A DNA stretch of 63,955 nt, the filler included, from Klebsormidium nitens (Eukaryota > Plantae > Klebsormidiophyceae): NCBI GenBank assembly GCA_000708835.1. It is 6 parts of 6 records of this genome, joined end to end, with 100 filler letters (N's around TTAATTAATTAA, not from the genome) between each part and the next. Parts side by side here need not be neighbours in the genome. Positions count along the whole stretch, not along the records: positions 16,326 to 21,295 come from DF238462.1; 5 more parts are not named here. The stretch is one strand, 5' to 3'. Below, in pieces: positions 1 to 63,955 of the stretch. Each line of letters starts with the position of its first letter. Position 1 is the first letter of the stretch. The position numbers were made by a program, and so were the translations under genes. The notes under the pieces were generated by a model. It was not told the origin of the DNA. It made no database searches and worked only from the letters and a program-made list of their open reading frames with translations.

Positions 1-3000
1 GGGTCAGGTGTCGGCCACCGGGTTAAGCGTAACCGGGGTGGCTTCTCAAGGCGACGGCCTCACTTATAGTGTAACGGTTGTGAGCGATCTGAGGGCTGAC
101 GTTACGGAGAGAACGGTCTGGGTGCAAGAGGGAGCGGTGCAAGACGTGGCCAGGAATCCGAACCAAGCATCGGAAGTTTTGAAGATTAGCTTCGGTAAGC
201 GTGCAATACCTTGAAGGGGCCGGAGCAGTTCAGATTTGGACCCGAAGTGACATTCTGCGGTTTTCATGAATCGTTGAAAGGGCGGCAGGGCTACCGAAGT
301 TCTTTCGTGATCCAGAGTTTGCTTCCTAGAGGCCCTCGTTTGGAGCCGTCTTCGACCTACTTTTGTTCTGAGATTTTTGACACCGGGGCTTCTCGCGGTC
401 CTCAAATGGTCGCTCTTAGGTCAAGGTATTCTCTTCCAGAAGTAATGGATTCCTCTCGTCCAGACCCGTTTCTCCGCCCTATTCAAAAGCTCCATGCGTC
501 GAACATGTTGAGTTACCTCAGCCGAAGCCAATTGAATTCTACATGAGCATTTCTTGTCTCCCACTTCAGGCACCTCCTCGCGCGCCGTGGCCGCGGCCGC
601 GCTCGGCGCGAGGATCGTCTCTAGCGGTCTCGCGACTACGACTGGCATCTCTATTGCGGCGCTTCTTCCCACAGTTCTTCTCCAAGTAGGCGATCTCCTC
701 GGTGCCTGGGCAGGCGGCCTACCGAGCGCATCCCCGGGCGCATCGTCCCCGCGCTTCGCCGCCCGGGGCAATCTACTGGGAATAGTCGGGACGGTGCAGA
801 CGTTCGCGCTGTTCCGGAAGCTGGCCATCCGCCAGTCCGCCGTGTTCCAGGAAGTGACCGGAAGCCTCGCACCGATGGTAAGACTGTGACGTCATCAATG
901 GGATTTGTCATACTGAAAATAAAAGGATTCACGGGAAAAGATTGGATTCTCTGGCATCTTGGAAGCAGCCGGATGCTGGGCTCTTGTGAGATTCCAAGCT
1001 ACAATTGCCTCCTTAGGCATGCCTTCTCAGTTTGGGGTGCTGCGGAAGACATTTTACTCGAACAAAGCATCATCGAAATGTTCCGTGTGCTTTCTTTGCA
1101 TCATACTCAGTTTACGGCAGTGCTGGAGATAAGCGAAGAGGAATCAAGGCGAAACGGACTGAGCTTACTCCGTGAGCCCATCAGTCACAAGCTGTGAGAA
1201 TCAGGAAAGGGAACATTCTGTGTCCAAGTTCCAGCTTCAACTCCGTTCGTTTCATTCTGCTGTCTTTTTTAAAGCTTAACATCGACCTGCTGTCCCTCAA
1301 AGGGAAACTTTTCAACCCTTTATACCTCTCCTCAATCTGCAGGGTCTGGAAAGCCGTTCAAAGCCGTCGCTTGAGGTCGACTCCACTGCTGCCTCCGCGC
1401 TGGCACCGACAGCCTCCGTGACTGGAGTCCGAAGGCGTCTCTTACAGAACGGAACCGGAACAGGCATTTCTGATCCAGATTCGATCCTGACCGAAGGGTG
1501 AGAAACTCTGCATCCTGTGAGACGTCTGCTGACCCGTTATGTCTTCGGATTCAGGGAAGAAGAACGTTGATCGCATTTTTCGCAGACGGTGCCGCTGATT
1601 TGTTGCATGAAGCGGTCGTATCCGTATGAGATCTGAAATGCAGCGGATCCTTTCACTCCATTATCTTGAGGATGTTGATACCCAGGGTACGCCCTAGATT
1701 GCTTTGTTTAGAGCACTGGACCCGGAAGAAGTGCTGCCTTCGTCTCTTCAAAACGAACATAAATGCGCGCCAGTGCTTTGGAGTGGGTTTTCTGGACCAG
1801 CTCTTTCCAATTCATATCATTGCACTTCCTCAATAGATGACATACGTACCCTCTGAATCGACTTTACCAAAGTTGAGCTTGTCTTCGAACGGAGTTTGTC
1901 GATTTGAACTCCAACACACCTCTGTCACTTTCCTCCTGCTACTTTCGCGATCATTTTCAGCAGCACCATGAAGGTCGACACTATCCGCATGGCGCTCAGC
2001 TGGGTTCCTCTCCAGGCTCGTTCTCGTCGTCCTTTCAGAACTTCCGTCGTCCGTAGCGTGCTGGCAAGCTTCTAAAGTCGCTCGCAGCAAACCAAAGCAT
2101 TTCCTCTTCTCTTCTCTAGTTGGCACTCGTCCGGGCTCATTTTCGGACGCGCTCTCATCGTCCTGTCCGCAACGTCCGTCGTCCGGACTGCGGCAGCGTA
2201 TGTTTGGAAGCGTGTGTCCAAACAATCCTTACCGGACCTGCTTCTGTTTCCGAGAGCTGAGCTCCAAGCGGGAGCCTTCTGCTTCTACCCAGTGTCTGTA
2301 GCATGTGCCTCGCTTTTGCAAGGTGAGCTAACGGGGTGCAATACATACAACCAGGTCCCTCTGAAAGAAACATGGGATATCTCAGAGTACTCTTGCAATT
2401 TAGTTCACGTACTATATTGAGAGTCGATTGTAACATGTCCGGTGCCTCTGAAAGAGAAAGGAAACTGAGGTTCAAAGATTGCAGTACTCGAGACCCCGAC
2501 ACGAAACAAGTCAGCCATGTGCTTGAAGCTGCTCACGAATGGCCACCGTACAACGCTCGTCCTCCATTTGATTTGTTTCACGATTCATTTATTCGATGTA
2601 CAGCACTTTGGAGCCATCTTCTTAGCGCGGGGTGGCTTTTTCTTGGAGCTCGCACCTTCAGCTTGCTCTCTGTTCAACCACTTTAGAATTTATGCCTCTG
2701 TGAAGCTCTATAACACATCGATCCAACCTTCTCGTCGCAGGCCACTCAACGACGCATGCCTTTGTCGGGGCACTGCTGCTTCTGTTCATCCCGTGTTCCG
2801 CCATCGTCGTAGTCCTGGGATTCCTTGCAACCCACGTCATACTAGTAAGCCGCGCTATCCCCCCTGCCAGAATCGGTATCACGAACTTTGTACGCCGACC
2901 TATAACTGATGTCATCAGCTTTCTCTTCTCCTCAGTCTCAACTTCGCGCAATCTGGTACGGAACAACTCATTCCGGCTGTAAAGGTGGTTCTCTAGACTA

Positions 3001-5296
3001 TATTTGACCAGGTCCAGACTGTTGCTGGCGGTCAAGGTTTCAGGTTAAGTCACAATCACTGGACCCTCCAGCCCCACAATCCTGATGCATCTCTATATCT
3101 AACCTCTCGCCAGAATCTGTACCAAGCTCTGTACCTTCTTTTCACATGGTCGACTTAAATTGTCTTGGTTGGACCGAAAAGCGCAGATGCGCTTTGCTAT
3201 TCCAGAGAAGCAACCTCTCTCTTAGGAAAATAGCGCGCTGACTTGCAGTCCGGGACTCAAATGATTCAGATGTCTAGGTGAATGAACCCGACGTTACATT
3301 ACTTCATTCGCAGGGATCGGAGGCGCATTTCGAGCCGTCCGGAGATCCTTTCAAGACGCTGACGTGGCGCGGCCGCGCGGCCGCCGCCTGCTTTGGCGCG
3401 CCCTGCGAGGGGCGGTGGACTGACGCGCACCCGGCGTTCAAACGTCCGGCCGGACGATTCGGACTCCTCTTCGAGTCCTTTCGGCCCCCCAGCTGCACTG
3501 GAGTGGGGACCTTATCTGGAAGGGAGACCGCAAATGGAGAAGACGATATAAACGGGCGTCCGCAACTCGGGACCGTTTCCGAGCGGAGTACAGGCGAGAT
3601 GGGACGACTTGAATTGTCCGAAAGCTGTCCGGGACGCACTGGACGGCCGGGTTTGTCCGCGCACGGTGACGAAAGGTCTCAGGAGTCGGACCCAGTTCTG
3701 CTGGGAGCAGGAGTGGGCCGCCGGGTTGCGGACGGTGCGCGCGCGCTTCTCCGGATGCTGCGGACGTGCCACGTGGGCGCAGTACTTACGAAGCGGCTGG
3801 TCTTTGCGGCGCTTCTCGCGGCGCGGGAGCCTCACTTGGCGGGCTCGAACCCGGGGTTGGGTCAAGTGGGCCTTCTCCTGACGACGTCATCGATCTTCCT
3901 TTCCTGGCTGGTGATCGCTAAGCCTTACGTCAGCCAAGCCTTACAAGGCGTTGAGCTGGTTACAGGGATCTTAGAAGTTCTCACGCTGAGCTTGGCGCTG
4001 CTATCTGGCCGAGCGGAGCGGAAGGCGTTCCGGACCGGAACCGCAAACGGAACCGCAGGCACCGGAAGCTTGACGGAAGGAGAGAGGCGGCTGAGCGCAG
4101 GGATGCTGGCGCTTCAAATCTTGGCGGTTGGGGTGCAGACGGGGTATCAGTGGTGGGCAGCATTTGTTGGGCTGAAAGCGCATCGGCAGATGTGGAAGGA
4201 GAGAAGAGAACAACAAACAGAGAAGGAAACGCAAGTCGGGCGATTTTCGCAAACTTTCCGGAACGGGGACGAACGTTCGGCGTCAAAGAGAGGAGTTGCC
4301 AAAGGCCGGAGGGACCTTCGATCCGTTTTGGGATTGCGGGGGCGGCGAGGTGCTGGACGCAAGGAAGGTAGCGACGAGGCAAGCTCGGAAGAGGCGCCTA
4401 CGAGACCGGAAACGGTTGCAAAAAGCGGGCCAGTGCCACGTGTAACCCACGCCAGGAGGCGTAATCAAAGACAATCGGAAAGGCTTTCCAACCTCAGGAA
4501 CGAGAATGATTTTGAAAGCAACTGGGGCTGTGGGGCTTCAGATGTGGACCCGTCGCTGACGCAGTGGTTGCAGGAAGATGTGGAGAGCAAGACCGGAATC
4601 TTGAGCGGTTCGGAACGGGTTAAGAGGAACCGGGAATCCCCGTCAGTGAGGCAGTTTGTTCGAGGAGATGCGGAACTGGGCGCGTCTGGTGGGCAGTCAC
4701 GAAAGTTGCGCACAGTGGAGGACAGGGAAAAGGGAGCGCGCGCAGAACGCGTCGAACGGAAGGGACGAGGTTGGGAAGGAGGAACGGAACGGAAGCAGGG
4801 CAGGACGGAACGCAAGGTTGACAGGAGACCGAGTGTTAGAGCCACAAACCTCTTCGCAAGCAGCGGCGGCGAAGGGAAGGTGAACCTGCGAATGGGTCCG
4901 CAGCAGTCGGACCGCCCTGCAAGGTCCCGTCAAATGATTGAACCGGACGACGAGGGAACGAGTGTCTCGCCCCACAGCGGTGGGCAGGAGATAGTCGCAA
5001 AGCCTCACTTCGAGGAGATAACGGAAGCATCGGCACGCGCGAGCGAGGTCAAGCGCAAAAGCGCGCGCGCGGCGCGGCTGGGGCGGCTCAAGAGCCGGCG
5101 CAAGGTGACGGCGACCGCCACCATGACGTACTTCGTCGTGTCCGAATCGGACGAATCGGAGCTGTCCGATGGTGAGGATCGGACGGCGGGGGTGAACGTG
5201 CGGCTCGAGGTTCGCCGAAGTATGGTGGCGAGTTTTACATTCAAGACAGAGCCAGAGAGTGTTGACAAGGATTGGTACCAGCGTCGAGTTGGATAA
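1..5296 (+). CDS. Multi-exon membrane protein, 5'-truncated: bacterial Ig-like repeat, multi-pass TM region of the uncharacterised plant Ig-like/TRP-like family, and a long basic disordered C-tail
   Basis: The exon at about 1-196 ends VQEGAVQDVARNPNQASEVLKISF|gtaagc, an Ig-like D-x-A-x-N-x-N-x-A-S motif. Exon 570-877 (cag|...atg|gtaaga) has GNLLGIVGTVQTFALFRKLAI. Probable exons lie at about 1343-1498 (RRRLLQ) and 2220-2320 (LPDLLLFPRAEL...LLQG|gtgag). The terminal exon 3314-5296 has GRW...FGLLFESFRPP and hydrophobic helices (LLLTTSSIFLSWLVIAKPY...). Intermediate exon boundaries are only partly resolved. Confidence 0.65.
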
Positions 5297-6910
5297 ACTA
5301 GGGCGACGTGTGCTCTCCTCTGATATGAAAGAGAGGGCTTCGGCAAAATACGGTGGAGGAGGTACCCAAGTTGTGTAAATATAAGCTCGCAGCTCAGCCA
5401 TGTAAAGAGAACTGTTCATCTGTTCAGCGTCACATCGGATCAACTGCTGGTATGATAACGCGTTGAATGAAGTTGTCCAGCTGTAGCTGCCTTGCTGCGA
5501 ACCCGAGTCACGAGTCACGTACGAAATTGAGATTAAGGACTGAGAGGAAATCTCCGATCATTTCAGGAATCGAGTTGCCACTTTCCAGCCAATAAGAGTC
5601 CTTCCAATACTAGCACAGCTATTTAAGATCGTTTCGATCGAAAGGCCGCATTAAGTGGCACGTGCTTTGTGCTATTCACGGAAACGTGTTTGCGCTAAAT
5701 AGTGAATCATATGCGACAACCAAACATGAGCAAGCCGTAGCACACAAGTAGCTATACGGTTCATGACAGGTGCCCTACGTACAGACAACGTAGTCATAAA
5801 CTAGATACATGGCGGCTGCATCAGAGTGCACAATAATCGTCACAGTGCTGCTACTTGGTCAAATATCGTAGCTCATCCGCAGGCTCCGAGGACTAAGGCT
5901 TAAGAAAGGGCCTCAGGCACCACCTCGGGCGCCCATGGTGCGTGGTAATTAACCCGCAGCGCGACTACGGATCGTCTGATTCGTTCCAGTCTTGAGACAA
6001 AGGATGGTGATTACATCCAACGCGATGCATGCAAGTGCGGTGTATATTATCCGGCTGCTGCTTTTTGGCGCCAATAGCCAGAACCTAGCGCTTACATTGA
6101 AACCATGACAGACAGATATCCTACGTTTTGCCGACCGTTCTTCCATTTCCTTCCAAACAGCCTGCCCACCGTACTAGCTCCATGTCCGCCCGTTTCAAGT
6201 TGATCGCCTTCAGCTCGGCCCTGACCTCCCGGGCGTCGTCATCGGGTTCGAGCATGACGACAGCAAGGGCCGGCACCCCGCTTCCCTGTGATCCGGCCTG
6301 GGGCCGTCCATTTCAGGTAAGCATTTGAGCATTTGTGCCTTCTGCAGAAACGGGACCTTCCTGGCTTTCTTTGTTCCGTTCTTTCACCGTTTCGATTCCT
6401 TCCCTTCTAATCCGAGCTCCGGATTCACATGCCAGTGTTCTCTCTGATCCAGCATCACCTCAGCATCATTTCTAGCTTCTTCGCCTCAAGAAGTTGGGAG
6501 AATGACCAACTACTCTTAATCTCGCGCTCTAGATCAGGCCCCCGGATTTGTCGGCGACCTCACCAGAAGACCAGAACATCTTCCCGCAGCTCCTCCAAGC
6601 CCTGGACACTAGTTCCAATGATGGTCCCCAGTTGGCTTCCGCCCCTCTTCCGCCAGAGTCGTCTTTGCCCCACAGCCCGGGCTCAAAGCAGAATCCGGCG
6701 CTTCGCACAATGCTCTTCCTGAACCATCATCTCGCGATACCATCTTCCATCAGTTCCATCGCTCGTCCGTCTTGCTCTAAGTACTGCCCGCCATGGGTTG
6801 CTGTCTCGCGTCCCTGACGCCATCTTGAAGTTCAAGTTTCGCCGCGGCGACCAATGCAATGCGGCCAACGGGTAATACCTAGCTATACCGGAGTGTACGT
6901 GGGAAAATAA

Positions 6911-8224
6911 CCCTTTGTCGGCGGGTGTTGCCTTTTGTTGCCTTTCTTTAACACTCTATGAAAACGCGTGGCAACAACACCCAAAAGCGAACCCTTTGAC
7001 CCGAAACTTCGGAAGGAGGTGTCAATCGACCCAAAGAAAAATACAAAAAAAAAAAAAATATTTTGGGGGGTCCCGGGGGGTTTTGTACGAGTACACTCGG
7101 GTACCCCTATGTTGCCCTGTTGCCCTAGTGGACGGTACCTANNNNNNNNNNNNNNNNNNNNNNNNNNNNNNNNNNNNNNNNNNNNNNNNNNNNNNNNNNN
7201 NNNNNNNNNNNNNNNNNNNNNNNNNNNNNNNNNNNNNNNNNNNNNNNNNNNNNNNNNNNNNNNNNNNNNNNNNNNNNNNNNNNNNNNNNNNNNNNNNNNN
7301 NNNNNNNNNNNNNNNNNNNNNNNNNNNNNNNNNNNNNNNNNNNNNNNNNNNNNNNNNNNNNNNNNNNNNNNNNNNNNNNNNNNNNNNNNNNNNNNNNNNN
7401 NNNNNNNNNNNNNNNNNNNNNNNNNNNNNNNNNNNNNNNNNNNNNNNNNNNNNNNNNNNNNNNNNNNNNNNNNNNNNNNNNNNNNNNNNNNNNNNNNNNN
7501 NNNNNNNNNNNNNNNNNNNNNNNNNNNNNNNNNNNNNNNNNNNNNNNNNNNNNNNNNNNNNNNNNNNNNNNNNNNNNNNNNNNNNNNNNNNNNNNNNNNN
7601 NNNNNNNNNNNNNNNNNNNNNNNNNNNNNNNNNNNNNNNNNNNNNNNNNNNNNNNNNNNNNNNNNNNNNNNNNNNNNNNNNNNNNNNNNNNNNNNNNNNN
7701 NNNNNNNNNNNNNNNNNNNNNNNNNNNNNNNNNNNNNNNNNNNNNNNNNNNNNNNNNNNNNNNNNNNNNNNNNNNNNNNNNNNNNNNNNNNNNNNNNNNN
7801 NNNNNNNNNNNNNNNNNNNNNNNNNNNNNNNNNNNNNNNNNNNNNNNNNNNNNNNNNNNNNNNNNNNNNNNNNNNNNNNNNNNNNNNNNNNNNNNNNNNN
7901 NNNNNNNNNNNNNNNNNNNNNNNNNNNNNNNNNNNNNNNNNNNNNNNNNNNNNNNNNNNNNNNNNNNNNNNNNNNNNNNNNNNNNNNNNNNNNNNNNNNN
8001 NNNNNNNNNNNNNNNNNNNNNNNNNNNNNNNNNNNNNNNNNNNNNNNNNNCATCAGTGCGCGGAAGTGTTTGACTGCTACCGTCGCGGACCGGCGTGCCG
8101 GACCCGTCAGTATTTTTCATCGGCGCCGTCCGCTCGATCGATCGGACGGTCAATTTGATTTTTGCGATTATCGCGAAAATTCACGTACGGTAGAATTGAC
8201 CGAAAGTTCCCCGCCGACAAAGGG
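6911..8224. mobile_element. piggyBac-like TIR element; interior mostly hidden by an N gap
   Basis: Perfect 15-bp terminal inverted repeat: CCCTTTGTCGGCGGG (6911-6925) and CCCGCCGACAAAGGG (8210-8224). It is flanked by TTAA on the right (8225-8228) and ATAA on the left (6907-6910). No transposase is visible. Confidence 0.55.
7142..8050. other. Scaffold gap (909 N)
   Basis: Run of N; ORFs crossing it are artefacts. Confidence 0.99.
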
Positions 8225-8490
8225 TTAAAGGAATACCTATGGTCGCTGAGACGTTTCATGGTGTCACAGAAGATCGACGGTGAGAGGAGGCCACGCCCGC
8301 AATCGTAAGGTAGCAGCCGCCCGCCCCCGCTAGCAAATGGTCCTAGCAAATGCAATGTGGCCTGCTCATGCTTGCAAGCACGCCCTCCCGAAGTCCAGGA
8401 AACGTAATCTGTGCGAAGTCCGCCTGCATTCTATTGCGCTTCGTGTCTGCAATTGTTTTTGAAGACAGCGGCAACATCAGGTAACACAGG

Positions 8491-11118
8491 ATGTCTTCTG
8501 GCCCACCGCCTGACATTGTGGACACTGCTGCGTCCGACAAGGATCTTGACACCGACCATCTTCAGGTAATGTGCCCCACTTATTGCTCAGAGTCCACATT
8601 CTCCATCTTTTGTGGAGTCGGGCAATAAGCCCACAATTGAGGCTGCATTAGATAAATGAGGGGATTTTCATGCGCTGCATGTCTGCAACTGGTGTTGCTT
8701 TCAACACCTTCCTAGCATGCAGGTAGCACTTAGCAATGAGACTTTGTCTAGCCGGGAGCATGCCTTTTTTTAAATGCCAATCAACGCAATGAGTGCATGT
8801 ATAAAAGATACCTGTGTCGCCGTTGGTTTGACAGTTGATGTAGGTGGAGGTCATGGACTCAGCATTGCACATTCTAAAACAATTTCTGGCTGCTTTTGGA
8901 ACTTGGCACCATTTGACAAGCTTGGAAGGGGCATTCGCTCGCTGAGGTTGAGCTTGAAGCGCCACATTACTAGCAGGGACTCGGTACGTCCAGCAGTCCA
9001 TTCCAGACTTTGAAATACTTCCACCACGTCAGAAAATGAAGCGTGAGCTCTTTACAACAGTGAGAGGTGCCTGACCAGGCAGCTCTTGTGCTGTCTGCCA
9101 CCTCTGCATTTGAACCAGAATCTGCGACGTCACCCTATACTAAAGTCAGGACGACATACTTGCCCTTGTAGAAATGTGCCCGGATTTGGTTGGAAGGCCT
9201 GCTGAAGGAGTCGTTGGACCCCGACAAAACGCTCCTGGAGGTGCTGCAGGATGGGGAGATACTGTGAGTCTCTGCTTGCCCGCTTGACTGGACCCAGTCC
9301 ATTTGGCAGTGGCAGTCAACATTTGCACATGCTTCAGGCGCCTCTTGCAGAGCTGAGATGGAGACAAGTGTCCTGTTCTACCGCATCTGCTACTGACTCT
9401 TCTCAACGGGGCGTTGATCGCAAATTCAAGATTCTCAACGGGGCGTTGATGGCCAATTCAAGGTTCTCCGAAAGCCTTCGGTGAACTGAACGCCTTGGTT
9501 CAGATGCAATCTGTTTGAAGGCCATGAGTGTACTAATGCAACGAGCTGGCGACAGAAAACAAGCAACTCTTACCTTTTGCAGGTTACGCGTTGCAAGGGG
9601 CTTGAAGACAGCAAAGGCCTCTGGGCCAGAGGCGGCGAGAGCTTCGTATGCCAAGAAGGGCGCCAACTCACGCTCGTCACAGAAGCTTTCTTATCTAGCT
9701 TACAACAATGTAGAGTATTTTCTGAATGTGAGTGGCACACCCCAACATTACTTTCTCGATCGTCCACCCTTTTTGGCGATGGTAGGCCTAATCTTTGATG
9801 GCCTATGGCGCCTTGTTCGTGCGAACCTTTCCTTTCTTTCCTGATCGGCAGGGCAAGAAAGACACTCTGCGACAATCCATTCCTATTCGCTAGCTGTGAT
9901 GAGGACCCCACTAGCGAGGGTGCACCTTGTGTCGTTACACCCCTGGACTCTGAAATCACCACTTTTCTTATACAGCGAACCAGACTGCCCATCTCACCCG
10001 GCCTCAATGGAGTTAAAACACTGACTTGCATCTCCAAACTTCCTGTGCTGCAGTTCTGCCGTGAGGTCGGCCTGAACGACATCCACCTGTTCTCCCCCTC
10101 GGACCTGGTAGAGAGCAAGGACGTGCGCCGGGTCTGCGTCTGCCTGCGCATGCTATCCAGCAAGGTCAAAGATGCAGTGGTATAGTCCCGGCAACCCGCC
10201 GCCTTCTGAGTTTCGTAGTCCATCGCAACAGAAATTCAATCTTTGCAAACTTGGATTTTGGAGAATTTGCACACCGTACGGAGCCAGTTCTCAGCAACAA
10301 TCCCGCTTCTGCATCCCAGGTCGGATCAGTATCGCGTGTTGTTTTTACCTTCTTTTGAAAGCGAAGGATCTGCTTTCCTGAACAGCTCAGCAGATGCTCA
10401 AGACTCGGTGCCCAATGTTGGCACAATGCTGTGCTTGTTTCAGGGCTTTAGGCCTCCATTGCCTGGCCTCCACCTAATCCGTTTAGTGTTGGTCGTACAT
10501 TCCCCAAGTCAGGCGGGTCTCAAAGAATGACTTTTCTCTTACTTCGTATCCTCTGAATGTACTGAAGCCTTCGAAGAAACAACAAAGCCGGAAAAGTAGG
10601 CGGGTTCGGAAGGGCGCAAGCAGCTGTGGTCTACAGCGACCTTCTCCTTTTGCACGACCTATATTCTCTGGATTATGCCTGCCCATAACGGACTCCCTCG
10701 CACTTTGTGCCAAAAGGTTTCTGGATTTCGTACTTGTTTGACAACATGGTCGTCCCACAGCGAGAGTGTTGAGCCGCATCTACTCGCCAAGTCAACATTC
10801 CACTGGTCCACTGCATCTGTAGAAGAAAATATCATCGTGCTCTGCCCACATGTTGCGACTCTCTTCTACTCATTTGCTTTCCTCCAGACAAGGCCACCGC
10901 AAGCGCGTTTTCCTTCGCACGCGTCGCAAATTGGGCTTCGCATTCATTCCCCGAAGCACAGCGTAAGTGGCTGTTCTTCGCAGGCGGTGTCGTTCGAGGA
11001 CGTGGAGAGCCTGCAGAAGATGCGGCGGCGGCCGTCTACCAAAGTGGGCGACATCCTCGAGACCTTCCAGCCCCGGCGACCCACCGAGGATGCCGCAGTC
11101 TCGGAGCCCCCCGCCAAG
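8491..11118 (+). CDS. Calponin-homology (CH) domain protein of the plant-type uncharacterised CH family; 3' end unresolved, possibly extending to about 12613
   Basis: Phase-compatible GT-AG exons 8491-8565, 9172-9263, 9583-about 9727, 10054-10164 and 10984-11118. They give ...KCARIWLEGLLKESL...LLEVLQDGEILLRVARGL...AYNNVEYFLNFCREVGLNDIHLFSPSDLVESKDVRRVCVCLRMLSSK, which has the CH hallmarks WL, L.DG.IL, N...FL..C...G and LF...DL. Confidence 0.8.
9400..9468. repeat. 32-bp tandem repeat (about 2.2 copies) in an intron of the CH gene
   Basis: ttctcaacggggcgttgatcgcaaattcaaga / ttctcaacggggcgttgatggccaattcaagg / ttctc. Each unit holds the mini-hairpin TCAACG-GGG-CGTTGA. Confidence 0.8.
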
Positions 11119-13660
11119 GTGAGCTCTCGACCGGCGCCTGTTTCAAGTCCAAGGATAGTCATGGTTTCGTGAATTGACAAGGCATGCACTCGTCATTGTT
11201 GTTTGCTTGTGTTGTAGTTGTAAAGGCAGCCTGTCTTGTCTTGACCAGGTGTATTCTTGTGACCATGTCGCAGGGAAACCATGTGAGCCAGGACTAAGCA
11301 TCTTTGCTTCAATTGCCTCTTTCCGAGACTTCGCGAAGCTATCGCTCCTCAGCTTGTGAGCCCGCCTTATGCATTCAAGAGGTGAGGACACGGACTTGAA
11401 GCTCCTCACTTTCTTTCTGGTGCTATGGCAGTCTTTACCTGCGCTCACTCTCAGGTTTTCCTCGTCAGGCAAACGGAGTTTCTTCGCGGCGAGATAGCTT
11501 AAGTGGTACCTCTCGGCTACCAGATTCTGACTCGTCAAAAGCCAATAGATCGGACGACTTGGGTTTCCCGCTGTGGGCTCCTGTGGCGGCAGGACTGCTG
11601 GCGGTGGTGGGAATCTTCCTTGCGAGGAGGGCAGGGTAAGCAACTGCTGTCAATCCGGATCCCCTTTTCTTCTTCTGGCCTTACCTGTCGTCTTTCTTTG
11701 CGTTCGCCCCTGACTACACTCCTTTTCTTTCGTCTTTTTTCTCCCTTCTTTGCGTTGTCCCTCGACTGCCCTCCTGGTGAGCAGGAAGCTCTGTGGCCTT
11801 ACTGTGAGATGCATCCTCGCTCTCCTTGGTCGTCGAGAATGACAGAAATCTGATGGCGTGCTTCGATGCCTGGAATACCTAGCGATTCTCAAGCGGTGCC
11901 GCGCTATTCAGAGCATTGAGAAACGCAGGGACGTCAGGATCGATGGGTGGGCTGTTCTTGATGTACACCTCAAGGCTAGAGCGAGCCCGCCAGCGGTTGG
12001 CAGTCTGGCTGAGACTTAGGTGCATCTGGAGTCGATGTTGCGTCCACTTTTGGCAGTGCAAACTCCGGATCTCCTCTCTGTCGACTCCGCCGGAGACTAT
12101 TCTCGTACCAGCGCGCTCGTCAAGGTCGTACCCCTGTTGTTTGACCGGAATGACGTTGTAACGCCAAGCAACATGAATCCTTTTTGAGGACTTCGGCGTC
12201 GCTTCGTGCCTTCTTTGGCTGTGCAAGGTGCTTCCTTTCAGTTACCAGATACCAGGCTGAGTTCGGAACTGGTGCCCCTGCAGGAAGAAAAAGCCGGCCA
12301 AAACTCCATTGCCGTTGTCAGAGTACGAGATCCAAAAAGGGGATACATTGATACACATATCGGGACGGGTTGGGAAGGCCCACTGGGAAGACCTTGTGAA
12401 GTTGAACCCGACAATCGAAAACCCAGATTTGATCTACCCAAAAGACAAGTTAAAGCTATAGCGCAACTGGCAATGTGCATTTGTTGGTGTTGGGAGGTCA
12501 GCATATTGTGGTCAGCGCTTGTCAAAGTCATGGCGTCCTTATTCAAGGCTGTGTTTGGATCGCACCTGTCAGCCGGATTCGAACCAATAAGAAGTGTTTT
12601 ACTTGATCTTTGATTCGTTCACCTGTGCAAGCTTCCTATATCTGCAACAGCGCACTACAACATGTGGCTGATCCTGTGTGCACGATCTTAGCATGTGCCA
12701 CCACTATCAAAATAGCATGAGCAGTCTGAAATTAGAGCTTGGTGATGGTTTGGTCCCGGTGATGGAAAAGCACTGCAGCCGCCAAAGTTGGTTTCAGGCC
12801 GGTCGGCCTGACTTGACCGTGGCTCAGTTGCCGCAGCTGCTGATTGAACGTAATCACCAACACATTCGAGTCGATTTATAACCCACCTACCCCGCCAGTC
12901 TTTAGTAAGATCGTCACTCGGATCATGGTTGCATGCACCTTTGAGCTCTATATATAGTCAATGACACATTGCACGCGCTGCATATATGCGTTCCAGCGCC
13001 AGCTGATGGTGCATTGTCCTAGGCGCTGCTGCACATATCACGGTGTTGCAGTATTTTGTGCGATGATCACGCTTTCCACACACATATATGTATAAAGCTG
13101 GCCATGACCGTCGGTGCCCGCTCATGGGCGGGGCCCAAATCACATTTCTAAGTCCTAATCTGGCGCGCGCGCGTACATCTGGTTTTGTAGTATGATCAAG
13201 GCGGCTTCATGTACACACAATTCCACTACTCAGTGAGGGCCGCAGCTAGCTGCCGAATACGTGGAACACGGAATTAAGCAGATCTGTGCACATACTTGAC
13301 CGTAAAGGCCGGTGCCACTCAGCCGATGCATTCGCGTGATATTGCTGCGTTTGCAACCTAGGTAGTTGCACATAGATCCAGTATCTGTTCAACATGTTGC
13401 ACGCCTGGTTACCCATTTGCGGCCAACTTAGGTTTGATGCACTGGCGATCGCCGCTTTGCATTCCAACAGCCCATGGTGAGGCTCAAGGTTGTAAACTAT
13501 TTTTCACTATGAGGTTGCCTATTCAACACGTAGTCTTCCAGGACACCCCCGGTGTCCAACCCTTAAAGCACAGCTTCTGACTTAATTGCAAAGTAAAAAC
13601 ACCCCTCTAGCTTATTCCTCAGCAAGAAGTTACCGTTAAAGCCGCAGACAGACGACAGTA

Positions 13661-15739
13661 TCAAACTCTCAGGATCTGCAGTTTGCTCCCAAACGCGACC
13701 GCCACCCAATCCGGCTGAGTGGATGACCATTGCAGCTGGTTCACCTCTGCCCCTGCTGTGTACGCGAGAATGGGGTCCAGGCCCCCGTCCACGGGCGTGG
13801 CCATCGACGACAGGTCCCAGATGAGCGCCTGGGAGTCGTCCCCCGCTGTGCAAATATGGCATGAGCTGTGCGGCGCCCAAGCCACAGCGTTGACACACGC
13901 TTGGTGCCGCTGCAGCTCCGCGACGGGCAGCGTCGGGAACCGGATGTCGAGCACGACCACCTTGGAGCTATCCATGAGGATCGTCGCCATGTAGCGAGGG
14001 TCCTGCTTATTCCAGCCCAACCGCAGGAGCGGGGTCTCGGGCTGCGGGCTCTCGTAGATGATCGTCGAGTGCTCCTTGTCGCGCAGGTCAAACACGCGCA
14101 CGGAGCCGTCGGCAGAGACGGACGCAAACACGCCGACGCCTCCCCACGCTATGTCATAGACCTCCTTGTCGTGGGCAATCAACTGTGTGTCCACCACCTC
14201 CTTCTCGATATCCCAAATCGTGCACGTCGTGTCAATGCTGCATGGCGAAAGGGGGGAAAGTTGAGGAGTGCTGTTTCTCAAGAGCAGAGGTGCACGCATT
14301 AAGAAGCGGGTTTTGAGTCTACCCCGCTGTTTGGCATCAGGGTACATCCAGTCTGGGTCCGAGAATGCCTTACCCCTCTCCATAAAGTGCAAACAACCCG
14401 CTAACTCTGAATGTTTTTGTCCTCAATTGCATGTCAGCAGAATGAAAGTTTAACAGCGTCTGTGGATAAAATCAGGATAACATGATATGTTGGCCATGAG
14501 ACGAGGTGGCCAGTGCTTTTGGTGCAAAAATATCTTCAGGAGAGAGCTTGGTGTCAAAAGCAGATGCCAAAGAGGTTTGTAGAGTGAGACAGACCCTAAC
14601 TCCTGTCAGACCCCGTGAGTCAGCCCTCCCGTTGCAAGCCGATGGTGGCCAAGGAAACTATGACTATGTGGCAAGAAGTTGAGCACAAAGCAGCCCTCCT
14701 GGGCTCTAAGGCAGCAACTGACCACTCTAACCATGACAACTAGCCAACTCTTGTAGCCTCACCAACAAGCAGAAAGACCTCCAAGTTGAGGGGATAAGGG
14801 CCGCGTGCCGTAGCGCAGACCATCCCAGCCAGACACAACACCAAGAATGAATCATACAAGGGCATGCGAAACCGTATCCGTAGTGAACAAGCAGCCTGCT
14901 TTGGCCCGTTGCTCAATAATGCGGGGGTACACCAAGGAAACTAAAGAAGGCGCCGTCAGGTCTTGCCAACTAAAATCAAGGACGGCTGGACATTAGGCAG
15001 CAGAATAGCAGAAATACCATCTGCTATGCTCAGTCTGCAGTGCCTTGTTCCCCATACCCCCATTTTCCCACTTTCTAGCAGGAACAGTAAACCTACTTTA
15101 CCATGCTCTGTCTGAGGTGCAGTGCTAGCCAAACATGAGGTGCAACCAAAACCCAACAGGGTCTTCGTAGACACAACCATGGGCACTCTATCCTGCAACT
15201 CTGTTTCTCCTCTGCAGCTTGTGTTGGCTCAAACCCTCAACAAGCGTCCCGGTTCACTTGCCCAGATGATTCGGGCGAAACCCTCACCTGGAAGTCCCCA
15301 ACCGCCGCGGCTCTGACTCATTCCAGTCAAACGACGTTAGCGGCGCGCAGAATTCGCTGTTTTTATTGTTGTTGAGCAGGCTCTTCATCTCAATGCCGTC
15401 CTCATTGATTTGCCAGATGCGCAGGAAGTCGCCCGTGGTGGCCATCAGATCCGGTTTTTGGCACTCCTTATCCGGGATGAACATGATCTTGGTAGGGGGG
15501 TACGGGTGCTGCACCGTGAGCTTTGGATCGACGTAAAAGTGGCCCGTCTCATCGTTGAGCTGCACAATCTCCAGGTGGTTGTTGTACTCCTCGATGAAGC
15601 TCCCGATGCCTATCCGAAATTTCTTGTCCCGCCGGACACTCCAGTTCATTGCGTACACCAGCCATGGCGCCTCGTAAGTGTGGATCTCTGCCCGCTTATT
15701 CCCAAAGGTCAGGTCGCTTCCCGGGAAGGCCTCCGACAT
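13661..15739 (-). CDS. LWD1: WD40 protein of the LWD1/LWD2-AN11-TTG1/DCAF7 family, 2 exons
   Basis: Exon 15739-15288 ([25 protein letters not shown]...[10 protein letters not shown]...LGTS) splices GT-AG in phase 2 to exon 14237-13661 ([34 protein letters not shown]...KLQILRV*). This matches the family consensus closely. Confidence 0.97.
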
Positions 15740-16225
15740 GGCTACCGCCCTGCTCGGTACCTATGCATCAAGATTTCTAGAAGGGGAACGTGCGTCAGCA
15801 TCGGTGAAAGCTTTTAGCTGCCAGATCGAGCCGAGCTCGCCCTTTCTCAAAAAAACACCCTTCCTGCAGCAAAACGAGAAACCCTAAGGGTATGGTGCAT
15901 CATGGAAGCAGCTGGTGAGTCCGCAAGGCTTGCTGCAACGCCCCAAATAACAATCGCCCATGATCACCCGTCAGGCTTCTGTCCTCACCAAATGTTCCAA
16001 GTTGGCGACAATGCCAACATGCGGCCCGAGTCCAGTGGCGAATGCACGATGTTCAACCTCCTTTGTGAACTGCAGTGTGCCCCTTCCCAGCGCCCAGTTT
16101 GATTGGATGTTTGACCAACACACTCGCCTTTGGACTTTTCTTTGCCAGGTGCTGTCCTCTCATTCGCAGAGAAGTGCGAAAGCGCGCATGCCACATGTGA
16201 AAGTTTATATAGGGGAGAAAGAAAC

Positions 16226-16325
16226 NNNNNNNNNNNNNNNNNNNNNNNNNNNNNNNNNNNNNNNNNNNNTTAATTAATTAANNNNNNNNNNNNNNNNNNN
16301 NNNNNNNNNNNNNNNNNNNNNNNNN
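16226..16325. other. Artificial contig-joining linker
   Basis: 44 N + TTAATTAATTAA (stops in all six frames) + 44 N. Confidence 0.97.
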
Positions 16326-16437
16326 AACGCTGTGTTTCAACAAACCTTCCTCAACCTCCAAAGCAATTCTTGAACAGCCCATCAACAATTGCGGCTTTTC
16401 CCCCGCTTTTCCATAATCTACACAATTACGTGCTCAC

Positions 16438-16688
16438 CTATCATCGATCGATGTTTGGGTCGCGCCCTGAAGGACTTCCTTGCACAGGCGGCGGAAAGCC
16501 GCCTTGGGCAGCAGCAGGTCCACAGACTTCTGATACTTCCTAATCTCGCGCACTGCGACAATGCCCGGCCGGTGCTTCTTGGGCTTCATGACCTGGCGCG
16601 GCGTCGTCCGGACAGCCTGCGCGGCCACGGCGCTCCGCGGGGAGAGCCCCCCGGTGCTCTTCCTTGCAATCTGCTTCGAGCGCGCCAT
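16438..16688 (-). CDS. Highly divergent histone H3 variant, exon 1 only (contig ends in the intron); CenH3-like features
   Basis: [18 protein letters not shown]...[52 protein letters not shown], then a GTGAG donor at 16437. The H3 N-tail start and alphaN/alpha1 motifs are recognisable. Loop 1 is 3 aa longer than in canonical H3. Confidence 0.85.
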
Positions 16689-17370
16689 GTTTTTGAGCGG
16701 AAAAGAGCTGTGCTAAAGAAAAGTCAAACGGGCGCCTTGGAAGAAAAGGCCGTTGAAGAATTACGAAAGAGTGAAGGCCTGCAACTCGTGGGCGGCCGAG
16801 TACTGTGTACAGCCTGCGCTAGAAGACTTCAACTTCCCAATCACGCAATACTGCCACCCTTCGAGCCAGTCGAAGTTCGAGGCTACCAGAAGAAGCATGA
16901 TTAAGTTAAGCTGACTCGGCGTGGCGTGGGTCCGAGTCGAACCAGTGCGCAAACACTCCAATTTCGTCTCCAAAGACTCGATGAACGGAAGTCGACCGCC
17001 GGTGACGATCGCACGACAGAGTTGCATGCAGTGTGACCTATGATTGTCAATTCCAAGGCTTGAAATGTGTCAAAGCGGCGCTTCGACGGTCGTTGGAAGG
17101 TCCAATCACGAACTTTGCAACGCTGATTCATCCTCCACTTCGATAAGCATCTTGAAATCCCGCGGCGCTTTGAAATTGAAGTTGCGGCGAGGTCAAGAGA
17201 GGCCGAAAACTAGCGCTTAAGCACTCATATGCCGCTTGTCGACTGAAGGGTCCATCTTTACGAGTCCTTGCGCCTAAGTCAACCTGCTGTGCACTAGCAG
17301 TACTCTGCTGCAAGCTGCGCTAGAGTCTTCCTCAACTGCTCCAAGTCTTGCCACCTCAATCTCAAGCAAC

Positions 17371-18017
17371 ATGGCCCGCATGAAGCAAACCGCAAGGCGC
17401 AGCACCGGTGGGAAGGCCCCACGGAAGGCACTCGCCACCAAAGCGTGTAGGAAAAGCGCGCCTACAACGGGTGGCAACAGAAAGCCCCATAGGTATCGGC
17501 CGGGCACTGTTGCGCTGCGCGAAATTCGGAAGTACCAGAAGTCAACCGACTATCTCATCAAAAAGCTGCCCTTTTAGCGGATGGTCAGGGAGGTCGCCCA
17601 GGATTTCAAAACGGACTTGTAAGTCCACACAAAACTGCGAGATAATGATCTCTTCATTTCCCCCTCTGCTCTCCCCTTTCACAATCTATTGGTGGCGGTG
17701 CATGACTGCCGCTTTGATGTCATCTTGCAATTCTCGTAGCTGAATAAAGTTGCGCGCAGCACCTTCTTGTGATTGCCCGACTTCCCATCATTTCGATTGT
17801 GAGAAGCATTGAAAGACTTTGCTCGTTGATGATCACTTGAGCTTTCCCGTGCAGGCGCTTTCAAGCTCAAGCGATCGAGACCCTCCAAGAAGCTGCGGAG
17901 TCCCACCTGGTGATGCGGTTTCAAGATGCAAATCTGTGCGCCATCCACGCTAAGAGGGTGACCATCATGCCCAAAGACATGCAATTGGCAAAGCGCCTTA
18001 GCGAAAGGGAACGCTAA
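17371..18017 (+). pseudogene. Divergent H3.3-like histone gene with a premature TAG
   Basis: Exon 17371-17618, intron (gtaagt...gtgcag) and exon 17855-18017 rebuild a full-length H3: [19 protein letters not shown]...[31 protein letters not shown]...[24 protein letters not shown] at 17575-17577 replaces Q68. T31 and Y41 are plant H3.3 signatures. Confidence 0.88.
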
Positions 18018-18590
18018 GGCTTAGGGGAAGCGCCGGCGCTTAGATGAGAATTTTGGGCTTAGGATAGCGTGATCAGTTGGCCACTTTGGGATATTCTTGG
18101 TTTTGACGGTACCTAACTTCTGTGCTAGTACGTTTTGGATTCCCGTAGAGGCCTCTATTGATAGATCAATCCGAAGTAGTGACCTCGAATGAGGAGATGT
18201 CCTTTCGTTCTTGGGAAGCAGACATTTGATGTACCTAACCTCTTGCATTAAATGGCCGGCTGAATTATCAATGTGGCAAAGGAATCTCTCTCAACATGTG
18301 ACTACGTGCCTATTGCAAATCCGATTTGGCGCGGGCTCTCCGGTGGCTGTGTGCAAAATCATGTGATAGGATCGCGTGCGCCTTCATGATCTCTGGTACG
18401 TTTTATAGCGCCGATTGCGCGCAACATTCAATATTCAACCCATGGCTTAGGTTTTAAAATCTCATGCGCAATACAAGTTCCCACAAGGAACAACCGTCTG
18501 CATCAGTAAAATTTCTGTTGTAAGCAGGTGGTGTTGGAAAACACCAGGTTTTTAGCAGGAACAAGGTTACGGTAATGCCTGCTTGTGCCC

Positions 18591-19249
18591 TCATATGCAT
18601 GAGTCGAGATAGGCGAGCTCCTGGTTCCACACGTCAATCTCAATCCCAAGCATTGGGTCACCATCCACCTTGGCAAGTGACCTTTCCGCTCTGCGACGCT
18701 TCAAGATCATGTCTGTTGCAATAGAATGAAAACCCCCCCTAATTTGCCATGGCGTCCACTTCTTGTACGGATACCAAGCGGGCAGCTCTGCCACCTTTGC
18801 CATGATCATGGCCTCATCCAGAGGGCCAAGACCTTCATCTTGACAAAGGTCTGGACAGCTCGCCTCCATTTGGGGTGATGGGTCTTCCACCAATCGTCGT
18901 CAAGCAGCCTCCTCACTTTGTTGCCACCCCTGCGTCTCCATATTTTACCATCTTTTGTTACTGTTATTTTAAGTGACTCACTGGTGGCAATGCTGAGGAT
19001 TTCCCCCTCAACCCATTCTTTTTGAACGATTGGGCACTTTGCTACTTCATGCTTGCACGTCTCTCTGGCCTCCCTCAGCTTCTGTGCAACTGCCTTGCTA
19101 TGCGCCCGTACGGGCCCGGTAGGACACGACACCCAGTAACTTGGGGTGGTACCAGGCCTTCTCCTCTTCCACGGTATAAGAATCCCCGTGCTGCGCGGCG
19201 TCTGAACGGGCGCGGCAGAACACAGCGAAGAAGGGGAAGGGAGACGCAT
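18591..19249 (-). pseudogene. Frameshifted paralogue of the unknown Trp-rich protein at 19677-20231
   Basis: ORFs 18806-19291 and 18591-18893 together align with the + strand copy (WVSCPTGP...KHEV...EWVEGEILSI...ITVTKDG...WWK..HP.WRRAVQ.FVK [fs] DEGLGPLD.A.IM.K.AELPAW). A 1-nt deletion near 18843 switches the frame. Confidence 0.7.
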
Positions 19250-19466
19250 GGCGGCTGATGTTTGGCGGACTGCCTTCACCTTGTCGCTCAAGTAGTAGAA
19301 GTATCCGCTTCAAGCTTTCAAGTTGATTCAAGGCATTCAAGTTCCATGGCATGGTTGAGATGTCGAGGCGCCAGACTTGGCGCCAAAAACGCTCAATCTG
19401 TGCCGTCCGTTGTGCCACGCTGGCAAAATCTGCTTCGTGCGATTCAAAAGTGTATGGACAACTGCC

Positions 19467-19532
19467 AGCTTGGCACAGCGGACGACCGAGATCGCTCGCA
19501 GCTTGGCACAACGGACGACCGAGATCGCTCGC
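19467..19532. repeat. 33-bp tandem repeat x2
   Basis: agcttggcacagcggacgaccgagatcgctcgc / agcttggcacaacggacgaccgagatcgctcgc, located between the two paralogues. Confidence 0.9.
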
Positions 19533-19676
19533 CGCTGCCGCCAAGTTTGTAGGTATAAGTACAAATTTGAAAGTTGTTCAAATGGTAGGTTGAGATTGAC
19601 CAGTGCTCAGAATATTGAACTTCAAATCCCGTTTCCCTCCCCATGCTTGAAGGCGCCCCAGCAACAAGCAGCCGTC

Positions 19677-20231
19677 ATGCCTTTCGCCGCCCCTTTTTCT
19701 TGGACGTGGTGCCCCGCTGGGCCCATCCGTTCCTCAGACAGCTCCAAGAAAGATGATGACCTGATTTCGAGAAGCTTCAGGGAGAGGACCAAGCACGAAG
19801 TATCTAAGAGCCTGCTCTTGCAAGAACAATGGGTAAAGGGTGAAATTCTGAGCATCACCACCACTGAGTCACTTGTGATCACAGTGACAAAAGATGGGAC
19901 AATCTGGGAACAGATTGGCAACAAACCAAAGAAGCAACTTTCAGAAGCATGGTGGAAGGCCAAGCACCCCGCATGGAGGCGAGCTGTGCAGCAGTTTGTG
20001 AAGGATAAGGGCCTTGGCCCTCTAGATGGGGCCGTCATCATGTCAAAGTTGGCAGAGCTGCCCGCGTGGTTTCCTCGTAAGGAGACATCATCTCCGCACA
20101 GGATCAAGTGGTTTCACGAGAATGCACGCCGCATGCTGCGTCGCAGAGCGGGCATGAAGGCGAGCGAGGCGCTTCCCGAATACATCATTCTTGCTCTCAG
20201 TAAGAAGACACTCCAGGCTGCAAGTAAATGA
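19677..20231 (+). CDS. Hypothetical Trp-rich protein (about 184 aa from ATG 19677); family not recognised
   Basis: Open frame whose coding nature is supported by amino-acid-level conservation with the diverged inverted paralogue at 18591-19249. Confidence 0.6.
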   Translation: MPFAAPFSWTWCPAGPIRSSDSSKKDDDLISRSFRERTKHEVSKSLLLQEQWVKGEILSITTTESLVITVTKDGTIWEQIGNKPKKQLSEAWWKAKHPAWRRAVQQFVKDKGLGPLDGAVIMSKLAELPAWFPRKETSSPHRIKWFHENARRMLRRRAGMKASEALPEYIILALSKKTLQAASK

Positions 20232-20499
20232 GTGCCATAAGCAAGCGTGTGACCTTCAGGTCTACGTCCCCAAAAACTGGTGTTTCCAAACAACGCCTTC
20301 CTGTGAAGAAACTTTCAATGGTGAAAGACCCCGCTTCTTAGGGAAAGCTTTCAGATTTAGGTTGAGAGCATCTCCTGGAGCCCTCCACTTCGCTTCTTAC
20401 ATCAGTTAAATCAATAGTGCGTTCCCAAGAAGCAGCATACATGTCAACATCCACCGCACTGAGACCGTTCTTTTTGAATAGTTCCTACTGCATAGGACA

Positions 20500-21229
20500 T
20501 TCATTGCGCGCGCACTGAATTATTGGACGAGTTGGCGTGGAGCGTGCTTGCGAGACTGCCCAAGACGTTCAGTACCCTCAAAACAATCCTAGAGGCTTCA
20601 AAGAGCGCCATAAGCTCGGTGAATGCAATCTGGCCGAAGCTCTTGGTGCATGAGCAGGGGTTTGAGGAGACGCCTAAGGAAAAGGGCGGCGGTGGGCGGG
20701 ACTCCGTTGTGGCTTATGTGGCCGGGCGGAAAGGAAGCAAGGAGAAGGGCCACGGCAGGGATGAGAGCGGGGCCAAAGGGCTCAAGTGCTATACTTGTGA
20801 GGAGTTCGGTCACATTGATTGGAAGTGCAGCAAGCCAGAAACAAGCCGAAGCAGAAGAAGGAGGTGAAACCTCCCAAGGGTGTGGCCTTCAGCGTCATTG
20901 AGGGGGTGTCTACCGACGAGTGGCTCGTCGATTCGGGTAGCTCTTAACAACTAACCGGGGATAAGAGCCTATTTGAGACCCTCGCAATGTTCGGGGGGAG
21001 TGGCCGAGAATGCCCGTTCGGAGACAAGGGAACCGGATGGGCAGAGGGGAGCGGCTCGGTAGAGTTGCGGTGTGTGCGACACCGACCGGAGAAAGCCTGG
21101 TCTCTCTTGCAAAACGTGATGTATGTCCCGGGGGTGGCGGCGAATTTGATCTCGGTGAGCGAGGCAATCGAGGTCGCGTTTGCACTGTTCAAGGAGAACG
21201 GTGTTGAAACACAGCGTTGTTGGAAGTGA
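20500..21229 (+). mobile_element. Degenerate Ty1/Copia LTR-retrotransposon gag-protease fragment
   Basis: CCHC knuckle CYTCEEFGHIDWKC. After a frameshift come the Copia protease motif EWLVDSGSS*QLTGDKSLF (in-frame TAA) and LQNVMYVPGVAANLISV. Confidence 0.85.
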
Positions 21230-21295
21230 TATTCAATCAATCAAGTTCACACAATGTATATGGAGTGTTCCGAGTCACGGCCTATCTTTAGGTCT

Positions 21296-21395
21296 NNNNN
21301 NNNNNNNNNNNNNNNNNNNNNNNNNNNNNNNNNNNNNNNTTAATTAATTAANNNNNNNNNNNNNNNNNNNNNNNNNNNNNNNNNNNNNNNNNNNN
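21296..21395. other. Artificial contig-joining linker
   Basis: 44 N + TTAATTAATTAA + 44 N. Confidence 0.97.
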
Positions 21396-21947
21396 GGCGC
21401 AGGGCGGGCGTGGGAGAGGGGACGAGGGAGCAGCGCGCGAGAGCGAGACAGGGGGGGGGCGGGGTGCGTGAGGAATGGCAGGGGCGAGGCGGGAGGCAAC
21501 AGGGGAGACGCATGGAGGTGCAAGGACGAGATGGGGCCCGCGCGCGGGGTCCGGCCACTGGGGGGGCCGTCAAGTGCGAGCGCTGAAGTTGGAGGCAAGA
21601 GATGAGCGGGGCGGAGCGAGGGCTGGTGGAACAACGTGCGAGGCGACCAGTGAGGGGAGCGGGAGGTGTGGGGGAGGGTGAGGACTCGTGCCAGGCAGAG
21701 CAGTTCTGGTCTTGCTGCTGCGGGCGAGCCTTCTGGTGCGCCCATCGGGGCAGGTGACGGCTCGTGCGTGGCCAGACGCACGGGGCGTCGAGAATGCCAG
21801 CAGTGGCCGGGAGTGAGCGGGTAGAGGGCGAGCGACGTCGAAGAAAGGGTGGCTAAAGAAGCGGGGGCGGCGCTCCTAGGAGGGCTGCCCAGCGGAGGGC
21901 CATTTGATGTGTGCACTGGGGAGAAGAGGCGCGGGGGCGGGCTGTAC

Positions 21948-24302
21948 CTTGCCGAGGAGGGAGTCGTAGCTGGGCGGCACGAGGTAGTCGGCGTACACGT
22001 GGCTGTCCATGCGCGTGAAGGGACCCCCCGCCGGCAGGTACCGCGTGATGCGCCCTGCACGCCACGCGCAGCACGGGTCAGCACGCAGCCGGCGATGCCC
22101 AGCAGGCGCGCCACCCGAGAGGCAGGCCCGCAGCAAGGGGAGGAGGGCAGCAGCGGCGGCGGGGGCGGGCTCACCTGGGCCGGGGCGGAAGTTTTGGAAG
22201 GCATCCTCCGCGTTGATGCGGCACTCGATGGAGTGGCCGCGCAACACAATGTCGTCCTGCACACACGCCAGCCAAGCAGGCGCGCTCAGCTCAGCGCACA
22301 ACCATGAAACTGGCTCGTAGCAGGGAGCAGGCGGGACGGGCAGCAGCACGGCGCAGGATGCAGCAGCAGGAGGGGCGCAGGCGGGGTGCACCGACCTGGG
22401 TGTAGCGCAGCTTCTCGCCAATGGCCACGCGGATCTGCTCCTCGATCAGGTCGACGGCGCTGATCATCTCCGTCACGGGGTGCTCCACCTGCGCACACGC
22501 AGCCAGCCACGCGCGCGCGCCTCAGCAGCAGCCGCCGCACCCCGGCCCAACTGGACTGATGGGCTTACAATGCTCCCAAAGAGGCGGTCTGCTAATGGCC
22601 AGCCACCCCTCGCTGGAGCCTCGACGTCAATGGCATCGTGGCTGCGAGAAACAAGGAGGCTCCCGCTTGGGCCTGCGCGGCCCCCATATAGAGCTGCTGC
22701 CTCTGAGTGCAGGCATCCAGCCCCTTCGCCTTGCGTGGGCGTACCTGGATGCGCGTGTTCATCTCCATGAAGTAGAAGTCGGTGCCGTTCTCGTCCAGCA
22801 GGAACTCGATGGTGCCCACCCCGACGTACCCGATGCTGCTCGCGGCCGCCACCGCCGCGTCGCCCATGGCCTTGCGCAGCTTGTCGCTGAGCGCGGGCGA
22901 CGGCGCCTCCTCGAGCAGCTTCTGGTTGCGCCGCTGGATGGAGCAGTCGCGCTCGCCCAGGTGGATGGCGTTGCCGTGCTTGTCCGCCAGCACCTGGAAC
23001 TCGATGTGCCGCGGGTTCGTGATGTACTTCTCCAGGTAGCACCCGTCGTTGCCGAACGCGGCGCCCGCCTCGCTTTTGGCCTGGTTCAGCAGCTTCACAA
23101 AGTCGGCCGGCTCCTGCACCAGCCGCATCCCGCGCCCGCCGCCCCCCGCCGTGGCCTTGATCATGATGGGGAACCCGATCTGCGCCGCCAGCACCTCCGC
23201 CTCGCCCACGTCGCTGATCAGCCCGTCCGACCCCGGCACCGTGGGCACGCTGGCCGCCTTCATGGTCTCGCGCGCCGTCGCCTTGTCGCCCATCAGCCGC
23301 ATGCTGTCCGACTGCACCACGCAGCAGCAACACCACCGCTCAGCGCACCGCACAGACGCACAGCCTGCTGGCGCACAGGCCGGCCAGCAGCGGCCTCGTG
23401 TGACGCGCCTGCTGACAGGAGCGTGCGCTGATGCAGCTTGGGGAGTACTCCAGCATTGAAGGCTGCCAGCCAGAGAGGGCATCATGCAGCAAGCAAGCAC
23501 GCGTGTCCCGCTCTGGCCCACGCCGGAGCCTGCGCTGGACGGGGCAGGCAGCCGCGCGCGGTGGCCTCACCTTGGGCCCGATGAAGTTGAGGCCGTGGTC
23601 GAGGCAGATGTCGGCGAAGGTGGCGTTCTCTGCGAGGAAGCCGTAGCCGGGGTGCAGCATGGTGCAGTTGTGGCTCATGGCGGCGGCCACGATGTTGGGG
23701 ATGTTGAGGTAGCTGTCCTTGGACGGCGCCTCGCCGATGCACACCGCCTCGTCCGCCAGCGACACGTGCAGCGCGTTGGCGTCGATGGTGCTGTACACAG
23801 CCACCACGGGGATGCCCATCTCCTTGCACGTGCGGATGATGCGCACCGCAATCTCGCCGCGGTTAGCCACCAGCACCTTCTCGCCCTCGTACGCGCACCG
23901 CACCCCCGCCCCCCGCGCAGGGGCCGCCGCAGGGCGCAGCGCAGCGGGCCCATGGCGCAGGGCGGCACTGCGCAACAGGCGCGACGAGGCGCCTAGCGAG
24001 CCAGCAGAGGCGAGGGGGTAGGGCAAAAAGCTGGGTGCTGCTGCACAGGAAGGGGAGCGCAGAGTCAACGCGGGCAGGAGGGGGAGGCAGCAGCGGCAAG
24101 GGGGGTGGCAGGGGGTAGCCTGCTGCTGCTGATCATGAGATGAAAAGGCAAAGCAGGGAGCAATCTCCAGGCACTGCGGCATTGTCCCGCCATGTTGGCT
24201 GGTATGGGTCTGGCGCCTCCACAAGTCTGGCAGCCCAGTGAGGGCGAGGCGACGCCTGTCGTCGCGGGGCCAGATCTGGTCGCGAGCGCTCTCACCTGCA
24301 TT
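21948..24302 (-). CDS. accC: Biotin carboxylase subunit of plastid heteromeric acetyl-CoA carboxylase; 3' end cut by the contig edge, start codon uncertain
   Basis: GT-AG exons encode [17 protein letters not shown]...[11 protein letters not shown]...IGPK | MGDKATAR...[14 protein letters not shown]...[20 protein letters not shown]...FMEMNTRIQ | VEHPVTEM... | [12 protein letters not shown] | [21 protein letters not shown] Ser/Arg/Ala-rich transit-peptide-like segment lies upstream. Confidence 0.95.
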
Positions 24303-25404
24303 GCAGCGCACGCGCGGCCGCAGCGGCAGCAGGGGAACAGCAGCGGAGGGGGCCCGCGCATAGGACGAGGAAGGGAGGCGGCACAGGGGCTGCAACAGTG
24401 CACACGGGGATGAGCCAAATAAAAGGGCCAACGAGCAGCACACGCCCAGAGCGCACGCCCCGTGCACAGACGCTGCTCGCAGGTGCACATACCCGCGTGG
24501 AGGGGGGACTCAATGCCGGCAGCCCCAGAGAAAGAACGGAAAAGGGCGCTGCGTTACCTGCGCTGTTCCTACTGCGTGCGCCAGAGTGGCCACCATGTTG
24601 GGCGTCTGCAAGAGGCAGCAGCGGGGGCGGTGTCAGCGGTGTCAGCGCCAATGCACGCGCAGCGCCAGCTCTAGGCAGGCAATGCACACTGCCCACCACC
24701 GGCCAATCAGGCATCCAGCGCCGCCTTGCTGTGCACTGGTGCTGCGGGTCGCTAGCAGGGCGTTGTTGGGAGGGCAGCTCTCACCGGGTTCCCTTCCGCT
24801 CCGCTATGCCGCTGCCGGGGTCACTGGCGCGGCCGCCCACATGCAATGCAGAGGGGCTCCTCCACTCTCCCACCAAACGGTCGTCAGCAAGCCCCGGAAA
24901 ACAATGGGAGGGGACTGTGGCGCCTGCAACCTCCTCCAACTTCCAATGCGCCTCCTCCAGACACTGTCAGTGTCACTACGGTATACCGCTGGTCCTTTTC
25001 AGGGCAAATTTCGATGGGCGTCCAGCTGGGCGTCCAGCTGGCATGTGGGGCTCATGGCCATCCAATCAATTTGCAAGCTAACGGGGGTGATCCCATGCGG
25101 GATACGGTCCCCCCTATTTACCCTTTGATTGATATGACTGTCCATCATCCTGAAACTAGCATGGGGATTTTGAAGGCCGAGAACGGTACGCACAGCACGG
25201 CCGGGCCCATGTCATGCCGAATCACTCAGTGGCACCGTCCCGGTCACTAGCCTAGTACTAGTAGCTCCCATGCAGTGGTGTTCTCTTGACACCGGTAGCT
25301 CCAGTCTCCAGCCCTGACTCCTGAGGCTGCGCAGGGCGGCAGGGCCAGCACAGTCGAGTCTCGAGTCCGCCATTAGAAGCGTATCTGCTAGTCTGTTGCT
25401 CGCC

Positions 25405-27219
25405 ATGGCGCTCTCTGCTGCTGCTCGCCTGGGTGCTGCTCCCTGCCTGCGGGGGCTGGCCTGTCCGGAGGCGCAGCTGCCGTGCAAGCAGCTCTCCCCT
25501 GCTTACCTCGGCGCCTTTGGGTGCCCCCCCCAGTGTCCGTCGCCGTTTCGCCTGCGGCGCCCAGTGCGGCAGTCCCGCTGTGTTGCTGCCGCTGCTGCCA
25601 GCGCTGGCAGCAATCCTTTTGCGGCGCAGATGGGGAGTGCAGCAGAGGCGCAAGCGGAGGGGCTGCCGCGTGCTGCGTATGGGGGCGCGCAACAGCAGGG
25701 CGGGGCGGACCCCATGACGGCCCTTCTGCGGCAGCGGGTGGTCTTCCTGGGGAATCAGGTGAGCACGGGCGTGCTTGTTGGTAATGGTCCACTCGCTGCC
25801 TCAATTGTGATCCACCATGGACGCATCACAGAGGGGTTCTTCTGTCGTGCGCCGCCGATGAGTTCTCGCGTGTGTTGTGGTGCCTCCTGCTTGTGGCGGA
25901 CCAGCACTCTGTCTGCGCGGTGCTGGAGCACCGTGGGGTAGGGGGGGACTGCCACCTCAGAGGACGTTGAGCTGCATGTTGAAGCACGGGCTGGCACAGA
26001 ATGGAGGCGCTGAGTTAGACAGCTGGTCGGAGCCGAGTGAGTGGCCTGCTAGTGTGCGGGGCCCTCTACAGCTCCAGCATGCGGCACCTTGTGTAAGGTC
26101 CACGTTGCATGGAAGTTGCGACATGGCGGTGCATCAAAGTGGCCACAGGAGCATGGCACTGTTGCGGAGTGCTGCGATGGGCAGGGTGGAGGTGTGGCAG
26201 GAGAGGGGGCCCGCCAGCCAGCGCGGCGCGCACAACGGAGTTGCCCATGTCAGTGTGCTGTGGCCTGACTGTGGCTGGTGGGTGCAGATCGACGACTTTG
26301 TGGCGGACACCATCATTGCGCAGCTGCTGCTGCTGGACGCCACCGACCACAAGCGCGACATCCGGCTGCTCATCAACTGCAGCGGGGGCAGCCTCAACGC
26401 GGCCATGGCCATCTACGACGCCATCCAGCTCGTGCGCGCCGACGTGTCCACCATCGCCCTCGGCATCGCCGCCTCCACCGCCGCGCTCGTCCTCGCAGGT
26501 CAGCCCTCGCCCCGCCGCACCATGCTGCGCGTCAAGCTGCTCCACAACAGGCCCCTTTGACGGCGGCGCACTGCTCGGCCTGCACCACAAAGGCAATCCC
26601 GGCAGGCTGTGCCGCGGGTGCTCCGCCGGCCTTGTGCCGTGGTGGCCAGGTCTGAACGTTGGTGCTAGAGTGGTTTATCAGGGGCCCCTCCCTCGCATCC
26701 GTGCTGCTCACATGCTTACAGGGGCACCAGAGCGTGCATCCGCCGAGTTGCAGGGGCAGGAGCAGCCCGTGCGGTCTCGACAGACGCAAGTGCACAGCGC
26801 GCTGTCTGTGCCCTCCTGCTGTGGATCATTCCGGGGCTGCCGCTTGGGCTGACGGGTGGCGCGGGGGTGGCTGTGGTGCAGGCGGGACGCAGGGCAAGCG
26901 GCTGGCCATGCCCAACACGCGCATCATGATCCACCAGCCGCTGGGCGGCGCGAGCGGGCAGGCGATCGACGTGGAGATCCAGGCCAAGGAGATCATGTAC
27001 CACAAGGCCAACGTCACCAAGATCATGGCCGACATCACGGGGCGGCCCGCGTGGCAGGTGGAGCTGGACACGGACCGCGACCGCTACATGTCGCCCATCG
27101 AGGCCATGGAGTACGGCATCATCGACTCCGTCATTGACAAGGAGGCCATCGTGCCGCTGCGGCCAATGCCCGAGAAAGTGGCCCCGCGCGAAATTCGGCT
27201 ACCCCTCTTTCTTCGGTGA
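25405..27219 (+). CDS. CLPP4: Plastid ATP-dependent Clp protease proteolytic subunit, ClpP4-like
   Basis: Exons 25405-25758, 26288-26498 and 26882-27219: [12 protein letters not shown]|[17 protein letters not shown]...[19 protein letters not shown]|[35 protein letters not shown]...[11 protein letters not shown]. The Ser-His-Asp triad is intact. Confidence 0.93.
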
Positions 27220-28136
27220 GGAGCGATATGGGGAGGGGGTCTTCCAGATCAGCCACATAAGACTGTTGGGATGGCTAACACATCTTATGTTGACTTTTCA
27301 TATTGTACAGTAGGGATGATTATAGTTCCAGGTCTTACCATCTGCAACCATTGTGATGTATCGATTGATACAACAATGTGTTGCAGCAACGCATTCCGAA
27401 GTTCAAGGGAGTGCACTGTTATTAAACATTGTATTGAATAACGTGCACGATAAGTTGGTCATATTCTGCTCTAGTTTGACAGCCGTTTCATGCATGCCCA
27501 CGCATGGATCTATGTGCACCGACGGCCTGCAGCTGGGCATGGCTCCGAGTGCAGTTTTTAGCATAGCGCGGCTCAATGATCTCCGTTTGGGTGCTTGTTG
27601 CATGACGTAGGTGGTAGGATTCTAGGACTTGATCTGGACATGACTTGCAGCCATAGTAAGCTAGCTGCAGAGTCAGTACTCAATAACTGTACCCCGGTCT
27701 CACCGGAGCAGATTGCCCGATGGCTCAGCGCGGCCCAGGGTATATAATTAGAACATGTGACCTTCTCCATGAAATGTAAGAGGGTATGCCACCATGCGAC
27801 AAGGTTATTATTCACATGCGTGACCTTCGCATGACATCTGCGTTTTCCTGGATTGTCTCGTGCCTCTTTAAGTCAGTAAAATTCGACACCATATGACAAA
27901 GACGCCGGGCCTCCGAGTCACTGTCACCGAAATCGTTTTTTTTTTGGTCATTACCCAAGACGGGTCTCCTTTGTGCGCCCTCCAATACTTAAGCAGATGA
28001 ACGACTGATGTATGGACGTCAAAGCTATTGCAGACCTACGAAGTCCAGCATGACCAGCAGACTTGTTTCCTCCCCAATCGCGATGCTAGGGCCATGTTTC
28101 ATTCTGCCCGCCGCTGCCGCTGCCGCTTGCCCCCCC

Positions 28137-31100
28137 TCAGATGCCCGACGCGGTAGTGGGGTCCGTGGCTTCCCCCTGCAAGAACGCGGCACACGTCGTC
28201 AATAGCAGTAGAGAAACAGACCAGCGCCGCAGTGCACGGGCAACTCATGGAGCGGAGCGGAGGGCGAAGGCGAGGCCGTTCGGGGTGGGGGCGGTAGGGC
28301 GGGCGGCGCACCAGCGTGGTGCCCTTGTCGGGCCCGCCGGCGCGGTACGAGAAGAGGTACTCGATGTTGATGCCCGCCATGCGCCGCGGGGTGAGGCCCA
28401 GCTCCGGGAACGACGGGCCTGCACGACACAGCCACCCGCACGGCCTCAACACAAGAGAGAGCAGGCGGGGCACAGCGGACGAGGGGGCGAGCACGGCGGC
28501 TGGAGAGCGGTAAGCAGGGAGCAGGGGGGGCGGGAGGGGGTGCGCGGTGCTCACAGTTGGGCGGCACGACCTGGTCCTGCTCGAGGCGGTGGATGTAGTC
28601 CGCGGTGAACATGGGCGGGCTGGGCACCGGCGTGGGCAGCCGCGGCAGCAGCCACTCGCGCGGGAGGGCCAGCAGCTGCACGCACACCAAGAGCAGCAGA
28701 CAGGGGGAGGCCGGTCAGAGGGTGCTCGCACCATGATCTCTGGGAGTAAAGAGCCCATCCTTCACAGCCAGATGAAGCTTGCTTTTGACCCGGTACCGTT
28801 CGCATTGGTTACCTTCGGGTCCAGGCGCCGCCAACTCGATCATCGTCTTCGAAAGTAGATTGAGCCCGAGCCTGATCGGATTTGATGTCGACTGTATTAG
28901 AGATCGATCAGGCTCGGGCTCGGCTTTGACCAAGAAACGCCAAGTGCAACAACCGTATCAGAGGGAGGGCTACATTGGTGCAGCGCGTGTGCCGGTCAGC
29001 AGGCGAAAGGGCAATGGAGCCGCCCATGTGGGCGCGCACGAGAGGAGAGGGCAAACCCCAGGGTGGGGCAGTGCGCTCTGCAGTGTCTGGGTGCGACTCC
29101 TGACCCGCAGGTTATGGTAAGCACGGAATTTGGTTTGAAGCAAGTGCGGCCAAAGGCGCTCGCCCCAGCCCATGGCGATGGGTCCTGGCCCAGCAGCACG
29201 CGCGCCTCCGGGTCGGGAGTGGGGGCGGGCGGAGGCCTCCCCCTTGTCTGCAACACATCGGTAGGAGAGTGGCGGGAGGCGCAGCGCGGGCGCTCACCTT
29301 GGCGAGGGGGAAGGGGAGGTCCACCGTGGAGGGCGCCTCGCGGATGGTGTCGAACACGAGCTGGAACTGCACACACACAGCGCCACCACACGGGTCAGCA
29401 CGCGGGGCAGCAGCTCGCCGCAACACGGGCAGGCCTGGCCGCAGGGCGGCTGCACGACAGAGGAGGCGCGTGGGGGGGCGGGCGCAGGGGGGCCGCTCAC
29501 CACTTGCTTGTAGGTAAAGACGTCCGGCCCGCCCAGCGTGAAGGTCTGCCCCGCCGCAGCGCCGTCGTCGCGCACCGCCGTCAGCACGGCCGCCGCCACG
29601 TCCAGCACGCTCACCGGCTGCACCCTGCACGCGCACGCGCCAGGTCAGCAGCGCAACGAGGCAGCCCAGGCCAGGCACGCGGGGGAGCGCACGGGCGGGC
29701 AGGACGAGCCCCGAGTCACTGTTTCGGCAGAGGGGGCGCGGCAGTGGCTTACTTGGTGGCACCCCCCCCGATGAGGGGCACCGCGGGCATCTTCTTGACG
29801 AGTGACGCGATGTGCTTGAGCAGGCGGTCCTCCGTGCCAAACATGGGCGCCGGCCGCATGATGACCGCCTGCACACACAGCAGCCGTCAGCCCAGGCAGC
29901 ACGCAATGCGGCCGCGCAGGCAGGCGCGCATCTAGAGGTGCAGGGCGGACAACGGCAGGAGCAGCAGTGAAGAGCATGGCCGCGCAATGCGAGTGGGCAG
30001 GTGAGCGGAGGCGCGGCGCGTGCGAGGGGGCGCAGGGGTCACCTCGGGCAGGATGGCGCGCACGGCGGCCTCGCCGGCGGCCTTGGTGCGCAGCTGGGCG
30101 GAGGGCGACTCCGGGGAGGCGTTGAGGCACGAGAGGTGGACAAAGCGCTGGATGCCGCCGTGGGCCGCGCACGCCTGCAGCAGCCACACGCAGCGCGTCA
30201 GATCAGCACCCACGGCATAGCGGCAAAGGGGGGCGTTCATGCCAGGGAGGCACTTGCGCAGAGGGTGGCCCCCACCTCGGCGCCAAGCTGCTGAAGGGCA
30301 TCTGCCATGAGCAATCCTGACGCCCAGAAATTCTAGTCTCGGGAGGCGGGAGCGCACCTGAGCCAGGCGTGTAGGGAAGTCGACGTTGATATCCTGGAAG
30401 CGGAAGTTGCGCGTCTCATGGTCCCTGCCTGCACACACCCCAGCGCAGATTCATCAAGAAGGGGGCCCCTGCAGCAGACCCTGCCACCCGGCAATCGCAG
30501 AAGCTCTGCTGCAGGAATGCGGCGAGCGTGGGGCCCGGGGGAGCGGGCTCACCCAAGAGGTTGATGACCACATTGGAGCGCGCCAGAGCAGCGGCCAGCA
30601 GCGCGTCATTGCGGATGTCGTAGTGGATGGGGACGATCTGGAGCAGCACACGCGGGGAGCGGGTCAGGCGGGCAAGCACGGGGGAAGGCCAAGAGGAAGG
30701 AGGGGGAGCTTCCCCAGGCCGCAGCCACTGGCACAGGCCCAGCAGCGGCGGGGGAGCAAGCACAAGTGGCGGTAGCCAGCAGGGGATAGCACGGTGATGG
30801 CGGAGAGCGCTGGGTGCCCACCTGGCCGAGGTCGCCCATGGGCTTGAGGTGGCGGTACTCATCATCGATCCCGCGGTACGGCACCACCACCTGCGACCCC
30901 ACGCGCGCTGCAGCGGGGAGACAGCGCGGCCACCAGTGAGCGATGCGGCAGCAGTCAGGACAGAAGGCAGCGCCATACAAAGAAGGGAGGAGGACAGGAG
31001 GGGCCTGGAGCAGGGGCACAGCCTGCCGCGCCCATCAATGATTGATGCGATGGACAGTCACAGATGCGCTGCTCACCCAGCTGCTGCACCACGTAGCGGC

Positions 31101-31610
31101 CCAGGAAGCCGGTGGCGCCAAACACGGTGACCGTCAAGCCGCTGCACCAGGCAGCAAGAGGGGCACATCAGCGCCGCAATCTCTTCATAGCGTAAAGACA
31201 GGCCGCATCCTTCAGCACAGATGAATGCAGGAAGCAGTTGATGTGCCATTGCAATTGAAGCGCTGCCAGATCTGCGACACAGTGCTGGAGCGCACCTGAC
31301 AGAGGAGCGGCCCCCGGCGCCCTTGACGGCCGGGTGCAGCCCGCTCGCCATGACCGCCATGCCGCGCTGCCCCGCCACGCTGCCGGGCAGGCCTGCAAGC
31401 GGCACCACACGCGTCAGCCTCAGTGCAGCACCCCTCCGCAGGATCCAAGCTGCTGCTGCAAGAAAACCGGCAGCGAGATCGAGGGGCGTCCCGCTGCATC
31501 TTGATTGGCATACCTTGCTGGCTGGCTACGGCATCGCCTGCATTCGTGACCACCGCTGGCCATTCCGCGAGGGCCCGCGCTCTCAGAGGCCACAGGCGAC
31601 GGGCCAACAT
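28137..31610 (-). CDS. NDUFA9: Mitochondrial complex I 39-kDa subunit (SDR fold), about 13 exons; first exon tentative
   Basis: Exons encode GGRSSVS|GLTVTVFGATGFLGRYVVQQL|GSQVVVPYRG...HLKPMGDLGQ|...SNVVINLLG|RDHETRNFRFQDIN|RFVHLSCLNA...KAAGEAAVR|IMRPAPMFGTEDR|VQPVSVLDVA...|...YLFSYRAGGP. Confidence 0.93.
28862..28921. repeat. Perfect 17-bp inverted repeat with a 26-nt loop, in the long NDUFA9 intron
   Basis: GAGCCCGAGCCTGATCG (28862-28878) and CGATCAGGCTCGGGCTC (28905-28921) are exact reverse complements. Confidence 0.9.
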
Positions 31611-32380
31611 GGTGCCACGCAGGGGGGAACAACCATGCAGCGCAACGGCACAGCGGGCTGGCAAAGCAGACGAGCACCACGGCACTGCTGCACGCGTCCT
31701 TCTCCCCACCGCTGTGGCCTGCACAACGAGGTTTAATCGGTCAGAATTGGGGACCAACAACGCACAGCGGGTATGTTGAGCGCTGGACCTCGAGGGTTAT
31801 GGACTTCGACTCTCGAGGGTTATGGACCTTGTGGTTAACTAGGCGTGCCGGGGGCTCTTGGGCCCCCGGATGCTGTATAGTGTCAACAGAGGCAAGCGAA
31901 GCACATTCCCCCATCTACTGACACTTCCAATCGGTCACCAGAACTGTCGAACCTGGTGCAAACGACCTCAAACGGTGCACGCTCAACTTGACTGCTTGAC
32001 ACCAGTTGCAATATCGGTGCGAGCTCAGCAAACAGGCCTCCAGGCCTGCATTTGAGCACCAAACGTTGCTCATAGTGTCACTTTTCAAAAACAAGCTGCT
32101 GTGCTGGGACATTGACACAAACAATAAATCGGTGCGACCACTCACAGTTCTGCCTGTGAGTATAGCGTTATCACCACCGAAAAGGAAGAGGAAGTGCCAA
32201 CCCATTCAGACTGCGGCTCGGTGCGGAGCCTTGACACCACATCGCAGTCTGCATCGGTCCTTATTATTAACACCAACCCAGCTGCAATGTACATGTGGAG
32301 TGACGGCGTTAAGCTTACGTCACTCGACCAATCAGATCGCCGGGATGGGTCCTGAAGACTCTGTAAGAGCCCCCTAATTA

Positions 32381-32791
32381 CACTTTGCAGTGGCACCCCC
32401 TTAGGTATTCTGTTGGGGGGGGGGGCTTAGGTTGCTTTATCCAACTGAAAGTGGGGAGGGGGGGCGGGCTTGAGGCTTTTCACTTGGGGCGCAGCCCCGG
32501 CCGGATCTTTGGTGCAGAATCATCTTTTACACGCTATTTTATCCTCATTTGCCCACTGATGCGAACATCTACCCTTTGAATGCTACAAAAATGCACTTTT
32601 CGACGTATAAAAAGAGGCAAAAACATGTATATGACAGTGCTTTTCTCCAAGATCGAGGCCCGGTTGGTGGACAACTGGCTCGGGGCCTTGACCATTTTTG
32701 TGATGACAAGGGCCGGGGGGGGGGGGGGGGGGGTTGTGACCCTCGAGCCAAAGTGCCTCTAAAATACCTAACCGGGTGCCACTTCAAAGTG
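32381..32791. mobile_element. MITE-like 411-bp element
   Basis: 29-bp terminal inverted repeat with 3 mismatches: CACTTTGCAGTGGCACCCCCTTAGGTATT versus reverse complement CACTTTGAAGTGGCACCCGGTTAGGTATT. The interior is non-coding with poly-G runs. No target-site duplication is evident. Confidence 0.55.
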
Positions 32792-32972
32792 ACGGTACCC
32801 TTAGTATATGAATACCGGTATGGTATTTGCATGCTGCATTTGAAATCTTAACCAGGAAATCAGACTGCAGTGGTTTTCTTAGAAACCCAACTTTTAACGC
32901 AAATTATGATCGATGCCTTCCCTTCAACTTCAAGGAAATCTGAGAGGCGCAACCCCTAATTCTGAATCTTTG

Positions 32973-33397
32973 TGGGGGAGCAGCTGCATCGTGCACATCT
33001 ACTTTTCAGNNNNNNNNNNNNNNNNNNNNNNNNNNNNNNNNNNNNNNNNNNNNNNNNNNNNNNNNNNNNNNNNNNNNNNNNNNNNNNNNNNNNNNNNNNN
33101 NNNNNNNNNNNNNNNNNNNNNNNNNNNNNNNNNNNNNNNNNNNNNNNNNNNNNNNNNNNNNNNNNNNNNNNNNNNNNNNNNNNNNNNNNNNNNNNNNNNN
33201 NNNNNNNNNNNNNNNNNNNNNNNNNNNNNNNNNNNNNNNNNNNNNNNNNNNNNNNNNNNNNNNNNNNNNNNNNNNNNNNNNNNNNNNNNNNNNNNNNNNN
33301 NNNNNNNNNNNNNNNNNNNNNNNNNNNNNNNNNNNNNNNNNNNNNNNNNNNNNNNNNNNNTGGGGGAGCAGCTGCATCGTGCACATCTACTTTTCAG
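32973..33397. other. N gap (33010-33360) with an identical 37-bp sequence on both sides; probable overlap or assembly artefact
   Basis: tgggggagcagctgcatcgtgcacatctacttttcag occurs immediately before and immediately after the gap. Confidence 0.85.
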
Positions 33398-33566
33398 AAG
33401 GATCAGAATTTGCAGGCACCCGCAGGGCCGCCGGAGACTGCAGTCAAGCATCTGGTGTAACAGACCAGGGCAGCAGCGGGGGTGCATCTTGTCGCTTCTT
33501 CCCTGCCTGACGAGGCGCTGATTGGGGGTGCTGCTGCTGGTGGGGCCAGCTTGAGTGGGCGCCAGC

Positions 33567-36500
33567 ATGGCGACGTCCGGGATGCGCGGGCTGTCCACGT
33601 TCATTGCGGACATCCGCAATTGCCAGAACAAGGAGGCGGAGAAGGCGCGCGTTGAGAAGGAGCTCGCCAACATCCGTTCCAAGATCAAGGCCGCGGTGAG
33701 CTCGCCATGGGGCGCCCATTGTGGATGCCCAGCCTACAGCAGGAGCTTGCACCGATTGGGGCCAGACCGCAGCGTGTGTTTTTGCTGGTCCTCCTGCGGG
33801 CAGCTGCCAGTGGGCTCGCTCCTGGGGCGTGGCGTCTAAACAGTGACGCGGGGTGGTGGTGGGTGCAGGGCATGACGGGGTACGAGAAGAAGAAGTACGT
33901 GTGGAAGATGCTGTACATCTACATGCTGGGCTACGACGTCGAGTACGGCCAGACGGAGGCCATCGCGCTCATGTCCGCGCCCAAGTATGCCGAGAAGCAG
34001 GTCAGCCACGCGCACCGCCCAGCCCACCAATCAGTGCACCTCCAATTGGCACTCCACCCGAGCGGGCCCTTGGCTGCGGTGTGCGTGCCCCAGCTGGCAA
34101 CCCGTGCTTGCTGCTGTGTGTGCTGGCCTGACCGGCGGCCGCTGCTGCTGTGCGCGGCGTGGCTTGTGCGCAGGTGGGGTACATTGTGACGGCGGCGCTG
34201 CTGAACGAGACGGTGCAGGAGCTGCGGCTGGTGATCAACACTGTGCGCAATGACATCATCAGCAGGAACGAGATCTTCCAGTGCCTTGGTCTCACCTTTG
34301 TAAGTCTAGCTTTCCTTCCACGGCGGCGCAAAGGGGATCCTCTGCTACGACTACCGGCGTCTGTTTTTGTACCCCTGTTTGTGTACTCTAACCTGCACTA
34401 GTGCCCCAGGCTGAGCTGAGGCCCTGCTGCGGTGGGGTCTGCGTGCAGGTGGCCAACGTGGGGGGAACCGAGTTTGCGGAGTCCCTGGCTGCGGACGTGC
34501 AGCAGCTGCTGGTGAGTGTCAGCCTCCCCCCTTGCGCCCAGGCCTGCCCTTGCAGATTGCCCGCGCACGTGAGCTGGCGGGTCTAGCTGCGTGTCTGTGA
34601 GGGGCAGGGCCCCACTGTGGCCTCCGCTGGTGAGGCCCCCCCCCGCTGTGCGCGCTGCCTCGGGGCTGCCCTGATGGGCTGCGGTGGGCGTGTGTGCAGC
34701 TGTCGCGCACGGCGCGGCCCCTGGTGCGCAAGAAGGCGGCGCTGTGCCTGCTGCGCCTCTACCGCAAGAACCGCGACGTCATCAACGTGGATGGCTGGTC
34801 AGTGCCTGCCCGCCAATTGCCGCATGTCCCTGGGCTGATGTTTCCCAGCGGGGGGTATGCAATTGCAACCCTCGTGATTGCCACATGGCAGATTAGGAGT
34901 GCAGTCGGCAGAACATCTCTTTGCGATTGGCCCGTCAGTCTCCTCCTGGCTGTTTTTCCACCTCCCTCTTCCCTCTCTGCTGGCCGGCTCTCTTCCATAT
35001 TGCCTGATGACAGTTGCTGCACCGGTCGGGCAAGTTTCTGCGTCCTTCTGTCTTTTCATGAGACAGCGGACTGCGGAGCTCGCTGCCCGCCAGCGCGCCC
35101 CGTTGCCGGCTGCGTGTGCCCTCCTCCGCGGCTGACTGGTGCCGCCCTGCGGTGCGCGTGCAGGGGCGACGTGCTGGGCCCGCTGCTGGACGAGCGCGAC
35201 ATCGGCGTGCTGACCGCGGTGATGAGCCTGCTGCTGGCGCTGGTGGCGGCCTCGCCGGAGGCGTACCTGGCGTGCGTGCCCAAGTGCGTGCGCCTGCTGG
35301 AGCGGCTGACGCGCAGCGTGGACGTGCCGCAGGAGTACACGTACTACGGCATCCCGTCGCCCTGGCTGCAGGTCAAGACGATGCGCGTGCTGCAGTACTT
35401 CCCCGCGCTGGAGGATCCCGGCCAGCGGCGCGGCCTGCTGGAGGTGCTGCAGCGCGTGCTCATGGGGACGGACGTGGTCAAGAACGTGAACAAGAACAAC
35501 GCGGCGCACGCGGTGCTCTTTGAGGCGCTCGCGCTCGTGCTGCACATGGACGTCGACCGCGACCTCATGACGCAGTGCGTGGCGCTGCTCGGCAAGTTCA
35601 TCGCCGTGCGCGAGCCCAACATCCGCTACCTGGGCCTCGAGAACATGGCGCGCCTCGCCGCCGTGGCCGACATGAACGCCGCCATCAAGCGGCACCAGGC
35701 GCACATCATCGCGTCGCTCAAGGACCCTGACATCAGCATCCGGCGGCGCGCGCTGGACCTGCTCTACGGCATGTGCGACACCTCCAACGCCAAGGACATC
35801 GTGGAGGAGCTGCTCAAGGTGAACCCCCGCGCCACACCCCCCCCCCGCCGCCGGCCCGCCGCTCGCAACTCTCGGCCCTTGTTTCCCTTGGCTCCTGTGG
35901 CCAGTGCGGTTGCTGACCTACGTGTGTGTGCGCCCGGTGCAGTTCATGGCGAGCGCCGACTTTGGGCTGCGGGAGGAGCTGGCGCTCAAGGCCGCCATCC
36001 TGGCGGAGAAGTACGCACCCGACCTCGGCTGGTGAGGCCCCGCGCGCCCTCACCCCTGCCACCGCACCCAGGCCGGCTCGGCCTGCCTTGTGGCCGCTTT
36101 CGCATTCCGCCGTGCTCGCTTCGTGCCGCGTGCTGCGGTTTGACGGGTGTGGGCGGTGCAGGTACGTGGACGTGATCCTGCAGCTGGTGGAGAAGGCGGG
36201 CGACTTCGTGAGCGACGACATCTGGTACCGCGTCGTGCAGATCGTGACCAACAACGACGACCTCCAGGCATACGCCGCCTCCAAGGGCCTCGCCTACCTG
36301 CGCGCCTCCGCCGTGCACGAAACCATGATCAAGGTCAGCGCCGCCCGCCCCTCTGCCCCGCCCGCTCCGCCATGTGGCCTTCGCCTGCGGCCTCCGCCCG
36401 TATGCAGTTGCCTCCTTCTCGTGATGCCCCCTCCTGCGCGTTCGCTGCCCCGCCCTGTCTGCGCCTGACCCGGGTGTGCGTGTGCTGCAGGTGGGCGCGT

Positions 36501-39462
36501 ACCTGCTGGGCGAGTACGGCCACCTGCTAGCGCGCCAGCCGGGCAGCAGCCCCGCCGACATCTTTGCCGCGCTGCACCACCACTTCCACTCCGCCAGGTC
36601 AGGCCGCCGCCCACCAGCTCGAGCCATTGCCTATGCTGCCAGGCAGTCGTCGTGCGCTCGTTGGTTGCCTGCATGCCCGTGCCTGCCGCCCCGTGCCGCG
36701 CTGCGGCCCTGCGCTTGCGCCTGACGCGCGTGCTCTGCGGTGGCTGTGCTGCAGCGTGCCCACCAAGTCGCTGCTGCTGACGGCGTACATCAAGCTGCTC
36801 CTCCACGCGCCGCCTGACCCCGCCCTGCGCGACCAGGTCCTCGCCGTCTTCACCAAGTGAGCCCCCCCCGCGCCGGCGCCCCTCGCTGCGCCACCTCTGT
36901 GCCTGCCTGTACCCAGCTGTGCTTGTCCCCAGCTTTGCTTGTCCCCTCCTCCGCTCTCCTCCGGCGGGCGCCCTGGTGTGACGCCGCATTGCTGTGGCGG
37001 TGCAGGTACGGAAGTGCGCTCGACGCGGAGGTGCAGCAGCGCGCCGTGGAGTATTTTGCGCTCGCGTCGCGCGGGCCCGGCATGGCCGACATCGTGGCGG
37101 AGATGCCCAAGTTCCCGGAGAGAGCGGTGAGCCCCTGAAGGTCCCCCGAAGCATGCCAGGGGGCATGGGATTGAGGCCCACACTAGCGGCACGCCTGGGG
37201 CCGGCACCCCGTCTGCACCTGTGCGCCTGTTTCTCCCCCTGCGTCCGTCCTGGCTGGTGGCGCTGACTGGGTGCCCGCCCGCTCGGCTGTCTGTGCAGAG
37301 TGCGCTGGAGAAGCGGGTGGTGGACAGCGCGGGCGACACCACGGAGATCAGCGCTGCTGCGCGCCGCGCCGTCGACTCCTCGGCCGTCGTGCTGGCCCCC
37401 GGGGCTGTCCCCGCCCAGCCCGGCCAGCCCGCCCCGCTCAGGGGCCCGGGCCCCGGAGCAGCACCCAGCGCAGGCCCCACGGCAGCGCCAGGCAGGCAGG
37501 TGAGACGGCAGCGCCGAGGGCTCGCAGATGCACCGGGCTCCGCGCATGGCGCAGCCTCACTGCCACTGGGCTCCGACTGCCCCTTCTGAGAGGGCTCCGC
37601 TTGTGGGGCCGCGTGCTGAGCGGCTGCGGGTGGCGGGTGTTGCAGGAGTACGTGGCACCCTGGGCTGCGGGCGGGGCCGCGCCGGTGGCCAATGGGCACG
37701 CCCCCAGCGGGGCCGACCTGCTAGGGGACCTGCTCGCGCCTGACGCGCCGCCAGCTGGGGGACCGCCAAGCGACCCGCTCGCCAGCGCTCAGGTGAGGGA
37801 CGACAGCCACGGCACGGGCCGGCACCAGGAGGCAGTCGCGCAAGAAGCGAGGCCCCTCGTCGCTGTGCTGGTGTTCGGTCTGAGTCATGAAGCAGATGCT
37901 GCACCTGCACGAGTTGACCGTCCCGGGGTCCTGCCAGAACATAGCTGGACTTACTAACAGCACCGACACCGAGCGTCGGTGTCTGTGCGAAAGGCGTGCA
38001 GACCAGGCACCCGTTCGTCCCCGCACATTGATAGTCTCTGATTCCAGGATCCCCCGGCCCTCTTCCTGCTTGCTCCCGGCCTCTGACCCCGTGTGTGCAC
38101 GTTCTGGTGCAGGGAGCGGCGGCGGCTGCGGTGGAGCCGGTGGGCAGCGTGGCGGAGTGGTTCAGCAAGCTGTGCGTGGCGGACAGCGGCGTGCTGTACG
38201 AGGACCCCTTCCTGCAGATCGGCGTCAAGCAGCAGTACGCGGGGCCGCAGGGCCGCCTGCTGCTCTTCTTCGGCAACAAGCACACCGCGCCCCTCACCGC
38301 CCTGCACGCCACCATCAGTGCGCCCCCCGGCTGCGCCTCACCGCCGGCACCCCCCCCCGACACCCTGCCCCCCCGCGCCCAGCTCCAGGTGGGCGCCAGC
38401 GTTGCTTCTGCTCCTGGGCGGCTGACGCTCTTCGGGCCACGTGACAGGCGCGCCTGGCCGTGCTGTGGTGCTAACGAGGCACAGCGCGCCGCCTGCTGAC
38501 GCTGCTACCCCTCGCGTGTCCCCAGATGGCGATCGAGTGCGTGTGTGCGGCCCCCTTCCCCGCGCCCGCGTCCCTGGCGCTGTCGTACTCCGCCGGCGTG
38601 CAGCCCGTGGCCGTGCAGCTGCACCTCCCCGCCGTGCTCTCCAAGTTCCTGCAGCCCGTGCCCGTCACGGCGGACTCCTTCTTCGCCAAGTGGAAGCAGT
38701 TCCTCAACCCGCCCAACCGCATCCAGGAGATCGTGAGCTCCACCCTGAGCCCGCCCGCTTGCTCGCGCGGTCACCCCGAGTGCAGTCTGGGGGCATGGGA
38801 TTTCATCTGTTGGAGGTCAAACAGCACCCCGTGCTCGTCGCCAACGTGGGCTTGCCATTTGTGACTTCTGATGGGAGTCGCTGTCATTGTGCTGCACCGG
38901 AACAGCGCCCCCTGGTCCCCACTGTGCTCGCAGGCCCCGTCGTGTGACGATGGCCGCTTGGGTGCTGCGTGCAGGTGCGCAACGTGAAGCCCATCGGGCT
39001 GCAGGGCATCGCGGCCGCCTTCATCGCGCTCAAGATCGGCCTCGCCCAGGGCCTCGTGAGTGGCCTCGCCGCCTGTGCTGCTGTGCTGCGTGCGCGCTCT
39101 GCCACTCTTTATCACCAGTCGTTCATGCCCCAAGCGCGGTCTGCCCGTCCCTCCCCCTGGCTGTGCCCCGCGCTGCTCTGACTGGGGTGCTGTTGCGGGA
39201 TGGTGTGCAGGACCCGAACCCGAACAACCTGGTGGCGGCCAGCTCGCTCGCTACGGAGAACAACGGCGCAAACGCGGTGTGCATGGTGCGTGTTGAGACG
39301 GACCCCGCCGACCGCACCCAGCTGCGCCTCACGGTCGCGTGCTCCAACCCCACCGCCACGCAGGCGCTGCGCCAAATCATTGTGGACGCAGTCACGGAGC
39401 CGACCCTGGCACTCCCGGCACCACCACCACCGGCAGGCAACCCTCTGGCCGGACTTTTCTGA
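33567..39462 (+). CDS. AP2A: AP-2 complex alpha subunit (alpha-adaptin), about 17 exons
   Basis: [36 protein letters not shown] | [20 protein letters not shown] | ...[15 protein letters not shown]...[14 protein letters not shown]...[21 protein letters not shown] | ... | [14 protein letters not shown] | appendage ...[12 protein letters not shown]...[19 protein letters not shown]. Confidence 0.96.
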
Positions 39463-41092
39463 GACTGCCGATACACCTGCGGGGAAGGGACGCCAAGCAC
39501 GAGGTCCTCCACCCAGCTGCGGTGTGTTCCACGGGATGTCATCACCATCACTGTCGTGGATAGTCTGGTCATGTTGCTTTGGGAAAGGGGTTGACTCCAG
39601 GACGCTTGGTCCAACAGGCATGTGCTATGGCCTCTAGTAAGTCCAAGTGATCGAACTTAAGGTACGTGCCATCTACTGCTTGCAAAGGATGGTTGGACCT
39701 GTCAATGTTGCTAAGTCGATGATGCAACGTTTCAATGCGAGCGTGCTAATGCCAATTCAATCATCTCCTGATGGCAATTAAGATATCGCTTGGCCGGAGG
39801 CTAGCCTGAAGCGTGATGACACGGATCAACCGACTTAATAAGAGTTGAGCTTGCACCTACTGGCAAGTATTATAGGTGGTCGTGAAGTCGAGACGAATGG
39901 TTGCACAAATGACTGTGACTGTGTGCATGGAGTTAGCCAGAAGGCCCGTGCACTACCGTACACATGATTAATACGTAGCTATTTAGAAATTGTAAGACCT
40001 TTTAAGCCTGAGCTCAGCATAAGCTATCATTCATGATACTTCTTATTATACTAGCTAGTTATTATAAGGATGATTGCGTAGACAATGTACTATATAAGCC
40101 CAGCCTAGCTGAATATTAATGTTGACCGTAGAGGGCATGAGCCGCCTATGTACATATTAGTTGCCCCCACTGGCTACAGCCCGGTCCAGACGGTCTCATC
40201 TCCTTTGGTTAATTATACGATCGACTCGGTGAAGAATTGAGGCCAGTCCTGACCCGTGCGACAAATGCAGTGAGATCCTAAACCGGCGTGTTATAACGCG
40301 ACGATTAGAGTCGGCCTTCTCGAACTAGAGCTCATGTGCATGGCGTACATCGTATATATATTGCGTGGGCGCCGGGTTAGTACGCTTGAGCTCAATTCAA
40401 GTCCGGTCCCAAAATCTGCTAGGCAGTGCTTAATTGTTGGTCAACTGGCCGCGCCGGCAGACTCGCTAGCTTCAGGTTGAGCTAGATATATCATTGCCGT
40501 CTTGTATAATACTGCATGCGTGCGCATGTTCAAAAGGCATCTCAAGCCCTCCACTGCTTAACCCCCTTCTCGGCGACCCCCGGCAAAAAGGTTGGGTCTT
40601 TGTCGGGAAGTCTTAGTTTAACTCTACTTCAAACCCTAAAAGTTGAAACCCGAGGATGGAATACATAAAATCCTCTAGTATAGCGCACTCTATTGAGCTC
40701 GATTTTGTTGAGCTAGTGTCACTGGGGTGAGGAACCTAGCTCAACAACTTTCGAGCGTTCCACCTTCTGGACGTGTGGCTGTCCAAGCATTTTGTCCATT
40801 TTCTGAAGTTACTGCGATCAGTAGTACATTGCCTGCAATTTTGCTTCAATTGCAAAACACTGGGCCTCTGGCAGATTATTTGGATCATGCAAAAAGCCAA
40901 ACGTTTCGTACCGTACTAGCTAGATTTAATTGGCCGACGGTAATTTGGCCAACGCGGTAGCTCGAACCTCATGACGGTATATTTTCGTTCAGAAATTTAA
41001 TGTGAAGACTCCCACCGTAGCATGCACAAAGCTTGATCGAAAATTTTCCAGACTTGGATCCTTGGACGAGATTTGGTTGCTGTGACGGTTGG

Positions 41093-41192
41093 NNNNNNNN
41101 NNNNNNNNNNNNNNNNNNNNNNNNNNNNNNNNNNNNTTAATTAATTAANNNNNNNNNNNNNNNNNNNNNNNNNNNNNNNNNNNNNNNNNNNN
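41093..41192. other. Artificial contig-joining linker
   Basis: 44 N + TTAATTAATTAA + 44 N. Confidence 0.97.
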
Positions 41193-41387
41193 CGGAATCT
41201 GCGCGAAACGGCTCTGCATGTCCACGTGACCGAAATTCTGGAAGCCGTAGTTGATGAGCTCGATGTCGTCCTTCGCCCCCAGGTGTCTTAAGATACGGTA
41301 CGTGACCTTCGAGTAGCCGTTCGTCTGATTTGGATGGGTGCTCGCAATGACGACTCGCTTCTTGCCTGCTTCCTGGAGGACCGCCAT
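41193..41387 (-). CDS. N-terminus of a giant-virus-type GT-B glycosyltransferase, truncated by the contig edge
   Basis: KRVVIASTHPNQTNGYSKVTYRILRHL...IELINYGFQNF resembles, from memory, the N-terminal TH..Q..GYSKV...L...GFQ signature of phycodnavirus/mimivirus glycosyltransferases. It is intronless and starts 45 nt after the protease stop. Confidence 0.6.
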
Positions 41388-41432
41388 CCTGACCGTGCCT
41401 ACATGATGTCAAAAAAACCGCTGCGGAACGCA

Positions 41433-42208
41433 TCACCTCCTGAAATAAACCCTCTGCAACTCCCTCATCCGTGCGTCCCGGGACGACCTCTCTCCGGGTC
41501 CACGCAAAGGACCTGCCGAGGAGTCGCTGCAAGACAAAGTAACAAACATACATGCCGCACTCCCGATCTCCCAGTTGATGACGGATGGTCGGGACGAGGA
41601 GCCGAAAAGATACCCCGTGCTTCTTCTCGAGGTGAGCGATCGCCTGATCCAAGAACGCCCGAACGCGCGCGGGCGGAGGGTTTCCGACACTGTCAAAGTA
41701 CTCGGCCGTCCGAGCCTTGACGTCAAAATACACCGCTACGTAGTGGACCCCGCCCAAGTTCACGACACCCCCGAACTTCGTGGGCTCCACCCCATCCCGT
41801 CGATCCTTCGTCAATATTCGTTTCATGCGATCCACGTGGTTGGAATCGTACCATCCGAGAGTCTTAAAGGTCCTGAAACGTCCCTCCTGCGCAGCGAAGA
41901 AATCGGTCACCGGCTCGTCCGTCAGCCACTCCCGTTCGCCCACGACGAGGAGCGGTTTCATAGCCTTACGCATCCGCCTCGCGAGCTCGCCCCTAATCGT
42001 CATGTCGGTCTCCCGAAAGACGTCCATCAAATGCTGAAACAGATATCGCCTTAGTTCTGTGCGCCTTGGAGTAAGGTCGGATGCTCGCGGCGAGCGCCGG
42101 CGGAGCCCTCTGCTTTAGGTCCTTCAGGATGTTCCTGATGAGCCCCATCGAAAGGCAGGAGACGCTATTGTGGAACCGTTGCACTTGCGGGGCGCACTCG
42201 TCGCTCAT
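41433..42208 (-). pseudogene. Ulp1/C48-family (SUMO-type) cysteine protease of giant-virus type, with two frameshifts
   Basis: Catalytic motifs are GVHYVAVY (His), YFDSVG (Asp) and HQLGDRECGMY (Gln/Cys). The N-terminal MSDECAP...SCL segment joins across a +1 frameshift near 42044, seen by comparison with the copy at 45381. The C-terminus DARMRELQRVYFRR* joins across a +1 frameshift near 41479. Confidence 0.8.
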
Positions 42209-42527
42209 GCTTGCTTTCCATTCCTCTTTAACATAGAAATACTTTCATCCGGTCTATTTCTGCATCATCACCCGAGTTTCAGCCATGTTGCCAACGATAG
42301 CATAATCTTTCATCATGAATCGCTCATCGGACAAACTACACTATCAATGGCTTGCTAAAACTTTAAAATCTTCTGAATGCCTAAAAACGGGCACAGGAAA
42401 GCAGCACTTCGTCATTCATCCAGTAAGGAGACTTGATGAAAGCTCAGGCTTTTGATCCTGATTGCCAAGTCGTCAATACCTGACTAAGAAGCCTTATCCA
42501 CCTTCCTAACAATGTGGATATTGACGG

Positions 42528-43592
42528 TTACGAGTCCCCTAATATCTTACTTGTCATTAAGTGTTTGTGAATCTCACTTATGACAAGAAAAATATCAAAG
42601 TCCTTATCGTCTGGATTGAATCTAACCCAGGATGCGCCTATTTCAGCAGTGATCCACTGTTGTCGCTTTTCTTCTTTTGACCAGTCGTAGCCACTGTGAT
42701 TCTTTTCGTCGCACTCTACTGCTAATCTGTACTCGGGAAAATACAAATCCAGTCTGTAGATTCCCACTCGGTGCTGGAATACCATCTGTTCTCCTTTGAA
42801 AGCTCTCATCACCGCCGTTATGGTATGTAACTCGTGCGAGTACGCCTTGAATCGCATTGAAAGCGGTATACCAAGTTCTTCCGCAATTGCTAGACTGTTC
42901 GGCATGCGAGAGTTGTAGACAAGGTAAGTCACACCAATCTCCGTAATAAAGCGTGTCAATTTTACATTTTCATTGCCAGACAGCCCTATCTCGCCACCAA
43001 GGGCCACGCAGTCCACGGGGACATGCATTTGGATTGCTTTTTTTGCATTTTGGTACCCGAGCGCTCGCGCGATGTCGTTGCCTTTGAAGTACCAGACCCC
43101 GTCCTGTTGTATTCTCTCAATGCACTGTCCGATTGCAAATAATCCGTCGGTCGTAGATGCTTCTGTGGAAGTTTCCTTTGCCGCACCATCGAGTTTTCGT
43201 TTCTTGTTTGGCCGCTCTCGGAGTGAGGCAACACCGTCGGTCAGCACCCACTCCCGAAGACATGCCACAGACTGAACACCTGATTTTGCGGTAAATTGCA
43301 AGAAGCCTTCCTTGTCTATGTAGCGAGAGTTGCGCTCGTTTCCATCCACAACATGACCTTTGCCAATTGTCATGCGCCCCCCTTGACCTATCAGCTCAGA
43401 TAGTGTGCTGATGCGATGTGTGCTCACGTGTGTCACAACCGCTTTCTTTTGATTGGAGTATCCCAGTAGGTTGGCGACATCATTCCCTCGAAACCAGGGA
43501 TCTTTCTTCTCTTCCCCCACCAAGAGACTGCGCACATTCTTGTCGTCCGATCTGATCAGCTGCTGTTCTGCGTCAAACGTGAAACTCGCCAT
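42528..43592 (-). CDS. Two Bro-N domains plus a C-terminal DUF559/Vsr-like PD-(D/E)xK endonuclease (354 aa), copy 1
   Basis: DPWFRGNDVANLLGYSNQKKAVVTHV and VWYFKGNDIARALGYQNAKKAIQMHV...FITEIGVTYLVYNSRMP (Bro-N). QHRVGIYRLDLYFPEYRLAVECDEKNH...WVRFNPD (nuclease). Confidence 0.85.
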   Translation of the reverse strand: MASFTFDAEQQLIRSDDKNVRSLLVGEEKKDPWFRGNDVANLLGYSNQKKAVVTHVSTHRISTLSELIGQGGRMTIGKGHVVDGNERNSRYIDKEGFLQFTAKSGVQSVACLREWVLTDGVASLRERPNKKRKLDGAAKETSTEASTTDGLFAIGQCIERIQQDGVWYFKGNDIARALGYQNAKKAIQMHVPVDCVALGGEIGLSGNENVKLTRFITEIGVTYLVYNSRMPNSLAIAEELGIPLSMRFKAYSHELHTITAVMRAFKGEQMVFQHRVGIYRLDLYFPEYRLAVECDEKNHSGYDWSKEEKRQQWITAEIGASWVRFNPDDKDFDIFLVISEIHKHLMTSKILGDS

Positions 43593-44134
43593 GCTTGCGT
43601 CCCTACGAGCGTGCGCGAATATATTCTATAACGTTCGGACGCAAGATGCCGACTTTGGCGCCGTCACCTTTCCTTAAAACCCTCCCCAACGTTGGATGCT
43701 CCTTTGGCCATCATCAAGGTTCCTTAAGACGACACACTACTCCCCGGTTATGTTATCTGGATTGGAGAGTCTCTCTTTGTCTTTTTTCGGGTCTGGCGCA
43801 CTCGTCAGGCGTCGTATTTTATCACAACAATCAAAGCCACGTGCTGGCTAGCGGACCAGATAAGTAAAACGTTAGAGCAACACAAACTCTAGTAGAACGT
43901 AAAGAGAGAAGCGGAGCACAATCAAGCTAAAGCATCCTATAATGACATCAAGCGGGGGTTTTCGGTGAGTCTTTGAATACGGCTTGAGAGACGTCTTGGC
44001 CTGCTGAGCTATAATACTGCAAGCAAACAATCAAAAGGCAGTTCGACGGCACGAGGATGAATTATGGCACCCGGACCACCACCATGGCGGAATTGATTAA
44101 GACGATGGAACATGCTGTTGTCTCTAGCAGTTCC

Positions 44135-44947
44135 TCATCTCCCGAAGTTAAGAATGTGCGTATGCACCTGGTTTATCACATCTATGATATTGAAATCAGA
44201 GCAGTCCGGGTTGAAGCGTATCCAACTCGCTCCCAGGGCCTCGGTCAACATTTCAGTCCTTGTCAGATCCTTGTCGGCATCGTAAGACGCGTGACCGTGT
44301 TCGTCGCACTCTACGACCAACTTATAGTCGGGAAAGAATAAATCGACTCTGTATTTTCCCACTGTATATTCTCTTTCCATCTTGTGTCCCCGGAACGCCC
44401 GCCATATGACGGCAACGTAGTGTGTCTCGTGATGGTATTGCTTATACGCAGCAGATATTGGAATACCAACTGCTTCAGCGATCTCGACGCTGTTGGGTAG
44501 TCTCGACAAATGAAGCAAGGTTGCCGCGCCCTCTTCTGTGGTGTATGTTGTCAAAGCTTCGTTCCCGTTTGAACAGAAGCCAATATCGGCCCCACTGAAC
44601 CGAAGTTCAGCAGGAATGTGTAGCTTCCCTGCCTTCTTGCAATCCCTGTAACCAAGTACCGAAGCGATGTCGTTCACTTTGTAGTACATTTGGTTCTTGT
44701 AGAATACGGTGTGTACACTCGGCAAGCGCACAGCCAAATTGGCTTGAATGCTATCAGTACTGTCTCTTGCGTGCTCTGTGCGGATCTTTTTTGACGCAGA
44801 ACCAATTACATCTGAACCGTGTCTTTTGGTCTCCCGTTCCGACGTCAATTCCCTGATTTTCAACTCGATTCTCAATTGCTCCGTCCTTTCTTTTGATTGT
44901 AAAGTCCTCTCCCGTTCAATGGCGAGCTGACATTCCGAATTCTCCAT
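44135..44947 (-). CDS. Coiled-coil, Bro-N and DUF559-like endonuclease (270 aa), copy 1
   Basis: YYKVNDIASVLGYRDCKKAGKLHI...YTTEEGAATLLHLSRLP and YTVGKYRVDLFFPDYKLVVECDEHGH...WIRFNPD. Confidence 0.85.
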   Translation of the reverse strand: MENSECQLAIERERTLQSKERTEQLRIELKIRELTSERETKRHGSDVIGSASKKIRTEHARDSTDSIQANLAVRLPSVHTVFYKNQMYYKVNDIASVLGYRDCKKAGKLHIPAELRFSGADIGFCSNGNEALTTYTTEEGAATLLHLSRLPNSVEIAEAVGIPISAAYKQYHHETHYVAVIWRAFRGHKMEREYTVGKYRVDLFFPDYKLVVECDEHGHASYDADKDLTRTEMLTEALGASWIRFNPDCSDFNIIDVINQVHTHILNFGR

Positions 44948-45341
44948 CTTTGATGAAAATCGTGCAGTAGTCCCGATTCTACTTTCTTAAGCCGTTCGCG
45001 TTTGTGAAGCATTACATCGTGCGACAGTGATGGAGATCCCTGCAGCATTAGTGTACCAAAACACCGCGACCGTAACGTCCTTCTCGATGCCAATTCCCAT
45101 TGTCGGGTTCGATGTTTCCAACAACCTACAGGACGAAGACAGAGCGCGCTTTGCCCTGTTGACGGAACACAACGGGATAAACGGCTAAGTGGATGATACT
45201 TTTATTTACGTGGATCGTTTTTTGCGTTTCTTCAGCAAGGCATGCCTGAAAAACAGGAGAACATAGAATTAAACCTTGGAATACTTCGCTCACCAAGTTC
45301 TTCTCTTGACGAGTTTTCGTANNNNNNNNNNNNNNNNNNNN

Positions 45342-45551
45342 GTTCAGGTCGGTCTCTCGAAGGACGTTCATCAAATGCTGAAACAAGGCCGCCTTAGTTC
45401 TGTGCGCCTTGGAGTAAGGTCGGATGCTCGTGGCGAGCGCCGGCGGAGCCCTCTGCTTTAGGTCCTTCAGGATGTCCCTGATGAGCCCCATCGAAAGGCA
45501 GGAGACGCCATTGTGGAACCGTCGCACTTGCGGGGCGCACTCGTCGCTCAT
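45342..45551 (-). pseudogene. 5' fragment of the Ulp1-like protease (middle repeat copy)
   Basis: MSDECAPQVRRFHNGVSCLSMGLIRDILKDL...KAALFQHLMNVLRETDLN, ending at an N gap. Confidence 0.7.
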
Positions 45552-46183
45552 GCTTGCTTTCCATTCCTCTTTAAGATAGAAATAGTTTCATCCGGTCTAT
45601 CTCTGCATCATCACCCGGCTTACAGCCATGTTGCCAATGATAGCATAATCTTTCATCATGAATCGCTCATCAGACAAACAACACTATCAACAGCTTGCGA
45701 AAATTTCAAAATATTCTGAATGGTTAAAAACGGGCATTCGACAGACACGAAAGCAGCACTTCGTCATTGATCCAGTAAGGAGACTTGATCCTGATTGCCA
45801 ACTCGTCAATACCTGACTGATAAGCCTTATCCACCTTCCTTAAAATGTGGGTGTCTACCAAAACACCGCGACCGTAACGTCCTTCTCGATGCCAATCCCC
45901 ATTGTCGGATTCGATGTTTCCAACAATCTACAGGACGAAGACAGAGCGCGCTTTGCCCTGTTGACGGAACACAACGGGATAAACGGCTAAGTGGATGATA
46001 CTTTTATTTACGTGGATCGTTTTTCGCGTTTCTTCAGCAAGGCATGCCTGAAAAACAGGAGAACATTGAAATTGAACCTTGGAAGACTTCGCTCACCAAG
46101 TTCTTCTCTTGACGAGTTTTCGTCTCTTTTCGGGTCTGGCTTTTTATCCCCGCANNNNNNNNNNNNNNNNNNNNNNNNNNNNN

Positions 46184-46393
46184 GGTCAGGTCGGTATCCC
46201 GAAAGACGTCCATCAAATGCTGAAACAAGGCCGCCTTAGTTCTATGCGCCTTGGAGTAAGGTCGGATGCTCGTGGCGAGCGCCGGCGGAGCCCTCTGCTT
46301 TAGGTCCTTCAGGATGTCCCTGATGAGCCCCATCGAAAGGCAGGAGACGCCATTGTGAAACCGTTGCACTTGCGGGGCGCACTCGTCGCTCAT
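46184..46393 (-). pseudogene. 5' fragment of the Ulp1-like protease (repeat copy 2)
   Basis: MSDECAPQVQRFHNGVSCLSMGL...KAALFQHLMDVFRDTDLT, ending at an N gap. Confidence 0.7.
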
Positions 46394-46702
46394 GCTTGCT
46401 TTCCATTCCTCTTTAAGATAGAAATAGTTTCATCCGGTCTATTTCTGCATCATCATCCGACTTACAGCCATGTTGCCAATGAAAGCATAATCTTTCATCA
46501 TGAATCGCTCATCAGACACACCACACTATCAACAGCCTGCGAAAATTTCAAAATCTTCTGAATGGTTTAAAACGGGCATTCGACAGACACGAAAGCAGCA
46601 CTTCGTCATTGATCCAGTAAGGAGACTTGATCCTGATTGCCAACTCGTCAATACCTGACTGATAAGCCTTATCCACCTTCCTTACAATGTGGGTATCAAC
46701 AG

Positions 46703-47767
46703 TTACGAGTCCCCTAATATCTTTCTCGTCATTGAGTGTTTGTGAATCTCACTTATGACAAGAAAAATGTCAAAGTCCTTATCGTCTGGATTGAATCGAA
46801 CCCAGGATGCGCCTATCTCAGCAGTGATCCACTGTTGTCGCTTTTTTTCTTTTGACCATTCGTAGCCACTGTGATTCCTTTCGTCGCACTCTACTGCTAA
46901 TCTGTACTCGGGAAAGTACAAATCCAGTCTGTAGATTCCCACTCGGTGCTGGAATACCATCTGTTCTCCTTTGAAAGCTCTCATCACCGCCGTTATGGTA
47001 TGTAACTCGTGCGAGTACGCCTTGAATCGCATTGAAAGCGGTATACCAAGTTCTTCCGCAATTGCTAGACTGTTCGGCATGCGAGAGTTGTAGACAAGGT
47101 AAGTCACACCAATCTCCGTAATAAAGCGTGCCGATTTTACATTTTGATTGCCAGACAGCCCTATCTCGCCACCAAGGGCCACGCAGTCCACGGGGACGTG
47201 CATTTGGATTGCTTTTTTTGCATTTTGGTACCCGAGCGCTCGCGCGATGTCGTTGCCTTTGAAGTACCAGACCCCGTCCTGTTGTATTCTCTCAATGCAC
47301 TGTCCGATTGCAAATAATCCGTCGGTCGTAGATGCTTCTGTGGAAGTTTCCTTTGCCGCACCATCGAGTTTTCGTTTCTTGTTTGGCCGCTCTCGGAGTA
47401 AGGCAACACCGTCGGTCAGCACCCACTCCCGAAGACATGCCACAGACTGAAAACCTGATTTCGCGGTAAATTGCAAGAAGCCTTCCTTGTCTATGTAGCG
47501 AGAGTTGCGCTCGTTTTCATCCACAGCATGACCTTTGCCAAATGTCATGTGCCCCCCTTGACCTAGCAGCTCAGATAATGTGCTGATGCGATGTGTGCTC
47601 ACGTGTGTCACAACCGCTTTCTTTTGATTGGAGTATCCTAGTAGGTTGGCGACGTCATTCCCTCGAAACCAGGGATCTTTGTTCTCTTCCCCCACCAAGA
47701 GAATGCGCACATTCTTGTCGTCGGATCTGATCAGCTGCTGATCTGCGTCGAACGTGAAACTCGCCAT
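46703..47767 (-). CDS. Two Bro-N domains plus DUF559-like endonuclease (354 aa), copy 2
   Basis: Full-length paralogue of 42528-43592 with scattered amino-acid changes. Confidence 0.85.
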   Translation of the reverse strand: MASFTFDADQQLIRSDDKNVRILLVGEENKDPWFRGNDVANLLGYSNQKKAVVTHVSTHRISTLSELLGQGGHMTFGKGHAVDENERNSRYIDKEGFLQFTAKSGFQSVACLREWVLTDGVALLRERPNKKRKLDGAAKETSTEASTTDGLFAIGQCIERIQQDGVWYFKGNDIARALGYQNAKKAIQMHVPVDCVALGGEIGLSGNQNVKSARFITEIGVTYLVYNSRMPNSLAIAEELGIPLSMRFKAYSHELHTITAVMRAFKGEQMVFQHRVGIYRLDLYFPEYRLAVECDERNHSGYEWSKEKKRQQWITAEIGASWVRFNPDDKDFDIFLVISEIHKHSMTRKILGDS

Positions 47768-48331
47768 GCTTGCGCCCCTACGAGCGTGCGCGAATATATT
47801 CTATAACGTTCGGACGCAAGATGCCGACTTTGGCGCCGTCACCTTTCCTTCAAACCCTCCCCAACGTTGGATGCTCCTTTGGCCATCATGAAGGTTCCTT
47901 CAGACGACACACTTCTCCCCGGTTATGTTATCTGGATTGGAGAGTCTCTCTTTGTCGTTTTCCGGGTCTGGCGCACTCGTCACTCATGATGTAAGGCATA
48001 CAATCAGGCGTCGTTTTAACACAACAATCAAAGCCACGTGCTGGCTAGCGGACCAAATAAGTACAACGTTAGAGCAACACAAACTCTAGTAGAACGTAAA
48101 GAGAGAAGCCGAGCACAATCAAGCTAAAGCATCCTATAATGACATCAAGCGGGGGTTTTCGGCGAGTCTTCGAATACGGCTTGAGAGACGTCTTGGCCTG
48201 CTGAGCTATAATATTGCAAGCAAACAATCAAGAGGCAGTTCGACGGCACGAGGATGAATTATGGCACCCGGACCACCACCATGGCGGAATTGAATAAGAC
48301 GATGGAACATGCTCTTATCTCTAGCAGTTCC

Positions 48332-49144
48332 TCATCTCCCGAAGTTAAGAATGTGCGTATGCACCTGGTTTATCACATCTATGATATTGAAATCAGAGCA
48401 GTCCGGGTTGAAGCGTATCCAACTCGCTCCCAGGGCCTCGGTCAACATTTCAGTCCTTGTCAGATCCTTGTTGGCATCGTAAGACGTGTGACCGTGTTCG
48501 TCGCACTCTACGACCAACTTATAGTCGGGAAAGAATAAATCGACTCTGTATTTTCCCACTGTATATTCTCTTTCCATCTTGTGTCCCCGGAACGCCCGCC
48601 ATATGACGGCAACGTAGTGTGTCTCGTGATGGTATTGCTTATACGCAGCAGATATTGGAATACCAACTGCTTCAGCGATCTCGACGCTGTTGGGTAGTCT
48701 CGACAAATGAAGCAAGGTTGCCGCGCCCTCTTCTGTGGTGTATGTTGTCAAAGCTTCGTTCCCGTTTGAACCGAAGCCAATATCGGCCCCACTGAACCGA
48801 AGTTCAGCAGGAATGTGTAGCTTCCCTGCCTTCTTGCAATCCCTGTAACCAAGTACCGAAGCGATGTCGTTCACTTTGTAGTACATTTGGTTCTTGTAGA
48901 ATACGGTGTGTACACTCCGCAAGCGCACAGCCAAATTGGCTTGAATGCTATCAGTACTGTCTCTTGCGTGCTCTGTGCGGATCTTTTTTGACGCAGAAAC
49001 AATTACATCTGACCCGTGTCTTTTGGTCTCCCGTTCCGACGTCAATTCCCTGATTTTCAACTCGATTCTTAATTGCTCCGTCCTTTCCTTTGATTGTAAA
49101 GTCTTTTCCCGTTCAATGGCGAGCTGACATTCCAAATTTTCCAT
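48332..49144 (-). CDS. Coiled-coil, Bro-N and DUF559-like endonuclease (270 aa), copy 2
   Basis: Full-length paralogue of 44135-44947. Confidence 0.85.
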   Translation of the reverse strand: MENLECQLAIEREKTLQSKERTEQLRIELKIRELTSERETKRHGSDVIVSASKKIRTEHARDSTDSIQANLAVRLRSVHTVFYKNQMYYKVNDIASVLGYRDCKKAGKLHIPAELRFSGADIGFGSNGNEALTTYTTEEGAATLLHLSRLPNSVEIAEAVGIPISAAYKQYHHETHYVAVIWRAFRGHKMEREYTVGKYRVDLFFPDYKLVVECDEHGHTSYDANKDLTRTEMLTEALGASWIRFNPDCSDFNIIDVINQVHTHILNFGR

Positions 49145-49535
49145 CTTTGATGAAAATCGTCCAGTAGGTCCCGATTCTACTTTCTTAAGCCGTTCGCGTT
49201 TGTGTTACATCGTGCGACAGTGATGGAGATCCCTGCAGCATTATTGTACCAAAACACCGCGACCGTAACGTCCTTCTCGATGTCAATCCCCATTGTCGGA
49301 TTCGATGTCCACAACAATCTACAGGACGAAGACAGAGCGCGCTTTGCCCTGTTGACGGAACACAACGGGATAAACGGCTAAGTGGATGATACTTTTATTT
49401 ACGTGGATCGTTTTTCGCGTTTCCTCAGCAAGGCATGCCTGAAAAACAGAAGAACATTGAAAGTGAACCTTGGAATACTTCGCTCACCAAGTTCTTCTCT
49501 TGACGAGTTTTCGTCNNNNNNNNNNNNNNNNNNNN

Positions 49536-52500
49536 ACTCTCTGGATCTCTGTCGGCCAACGGCGCCACATTGAGCGCTCCGCTCGCTCTCGGCTCCAACG
49601 GAATCTCCACCACCGGCCCCATCTGTTCCAGCAGTAACCGGGCCACGGCGCTGTACTCGGCGACGGTGGATTCCGGGACCCTCATAGCGAATTCCAACCT
49701 CACCGTCGGAGCCGGATCCACCACCAGCCTGTCCGCGGACGTGCTGCCCGGAACCAACAACGCGTACGACGTGGGAGCGTCTTCGAACGCCTGGAAGAAT
49801 GTGTACGCCGGTTCAGCCACCCTCTCAGGATCACTCTCTGCGAACGGCGCCACCTTGAGCGCCCCGCTCTCCCTCGGCTCAAACGTAATCTCTACCACCG
49901 GCTCCATCGCCTCCAGCAGCAACAGAGTCGCCACTCTGTATTCTGGGACGGTGGATTCCGGGACCTTAAAGGCCAACTCCAACCTCACCATCGCACCCGG
50001 ATCCACCACGAGCCTGTCCGCTGACGTGCTGCCCGGAAGCAACAACGCCTTCGACGTCGGATCCTCCTCCAATGCCTGGAAGAACCTGTATGCCGCCACC
50101 GCCACGCTCTCTGGATCTCTGTCGGCCAACGGCGCCACCCTGAGTGCCCCGCTCGCCCTCGGCTCCAACGGAATCTCTACCACCGGCTCCATCGCCTCCA
50201 GCAGCAACAGAGTCGCCACTCTGTATTCTGGGACGGTGGATTCCGGGACCCTCAAGGCCAACTCCAATCTCACCCTTGCGGCTGGCTCCACCACAAGCAT
50301 CTCTACCGATATGATGCCCGGCAGCAACAACGCGTATGACGTGGGAGCGTCTTCGAACGCTTGGAAGAACGTATACGCCGGTTCCGCCACCCTATCTGGA
50401 TCAGTGGCTGCAAACGGCGCCACGTTGAGCGGGCCGCTCGNNNNNNNNNNNNNNNNNNNNNNNNNNNNNNNNNNNNNNNNNNNNNNNNNNNNNNNNNNNN
50501 NNNNNNNNNNNNNNNNNNNNNNNNNNNNNNNNNNNNNNNNNNNNNNNNNNNNNNNNNNNNNNNNNNNNNNNNNNNNNNNNNNNNNNNNNNNNNNNNNNNN
50601 NNNNNNNNNNNNNNNNNNNNNNNNNNNNNNNNNNNNNNNNNNNNNNNNNNNNNNNNNNNNNNNNNNNNNNNNNNNNNNNNNNNNNNNNNNNNNNNNNNNN
50701 NNNNNNNNNNNNNNNNNNNNNNNNNNNNNNNNNNNNNNNNNNNNNNNNNNNNNNNNNNNNNNNNNNNNNNNNNNNNNNNNNNNNNNNNNNNNNNNNNNNN
50801 NNNNNNNNNNNNNNNNNNCCTGTCCGCTGACGTGCTGCCCGGAAGCAACAACGCCTTCGACGTCGGATCCTCCTCAAACGCCTGGAAGAACCTTTACGCC
50901 GCCACCGCCACGCTCTCTGGACCTCTGTCGGCCAACGGCGCCACTTTGAGCGCCCCGCTCGCCCTCGGCTCCAACGCAATTTCCACTACCGGCTCTATCT
51001 CCTCCAGCAGCAACAGAGTCGCCACTCTGTATTCTGGGACGGTGGATTCCGGGACCCTCAAGGCCAACTCCAATCTCACCCTTGCGGTCGGCTCCACCAC
51101 GAGCATCTCTACCGATATGATGCCCGGCAGCAACAACGCGTACGACATGGGAGCGTCTTCGAACGCTTGGAAGAACGTATACGCCGGTTCCGCCACCCTA
51201 TCAGGATCACTGGCTGCAAACGGCGCCACGTTGAGCGGACCGCTCGCCCTCGGATCCAATAGCATCTCCACCACGGGCACCATTGCCTCCTCGAGCAACA
51301 GGGCCACGGCGCTGTACTCGGGGACGGTCGATTCGGGAACGCTCAGGGCCAACTCCAACCTCACCCTCGGCGCCGGCTCCACGACCAGCCTCTCCGCGGA
51401 CGTCCTGCCGGGAAGCAACAACGCATACGACCTGGGCTCTTCGACCGGTGCCTGGAAGAGCCTCTACGCCGGCTCCGCCACCCTCTCGGGGTCTCTCTCT
51501 GCCAGTGGCGCCTCGTTGTCGGCACCTCTCAGCATGGGAGGCAATGCGGTATACACCACAGGTACCGTCAGCAGCAGCAGCAACCGGGCGTCCGTCGTCT
51601 ACTCTACATCCGTTGATGCGGGCTCTCTGACGGTCAATAGCAACGCTTCGATCGCCGGCGCGTTGACGTGCTACTCCCTGAACACCCAGAACAGCAACCT
51701 CAACGCCGGTTCGGGGAGCATCTCGGGGGGGGCCATCAGCGGAACCTCGGCGAGCCTCTCCGGTCAGCTCACGTGCAAGGCAGTAGACACCCAAGGCTGC
51801 AACATCAGCGCGGGGGCCATAAACGGCGGGGCCTTCGTCGGCACCAGCATGAGTGTGGGCACGGGCTCGGTGAGCGGGGGTGCGGGCAGCTTCAGCGGGG
51901 ACGTGACGGTCTCCGGCAAGCTGCTGGTCGGAGGTTCGATCGACTACATCAGCACGAGCGAGCTCTTGGTCGCAGACAAACACGTCACGTTGGCGGCCAC
52001 GTCTAATCCGACCGACGCCACCGCTTCTGGGGCCGGACTCTACGTGCAGGGCTCAAACTACGCCGCTTCCAACGCTACCCTATCGTTCACGTGGAACCAA
52101 GGCTGCAACGGTAACTACTGGCTGCCGAAGGGAGGCAACTTGGCACTCCCGGGTACAGCGGGGTCCAAGATGGTCACGCTGAGCACCACCTCGAACGGAG
52201 CCCTCCAGTTGCTATCCGACGACGGCACCTCGGCGACGAGCACGGCTCTCGTGGGCGTGTCTCTCATCGCCTCCGGATCCAATCTGGATCTGGGGAGCAC
52301 CTCCAATGCCTGGAGCACGCTCTACGCATCCAACGTCGGCACGAGCGCGAAACGGGTCGCCACGATCTACGCATCATCCGTCGACGCGGGGGCAGGGGCT
52401 TTCGGCAGCAACGTCGGCGTGACTGGGAGCCTCGTAGCCGCGAACGGCCTCACCTCTTCCAACGGCCTCACCGTCAGCTCGGGGACCCTGACGCTGCCCG

Positions 52501-52750
52501 CAAGCTCCGTCGTCAACGCGGCCATCACGTCCGGCCTCGACGCGACCAAGATCACCACGGGCACATTCGGAGTGGGTGCTTTCGGAGGATGTAATATCTC
52601 GACGACGGGGACTCTCGGGGCGGGGCCATCCACCCTGAGCACCGTCTCGTGCACCACGCTCACCACAAACAACAGCAACCTGACGGTGGGTTCCGGATCC
52701 GTCACCAGCGGCCAGCAGAACCCCACGACCCACGCCACATACGATCTTGG
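49536..52750 (+). CDS. Large Ser/Gly/Asn/Thr/Ala-rich protein with 95-aa tandem repeats; putative virion fibre or surface protein, both ends and an internal segment missing
   Basis: 285-bp period (ANGATLS at 49555, 49840, 50125, 50410; then 50931, 51216, 51501). The repeat carries DVLPGSNNAFDVGSSSNAWKNLY. The unique region has LLVADKHVTLAATSNPTDATASGAGLYVQG. The frame is open on both sides of the 50441-50818 gap. Confidence 0.7.
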
Positions 52751-52850
52751 NNNNNNNNNNNNNNNNNNNNNNNNNNNNNNNNNNNNNNNNNNNNTTAATT
52801 AATTAANNNNNNNNNNNNNNNNNNNNNNNNNNNNNNNNNNNNNNNNNNNN
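52751..52850. other. Artificial contig-joining linker
   Basis: 44 N + TTAATTAATTAA + 44 N. Confidence 0.97.
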
Positions 52851-53172
52851 CAAACGGTTGACATACCGTTCACGAAGAAAAATCACAAGATACCATTGCA
52901 CGCAGCCGTTGTTGCTTGGACCCGAGCTTATGATTACAGAGTCATCAAATACAATTGATCTTCAATATCAAAGACTCTCTGACATAATAAAAATCATGCC
53001 TTAAGGGTCATTACATCCATTAATACTTCATGTAGCGCGTAGTTATCTTGAACCAATCAGGCAATCTCGGGCCAACTTACTGTGTGCCAAGCTCACTCGC
53101 ATTCAACCTCCCATATTCGATACAATTAAGAACTTCAATACATTACGACCAGATTACTCAATAGCTTGCTGA

Positions 53173-56100
53173 CTAACGAACCACAATCATACATTCCTCA
53201 GGATCGTCCTTGCCTGCCGGCGAGCTCAGATCCTCTAGCAAAGGGTAACCAGACGGCCTACGCAATAAATGATCAAGATCGCTTGCATCTACCTCGTTGA
53301 GAAACGCTCGGACTGCAGGCTCCAGCTGTTCCCGATGCTGCCAGACTCGAGGGACTTCACGGAATTGCAGCTTGACGAGCTTCGCCATTCTGAGAACGTG
53401 CTTCCGCTCCAGCTTGTACTTGTAATCGCTGTTCCCGGACGCCGACTCGTGCTGCTTCCCCTTCCCTCGTCGTGGGCGGCTCACCTCGATTGCCTTCCCA
53501 AGCTTGAGGCCCATGTGCCCGAGCACAACGTTCATCACCGCCTTGAATTGGACGGGATCGAGTTAAGCTTTTCCCTCTTTGGGCGCCGGCAAATGGATCC
53601 GGAACATCTCGGAGACGGGCTTCTCCGACATCGCGGTCTTTGAACCGACCTGCCTAGGGCGACCTTTGAACAGGTCTGATCGCAATAGCCTGCCTTTGAG
53701 TCCGCCTGCAAGGAGCGAGCGCGTTTCACCGCCCACGTCAAACGCATGCGCCAGGCCCAAGTCCTTGAGCAGCCCTCGCGCGGTCTCCAACATCTTGACC
53801 TCGAGACTCTGGCGGGCCACCGCCCCCTCGTCGAGGAACCGCCCTGGAAGTAGCACCTTCAGCAGAAAGTCGAGCTTGTTTGAGAACGGGGGCTTGTACT
53901 CGGCCTTCGTCTCCTTGAAAAAGTGCTCGTCAAGGTCCCTGAGGCCGTAGAACTGGCAGGCCTCGTACCTGATCACCTCGACACTCTGCGAACCCGTGTC
54001 CCTCTTCGTGTCTCGCAACCTTCTCAACTCCTCAAACTCCGCCGCACTGATCGCCCTCGCGCCAATGATCTGTGACGCCTCTGCGTCTAGCCCTTTCCGC
54101 CTCTTACTCTTTTTCGAAAGCTCTTCGGGTTGCTCGACCTCCACCACATGGCCGGCTCGCGAGACTTGCAGCTGGAACTCGTGAAGCAGGCGCGCGTCCG
54201 ACTTTCGCCGCTCCGCTTCCGTATGCGCGAACGTCCGGAAGAGGGGGCCGTCCTCAATCAACCGGACAACTTTGCCGGGGTCCTCGGTCCTTGACGCGAC
54301 TCGCCTCCATGCAGCCGTCACTTCGCTGTTGCAGGCTTGCAGAAACTGCAGCGTCTCCGCCGTGGTCACGCGTTGTGGAGGGCCAAGAAATCCCTGCAAT
54401 CAGGAACACAAAATGAGCGGATCGTCTTGCGCACTTACGCCACAGCCAGATGTCACCGTTCCATCAGAATTAGAGATCACCTAAGAGACTTAAAGAAGCT
54501 CATGTCGACCTCCGATCAAGAGACGGAATTAAGTCCCCGTAAAAGGACAGCAGCACTGCCTTCAAACGACTTCGAGACGTGCTTAGATATAAGCCTTTGC
54601 TCTCCTTAAGAATGTCCCATAATGCTCACACCATGCAGGCGTGAACGATGGGCAATAAAGCTTACCGTTTTAAAGCAATATGCACTCTGCAATAGCCAAA
54701 ACGTCGGATTGGATTCAAGGCAGGCACGTGGAACTTGACTTCCCACCTTGAGTTGCTCACGACTGAGGCCACGGGAAGGCCCCACACCTGGCTGAGACGC
54801 AGGCGCCCGGCCGAGAGGGGAGTCGGCCGCAACTTGCTGGTCCAAGCGGTCGACATCGGCATCCTGGGGGCGGAAAGAAGAAACGGAAACGTCAACCTTT
54901 CGATGTTCGAGCACGCGTCTCAGACTTGAGCCTCGAAAAACCGCTCAGAGAAGCAATTGCACAAAAAGATAATGCATGGCTCGACGTGAGCAAACAGGAT
55001 CCGGGAGTTCGTGTAACCAGATGAGGCAAATACCTGCGAAGCAGAGTCGTCGTCGTCGGCTTCCGGTGTCTGCGGCGCTGTGGGTGTCGTTCCCTGCGGA
55101 AAAAGACCCGTCACACTTCAGACAACGTACAGTATGCTGTTCGAGATTGGGGCACACACAACTTTTGTAGACCTTTCGTACTAATGTAGACTTGAGGCAG
55201 CTAGGTGAGTAGCAGCATTTGCTAATCTTGATTCTTTGGGCACTCGCTGAAAGGTTTTGCAGACCTGAAGCGAATCCCATCGAGCTTAAAGAGAGGTCAA
55301 CGCCATCCTGATCAACAGAAACGCGGGTTGTGCTCAACAGAAAGGATGTGCACACTCAACAGCGGCGACGCAACTCAATTCCTGGAGACCTCAAAGTTGT
55401 TTTTTTTCCAAACGCAAAAGATCACGTGGCCTTCTCTTAGAGGGGTCCTTTAAGCTGCAGTCCTGAGCTTGGCAAATCCCGTACAGAGTTTGGGGCCTGG
55501 AGTTTGGGGCCTGGTCTGAGCCCTCCATCGAAAGTTCTGACGCTAGCAGATGCTGAACACAAAAGCTTTGCATTGGGGGGCGGATATCAGGTCTAGTTTG
55601 GCCCCCCAATCTGATGATCCTAAACAGATTCGCTCTCGAACGCTTGAGTTAGGGCCAAACGCAAGACGAGGTTTCTAGAAGACTCTTGGAGGACTCTTGC
55701 ATCTTGATTGCTCAGACTGTGGACAGATCTAAGATCTTGAGCTCTCAAGTGCAATCTGCTCACCTGCTGTTCCGGAGTGCAGAGACGCGTGGCTGGGATC
55801 TCTTGCGCACAGTCGAGCATCACGGAGATGGACGACTGGACGAAACAATGAACCAGCGGACTCTCCGTTTTCCGCACCCGCAGCGTCGCCTGCCAGGCTG
55901 CCCGAGCCGTCGTGCTCTTCTTGCACATGTAGAGGAACTTGGTGTGGAACCAGGGAACGTCGAAATTCACCCCTGCCTCGACAGTGGGGCTGTACATGAG
56001 CAAGCGAACCTTCCAGTTTTCGGCAACGTTCTTCAGGAGAGCCGTCGTTTCGCCCCCGCTCAGGGCCTTATGGATGAGGATGTCTGTGTCTGCAAGCCCG

Positions 56101-59100
56101 AGCGAGTGCCGCGACATGACTTGGTCCCGGATGCGGTCCAGGACCTTTGCGGACATGCTGACGACGACCACGTTCTTGCCGGCTGCGAGATCCTCGACGA
56201 TCCGATCCAACCACTTCTTCTCATCCTGACCGACACGAAACGTTAGAGGCACCTGCGCATAAAGCGGTACAAGAAATGAGCGCGCTGTGGGCTGAATGTA
56301 TGTGAGAGAGCATTGCACACTGGCCCGTCCTTGATTCCAGAAGCGAACCTGCTGCGCTATGAAACACAACTTCCGTTGGTACTCAAGTGACGGTATGGCC
56401 GGGCCCCATAAGCGGTTCAAGAGGTGCTCTAAGGTGATCAACGCAACACATTTGCTTAGACGAACTCAAGGAAAGGGCCTGGCAGAAGGCCCGAGATCAC
56501 TGATTCGTGGTTCCGCTCCGACCAAGGGAGGTGCACCAAGGGAGCGGCCAAAGCAAGGCATGCTACATTCTGGGCACTTCCAAGCGCACAGCATCCGAAC
56601 GGCCAGAATTCAGCCGTATTGCGTTGAGAAGCGGTCACGCTAATCATATGGGATATTTCGAGGGGCTCACCGCTGCCCTTCTTGTGTTGATGATGAGCTT
56701 CCCGGGCACATGTGCAAGCCGGAAGAAGTCGTGCTCCCGCTGTCCGTATCCATCGTCCATGGCCAACACGCGCTTCGCCCGCTGCACAATCTCCAGGAAC
56801 AGCTCACTGGTCTCCATCCCGTTCCTCACAGTCGCCGCGGAGAGGTGCGCGAGGATGCTCGCCACCTCGTCGAGGATCACGAGATCGAACGGGGCCACCT
56901 CGCCAATGCTGCCCCGCCGGAGCTTAAGGAGGCTGTCCACCTGAACCACGATTTCGGGAAAGTCCTTCCGAGACTGCAGGGCCGTTAGGAGGTTGTGCTT
57001 GTTGTCCGGATCCGGGAACCACACGTTTTTGTGATCGTAGTCCGCCTTCAGGTCGAGGTAATTTGCGGTGCGGGGAAAGCGCGCTTTGAGGTCTTGAGCC
57101 TGGGCCACTCGGTACGTGATCATGATCGACGTGTGGGCGCGGCCGCTTGCTTGCCAGAGCTCGTCCCCAACCGCCCCGCAGAACACCGTCTTGCCAGTGT
57201 TCACGCCCGACCGGATGCCGAGCAGGGGGAATCTGCCCTCGATCCACCTGCACGTGTCGACCACAGAGTTGTCAACACGACCTGACACACTCTAAGGCAA
57301 GAATTAGGCCAACGTTCTCAACAAAGGTTGGCTATGCAGTGACCTCTTGTATCGTACGTGTCGAATTCACCTGCAAGCAGCTCCGAATGGTAGGTAAGCG
57401 CTTGGAACTTTGTGTATACGGCCTGAGATCGAAAGCTTGCAGCCCTGCGCTGGTCTCAGAACAGACACGTGCCCATTAAATAATGGTCGTAAATGCCTTG
57501 AAAGGAGGACACGTGACAGAAGGACATTCGTCAGGTTTTGCATGCAGGCCTTGTGGCAAAGAAAGAAACCTTGGTGGGAGAAAGGAACCTGGCAGTAGGT
57601 GGGCGCCAAGGAGCGCCCGCTGATACAGCACGCAATCTTGAAAATAGACACACGGTACAAGAAAAGCTCCTTCTAAAGGTGAGCGTCCCGGAAGCGCCGC
57701 AAGTCTCGCAACAAGCCCCACGTTGTCCCCCATTTTCGCCACGTGGGTTTGCGGCCGAAACAAGATCTTGCCAACCTAGCAGATTCTGAAAGCTTGTCAC
57801 ATCACAATGCGTACGCACCTACTCATTTGGCGGTATTACTTACTCGTTGGCGATGGTGTTTAGCTTCATCAGATCGTCCGGCATCCTCCGCCCCGCTGCT
57901 ACTTCGGCCACGAGCTCAGGGGTCGACGCGCCAGGGACACGCGTAAGGTGCTCCATGTCTACCTTGACGGCGCCCGTCTCGTACGAGATGTTGTCCTCGA
58001 ACAGGTCCCCCAGGCAGTATGCCCTCTCGACACAGGGGACGTCCGAGTCCCCACCCTCGGTGTTTGGCTGAAACACAGAGCATAGATCTTGCCGTTTGGG
58101 TTGAGGTGACAGGTTAAATTCTGTCGGTTCTCGTGGATCCGACCCGTGTAGCACGGCTCTGCGCGATCGCTGTAGTTGTAGCGATCTGGGCCCTCCTCGT
58201 AAGCGCTAGGGTGCAAGCGCTCCCTGAGAAGCGCTAGCATGCGGGCCTTGACGAACTCCTCGTTCTTCGAGCTGCGCTCCGTGCCCCGTTCGGACATCAT
58301 ACGAGGGTTGTTGAACCTCTCGTGGAGCCTTTGGGGCACTTCGAATGGCAGCTTGACCTCGTCACGGGCCTGCAGCACAGCACGAAGACAGCTGGTCACG
58401 AGCGCAATCATGCCAAAACTAAGTCCCCTGTCAAAATGTGAGAAAGGAACGTCAAGACAATTGATCAAACAGAGGAAACCTTGCACTATCTTGCTGCGAA
58501 AAGCCGAGTGCATCAAAAGGCAACGATTCCACCAAGCTTCACAGCTGATAAATCGAAAACGAGGAGTGTGCCACAAGCAAAGTCCTTCATTCTGCAATTA
58601 TGAAGGCCGCGCTTAAAGGAAACACTGCTCAGGCTCGCCGCAAAATGAACAGTTTGGCCATGAAGCCGAAAAACAAAGCGTGTACCAAGAAGCTGTGTAT
58701 TACTTGTTTAAGAATCTAATGGGCCTTTTCTGGTACATCCTGCAGGTAGGGCCGGGCAGCCCATCAAGCGAAAAACCAGCAGTGTGTACCAAGAAACGGC
58801 GTATTACTTCTTGAAGAATCTAAAGGGCTTTTCTGGTACATCCTGCAGGGTATGGTCGGCCTTGCCCATCAAGCGCACAATCCGCCCCGTACCATGTAAG
58901 GCTGTATAACTCTTCAGAGAACTAAAAGGCCGTTTTCTGGTACACCTTTCAGGACGTGACCGACCTGGCGGGTGTGGGGCCTGGATGGCTTGCTCACCTC
59001 GACGGGCTCCAGCCAGGTCACCAGAGCATCCTTCCAGGAATGGGCCGGATCGATGCACGACAAGACGCTCTCCGGCTTCTCGATCTTGGCGCTCCCCGGC

Positions 59101-61088
59101 GTCCGCCACTCGCGGTCTTTCGAGTACACGTTCAGGTCTATGAGAGCCGCGACCGCGGGATCCCACGGGAGCAGCCTCTTCTTGAGGCGCCTCGCAAAGT
59201 GGAGAGCCCCCTCGGTGTTGGAGCCGAAGACGAGCTGACGGGGGGACAGCTGGTTGATGGTGAGGTGGAGGCTGAACTTGGTTTGACCGGGGCTTTCGAG
59301 CCAGATAAAGCTGCTCGGCTGCAGCTCATGGTCGTACTGTTCCTTGAACACAACAGCGGCCCACTTCTCGATGATCCGGATGACCTCCTCCCCCGTGTAC
59401 CTCTCCCCACCCTCCACGACCTCCCCATCCGCCCCGGTCACCGGCTGACGCTTGAAGGGGAGCCCGTCCTTGCCGTCGAGGTCGAGGTAGGGCTTGCAGG
59501 GCTTCCCGTTCTGGATGATCTCCGTCACCGACCCGTGCCGCCCCTCCAGCTGCGACCGCGCCGTGTCCCAATCCGGATATGACGCAAAGCTGCGCCACGG
59601 GACCCTCACCCCTTTTTCGACCTTTCCGGACCACTTGTGCAGGACCACTTGCGCCTCGTGGTTTAGGAGCGCCGCCTCCTGCTGCATGAAGAACTTTGGG
59701 CCGGGAAGGCGGCCCCTGGGGTTCGACCCGGTCTGATGGAAGCAGTTGGCGCCGTGCTCCCGCACACGCAGCACCCGAAATCCGTCCTTCTTGAAGACCT
59801 CGTTGCCGGTCAGCGGGTCAGAGTGCACCGCTGGCTCAGGCTCCGCCACAAGCTCCTCGCGCGCCATTGAGAATCTGCATGAGCGATGAAGAAGAAGTCA
59901 AACACCGCAGCGTAAGAGAGGCTGACATACCTGCGTAACCTTCGGCCGTGCTCATGAACACGTCCTGACCAGTACAGGTCGCTTTTGTGGAGACAGGCCC
60001 ATGTTGGTGGACGGGCTTGATGGGCTGTGGTGCATCAGAAAAGCCTCGCTAACCACGCCTCGCGCTTTACAGAGAATGATTCAGCACATTCCGAAGCACC
60101 GCAACACTTGATGCGCCGGCCGACCTTGCACCAAAGCATGCACCACAAAGCGGGCTCGCACTAGCAAAGAGAGAACGACAAGTCTCCCCCAATCATGGCC
60201 TTTAGTATCTAGAACACTGGCTGATGTACACGTATCAGCAATCTACAAAAAGCAGTCGTGGCGACCAATCGTAGCTCGGGAGCTACCATTGCTATCGGTC
60301 TGAAATGCTTAGTTCTTGATTGTTAGTTGATGTACACTATGCATTGTCCGATTGATACAGATTTTCGACAGCGAATCACCCAAGAAGCACAAGAGAAGCG
60401 GGGGTGACCTGCAGCCCCCATCAAGTTTGTAAGGTTCACCACATTGTAGACCTTCAAGAAGAGCACTTACACAGACGTCTGCGGCGCTTCATCCCGGGCC
60501 CGCCGCCTCTGCATCTCGCTCCGCATGGGCGCCAGCGCATCGTCCGGGGTCTCGTCTGCCGCGGATCGAGCTGTCTCTTCCTCCATCTCCATCAGCCGGT
60601 ACAAATCCAGTGTTCCGGCGTCCGGCTGCGTCGAGTCGTCGATGCCCCGGTCATCCTCGGATGTGGGCTCTTCGTCGGACTCGGTCTCGTCTGACGTTTC
60701 TTGAATGTCGACGGAGCCGGCCTCTTCGTCAGACGCCGACGCAACCTCCTGCAGGATATAAGAATCAAGAATGGTTCAAGGATTCGGGTCTTCATTCGGT
60801 CATGCTGGCCAGGGGCTGCTCATTGATTTTCATATAAAGTTAACAAAGGCATCTGCGCCCAGGGTGCTTAGCCAAGCAATGAAGACAGAGCCTATGCCTT
60901 TGTGTGCACAAACCAGCCCTGGCATGCCCCTCGCACTCTCACCGATCGCGCACACTTCTTCCTGATGGCCACAACACACGATTGCTCACCGCTTCGTCCG
61001 GGCTTCCGGTCCGCATCCGAGTACCGGTGGGCGCCGGGGAGCTCTCCCTGCTCGAGGCGGTCCTATTCCGACGTGCGACCTCCTGCAT
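53173..61088 (-). CDS. Intron-containing primase-helicase fusion of about 1,414 aa: acidic N-terminus, AEP (NCLDV/herpes/PrimPol-type) primase, Zn-binding module, UL9-like origin-binding SF2 helicase and C-terminal domain. It carries one frameshift and one in-frame stop, so it may be a recent pseudogene.
   Basis: Manual exons: 61088-60990, 60748-60471, 59874-58998, 58369-57844, 57247-56671, 56252-55764, 55093-55034, 54863-54747, 54393-53173. All eight introns are GT-AG and phase-compatible once the exon-4 frameshift is allowed for. AEP motifs: EII...PCKPYLDLD, KFSLHL, IDLNVYSKDREWR. Zn module: PCYTGRIHE...YALCFS...PC. Helicase: SGVNTGKT, VQVDSL, LVILDEVASIL, YSPTVEAGVNFD, QATLRVR. Lesions: 1-nt shift near 58070 and TAA at 53565-53563. 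Exons 1, 7 and 8 are the least certain. Confidence 0.75.
58680..58953. repeat. Degenerate tandem repeat of about 104 bp (about 2.5 copies) inside intron 3 of the primase-helicase gene
   Basis: gtgtaccaagaa...tattact...aagaatctaa.ggg..ttttctggtacatcctgcagg...cccatcaagcg recurs at about 58680 and 58784; ttttctggtaca recurs near 58932. Confidence 0.75.
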
Positions 61089-61171
61089 CCGAGCATTGGG
61101 GCACGCTCAATTCAGGGCAGGCGTCATCAGTACTTAGGGGGACGCCTCGGCGCTCAAAGGCCATCACAACC

Positions 61172-61479
61172 ATGTGCTTTGACACCAAGTTCACGGGCCA
61201 TTTTGCTCTTTCCCGCCCCCTGACCGCCGAAGAGAGCGCGATTCTGAAGGCCGTGCACGACTACCGCCCTAAGGATGGCCTGGAGCTACCCTCTGCGGCT
61301 CCGGGTCAAGAGAGGCCGGTCAAGATCGAACGGAAGGGGGTCAAGCACAACTACGGTGGGGAGGGATTCCACATCTTCAAGGAATTTCCCTCCTTCGACT
61401 GCCGTTGGACTGTCTCACGCGATAAGCGTGCTCTTGTCTGGGACGAAAGGGGCCCCTTCAAGAACTATGTGAGCTGGTT
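61172..61479 (+). CDS. Hypothetical protein of phage/large-DNA-virus type, 3'-truncated by the contig edge
   Basis: MCFDTKFTGHFALSRPLT...CRWTVSRDKRALVWDERGPFKNYVSW resembles, from memory, a hypothetical family with T.F.G.F.L..PLT...C.W......WD..EKFY.Y..WL. Its ATG is 83 nt from the divergent primase-helicase ATG. Confidence 0.5.
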
Positions 61480-61579
61480 NNNNNNNNNNNNNNNNNNNNN
61501 NNNNNNNNNNNNNNNNNNNNNNNTTAATTAATTAANNNNNNNNNNNNNNNNNNNNNNNNNNNNNNNNNNNNNNNNNNNN
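61480..61579. other. Artificial contig-joining linker
   Basis: 44 N + TTAATTAATTAA + 44 N. Confidence 0.97.
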
Positions 61580-61635
61580 TTACATACAAAGAGTTGCTGC
61601 AGGTACTAGTATTCTGTGAAGCCTGCAGGAAAGCA

Positions 61636-61850
61636 GTCCAAAGGGGCGTGGAAAAACTCAAAGGAGTTGATTGAAAGTCCAAAGGGGCGTTGAAAAGCCC
61701 AAAGGGGCCAGTGGTGAAGTCCAAAGGGGCAGAGGACAGGAGTCCAAAGGGGGGCCCTGACAATCAAGCTCAAAGGAGCAGAAGCCTGTGTATTAAGCCC
61801 AAAGGGGCCAGAATCAAAGCTCAGTGTACTGTAGCTAAGCTCAAAGGAGC
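61636..61850. repeat. Irregularly spaced short motif array, (C/T)CAAAGG(G/A)G
   Basis: About nine occurrences (ccaaaggggc, tcaaaggagt, tcaaaggagc...) at spacings of roughly 15-35 nt, upstream of the gag ORF. Confidence 0.7.
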
Positions 61851-62397
61851 GGAATCTGAGCTCGGGAGGGGGGGCAGCCGCTGCAAGGGCAGCCTTAGTG
61901 GAAGCGCCGGCCTCAGATCTGAGGGGCGCAGCATATCAGCAGGCTGGCAGGCTGAGGCGCGCTGCGCCAGAAGACCAGCCTTCAGCGAAGTGTGCGAGAA
62001 GATCAGGCTGAGGCGTGACACGCCAGAAGACCAGCCTGCAGTGCACGTTTGGCAGAGCCCCCCAGCAAGTCCGCTGAAGCGCAGGCCGCCTAACAAAAGG
62101 GCAGTGCTCCAGTTAACCTGTAGAGCGCGCCAAGTTAGAGCTCCCCAGGCGTGGTTGAGCTCCCGGCAGGCCCCCCTTTGTGTGTGCGCCGCTGGTTCCT
62201 GTTAAGCGCACCCTTCAGGTGAGCGCACGTATCCTGAGCCCTGCGGCCGATCACAAGGATAAACGGTGAGTCCTGTTCAGGGGGGTGTGCACTGCGCGCT
62301 TTTCAGCGCCTGACTTTTCAGGACCGTTGTCAGCTGCAGAATGGGTTTTTCTGTGACTGGCGTGTTTCGATGGCTTGCGCTCGTGAACCTGGTCATG

Positions 62398-63759
62398 ATG
62401 GGCAGCGAGTATGGTGGTGCAGCCTTGCTTGCGGGGCCGTCAGGGTCTGTTGGATTGTTCAGCGGGCGACCAGGCACCCAGTCTGTGGAGGATTTTGAGG
62501 ATCGACTGCTGGCGGCCTACGCCAAGGCCAAATCGAAAGATAAGAAGTTGACCGAGGCTGAGTTCTTGCTTCAGCTGCCCGCCTATCTTGAGCATGAGGC
62601 GCTGCAGTTGTGGCGCAAATGCAGAAAGGATATCTTAAAAAAGCCAGAGGATGCTTCTGATTATAATCCAATTGCTGATCTGATTGCGCTCTTTAAAGAG
62701 CATTTTGGGGTGGCAAGTGCAGCAAAGGTTCGCGAGTTGCAGACCTTGAAGAAGCGCGAGGATGAAACCTGCAGAATGCTGAAAAGCCGCTTGGAGCGCC
62801 TCGCTGAGGAAACAGGTCTGTTGAATGCACGCGAGCAGGCGCTGACGTTTGTGAATGCCTTGCCCACTGCAGTGCGCGAGCGAATTGAGCCGATTCTCTG
62901 GGCTAAAAGCGCGAATGGCATCTACAGCTTGGATGACGCATTTCAAGCTGCTGAGCGTGTTGAGTTGGCGCAGGCGTATGCATCTGGCATGCGGGGGTGG
63001 GCAGAGTCTAGCGCGCCAAGAACGAAACAATCGTCTGCTCATGCGGCCAGTGCCGCCGACTCTTCCTCTTGCTACAGGTGTGGGCAGCTTGGCCATCAAG
63101 CAAGCAACTGCCCAGGGACGGACAGCCGCTGCAACTCTTGCCACAAGCGCGGCCACACAGAGGCAGTTTGCTGGACGGCGCACCCCGAGCTCAAGCCCGA
63201 CTGGACCAGCGATGGTAAGAGCAGCGGAGGCCAAGAGCGCGGGCTTGCGCAGCGAGTGGATGCGCTAGCAGCCCAAGTTGAAAAGCTAACCCTACAGATG
63301 GCCACCCTTGTGCAGGGCCGTCGGGTTGGTCATGCGCGGCAGGCTGCAGTTCAGCAGCGTCCCATGGAGTCTGACGATGAAGTGGACGAGGCCACTGATT
63401 CCAAGCAGGCTGCTTACAGCGCGCTTAACGCTCAAAGGCCCACTTATGATCTTGCGCGTGATTGGCAGGTCGTTGACACCAGCGATCCGGCGTATGTTGC
63501 TGCGTCTCACAAACAATATTTGCAGGTTACTCAACCTAACGACTCTCATGCACCCAAGCCTGCAGCTGATGCAGCATACAGCGCTCAGGGTGCCAAGCAC
63601 CCAATGGATGCCGCCTTTGAAGACGAGGAGTACCGAGCCCGCTGCGCAGCTCACGACGCCTACCGCGCTCAGAAGGAGAAGGAGGAGGAAGGCCGGAAGT
63701 GGGCCGAGAAGTTGCTGGACGCGTGGGAGGAGCGCCAGCTCAAGCGGCAGGGTGAGTAG
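62398..63759 (+). mobile_element. LTR-retrotransposon gag ORF (probably Ty3/Gypsy-like) with two CCHC zinc knuckles
   Basis: LFSGRPGTQSVEDFEDRL...AYLEHEALQLW...LFKEHFG...LKKREDET...FVNALP (gag core). Knuckles CYRCGQLGHQASNC and CNSCHKRGHTEAVC. No pol is present in the window. Confidence 0.8.
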
Positions 63760-63955
63760 GATAGGCCCAGCATAGGAGGTGGATTGCTGTGCCGGGACGG
63801 CCCAGCCGGCTAGGGGGGAATTGGATAGAAACAAAAATAATCCCGCTGATTGCATTTGCAGATCGGTTGGCATGAGGCGATGAGGAATAAATTGTTAGAT
63901 AGGCGCAGCATACAAATAAAATGACTGCAATTCTGTTCCTATCGAGCTAGCCTGG

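Follow-up and report, generated by a model that had tools for sequence, protein, structure and literature searches.

The scaffold DF238462.1 of the charophyte alga Klebsormidium nitens encodes the first exon of a histone H3-like protein in which a methionine takes the place of K36. The question raised by this locus is whether it represents an unusual centromeric histone (CenH3), a natural inhibitor of H3K36 methylation, a lineage-specific H3 variant or the remnant of an H3 gene. The genome deposit of strain NIES-2285 (Klebsormidium flaccidum, now nitens) comprises DF236950-DF238763 and spans DF238462.1 (PMC4052687). The scaffold was analyzed as part of a longer stretch of DNA of 63,955 nucleotides, filler included, which is here termed the window and along which all positions are counted unless another contig is named. 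The H3-like gene, here referred to as gene A, is best read as an intron-bearing H3 paralogue of an atypical and lineage-specific type, in which the reading frame was maintained while the middle of the tail was remodelled. In the data at hand it is silent, and it may be inactive; the probability of this reading is put at roughly 0.5. Gene A is probably neither a methyltransferase trap nor a centromeric histone.

Contig depth and sequence checks were performed with Logan contigs of sequencing runs mapped on the window piece, and the coordinates of all features are compiled in Table 1. The scaffold is tiny and unplaced, and gene A on the minus strand and another H3 gene on the plus strand (gene B) are arranged head to head, followed by repeats. 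The GC content at third codon positions (GC3) was 0.82 for exon 1 of gene A and 0.71 for exon 1 of gene B, compared to 0.52 for the intergenic DNA.

Table 1. Features of scaffold DF238462.1 in coordinates of the window
Feature	Position	Strand	Remarks
DF238462.1	16326-21295		whole 4970-bp scaffold, assembly GCA_000708835.1
Gene A intron start (GTGAGC...)	16326..16437	-	111-112 nt, to scaffold end; GC 0.44
Gene A exon 1	16438..16688	-	ATG 16688-16686; 83 codons + 2 nt; donor AG/GTGAGC at 16438/16437
Met36 codon ATG (V35-M36-K37-P38)	16587-16589	-	covered by contigs of runs X1 and X3, no difference
Divergent intergenic region between gene A and gene B	16689..17370	.	682 bp
Gene B exon 1	17371..17618	+	82 codons + 2 nt; H3 gene
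Gene B intron	17619..17854	+	GT-AG (GTAAGT ... TGCAG), phase 2, splits L82 codon
Gene B exon 2	17855..18017	+	alpha-2 to C-terminus; TAA 18015-18017
Repetitive flank	18300..21295	.	from contig depth; context only, outside gene
Inverted ORF pair	18806-19291; 19377-20231	-; +	45% identity, E = 2e-34
CCHC zinc-knuckle ORF	20523-20867		C-Y-T-C-E-E-F-G-H-x-x-W-K-C
Ty1/copia Pol beta-barrel fragment	20987-21226		PF22936, E = 1.9e-7

The assembly's own gene model for gene A comprises 83 amino acids and ends at the same terminal base as the exon described here. Residues 1-75 of the protein were aligned to H3 1-78 with E = 1.4e-19 (HMMER, PDB chains), and the Pfam family Histone (PF00125) was found with E = 1.3e-9. 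The top PDB matches were engineered H3K36M constructs, because the V-M-K-P motif fits them. Compared to ordinary algal H3, 47 of the 75 aligned residues are identical, with 11 of 13 identities in the H3 N-terminal motif A-R-T-K-Q-T-A-R-K-S-T-G-G and 13 of 16 in the 16-residue helix motif. In H3 numbering, the tail reads A1 R2 S3 K4 Q5 I6 A7 R8 K9 S10 T11 G12 G13 L14 S15 P16 R17, continues via S18 and Q23 to R26 T27 T28, and after one gap, P30 R31 and two further gaps reaches Q34 V35 M36, followed by K37 P38 K39 K40 H41 R42 P43. The H3 residues retained in the tail are R2, K4, R8, K9, S10, T11, G12, G13, P16, R17, R26, P30, V35, K37, P38, R42 and P43, and three residues are missing between 28 and 34. 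Over positions 1-43 the tail has 22 identities to H3 with only 3 gap positions. The description given in an earlier note on this DNA, namely an H3-like tail that keeps K4 and K9/S10 and reads L14, S18, Q23 and T27, with a deletion of three amino acids, V-M-K-P at 35-38 and Q68R, was thus reproduced by the HMMER alignment to H3 among the PDB chains. The same alignment keeps the Met at 36, and this position is fixed because the spacing from the Met to P43-G44 is ungapped. Over 16496-16712 the sequence is also covered by a contig from another run of the same sample, which shows no difference.

In the histone fold, the changes of gene A in alpha-1 are R63P, L65A, P66A and Q68R. In loop 1, 9 residues lie between Q76 and the split codon, compared to 5 in H3 and in gene B, and the end of the loop is located in exon 2. 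A loop 1 longer by three residues had been proposed before; the extension itself was recovered, and its size is +3 in that previous alignment and +4 if the intron is homologous to that of gene B. The final Arg then read in the loop cannot be kept as a fixed residue, since the last 'R' of 'IDDR' spans the donor (AG plus the intron G), so that the true residue is Arg or Ser depending on the first base of exon 2. Exon 1 encodes alpha-N, alpha-1 and most of L1 only, while the positions decisive for a CenH3, namely 84 (where W or Y would stand for F84), 107 (A, C or S for T107) and the CATD (L1 plus alpha-2), belong to exon 2. The latter is located beyond the scaffold, because the scaffold ends inside the intron, and its absence, noted previously, was verified also past the scaffold end, where the corresponding DNA contig (probable source run) extends just 10 nt more. 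A candidate exon 2 reading I-A-L-E-V-E-E-G-L-L-K-H-S-V after a possible 69-nt intron was rejected: given a GC3 of approximately 0.5 and only two identities to H3 alpha-2, the in-frame stretch I-A-L-E-V-E-E-G-L-L was taken as intron.

The neighbouring gene B was analyzed by searching its exons separately against Pfam, and the Histone family was found over 17856-18014 of exon 2 (E = 1.7e-17). Exon 1 of gene B is identical to ordinary algal H3 at 65 of 82 residues. It carries an in-frame TAG at 17575-17577, the Q68 position of H3 (a CAG to TAG type of change), which was read in the probable source run only, as X3 contigs do not reach there. Further changes are K9R and K36R. The gene has T31, Y41 and the intron, with Q at position 87 and E at position 90. 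Gene B is without annotation in the assembly, and we read it as a putative pseudogene. Plant H3.3-type genes have introns and canonical H3.1 genes do not. Intron position and phase are common to gene B and the donor of gene A, and both genes share the scaffold, the H3.3-like intron-bearing type and the loss of K36 (R in gene B, M in gene A). However, gene B is approximately 21% diverged in exon 1 and yet has a premature TAG, whereas gene A is approximately 37% diverged in its alignable part and shows no stop, in-frame indels and clustered substitutions. The codon comparison of the two genes resulted in a dS of 1.14, a dN of 0.38 and a ratio of 0.33, and from these values the pair is regarded as old paralogues and not as a recent duplicate. 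The 682-bp spacer between them contains two exact CCAATCACG boxes on the plus strand (16837-16845 and 17102-17110), while 0.06 copies were expected and none of 100 shuffles gave two. With a putative regulatory role, these copies may be CCAAT-box elements that both genes share in a bidirectional histone promoter. An Rfam search of the piece gave zero matches, the histone 3′ stem-loop included.

In order to place gene A among known histones, an exhaustive HMMER search was performed against 1.84 billion cluster representatives, in which the gene A protein is its own singleton. All other matches in this set have 49-64% identity, nearly all of them being ordinary H3 at 56-57%, and nothing in it was more closely related than ordinary H3 (57-64% identity). 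A word search gave 7 candidates, every one an ordinary or plant H3-like protein with at most 55% identity to gene A, a scan of JGI metagenomes for kin of gene A resulted in one 43% match to a degenerate plant-like H3 and nothing closer, and a search of the ESM Atlas returned H3 fragments only. An orthologue of gene A was accordingly found neither among the 1.84 billion representatives nor in the JGI metagenomes. In a tree of the N-terminal half, gene A has the longest branch (0.69, compared to a median of 0.03 and 0.18 for gene B) and clusters with other long branches only. Among 153 H3-like representatives, R63 is retained in 146, Q68 in 145 and K36 in 142, with Pro at position 63 and Met at position 36 occurring in one each, and the combination of changes found in gene A is unique within this set. 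The earlier suggestion of a lineage-specific H3 variant is supported by this orphan long branch within H3 together with the non-random distribution of the substitutions described below.

One protein with 61% identity, P0021, was considered as an orthologue and not counted, as its grouping with gene A occurs only within a weakly supported cluster of long branches (support 0.66) and its exon 2 is nearest to ordinary H3. P0021 and gene A have T3S, T45I, I62L, Q68R, V71C and A75L in common. P0021 is a member of a metagenome family with several copies, characterised by K36P, W at position 84 and a loop-1 insertion of approximately 35 residues. This family of H3 variants of a eukaryote was observed in the JGI metagenome 3300060284 (L002 373-1389, L004 6001-6501) and comprises the proteins P0021, P0155, P0156, P0036, P0157 and P0158. 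Their tail is H3-like, P or S stands for K36, R or A for Q68 and W for F84 of H3, and the conserved insertion ends in D-D-K-D-T-x-G-K-V. At L002 1903-2223 the variant gene is followed by another H3-like gene, which has Q68A and in which a segment of the tail is duplicated. Additionally, an intronless, AT-rich, degenerate H3-like ORF with a partly deleted alpha-N was observed on the JGI contig Ga0228710_1000992 (L003 3001-3370). This ORF probably represents a pseudogene of a plant H3, and its start with T3S and T6I as in gene A is likely a coincidence. Of the words sampled from 16326-17370, 5-18% occur in runs X5-X19, which comprise runs labelled as other organisms as well as soil or rhizosphere metagenomes; these runs could include other Klebsormidium strains and might carry a locus orthologous to gene A.

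The substitutions in gene A are unevenly distributed, as 19 of 30 positions are changed in 14-43 compared to 11 of 46 in 1-13 plus 44-76 (Fisher p = 0.0008, with the boundaries set after the alignment had been seen). The replacements in the fold are mostly conservative (T45I, L48V, I62L, V71C, R72K, I74V), and all two or three indels are multiples of three. Clustering, conservative replacements and in-frame indels indicate that gene A was constrained for the greater part of its divergence. Moreover, its 83 codons are free of pseudogene marks such as a premature stop, a frameshift or a lost splice site, and the donor AG/GTGAGC is a good consensus. These observations stand against the alternative that gene A is a decaying relic of an old H3 pair in a repeat-rich region, in which Met36 and the lost lysines would be the result of drift, and this alternative is considered possible but doubtful. 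It can draw on the replacement of core residues (R63P, P66A, F78A, Y41H), on the TAG-carrying, unannotated gene B, on copia and other repeats in the flank, and on the missing orthologue and the longest branch in the tree, and the ratio of 0.33 between the two genes would fit a long constrained phase followed by decay. When neutral drift was simulated to the amino-acid divergence of gene A, no stop was present in 19-27% of the runs, so that the open 83-codon frame is weak evidence. The GC3 of gene A is still above that of gene B exon 1; simulated drift from 0.82 ends at 0.67-0.73, and the GC3 value does not separate selection from drift.

With respect to expression, the gene A stretch was contained in none of the indexed RNA runs, and two probable RNA runs of the species had no contig anywhere on the piece, the kinds of these runs being guessed and rare transcripts being lost from contigs. 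This result fits the decay of gene A as well, and was counted against the reading as an H3 variant together with the pseudogene neighbour, the tiny repeat-flanked scaffold, the missing orthologue and the 19-27% of stop-free drift. For comparison, the atypical Arabidopsis H3.14 is nearly silent in normal growth until stress occurs (PMC12591220).

A centromeric identity of gene A, as proposed in the earlier note, has to be weighed on the fold and on the tail separately. Two features by which a CenH3 is recognized, a replaced Q68 and a longer loop 1, are both present in gene A, and R63P, which results in L-L-L-P-K-A-A-F, adds a third resemblance, since Pro63 occurs in a single one of the 153 H3-like representatives but in many CenH3s. 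Dataset EV1 of PMC5579357 contains Pro63 (L-[IL]-P) in CENH3 of Arabidopsis, rice, Aquilegia, Amborella and Physcomitrella as well as in CenH3s of Naegleria, Acanthamoeba, Plasmodium, Toxoplasma, Perkinsus and Dictyostelium, and in most of these Pro63 proteins Q68 is replaced and loop 1 is longer. The fold side of gene A exon 1 is thus truly CenH3-like and resembles CENP-A and plant CENH3 (HTR12) in the replaced Q68, the longer loop 1 and Pro63 in the context L-L-[IL]-P. The tail differs from these proteins, as that of gene A is alignable to H3 along its whole length and is three residues shorter instead of longer, while a CenH3 tail is expected to be unalignable to H3 or to other CenH3s. Green-lineage CENH3 tails diverge after approximately 6 residues and are longer, although an A-R-K-S-T-G tail is kept by some proteins of the CenpA set (Acanthamoeba, Bigelowiella; all Dataset EV1, PMC5579357). 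An H3-alignable and shorter tail indicates a recent origin from an H3 gene and not orthology with plant CENH3. Furthermore, an essential CenH3 is expected in the RNA of any growing culture, and no contig of gene A was found in the two probable RNA runs, and gene A is paired with a pseudogene on an unplaced 5-kb scaffold. Searching the literature for a CENH3 of K. nitens gave no result, and K. flaccidum is absent from the ortholog files of PMC5579357. In summary of both sides, the fold part of the CenH3 proposal stood and the tail part did not, and it is unlikely that gene A is the CenH3 of Klebsormidium, or a newly derived one, with an unusual H3-like tail.

The second functional proposal was that gene A could act as a natural K36M-type 'oncohistone', which traps and inhibits H3K36 methyltransferases of the SET2/SETD2 family in trans. 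Gene A resembles the human H3.3 K36M oncohistone in having Met36 in a V-M-K-P context: the Met is located exactly at 36, V35, K37 and P38 are kept, and P38 is needed for trapping (PMC5335568), and Met at this position is found in only one other of the 153 H3-like representatives. However, SETD2 binds the H3 segment A29-R42, of which G33-G34 pass through a narrow tunnel that fits glycine only (PMC4973290). Gene A has R and Q in the two places before V35 and not G33-G34, its A29-V35 segment is shortened by the three residues missing from the tail, and H39, R40 and Y41 are changed to K, K and H. The double mutant G34R/K36M shows poor SETD2 binding, stabilisation and inhibition in vitro, and in fission yeast it causes less Set2 binding and restores H3K36me3 on wild-type histones (PMC5335568). 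As G34R abolishes the inhibition by K36M and gene A carries R/Q at 33/34, a built-in inhibitor is unlikely, and the missing G33-G34 undercut the K36M analogy. The human H3.3 K36M is moreover a somatic mutation, whereas gene A is a germline gene; K36 is one of five lost lysines, which fits a general remodelling and not a targeted change; and zero transcript contigs were obtained from the two probable RNA runs, whose kinds are guessed and whose contigs drop rare transcripts. The proposal of a built-in inhibitor of K36 methylation is therefore disfavoured, and such trapping by gene A is regarded as highly improbable. By analogy to the human and yeast enzymes, gene A would have a tail without a methylatable K36 and yet would be unlikely to trap the enzyme. 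In practical terms, this cautions against taking a protein for an inhibitor on the basis of Met at position 36 alone.

According to the preferred reading, i.e. a lineage-specific H3 paralogue with a remodelled middle tail, gene A would be exon 1 of an intron-bearing, plant-H3.3-like paralogue beside the old, now broken paralogue gene B. It would have diverged far while the reading frame, the first 13 tail residues (with K4 and R8-K9-S10) and alpha-N/alpha-1 stayed constrained, and residues 14-43 would have been remodelled with the loss of K14, K18, K23, K27 and K36. Provided that the gene is expressed and has an intact exon 2, it would give nucleosomes with an H3 tail closed to acetylation and methylation at these five lysines, and this unmarkable tail would act in cis, like H3.15 and H3.10 at K27. 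The contact with DNA and the choice of chaperone would probably change through R63P, P66A, Q68R and the three or four additional residues in loop 1. The silence in the RNA data may be condition-specific, or the gene may already be inactive. The sequence of gene A, its placement within H3, its orphan status, its pattern of substitutions and its genomic context were observed, whereas a function of gene A, now or recently, and all of these functional consequences are what we infer.

The closest comparison is offered by the Arabidopsis proteins H3.14, H3.15 and H3.10/MGH3, which like gene A are lineage-specific H3 paralogues beside H3.1, H3.3 and CENH3. In H3.15 K27 is lost and in H3.10 its context is altered, so that the tail is refractory in cis. 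Plant and algal genomes contain many divergent H3 copies of the kind of gene A. In contrast to the atypical H3s of Arabidopsis, gene A is far more diverged (approximately 57-63% identity to H3 over exon 1), has lost five lysines at once, is changed in alpha-1 and loop 1, is incomplete, and has no known orthologue or expression. The expression of the Arabidopsis proteins is itself very low or restricted (stress, gametophyte; for H3.14 see PMC12591220). A more far-reaching view would be a germline H3 with Met36, without K14/K18/K23/K27 and with a CenH3-like alpha-1 and loop 1, which comes into use in a cell state that is rarely entered (stress, zoospore or a cryptic sexual stage) and either damps H3K36 methylation or serves as a recently born centromere- or chromatin-state-specific H3; this combination is held to be very unlikely. 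If gene A is functional, it would be a natural experiment offered by an alga closely related to land plants, in which an H3 keeps the K4 and K9/S10 modules while being barred from acetylation at K14/18/23 and methylation at K27/K36, and it could reveal the use of an 'unmarkable' nucleosome.

The remaining part of the scaffold is repetitive. The summed contig depth ranges from 25 to 15,500 in the flank from approximately 18300 onwards, compared to 15 over the H3 pair, and the final 150 nt of the scaffold reach approximately 15,500. The two inverted ORFs matched no Pfam family and have the motif W-V-x-G-E-I-L-S-I-x-T-x-E-S-L-x-I-T-V-T-K-D-G in common, and the longer one opens with a short tandem peptide repeat, S-L-A-Q-R-T-T-E-I-A-R, in two copies. 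Given their location in DNA of raised depth, they probably belong to an uncharacterised protein family of a Klebsormidium repeat or mobile element. The adjacent region 20523-21295 is a degenerate fragment of a Ty1/copia-type retrotransposon, in which the zinc knuckle, a D-S-G-S-S motif and the Pol beta-barrel are located in different frames.

Follow-up and report, generated by a model that had tools for sequence, protein, structure and literature searches.

A predicted primase fused to a UL9-like helicase, encoded by an intron-rich, multi-copy gene of the alga Klebsormidium nitens

Klebsormidium nitens carries at least 11 related copies of a gene predicted to join two replication enzymes—an AEP primase and a UL9-like SF2 helicase—in one polypeptide. 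Here we describe the copy at 53173..61088 of a 63,955-nt stretch of assembled DNA (the window), where a single gene encodes the predicted 1,414-aa fusion. Three aspects are new: this copy groups with all ten annotated K. nitens paralogues in a single clade on a long stem, nine of the paralogues have an N-terminal extension carrying an invariant ESNPG that resembles a 2A site, and no D5 primase-helicase is listed for the endogenous nucleocytoviruses reported from K. nitens.

Gene structure and splicing

The initial annotation proposed a nine-exon gene on the minus strand, and this model was upheld; joining its exons across eight GT-AG introns yields the 1,414-aa product, read with X at two breaks (Table 1). 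All eight introns run from GT to CAG, measure 170-670 nt, and contain stops in all three frames; their GC content is 0.47-0.54 vs 0.59-0.70 in the exons, and the phases agree at 8/8 exon junctions. The proposed link between the primase and helicase halves, 57843/57248, was reproduced as ..NE/WIEG..SGVNTGKT (slash, splice junction). The spliced product matches the annotated K. nitens protein KFL_001680170 at 1255/1412 identities (89%) with 2 gaps; since KFL_001680170 covers both halves, they belong to one gene. The division of the primase-helicase by eight introns is upheld as a gene model, with splicing predicted from the sequence and the paralogue gene models.

Table 1. Features of the primase-helicase gene and its scaffold, in window coordinates
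Feature	Position	Strand	Basis or remark
Exon 1	60990..61088	-	ATG overlaps TGCAG acceptor 61087-61083; matches KFL_001680170 aa 476-505
Exon 2, acidic low-complexity, Klebsormidium-clade-specific	60471..60748	-	Occupied at 0.06 across 13 relatives outside Klebsormidium
Exon 3, AEP primase domain, motifs I-III	58998..59874	-	Profile, fold and motif checks
104-nt tandem repeat, 2.5 copies, within intron 3	58682..58944	.	
Exon 4, linker and zinc-binding-like module (Cys/His)	57844..58369	-	Frame slips by one base near 58063-58065
Intron 4 (596 nt, phase 2), between primase and helicase halves	57248..57843	-	GT...CAG
Exon 5, SF2 RecA1, Walker A and B	56671..57247	-	PF02399 E 8.6e-9; CyRepA1 E 2.7e-14, sub-cut-off
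Exon 6, SF2 RecA2, motifs IV-VI	55764..56252	-	Alignment and motif check
Exon 7 (60 nt), lineage-specific acidic insert	55034..55093	-	Alignment to KFL_001680170
Exon 8 (117 nt), lineage-specific insert	54747..54863	-	Alignment to KFL_001680170
Exon 9, helical C-terminal region, a candidate for DNA binding	53173..54393	-	90% identity, KFL_001680170 aa 1480-1885; TAA 53565-53563
Scaffold with gene	52851..61479	.	Bounded by N44-TTAATTAATTAA-N44 linkers
Head-to-head neighbour, phage-like hypothetical gene, 5' 102 codons, cut by scaffold end	61172..61479	+	

That the model merges two separate genes, or fragments stitched by chance, is very improbable. The two-gap alignment covers the whole model and every phase matches, the junction is crossed in frame by eight of ten paralogue models, and both halves are present in single-ORF relatives; on the other side, splicing is inferred from sequence and gene models, and the paralogue model KFL_008290035 halts at the primase-helicase junction. 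Fused homologues, whose absence along with that of spliced reads the initial annotation would have taken as a sign of two genes, were found (31 matches in a homologue search). KFL_008290035 ends at the same ..ANE, as expected from read-through into the intron 4 donor.

The start codon has to be revised. The ATG at 61088 sits in ATGCAG/GAG, an acceptor resembling the gene's others, and 9/10 paralogue models extend further 5'; it is probably not the family's start, and across the family exon 1 is likely internal.

This copy is a broken member of a multi-copy Klebsormidium gene, with one frame slip in a 3-A run (about 58063-58065) and one TAA. The earlier suggestion of recent inactivation is plausible for the TAA, but the frame slip sits in a homopolymer; because the K. 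nitens reference assembly combines 454 and Illumina reads in Newbler, the slip may be a sequencing error if this copy comes from that assembly.

Domain content and comparison with known systems

The AEP motifs had been described as intact, and all AEP, zinc and SF2 motifs checked are present in the product. AEP motif I (DxD) is YLDLD at aa 255-259, motif II is SLH (within KFSLH) at aa 327-329, and the third Asp lies in IDLNVY..REWR; the C/H/C zinc residues, Walker A, Walker B, and SF2 motifs III, V, and VI follow. Primase, ATPase, and origin-binding activities are predicted from these motifs. Assignment of the helicase to the Herpes_ori_bp/UL9 family was borne out by a PF02399 match above cut-off and by HSV-1 OBP (UL9), the best PDB match in profile (E 2.4e-40) and fold searches alike. 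Herpes_UL52, also put forward for a Pfam check, gave no match on the exon stretches scanned, and a weak GARS_A match on exon 6 fell under cut-off and was discarded.

The AEP domain resembles that of human PrimPol by profile (E 1.4e-16) and by the fold of a Tetrabaena homologue (Z 23.0, rmsd 2.7 over 219 residues), which also matches UL9 residues 25-810 (Z 25.7, 524 aligned, rmsd 12.5). Full-length structural matches are giant-virus helicase-primases, from Bodo saltans virus, Dasosvirus, Indivirus, and Marseillevirus; together with the UL9 and PrimPol profile matches, these support the viral origin first proposed for the gene. PrimPol, a repair enzyme, is encoded by a single-copy gene and stands alone, with no helicase attached. 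The Klebsormidium gene is no such single-copy AEP-zinc finger gene, being helicase-fused and multi-copy, and the suggestion of an ordinary cellular PrimPol can be set aside; no cellular PrimPol appeared among 12 AEP-exon matches (word-limited search, proteins of 512-2000 aa).

Fusions of an AEP to a UL9-like SF2 helicase have already been described, as mimivirus R8, ASFV pF1055L, OsHV-1 AAS00940, and mriyavirus SF2_hel (bioRxiv 2024.02.29.582850). The Klebsormidium protein belongs with R8, F1055L, and SF2_hel: its N-terminal AEP and its C-terminal SF2 helicase, closest to UL9, share one polypeptide under the predicted splicing. It has the same order of AEP, zinc module, SF2 helicase, and C-terminal region, AEP motifs are intact, and its fold matches giant-virus members at full length. 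The Klebsormidium family differs from them in its eight introns, a post-helicase acidic insert, at least 10 diverged copies per algal genome, and—in the paralogues—an N-terminal extension with a 2A-like motif. Mammalian-herpesvirus UL9 lacks an AEP domain, unlike the Klebsormidium protein, where origin binding is predicted. The cyanobacterial plasmid Rep CyRepA1 (NF042913) is likewise a single protein in which a primase-related domain precedes the same helicase family; however, its N-terminal domain is the Toprim-related DUF3854. The Klebsormidium protein falls outside CyRepA1: its helicase part matches at E 1e-29, below cut-off (53-145 bits vs a curated 200), and domain scans found no DUF3854.

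The view that viral replication genes rarely carry spliceosomal introns needs qualification, as such introns are documented in large DNA viruses of algae and other protists. Punuivirus, a functional integrated algal virus, has host-type introns in 61/506 genes, with a mean of 2.5 per intron-bearing gene and 176 nt (10.64898/2026.10.09.758095); its text mentions no primase or helicase. The Klebsormidium gene shares GT-AG host-type introns with punuivirus and other integrated green-algal nucleocytoviruses (10.64898/2026.10.09.758095; PMC9693826), but differs from punuivirus in having eight introns of 170-670 nt and a streptophyte host.

Scaffold and neighbouring gene

The window consists of separate scaffolds joined by linkers, and the true gene context is therefore limited to 52851-61479; fibre-like, Bro-N, and gag-like genes past the linkers were discarded as context because they lie on other scaffolds. 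The only neighbour on the scaffold is a virus-type, phage-like gene that starts 83 nt from the primase-helicase ATG. Its relatives are about 161 aa at full length (six homologues at 59-84%), it matches phrog_38666 at E 1.3e-5 with phage relatives at 29-31%, and its one annotated K. nitens homologue is KFL_006880030. The 8.6-kb scaffold gave 0 Rfam matches. By tetranucleotide profile it is closer to the host-gene scaffold (r 0.82) than to the adjoining virus-like scaffold in the window (0.69), which has long uninterrupted ORFs, unlike the intron-rich gene.

Paralogues, N-terminal extension, and relatives

All motifs are kept in 3/4 paralogues checked. Many family models are partial or damaged: the zinc module is missing from KFL_002890010, for instance, and motif I from KFL_010140010. 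An N-terminal extension of 250-570 aa, missing from environmental relatives, is present in 9/10 paralogues, and [VI]ESNPG occurs in all nine. Taking the 2A/StopGo core as (D/G/C/N)(V/I)ExNPGP after a hydrophobic stretch, three of the nine have it in full (two GVESNPGP, one CVESNPGP); the others read AVESNPGP (one), NPGW (three), and NPGM (two). The motif is a predicted ribosome-skipping signal. The copy at 53173..61088 has neither extension nor motif; two 2A-like DNA matches elsewhere in the window were rejected as antisense coincidences within Bro-N genes. An identification of the paralogues' N-terminal Cys/His motif as EsV-1-7 repeats was also rejected (no Pfam match; best Atlas score only 0.78).

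A quick LG+G4 tree unites all 11 Klebsormidium rows in a single clade (SH-aLRT 100, stem 1.08), which lies within a group of 40 rows shared with environmental proteins and one from Tetrabaena socialis. The gene is nested among environmental and chlorophyte proteins in this tree, which holds neither cellular PrimPol nor named virus rows and drew warnings for compositional bias and long branches. One protein of the 40-row group shares its cluster with a protein from Chlamydomonas sp. UWO 241. IMG/VR gave no match to the motif pattern or to any of three proteins (K. nitens, Tetrabaena and neighbour), and alignment scans found only distant AT-rich virus or phage loci among the matches listed; a GTDB scan gave three distant, helicase-only matches.

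The ten annotated paralogues lie on ten scaffolds at 46-88% mutual identity over aligned length, and, going by our reading of the locus names, seven come first or second on their scaffold, the placing expected of repeats where an assembly breaks. This distribution suggests an alternative that we hold tentatively: a single replicase, captured from a giant virus, of a smaller self-copying nuclear DNA element that spread in Klebsormidium—either a capsid-less replicon or a mriyavirus/virophage-sized virus, with cargo such as the phage-like neighbour. Small replicons do use the family (mriyavirus SF2_hel; a contig, L005, with a family member and a virophage minor capsid gene), the sub-cut-off CyRepA1 match links the helicase part to a plasmid Rep, and host-like intron density suits a long-resident transposon. 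The available portion of the literature places 2A/StopGo in RNA viruses and retrotransposons and treats 2A-like motifs as typical of selfish elements. However, no terminal repeat, element ends, or target duplication were seen in the flanks (322 nt downstream, 391 nt upstream), and no capsid, DNAP, ATPase, integrase, transposase, or HUH gene was found on the 8.6-kb scaffold; the mriyavirus hallmarks (HUH endonuclease, double jelly-roll capsid) are likewise absent from a scaffold too short for exclusion. KFL_006880030 lies on a scaffold where none of the ten paralogues was found, and the closest relatives with context resemble large-virus DNA.

Alternatively, the copies could be an anciently domesticated host multigene family that grew through segmental or subtelomeric duplication and works on the host's own DNA, in the manner of telomere-linked helicases; we consider this unlikely. 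Host-like introns and composition, the long stem with retained catalytic motifs, the location of three paralogues on 111-164 kb scaffolds, and the bias to scaffold ends would suit such a family, but the many partial or damaged models indicate a turnover unlike that of a needed host gene, the neighbour is of virus type, and no orthologue from another streptophyte appeared among the 12 AEP-exon matches or the 31 homologue-search matches.

Proposed role in viral replication

We lean, with even confidence, towards the gene being the replication initiator of nucleus-resident Klebsormidium nucleocytoviruses, long evolved under host splicing. These viruses would live integrated in the algal nuclear genome, with the primase-helicase likely starting their DNA replication. 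If the biochemistry of UL9 and PrimPol is a guide, an origin would be bound and opened by the helicase together with the C-terminal region, and the zinc module and AEP would lay primers for a viral or host polymerase to extend. Comparison of the paralogues suggests that prolonged transcription by host machinery led to the gain of eight introns, three of them within the ancestral core and the other five flanking newly acquired low-complexity exons, and that an N-terminal zinc-finger-like module was gained and may be split off in translation by the 2A-like StopGo motif.

Several observations favour the nucleocytovirus reading: the giant-virus fold matches, the virus-type neighbour, and the motifs kept in most paralogues checked; the punuivirus precedent of host-type introns; and two single-ORF close relatives, of which one (L018) adjoins a C962R-type AEP/D5 gene and the other (L019) a DUF5672 gene. 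K. nitens itself has several divergent nucleocytovirus insertions, with 5 DNAP (40-92% similarity), 6 MCP, 6 ATPase, and 5 VLTF3 (PMC5294986). Against it, the ten annotated copies plus the one described here exceed the 5-6 reported per core viral gene, eight introns is well over the punuivirus mean, and the scaffold is nearer the host-gene scaffold in composition and has none of the core genes MCP, DNAP, A32 ATPase and VLTF3; IMG/VR also yielded no close relatives.

The primase-helicase may stand in for the D5 primase-helicase in K. nitens viruses. D5 is listed for K. nitens neither in the text nor in Table 1 of PMC5294986, a blank that lends weak support as the text copy of the table does not preserve its 'unknown clade' symbol; replacement is not general, since L018, the closest non-Klebsormidium relative with context, adjoins a D5-type gene. 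A broader picture, which we regard as possible but doubtful, is of an undescribed Klebsormidium nuclear replicon—a D5-less latent nucleocytovirus lineage or a derived capsid-less element—with an intron-rich primase/origin-binding-helicase polyprotein and a zinc-finger-like partner released by 2A.

Significance

Introns in integrated giant-virus genes might be signs of decay or, instead, adaptations to latency in the nucleus. At least 10 diverged copies of a core replication enzyme, which kept their motifs while gaining introns, allow intron age, selection, and expression to be compared—and in a relative of land plants. If D5 is replaced in the K. nitens inserts, those viruses would follow a different replication logic; if the copies share ends, they would define a new mobile element. 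Release by 2A, if true, would place a recoding trick of RNA viruses and retrotransposons on a DNA-virus replication enzyme; if the 2A site functions in a DNA replicase, the range of StopGo would extend past the RNA viruses and retrotransposons in which the available part of the literature places it.

Gene structure and surroundings

The window chains separate sequences by N44-TTAATTAATTAA-N44 linkers, so genes past a linker do not count as neighbours of the gene studied here, which takes up almost the whole of its own piece. The 454/Illumina Newbler assembly of K. nitens is described in PMC4052687. The best nine matches to the AEP exon are all Klebsormidium nitens proteins, at 64-91% identity and none identical. 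The nine-exon, eight-intron GT-AG structure proposed in the initial annotation appears sound, judging from sequence: all eight introns (170-670 nt) start with GT and end in CAG, have stops in all three frames, and are lower than the exons in GC and in CpG (0.78 vs 1.04). The proposed frameshift and premature TAA were both located; translation with X at each gives 1,414 aa, which match KFL_001680170—a gene model of a separate annotation, distinct from transcript proof—at 1255 of 1412 positions with two gaps. The primase and helicase halves probably form one gene, as had been claimed: of the ten paralogue models, eight run through the junction, one terminates exactly there and one is partial before it, and the relatives on environmental contigs L018 and L019 are single ORFs.

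Nine of the ten paralogue models reach beyond exon 1; the tenth, KFL_013180020, begins at the same ATG as the window copy. This ATG lies inside ATGCAG|GAG, an acceptor resembling the gene's others. An opposite-strand gene, truncated by the scaffold end, begins 83 nt from the window-copy start; it has six homologues (59-84%), a weak PHROG match, and phage relatives at 29-31%. Either this neighbour is nested in an intron, or the window-copy subfamily lost an N-terminal module.

Features located in the window and in related contigs
Feature	Position	Strand	Remarks
Piece carrying the gene	52851-61479		
Frame slip	~58063-58065		
Premature TAA	53565-53563	minus	
GTAAGC donor	54667-54662	minus	In frame, 81 nt beyond exon 8 donor, looks stronger; paralogue alignment favours exon 8 donor at 54746
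104-nt tandem repeat	58682-58944		Intron 3; internal inverted match; candidate binding site
WD40 gene	13664-15760	minus	First scaffold piece; AN11/TTG1/LWD type, named by eye
Intron-rich host genes	21396-41092		Scaffold of 64% GC; genes by eye like biotin carboxylase, ClpP and AP-2 alpha; scaffold composition unlike other pieces, so may be another organism
Virus-like scaffold	41193-52750		Separate; Ulp1-type protease (Peptidase_C48); looks like endogenous giant-virus DNA
Bro-N + DUF559-like nuclease genes	within 41193-52750		Two tandem pairs, ~4.2 kb apart
Fibre-like gene	within 41193-52750		285-nt repeats
gag-like ORF	62314-63759		Last scaffold piece; zf-CCHC knuckle; likely LTR retrotransposon fragment
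L018 relative	L018 13309-13810		~800 nt from contig end, then complex tandem repeats; may be genome terminus
L005 (22.7-kb IMG/VR contig)	L005 44-15105		Sputnik-type minor capsid gene, UL9-like helicase

Domain architecture

The helicase matches Pfam Herpes_ori_bp, as first recognised, through exon 5 (E 8.6e-9). Searched against the PDB, a 30-member family profile hits HSV-1 origin-binding protein (E 2.4e-40), human PrimPol (E 1.4e-16) and poxvirus D5 (E 1.3e-3). The predicted structure of KFL_013180020 (90% identical to the window copy; pLDDT 73) matches giant-virus helicase-primases across most of its length, with UL9 and PrimPol as PDB matches. The model of a compact Tetrabaena homologue (pLDDT 88) superposes on PrimPol (Z 23.0, rmsd 2.7, 219 residues) and on UL9 residues 25-810 (Z 25.7, rmsd 12.5, 524 residues). 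The catalytic motifs, reported earlier as intact, are so in all 11 blocks inspected in the window copy; the blocks are complete in three of four aligned paralogues, and KFL_010140010 lacks motif I. If the protein works as UL9 and PrimPol do, a single chain would bind an origin, unwind it and prime DNA synthesis for a separate polymerase.

The AEP-SF2 helicase fusion is not new, because the mriyavirus preprint (bioRxiv 2024.02.29.582850) already reports SF2 helicases with an intact AEP domain from some Yaraviridae, mimivirus R8, ASFV pF1055L and OsHV-1. CyRepA is described in PMC10079941. PMC4889955 and PMC11244446 contributed no specifics, and we found no paper on the AEP-UL9 helicase family in Klebsormidium in a literature search with subscription papers mostly outside its coverage.

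Paralogues and the 2A-like motif

The ten annotated paralogues lie on ten scaffolds and share 46-88% identity over aligned length. In a quick tree (50 rows, 982 columns) they and the window copy form one 11-row clade with SH-aLRT 100 and a stem that measures 1.08 changes per site. The clade nests in a 40-row group whose other members are environmental and chlorophyte proteins, and this tree does not settle the clade's sister group. Set against 13 relatives from outside Klebsormidium, the ancestral core is broken by introns 3, 4 and 5 alone, and the other five border sequence absent from those relatives. The two close relatives with DNA compared, L018 and L019, have two neighbour genes in common; the former adjoins a frameshifted C962R-type AEP/D5 gene and the latter lies near a DUF5672 gene. 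A distant family member shares contig L005 with a virophage minor capsid gene; this virophage-like genome may use the helicase family.

All nine extended paralogues carry hydrophobic-[GAC][VI]ESNPG 248-397 aa ahead of the primase ([VI]ExNPG: 7 of 27,000 shuffled sequences). ESNPG is invariant among them, with the next 50-residue block only 49% identical, and is absent from the non-Klebsormidium proteins compared. GxExNPGP is reported as a non-canonical functional 2A core (PMC13405545), and a preprint (10.64898/2026.09.24.754024) expands the core to (D/G/C/N)(V/I)ExNPGP, with Trp as last residue keeping >70% activity in vitro, and assigns StopGo chiefly to RNA viruses and retrotransposons. We predict from sequence that the extended paralogues skip at ESNPG during translation; against this, only three of nine fit the full expanded core, Asp-12 and the NPGP residues were intolerant of change in that preprint's own assay, and the fusion to the primase rests on gene models.

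Origin of the family

According to PMC5294986, K. nitens holds several divergent nucleocytovirus inserts; its section 3.3 and Table 1 list DNAP, MCP, ATPase and VLTF3 and not D5, a blank cell there being ambiguous. Silencing methylation is reportedly enriched on viral-origin genes of this alga. Spliceosomal introns are described in 61 of 506 punuivirus genes (mean 2.5, linked to latency; 10.64898/2026.10.09.758095), Chlamydomonas GEVEs are given a figure of 25-72 for such introns in genes (PMC9693826), and intron-rich mirusviruses have been described. Integrated nucleocytoviruses of Klebsormidium are the simplest home for the AEP-helicase family, a reading to which we give even odds. Two rivals stay in play on account of the copy number, the intron density and a composition like the host's: that the gene belongs to a smaller self-copying element, which is possible though doubtful, and that it is a domesticated family, which we consider improbable. 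The feature itself is real and its enzyme type known; what is unusual about the family is its intron-rich, multi-copy, 2A-tagged form.
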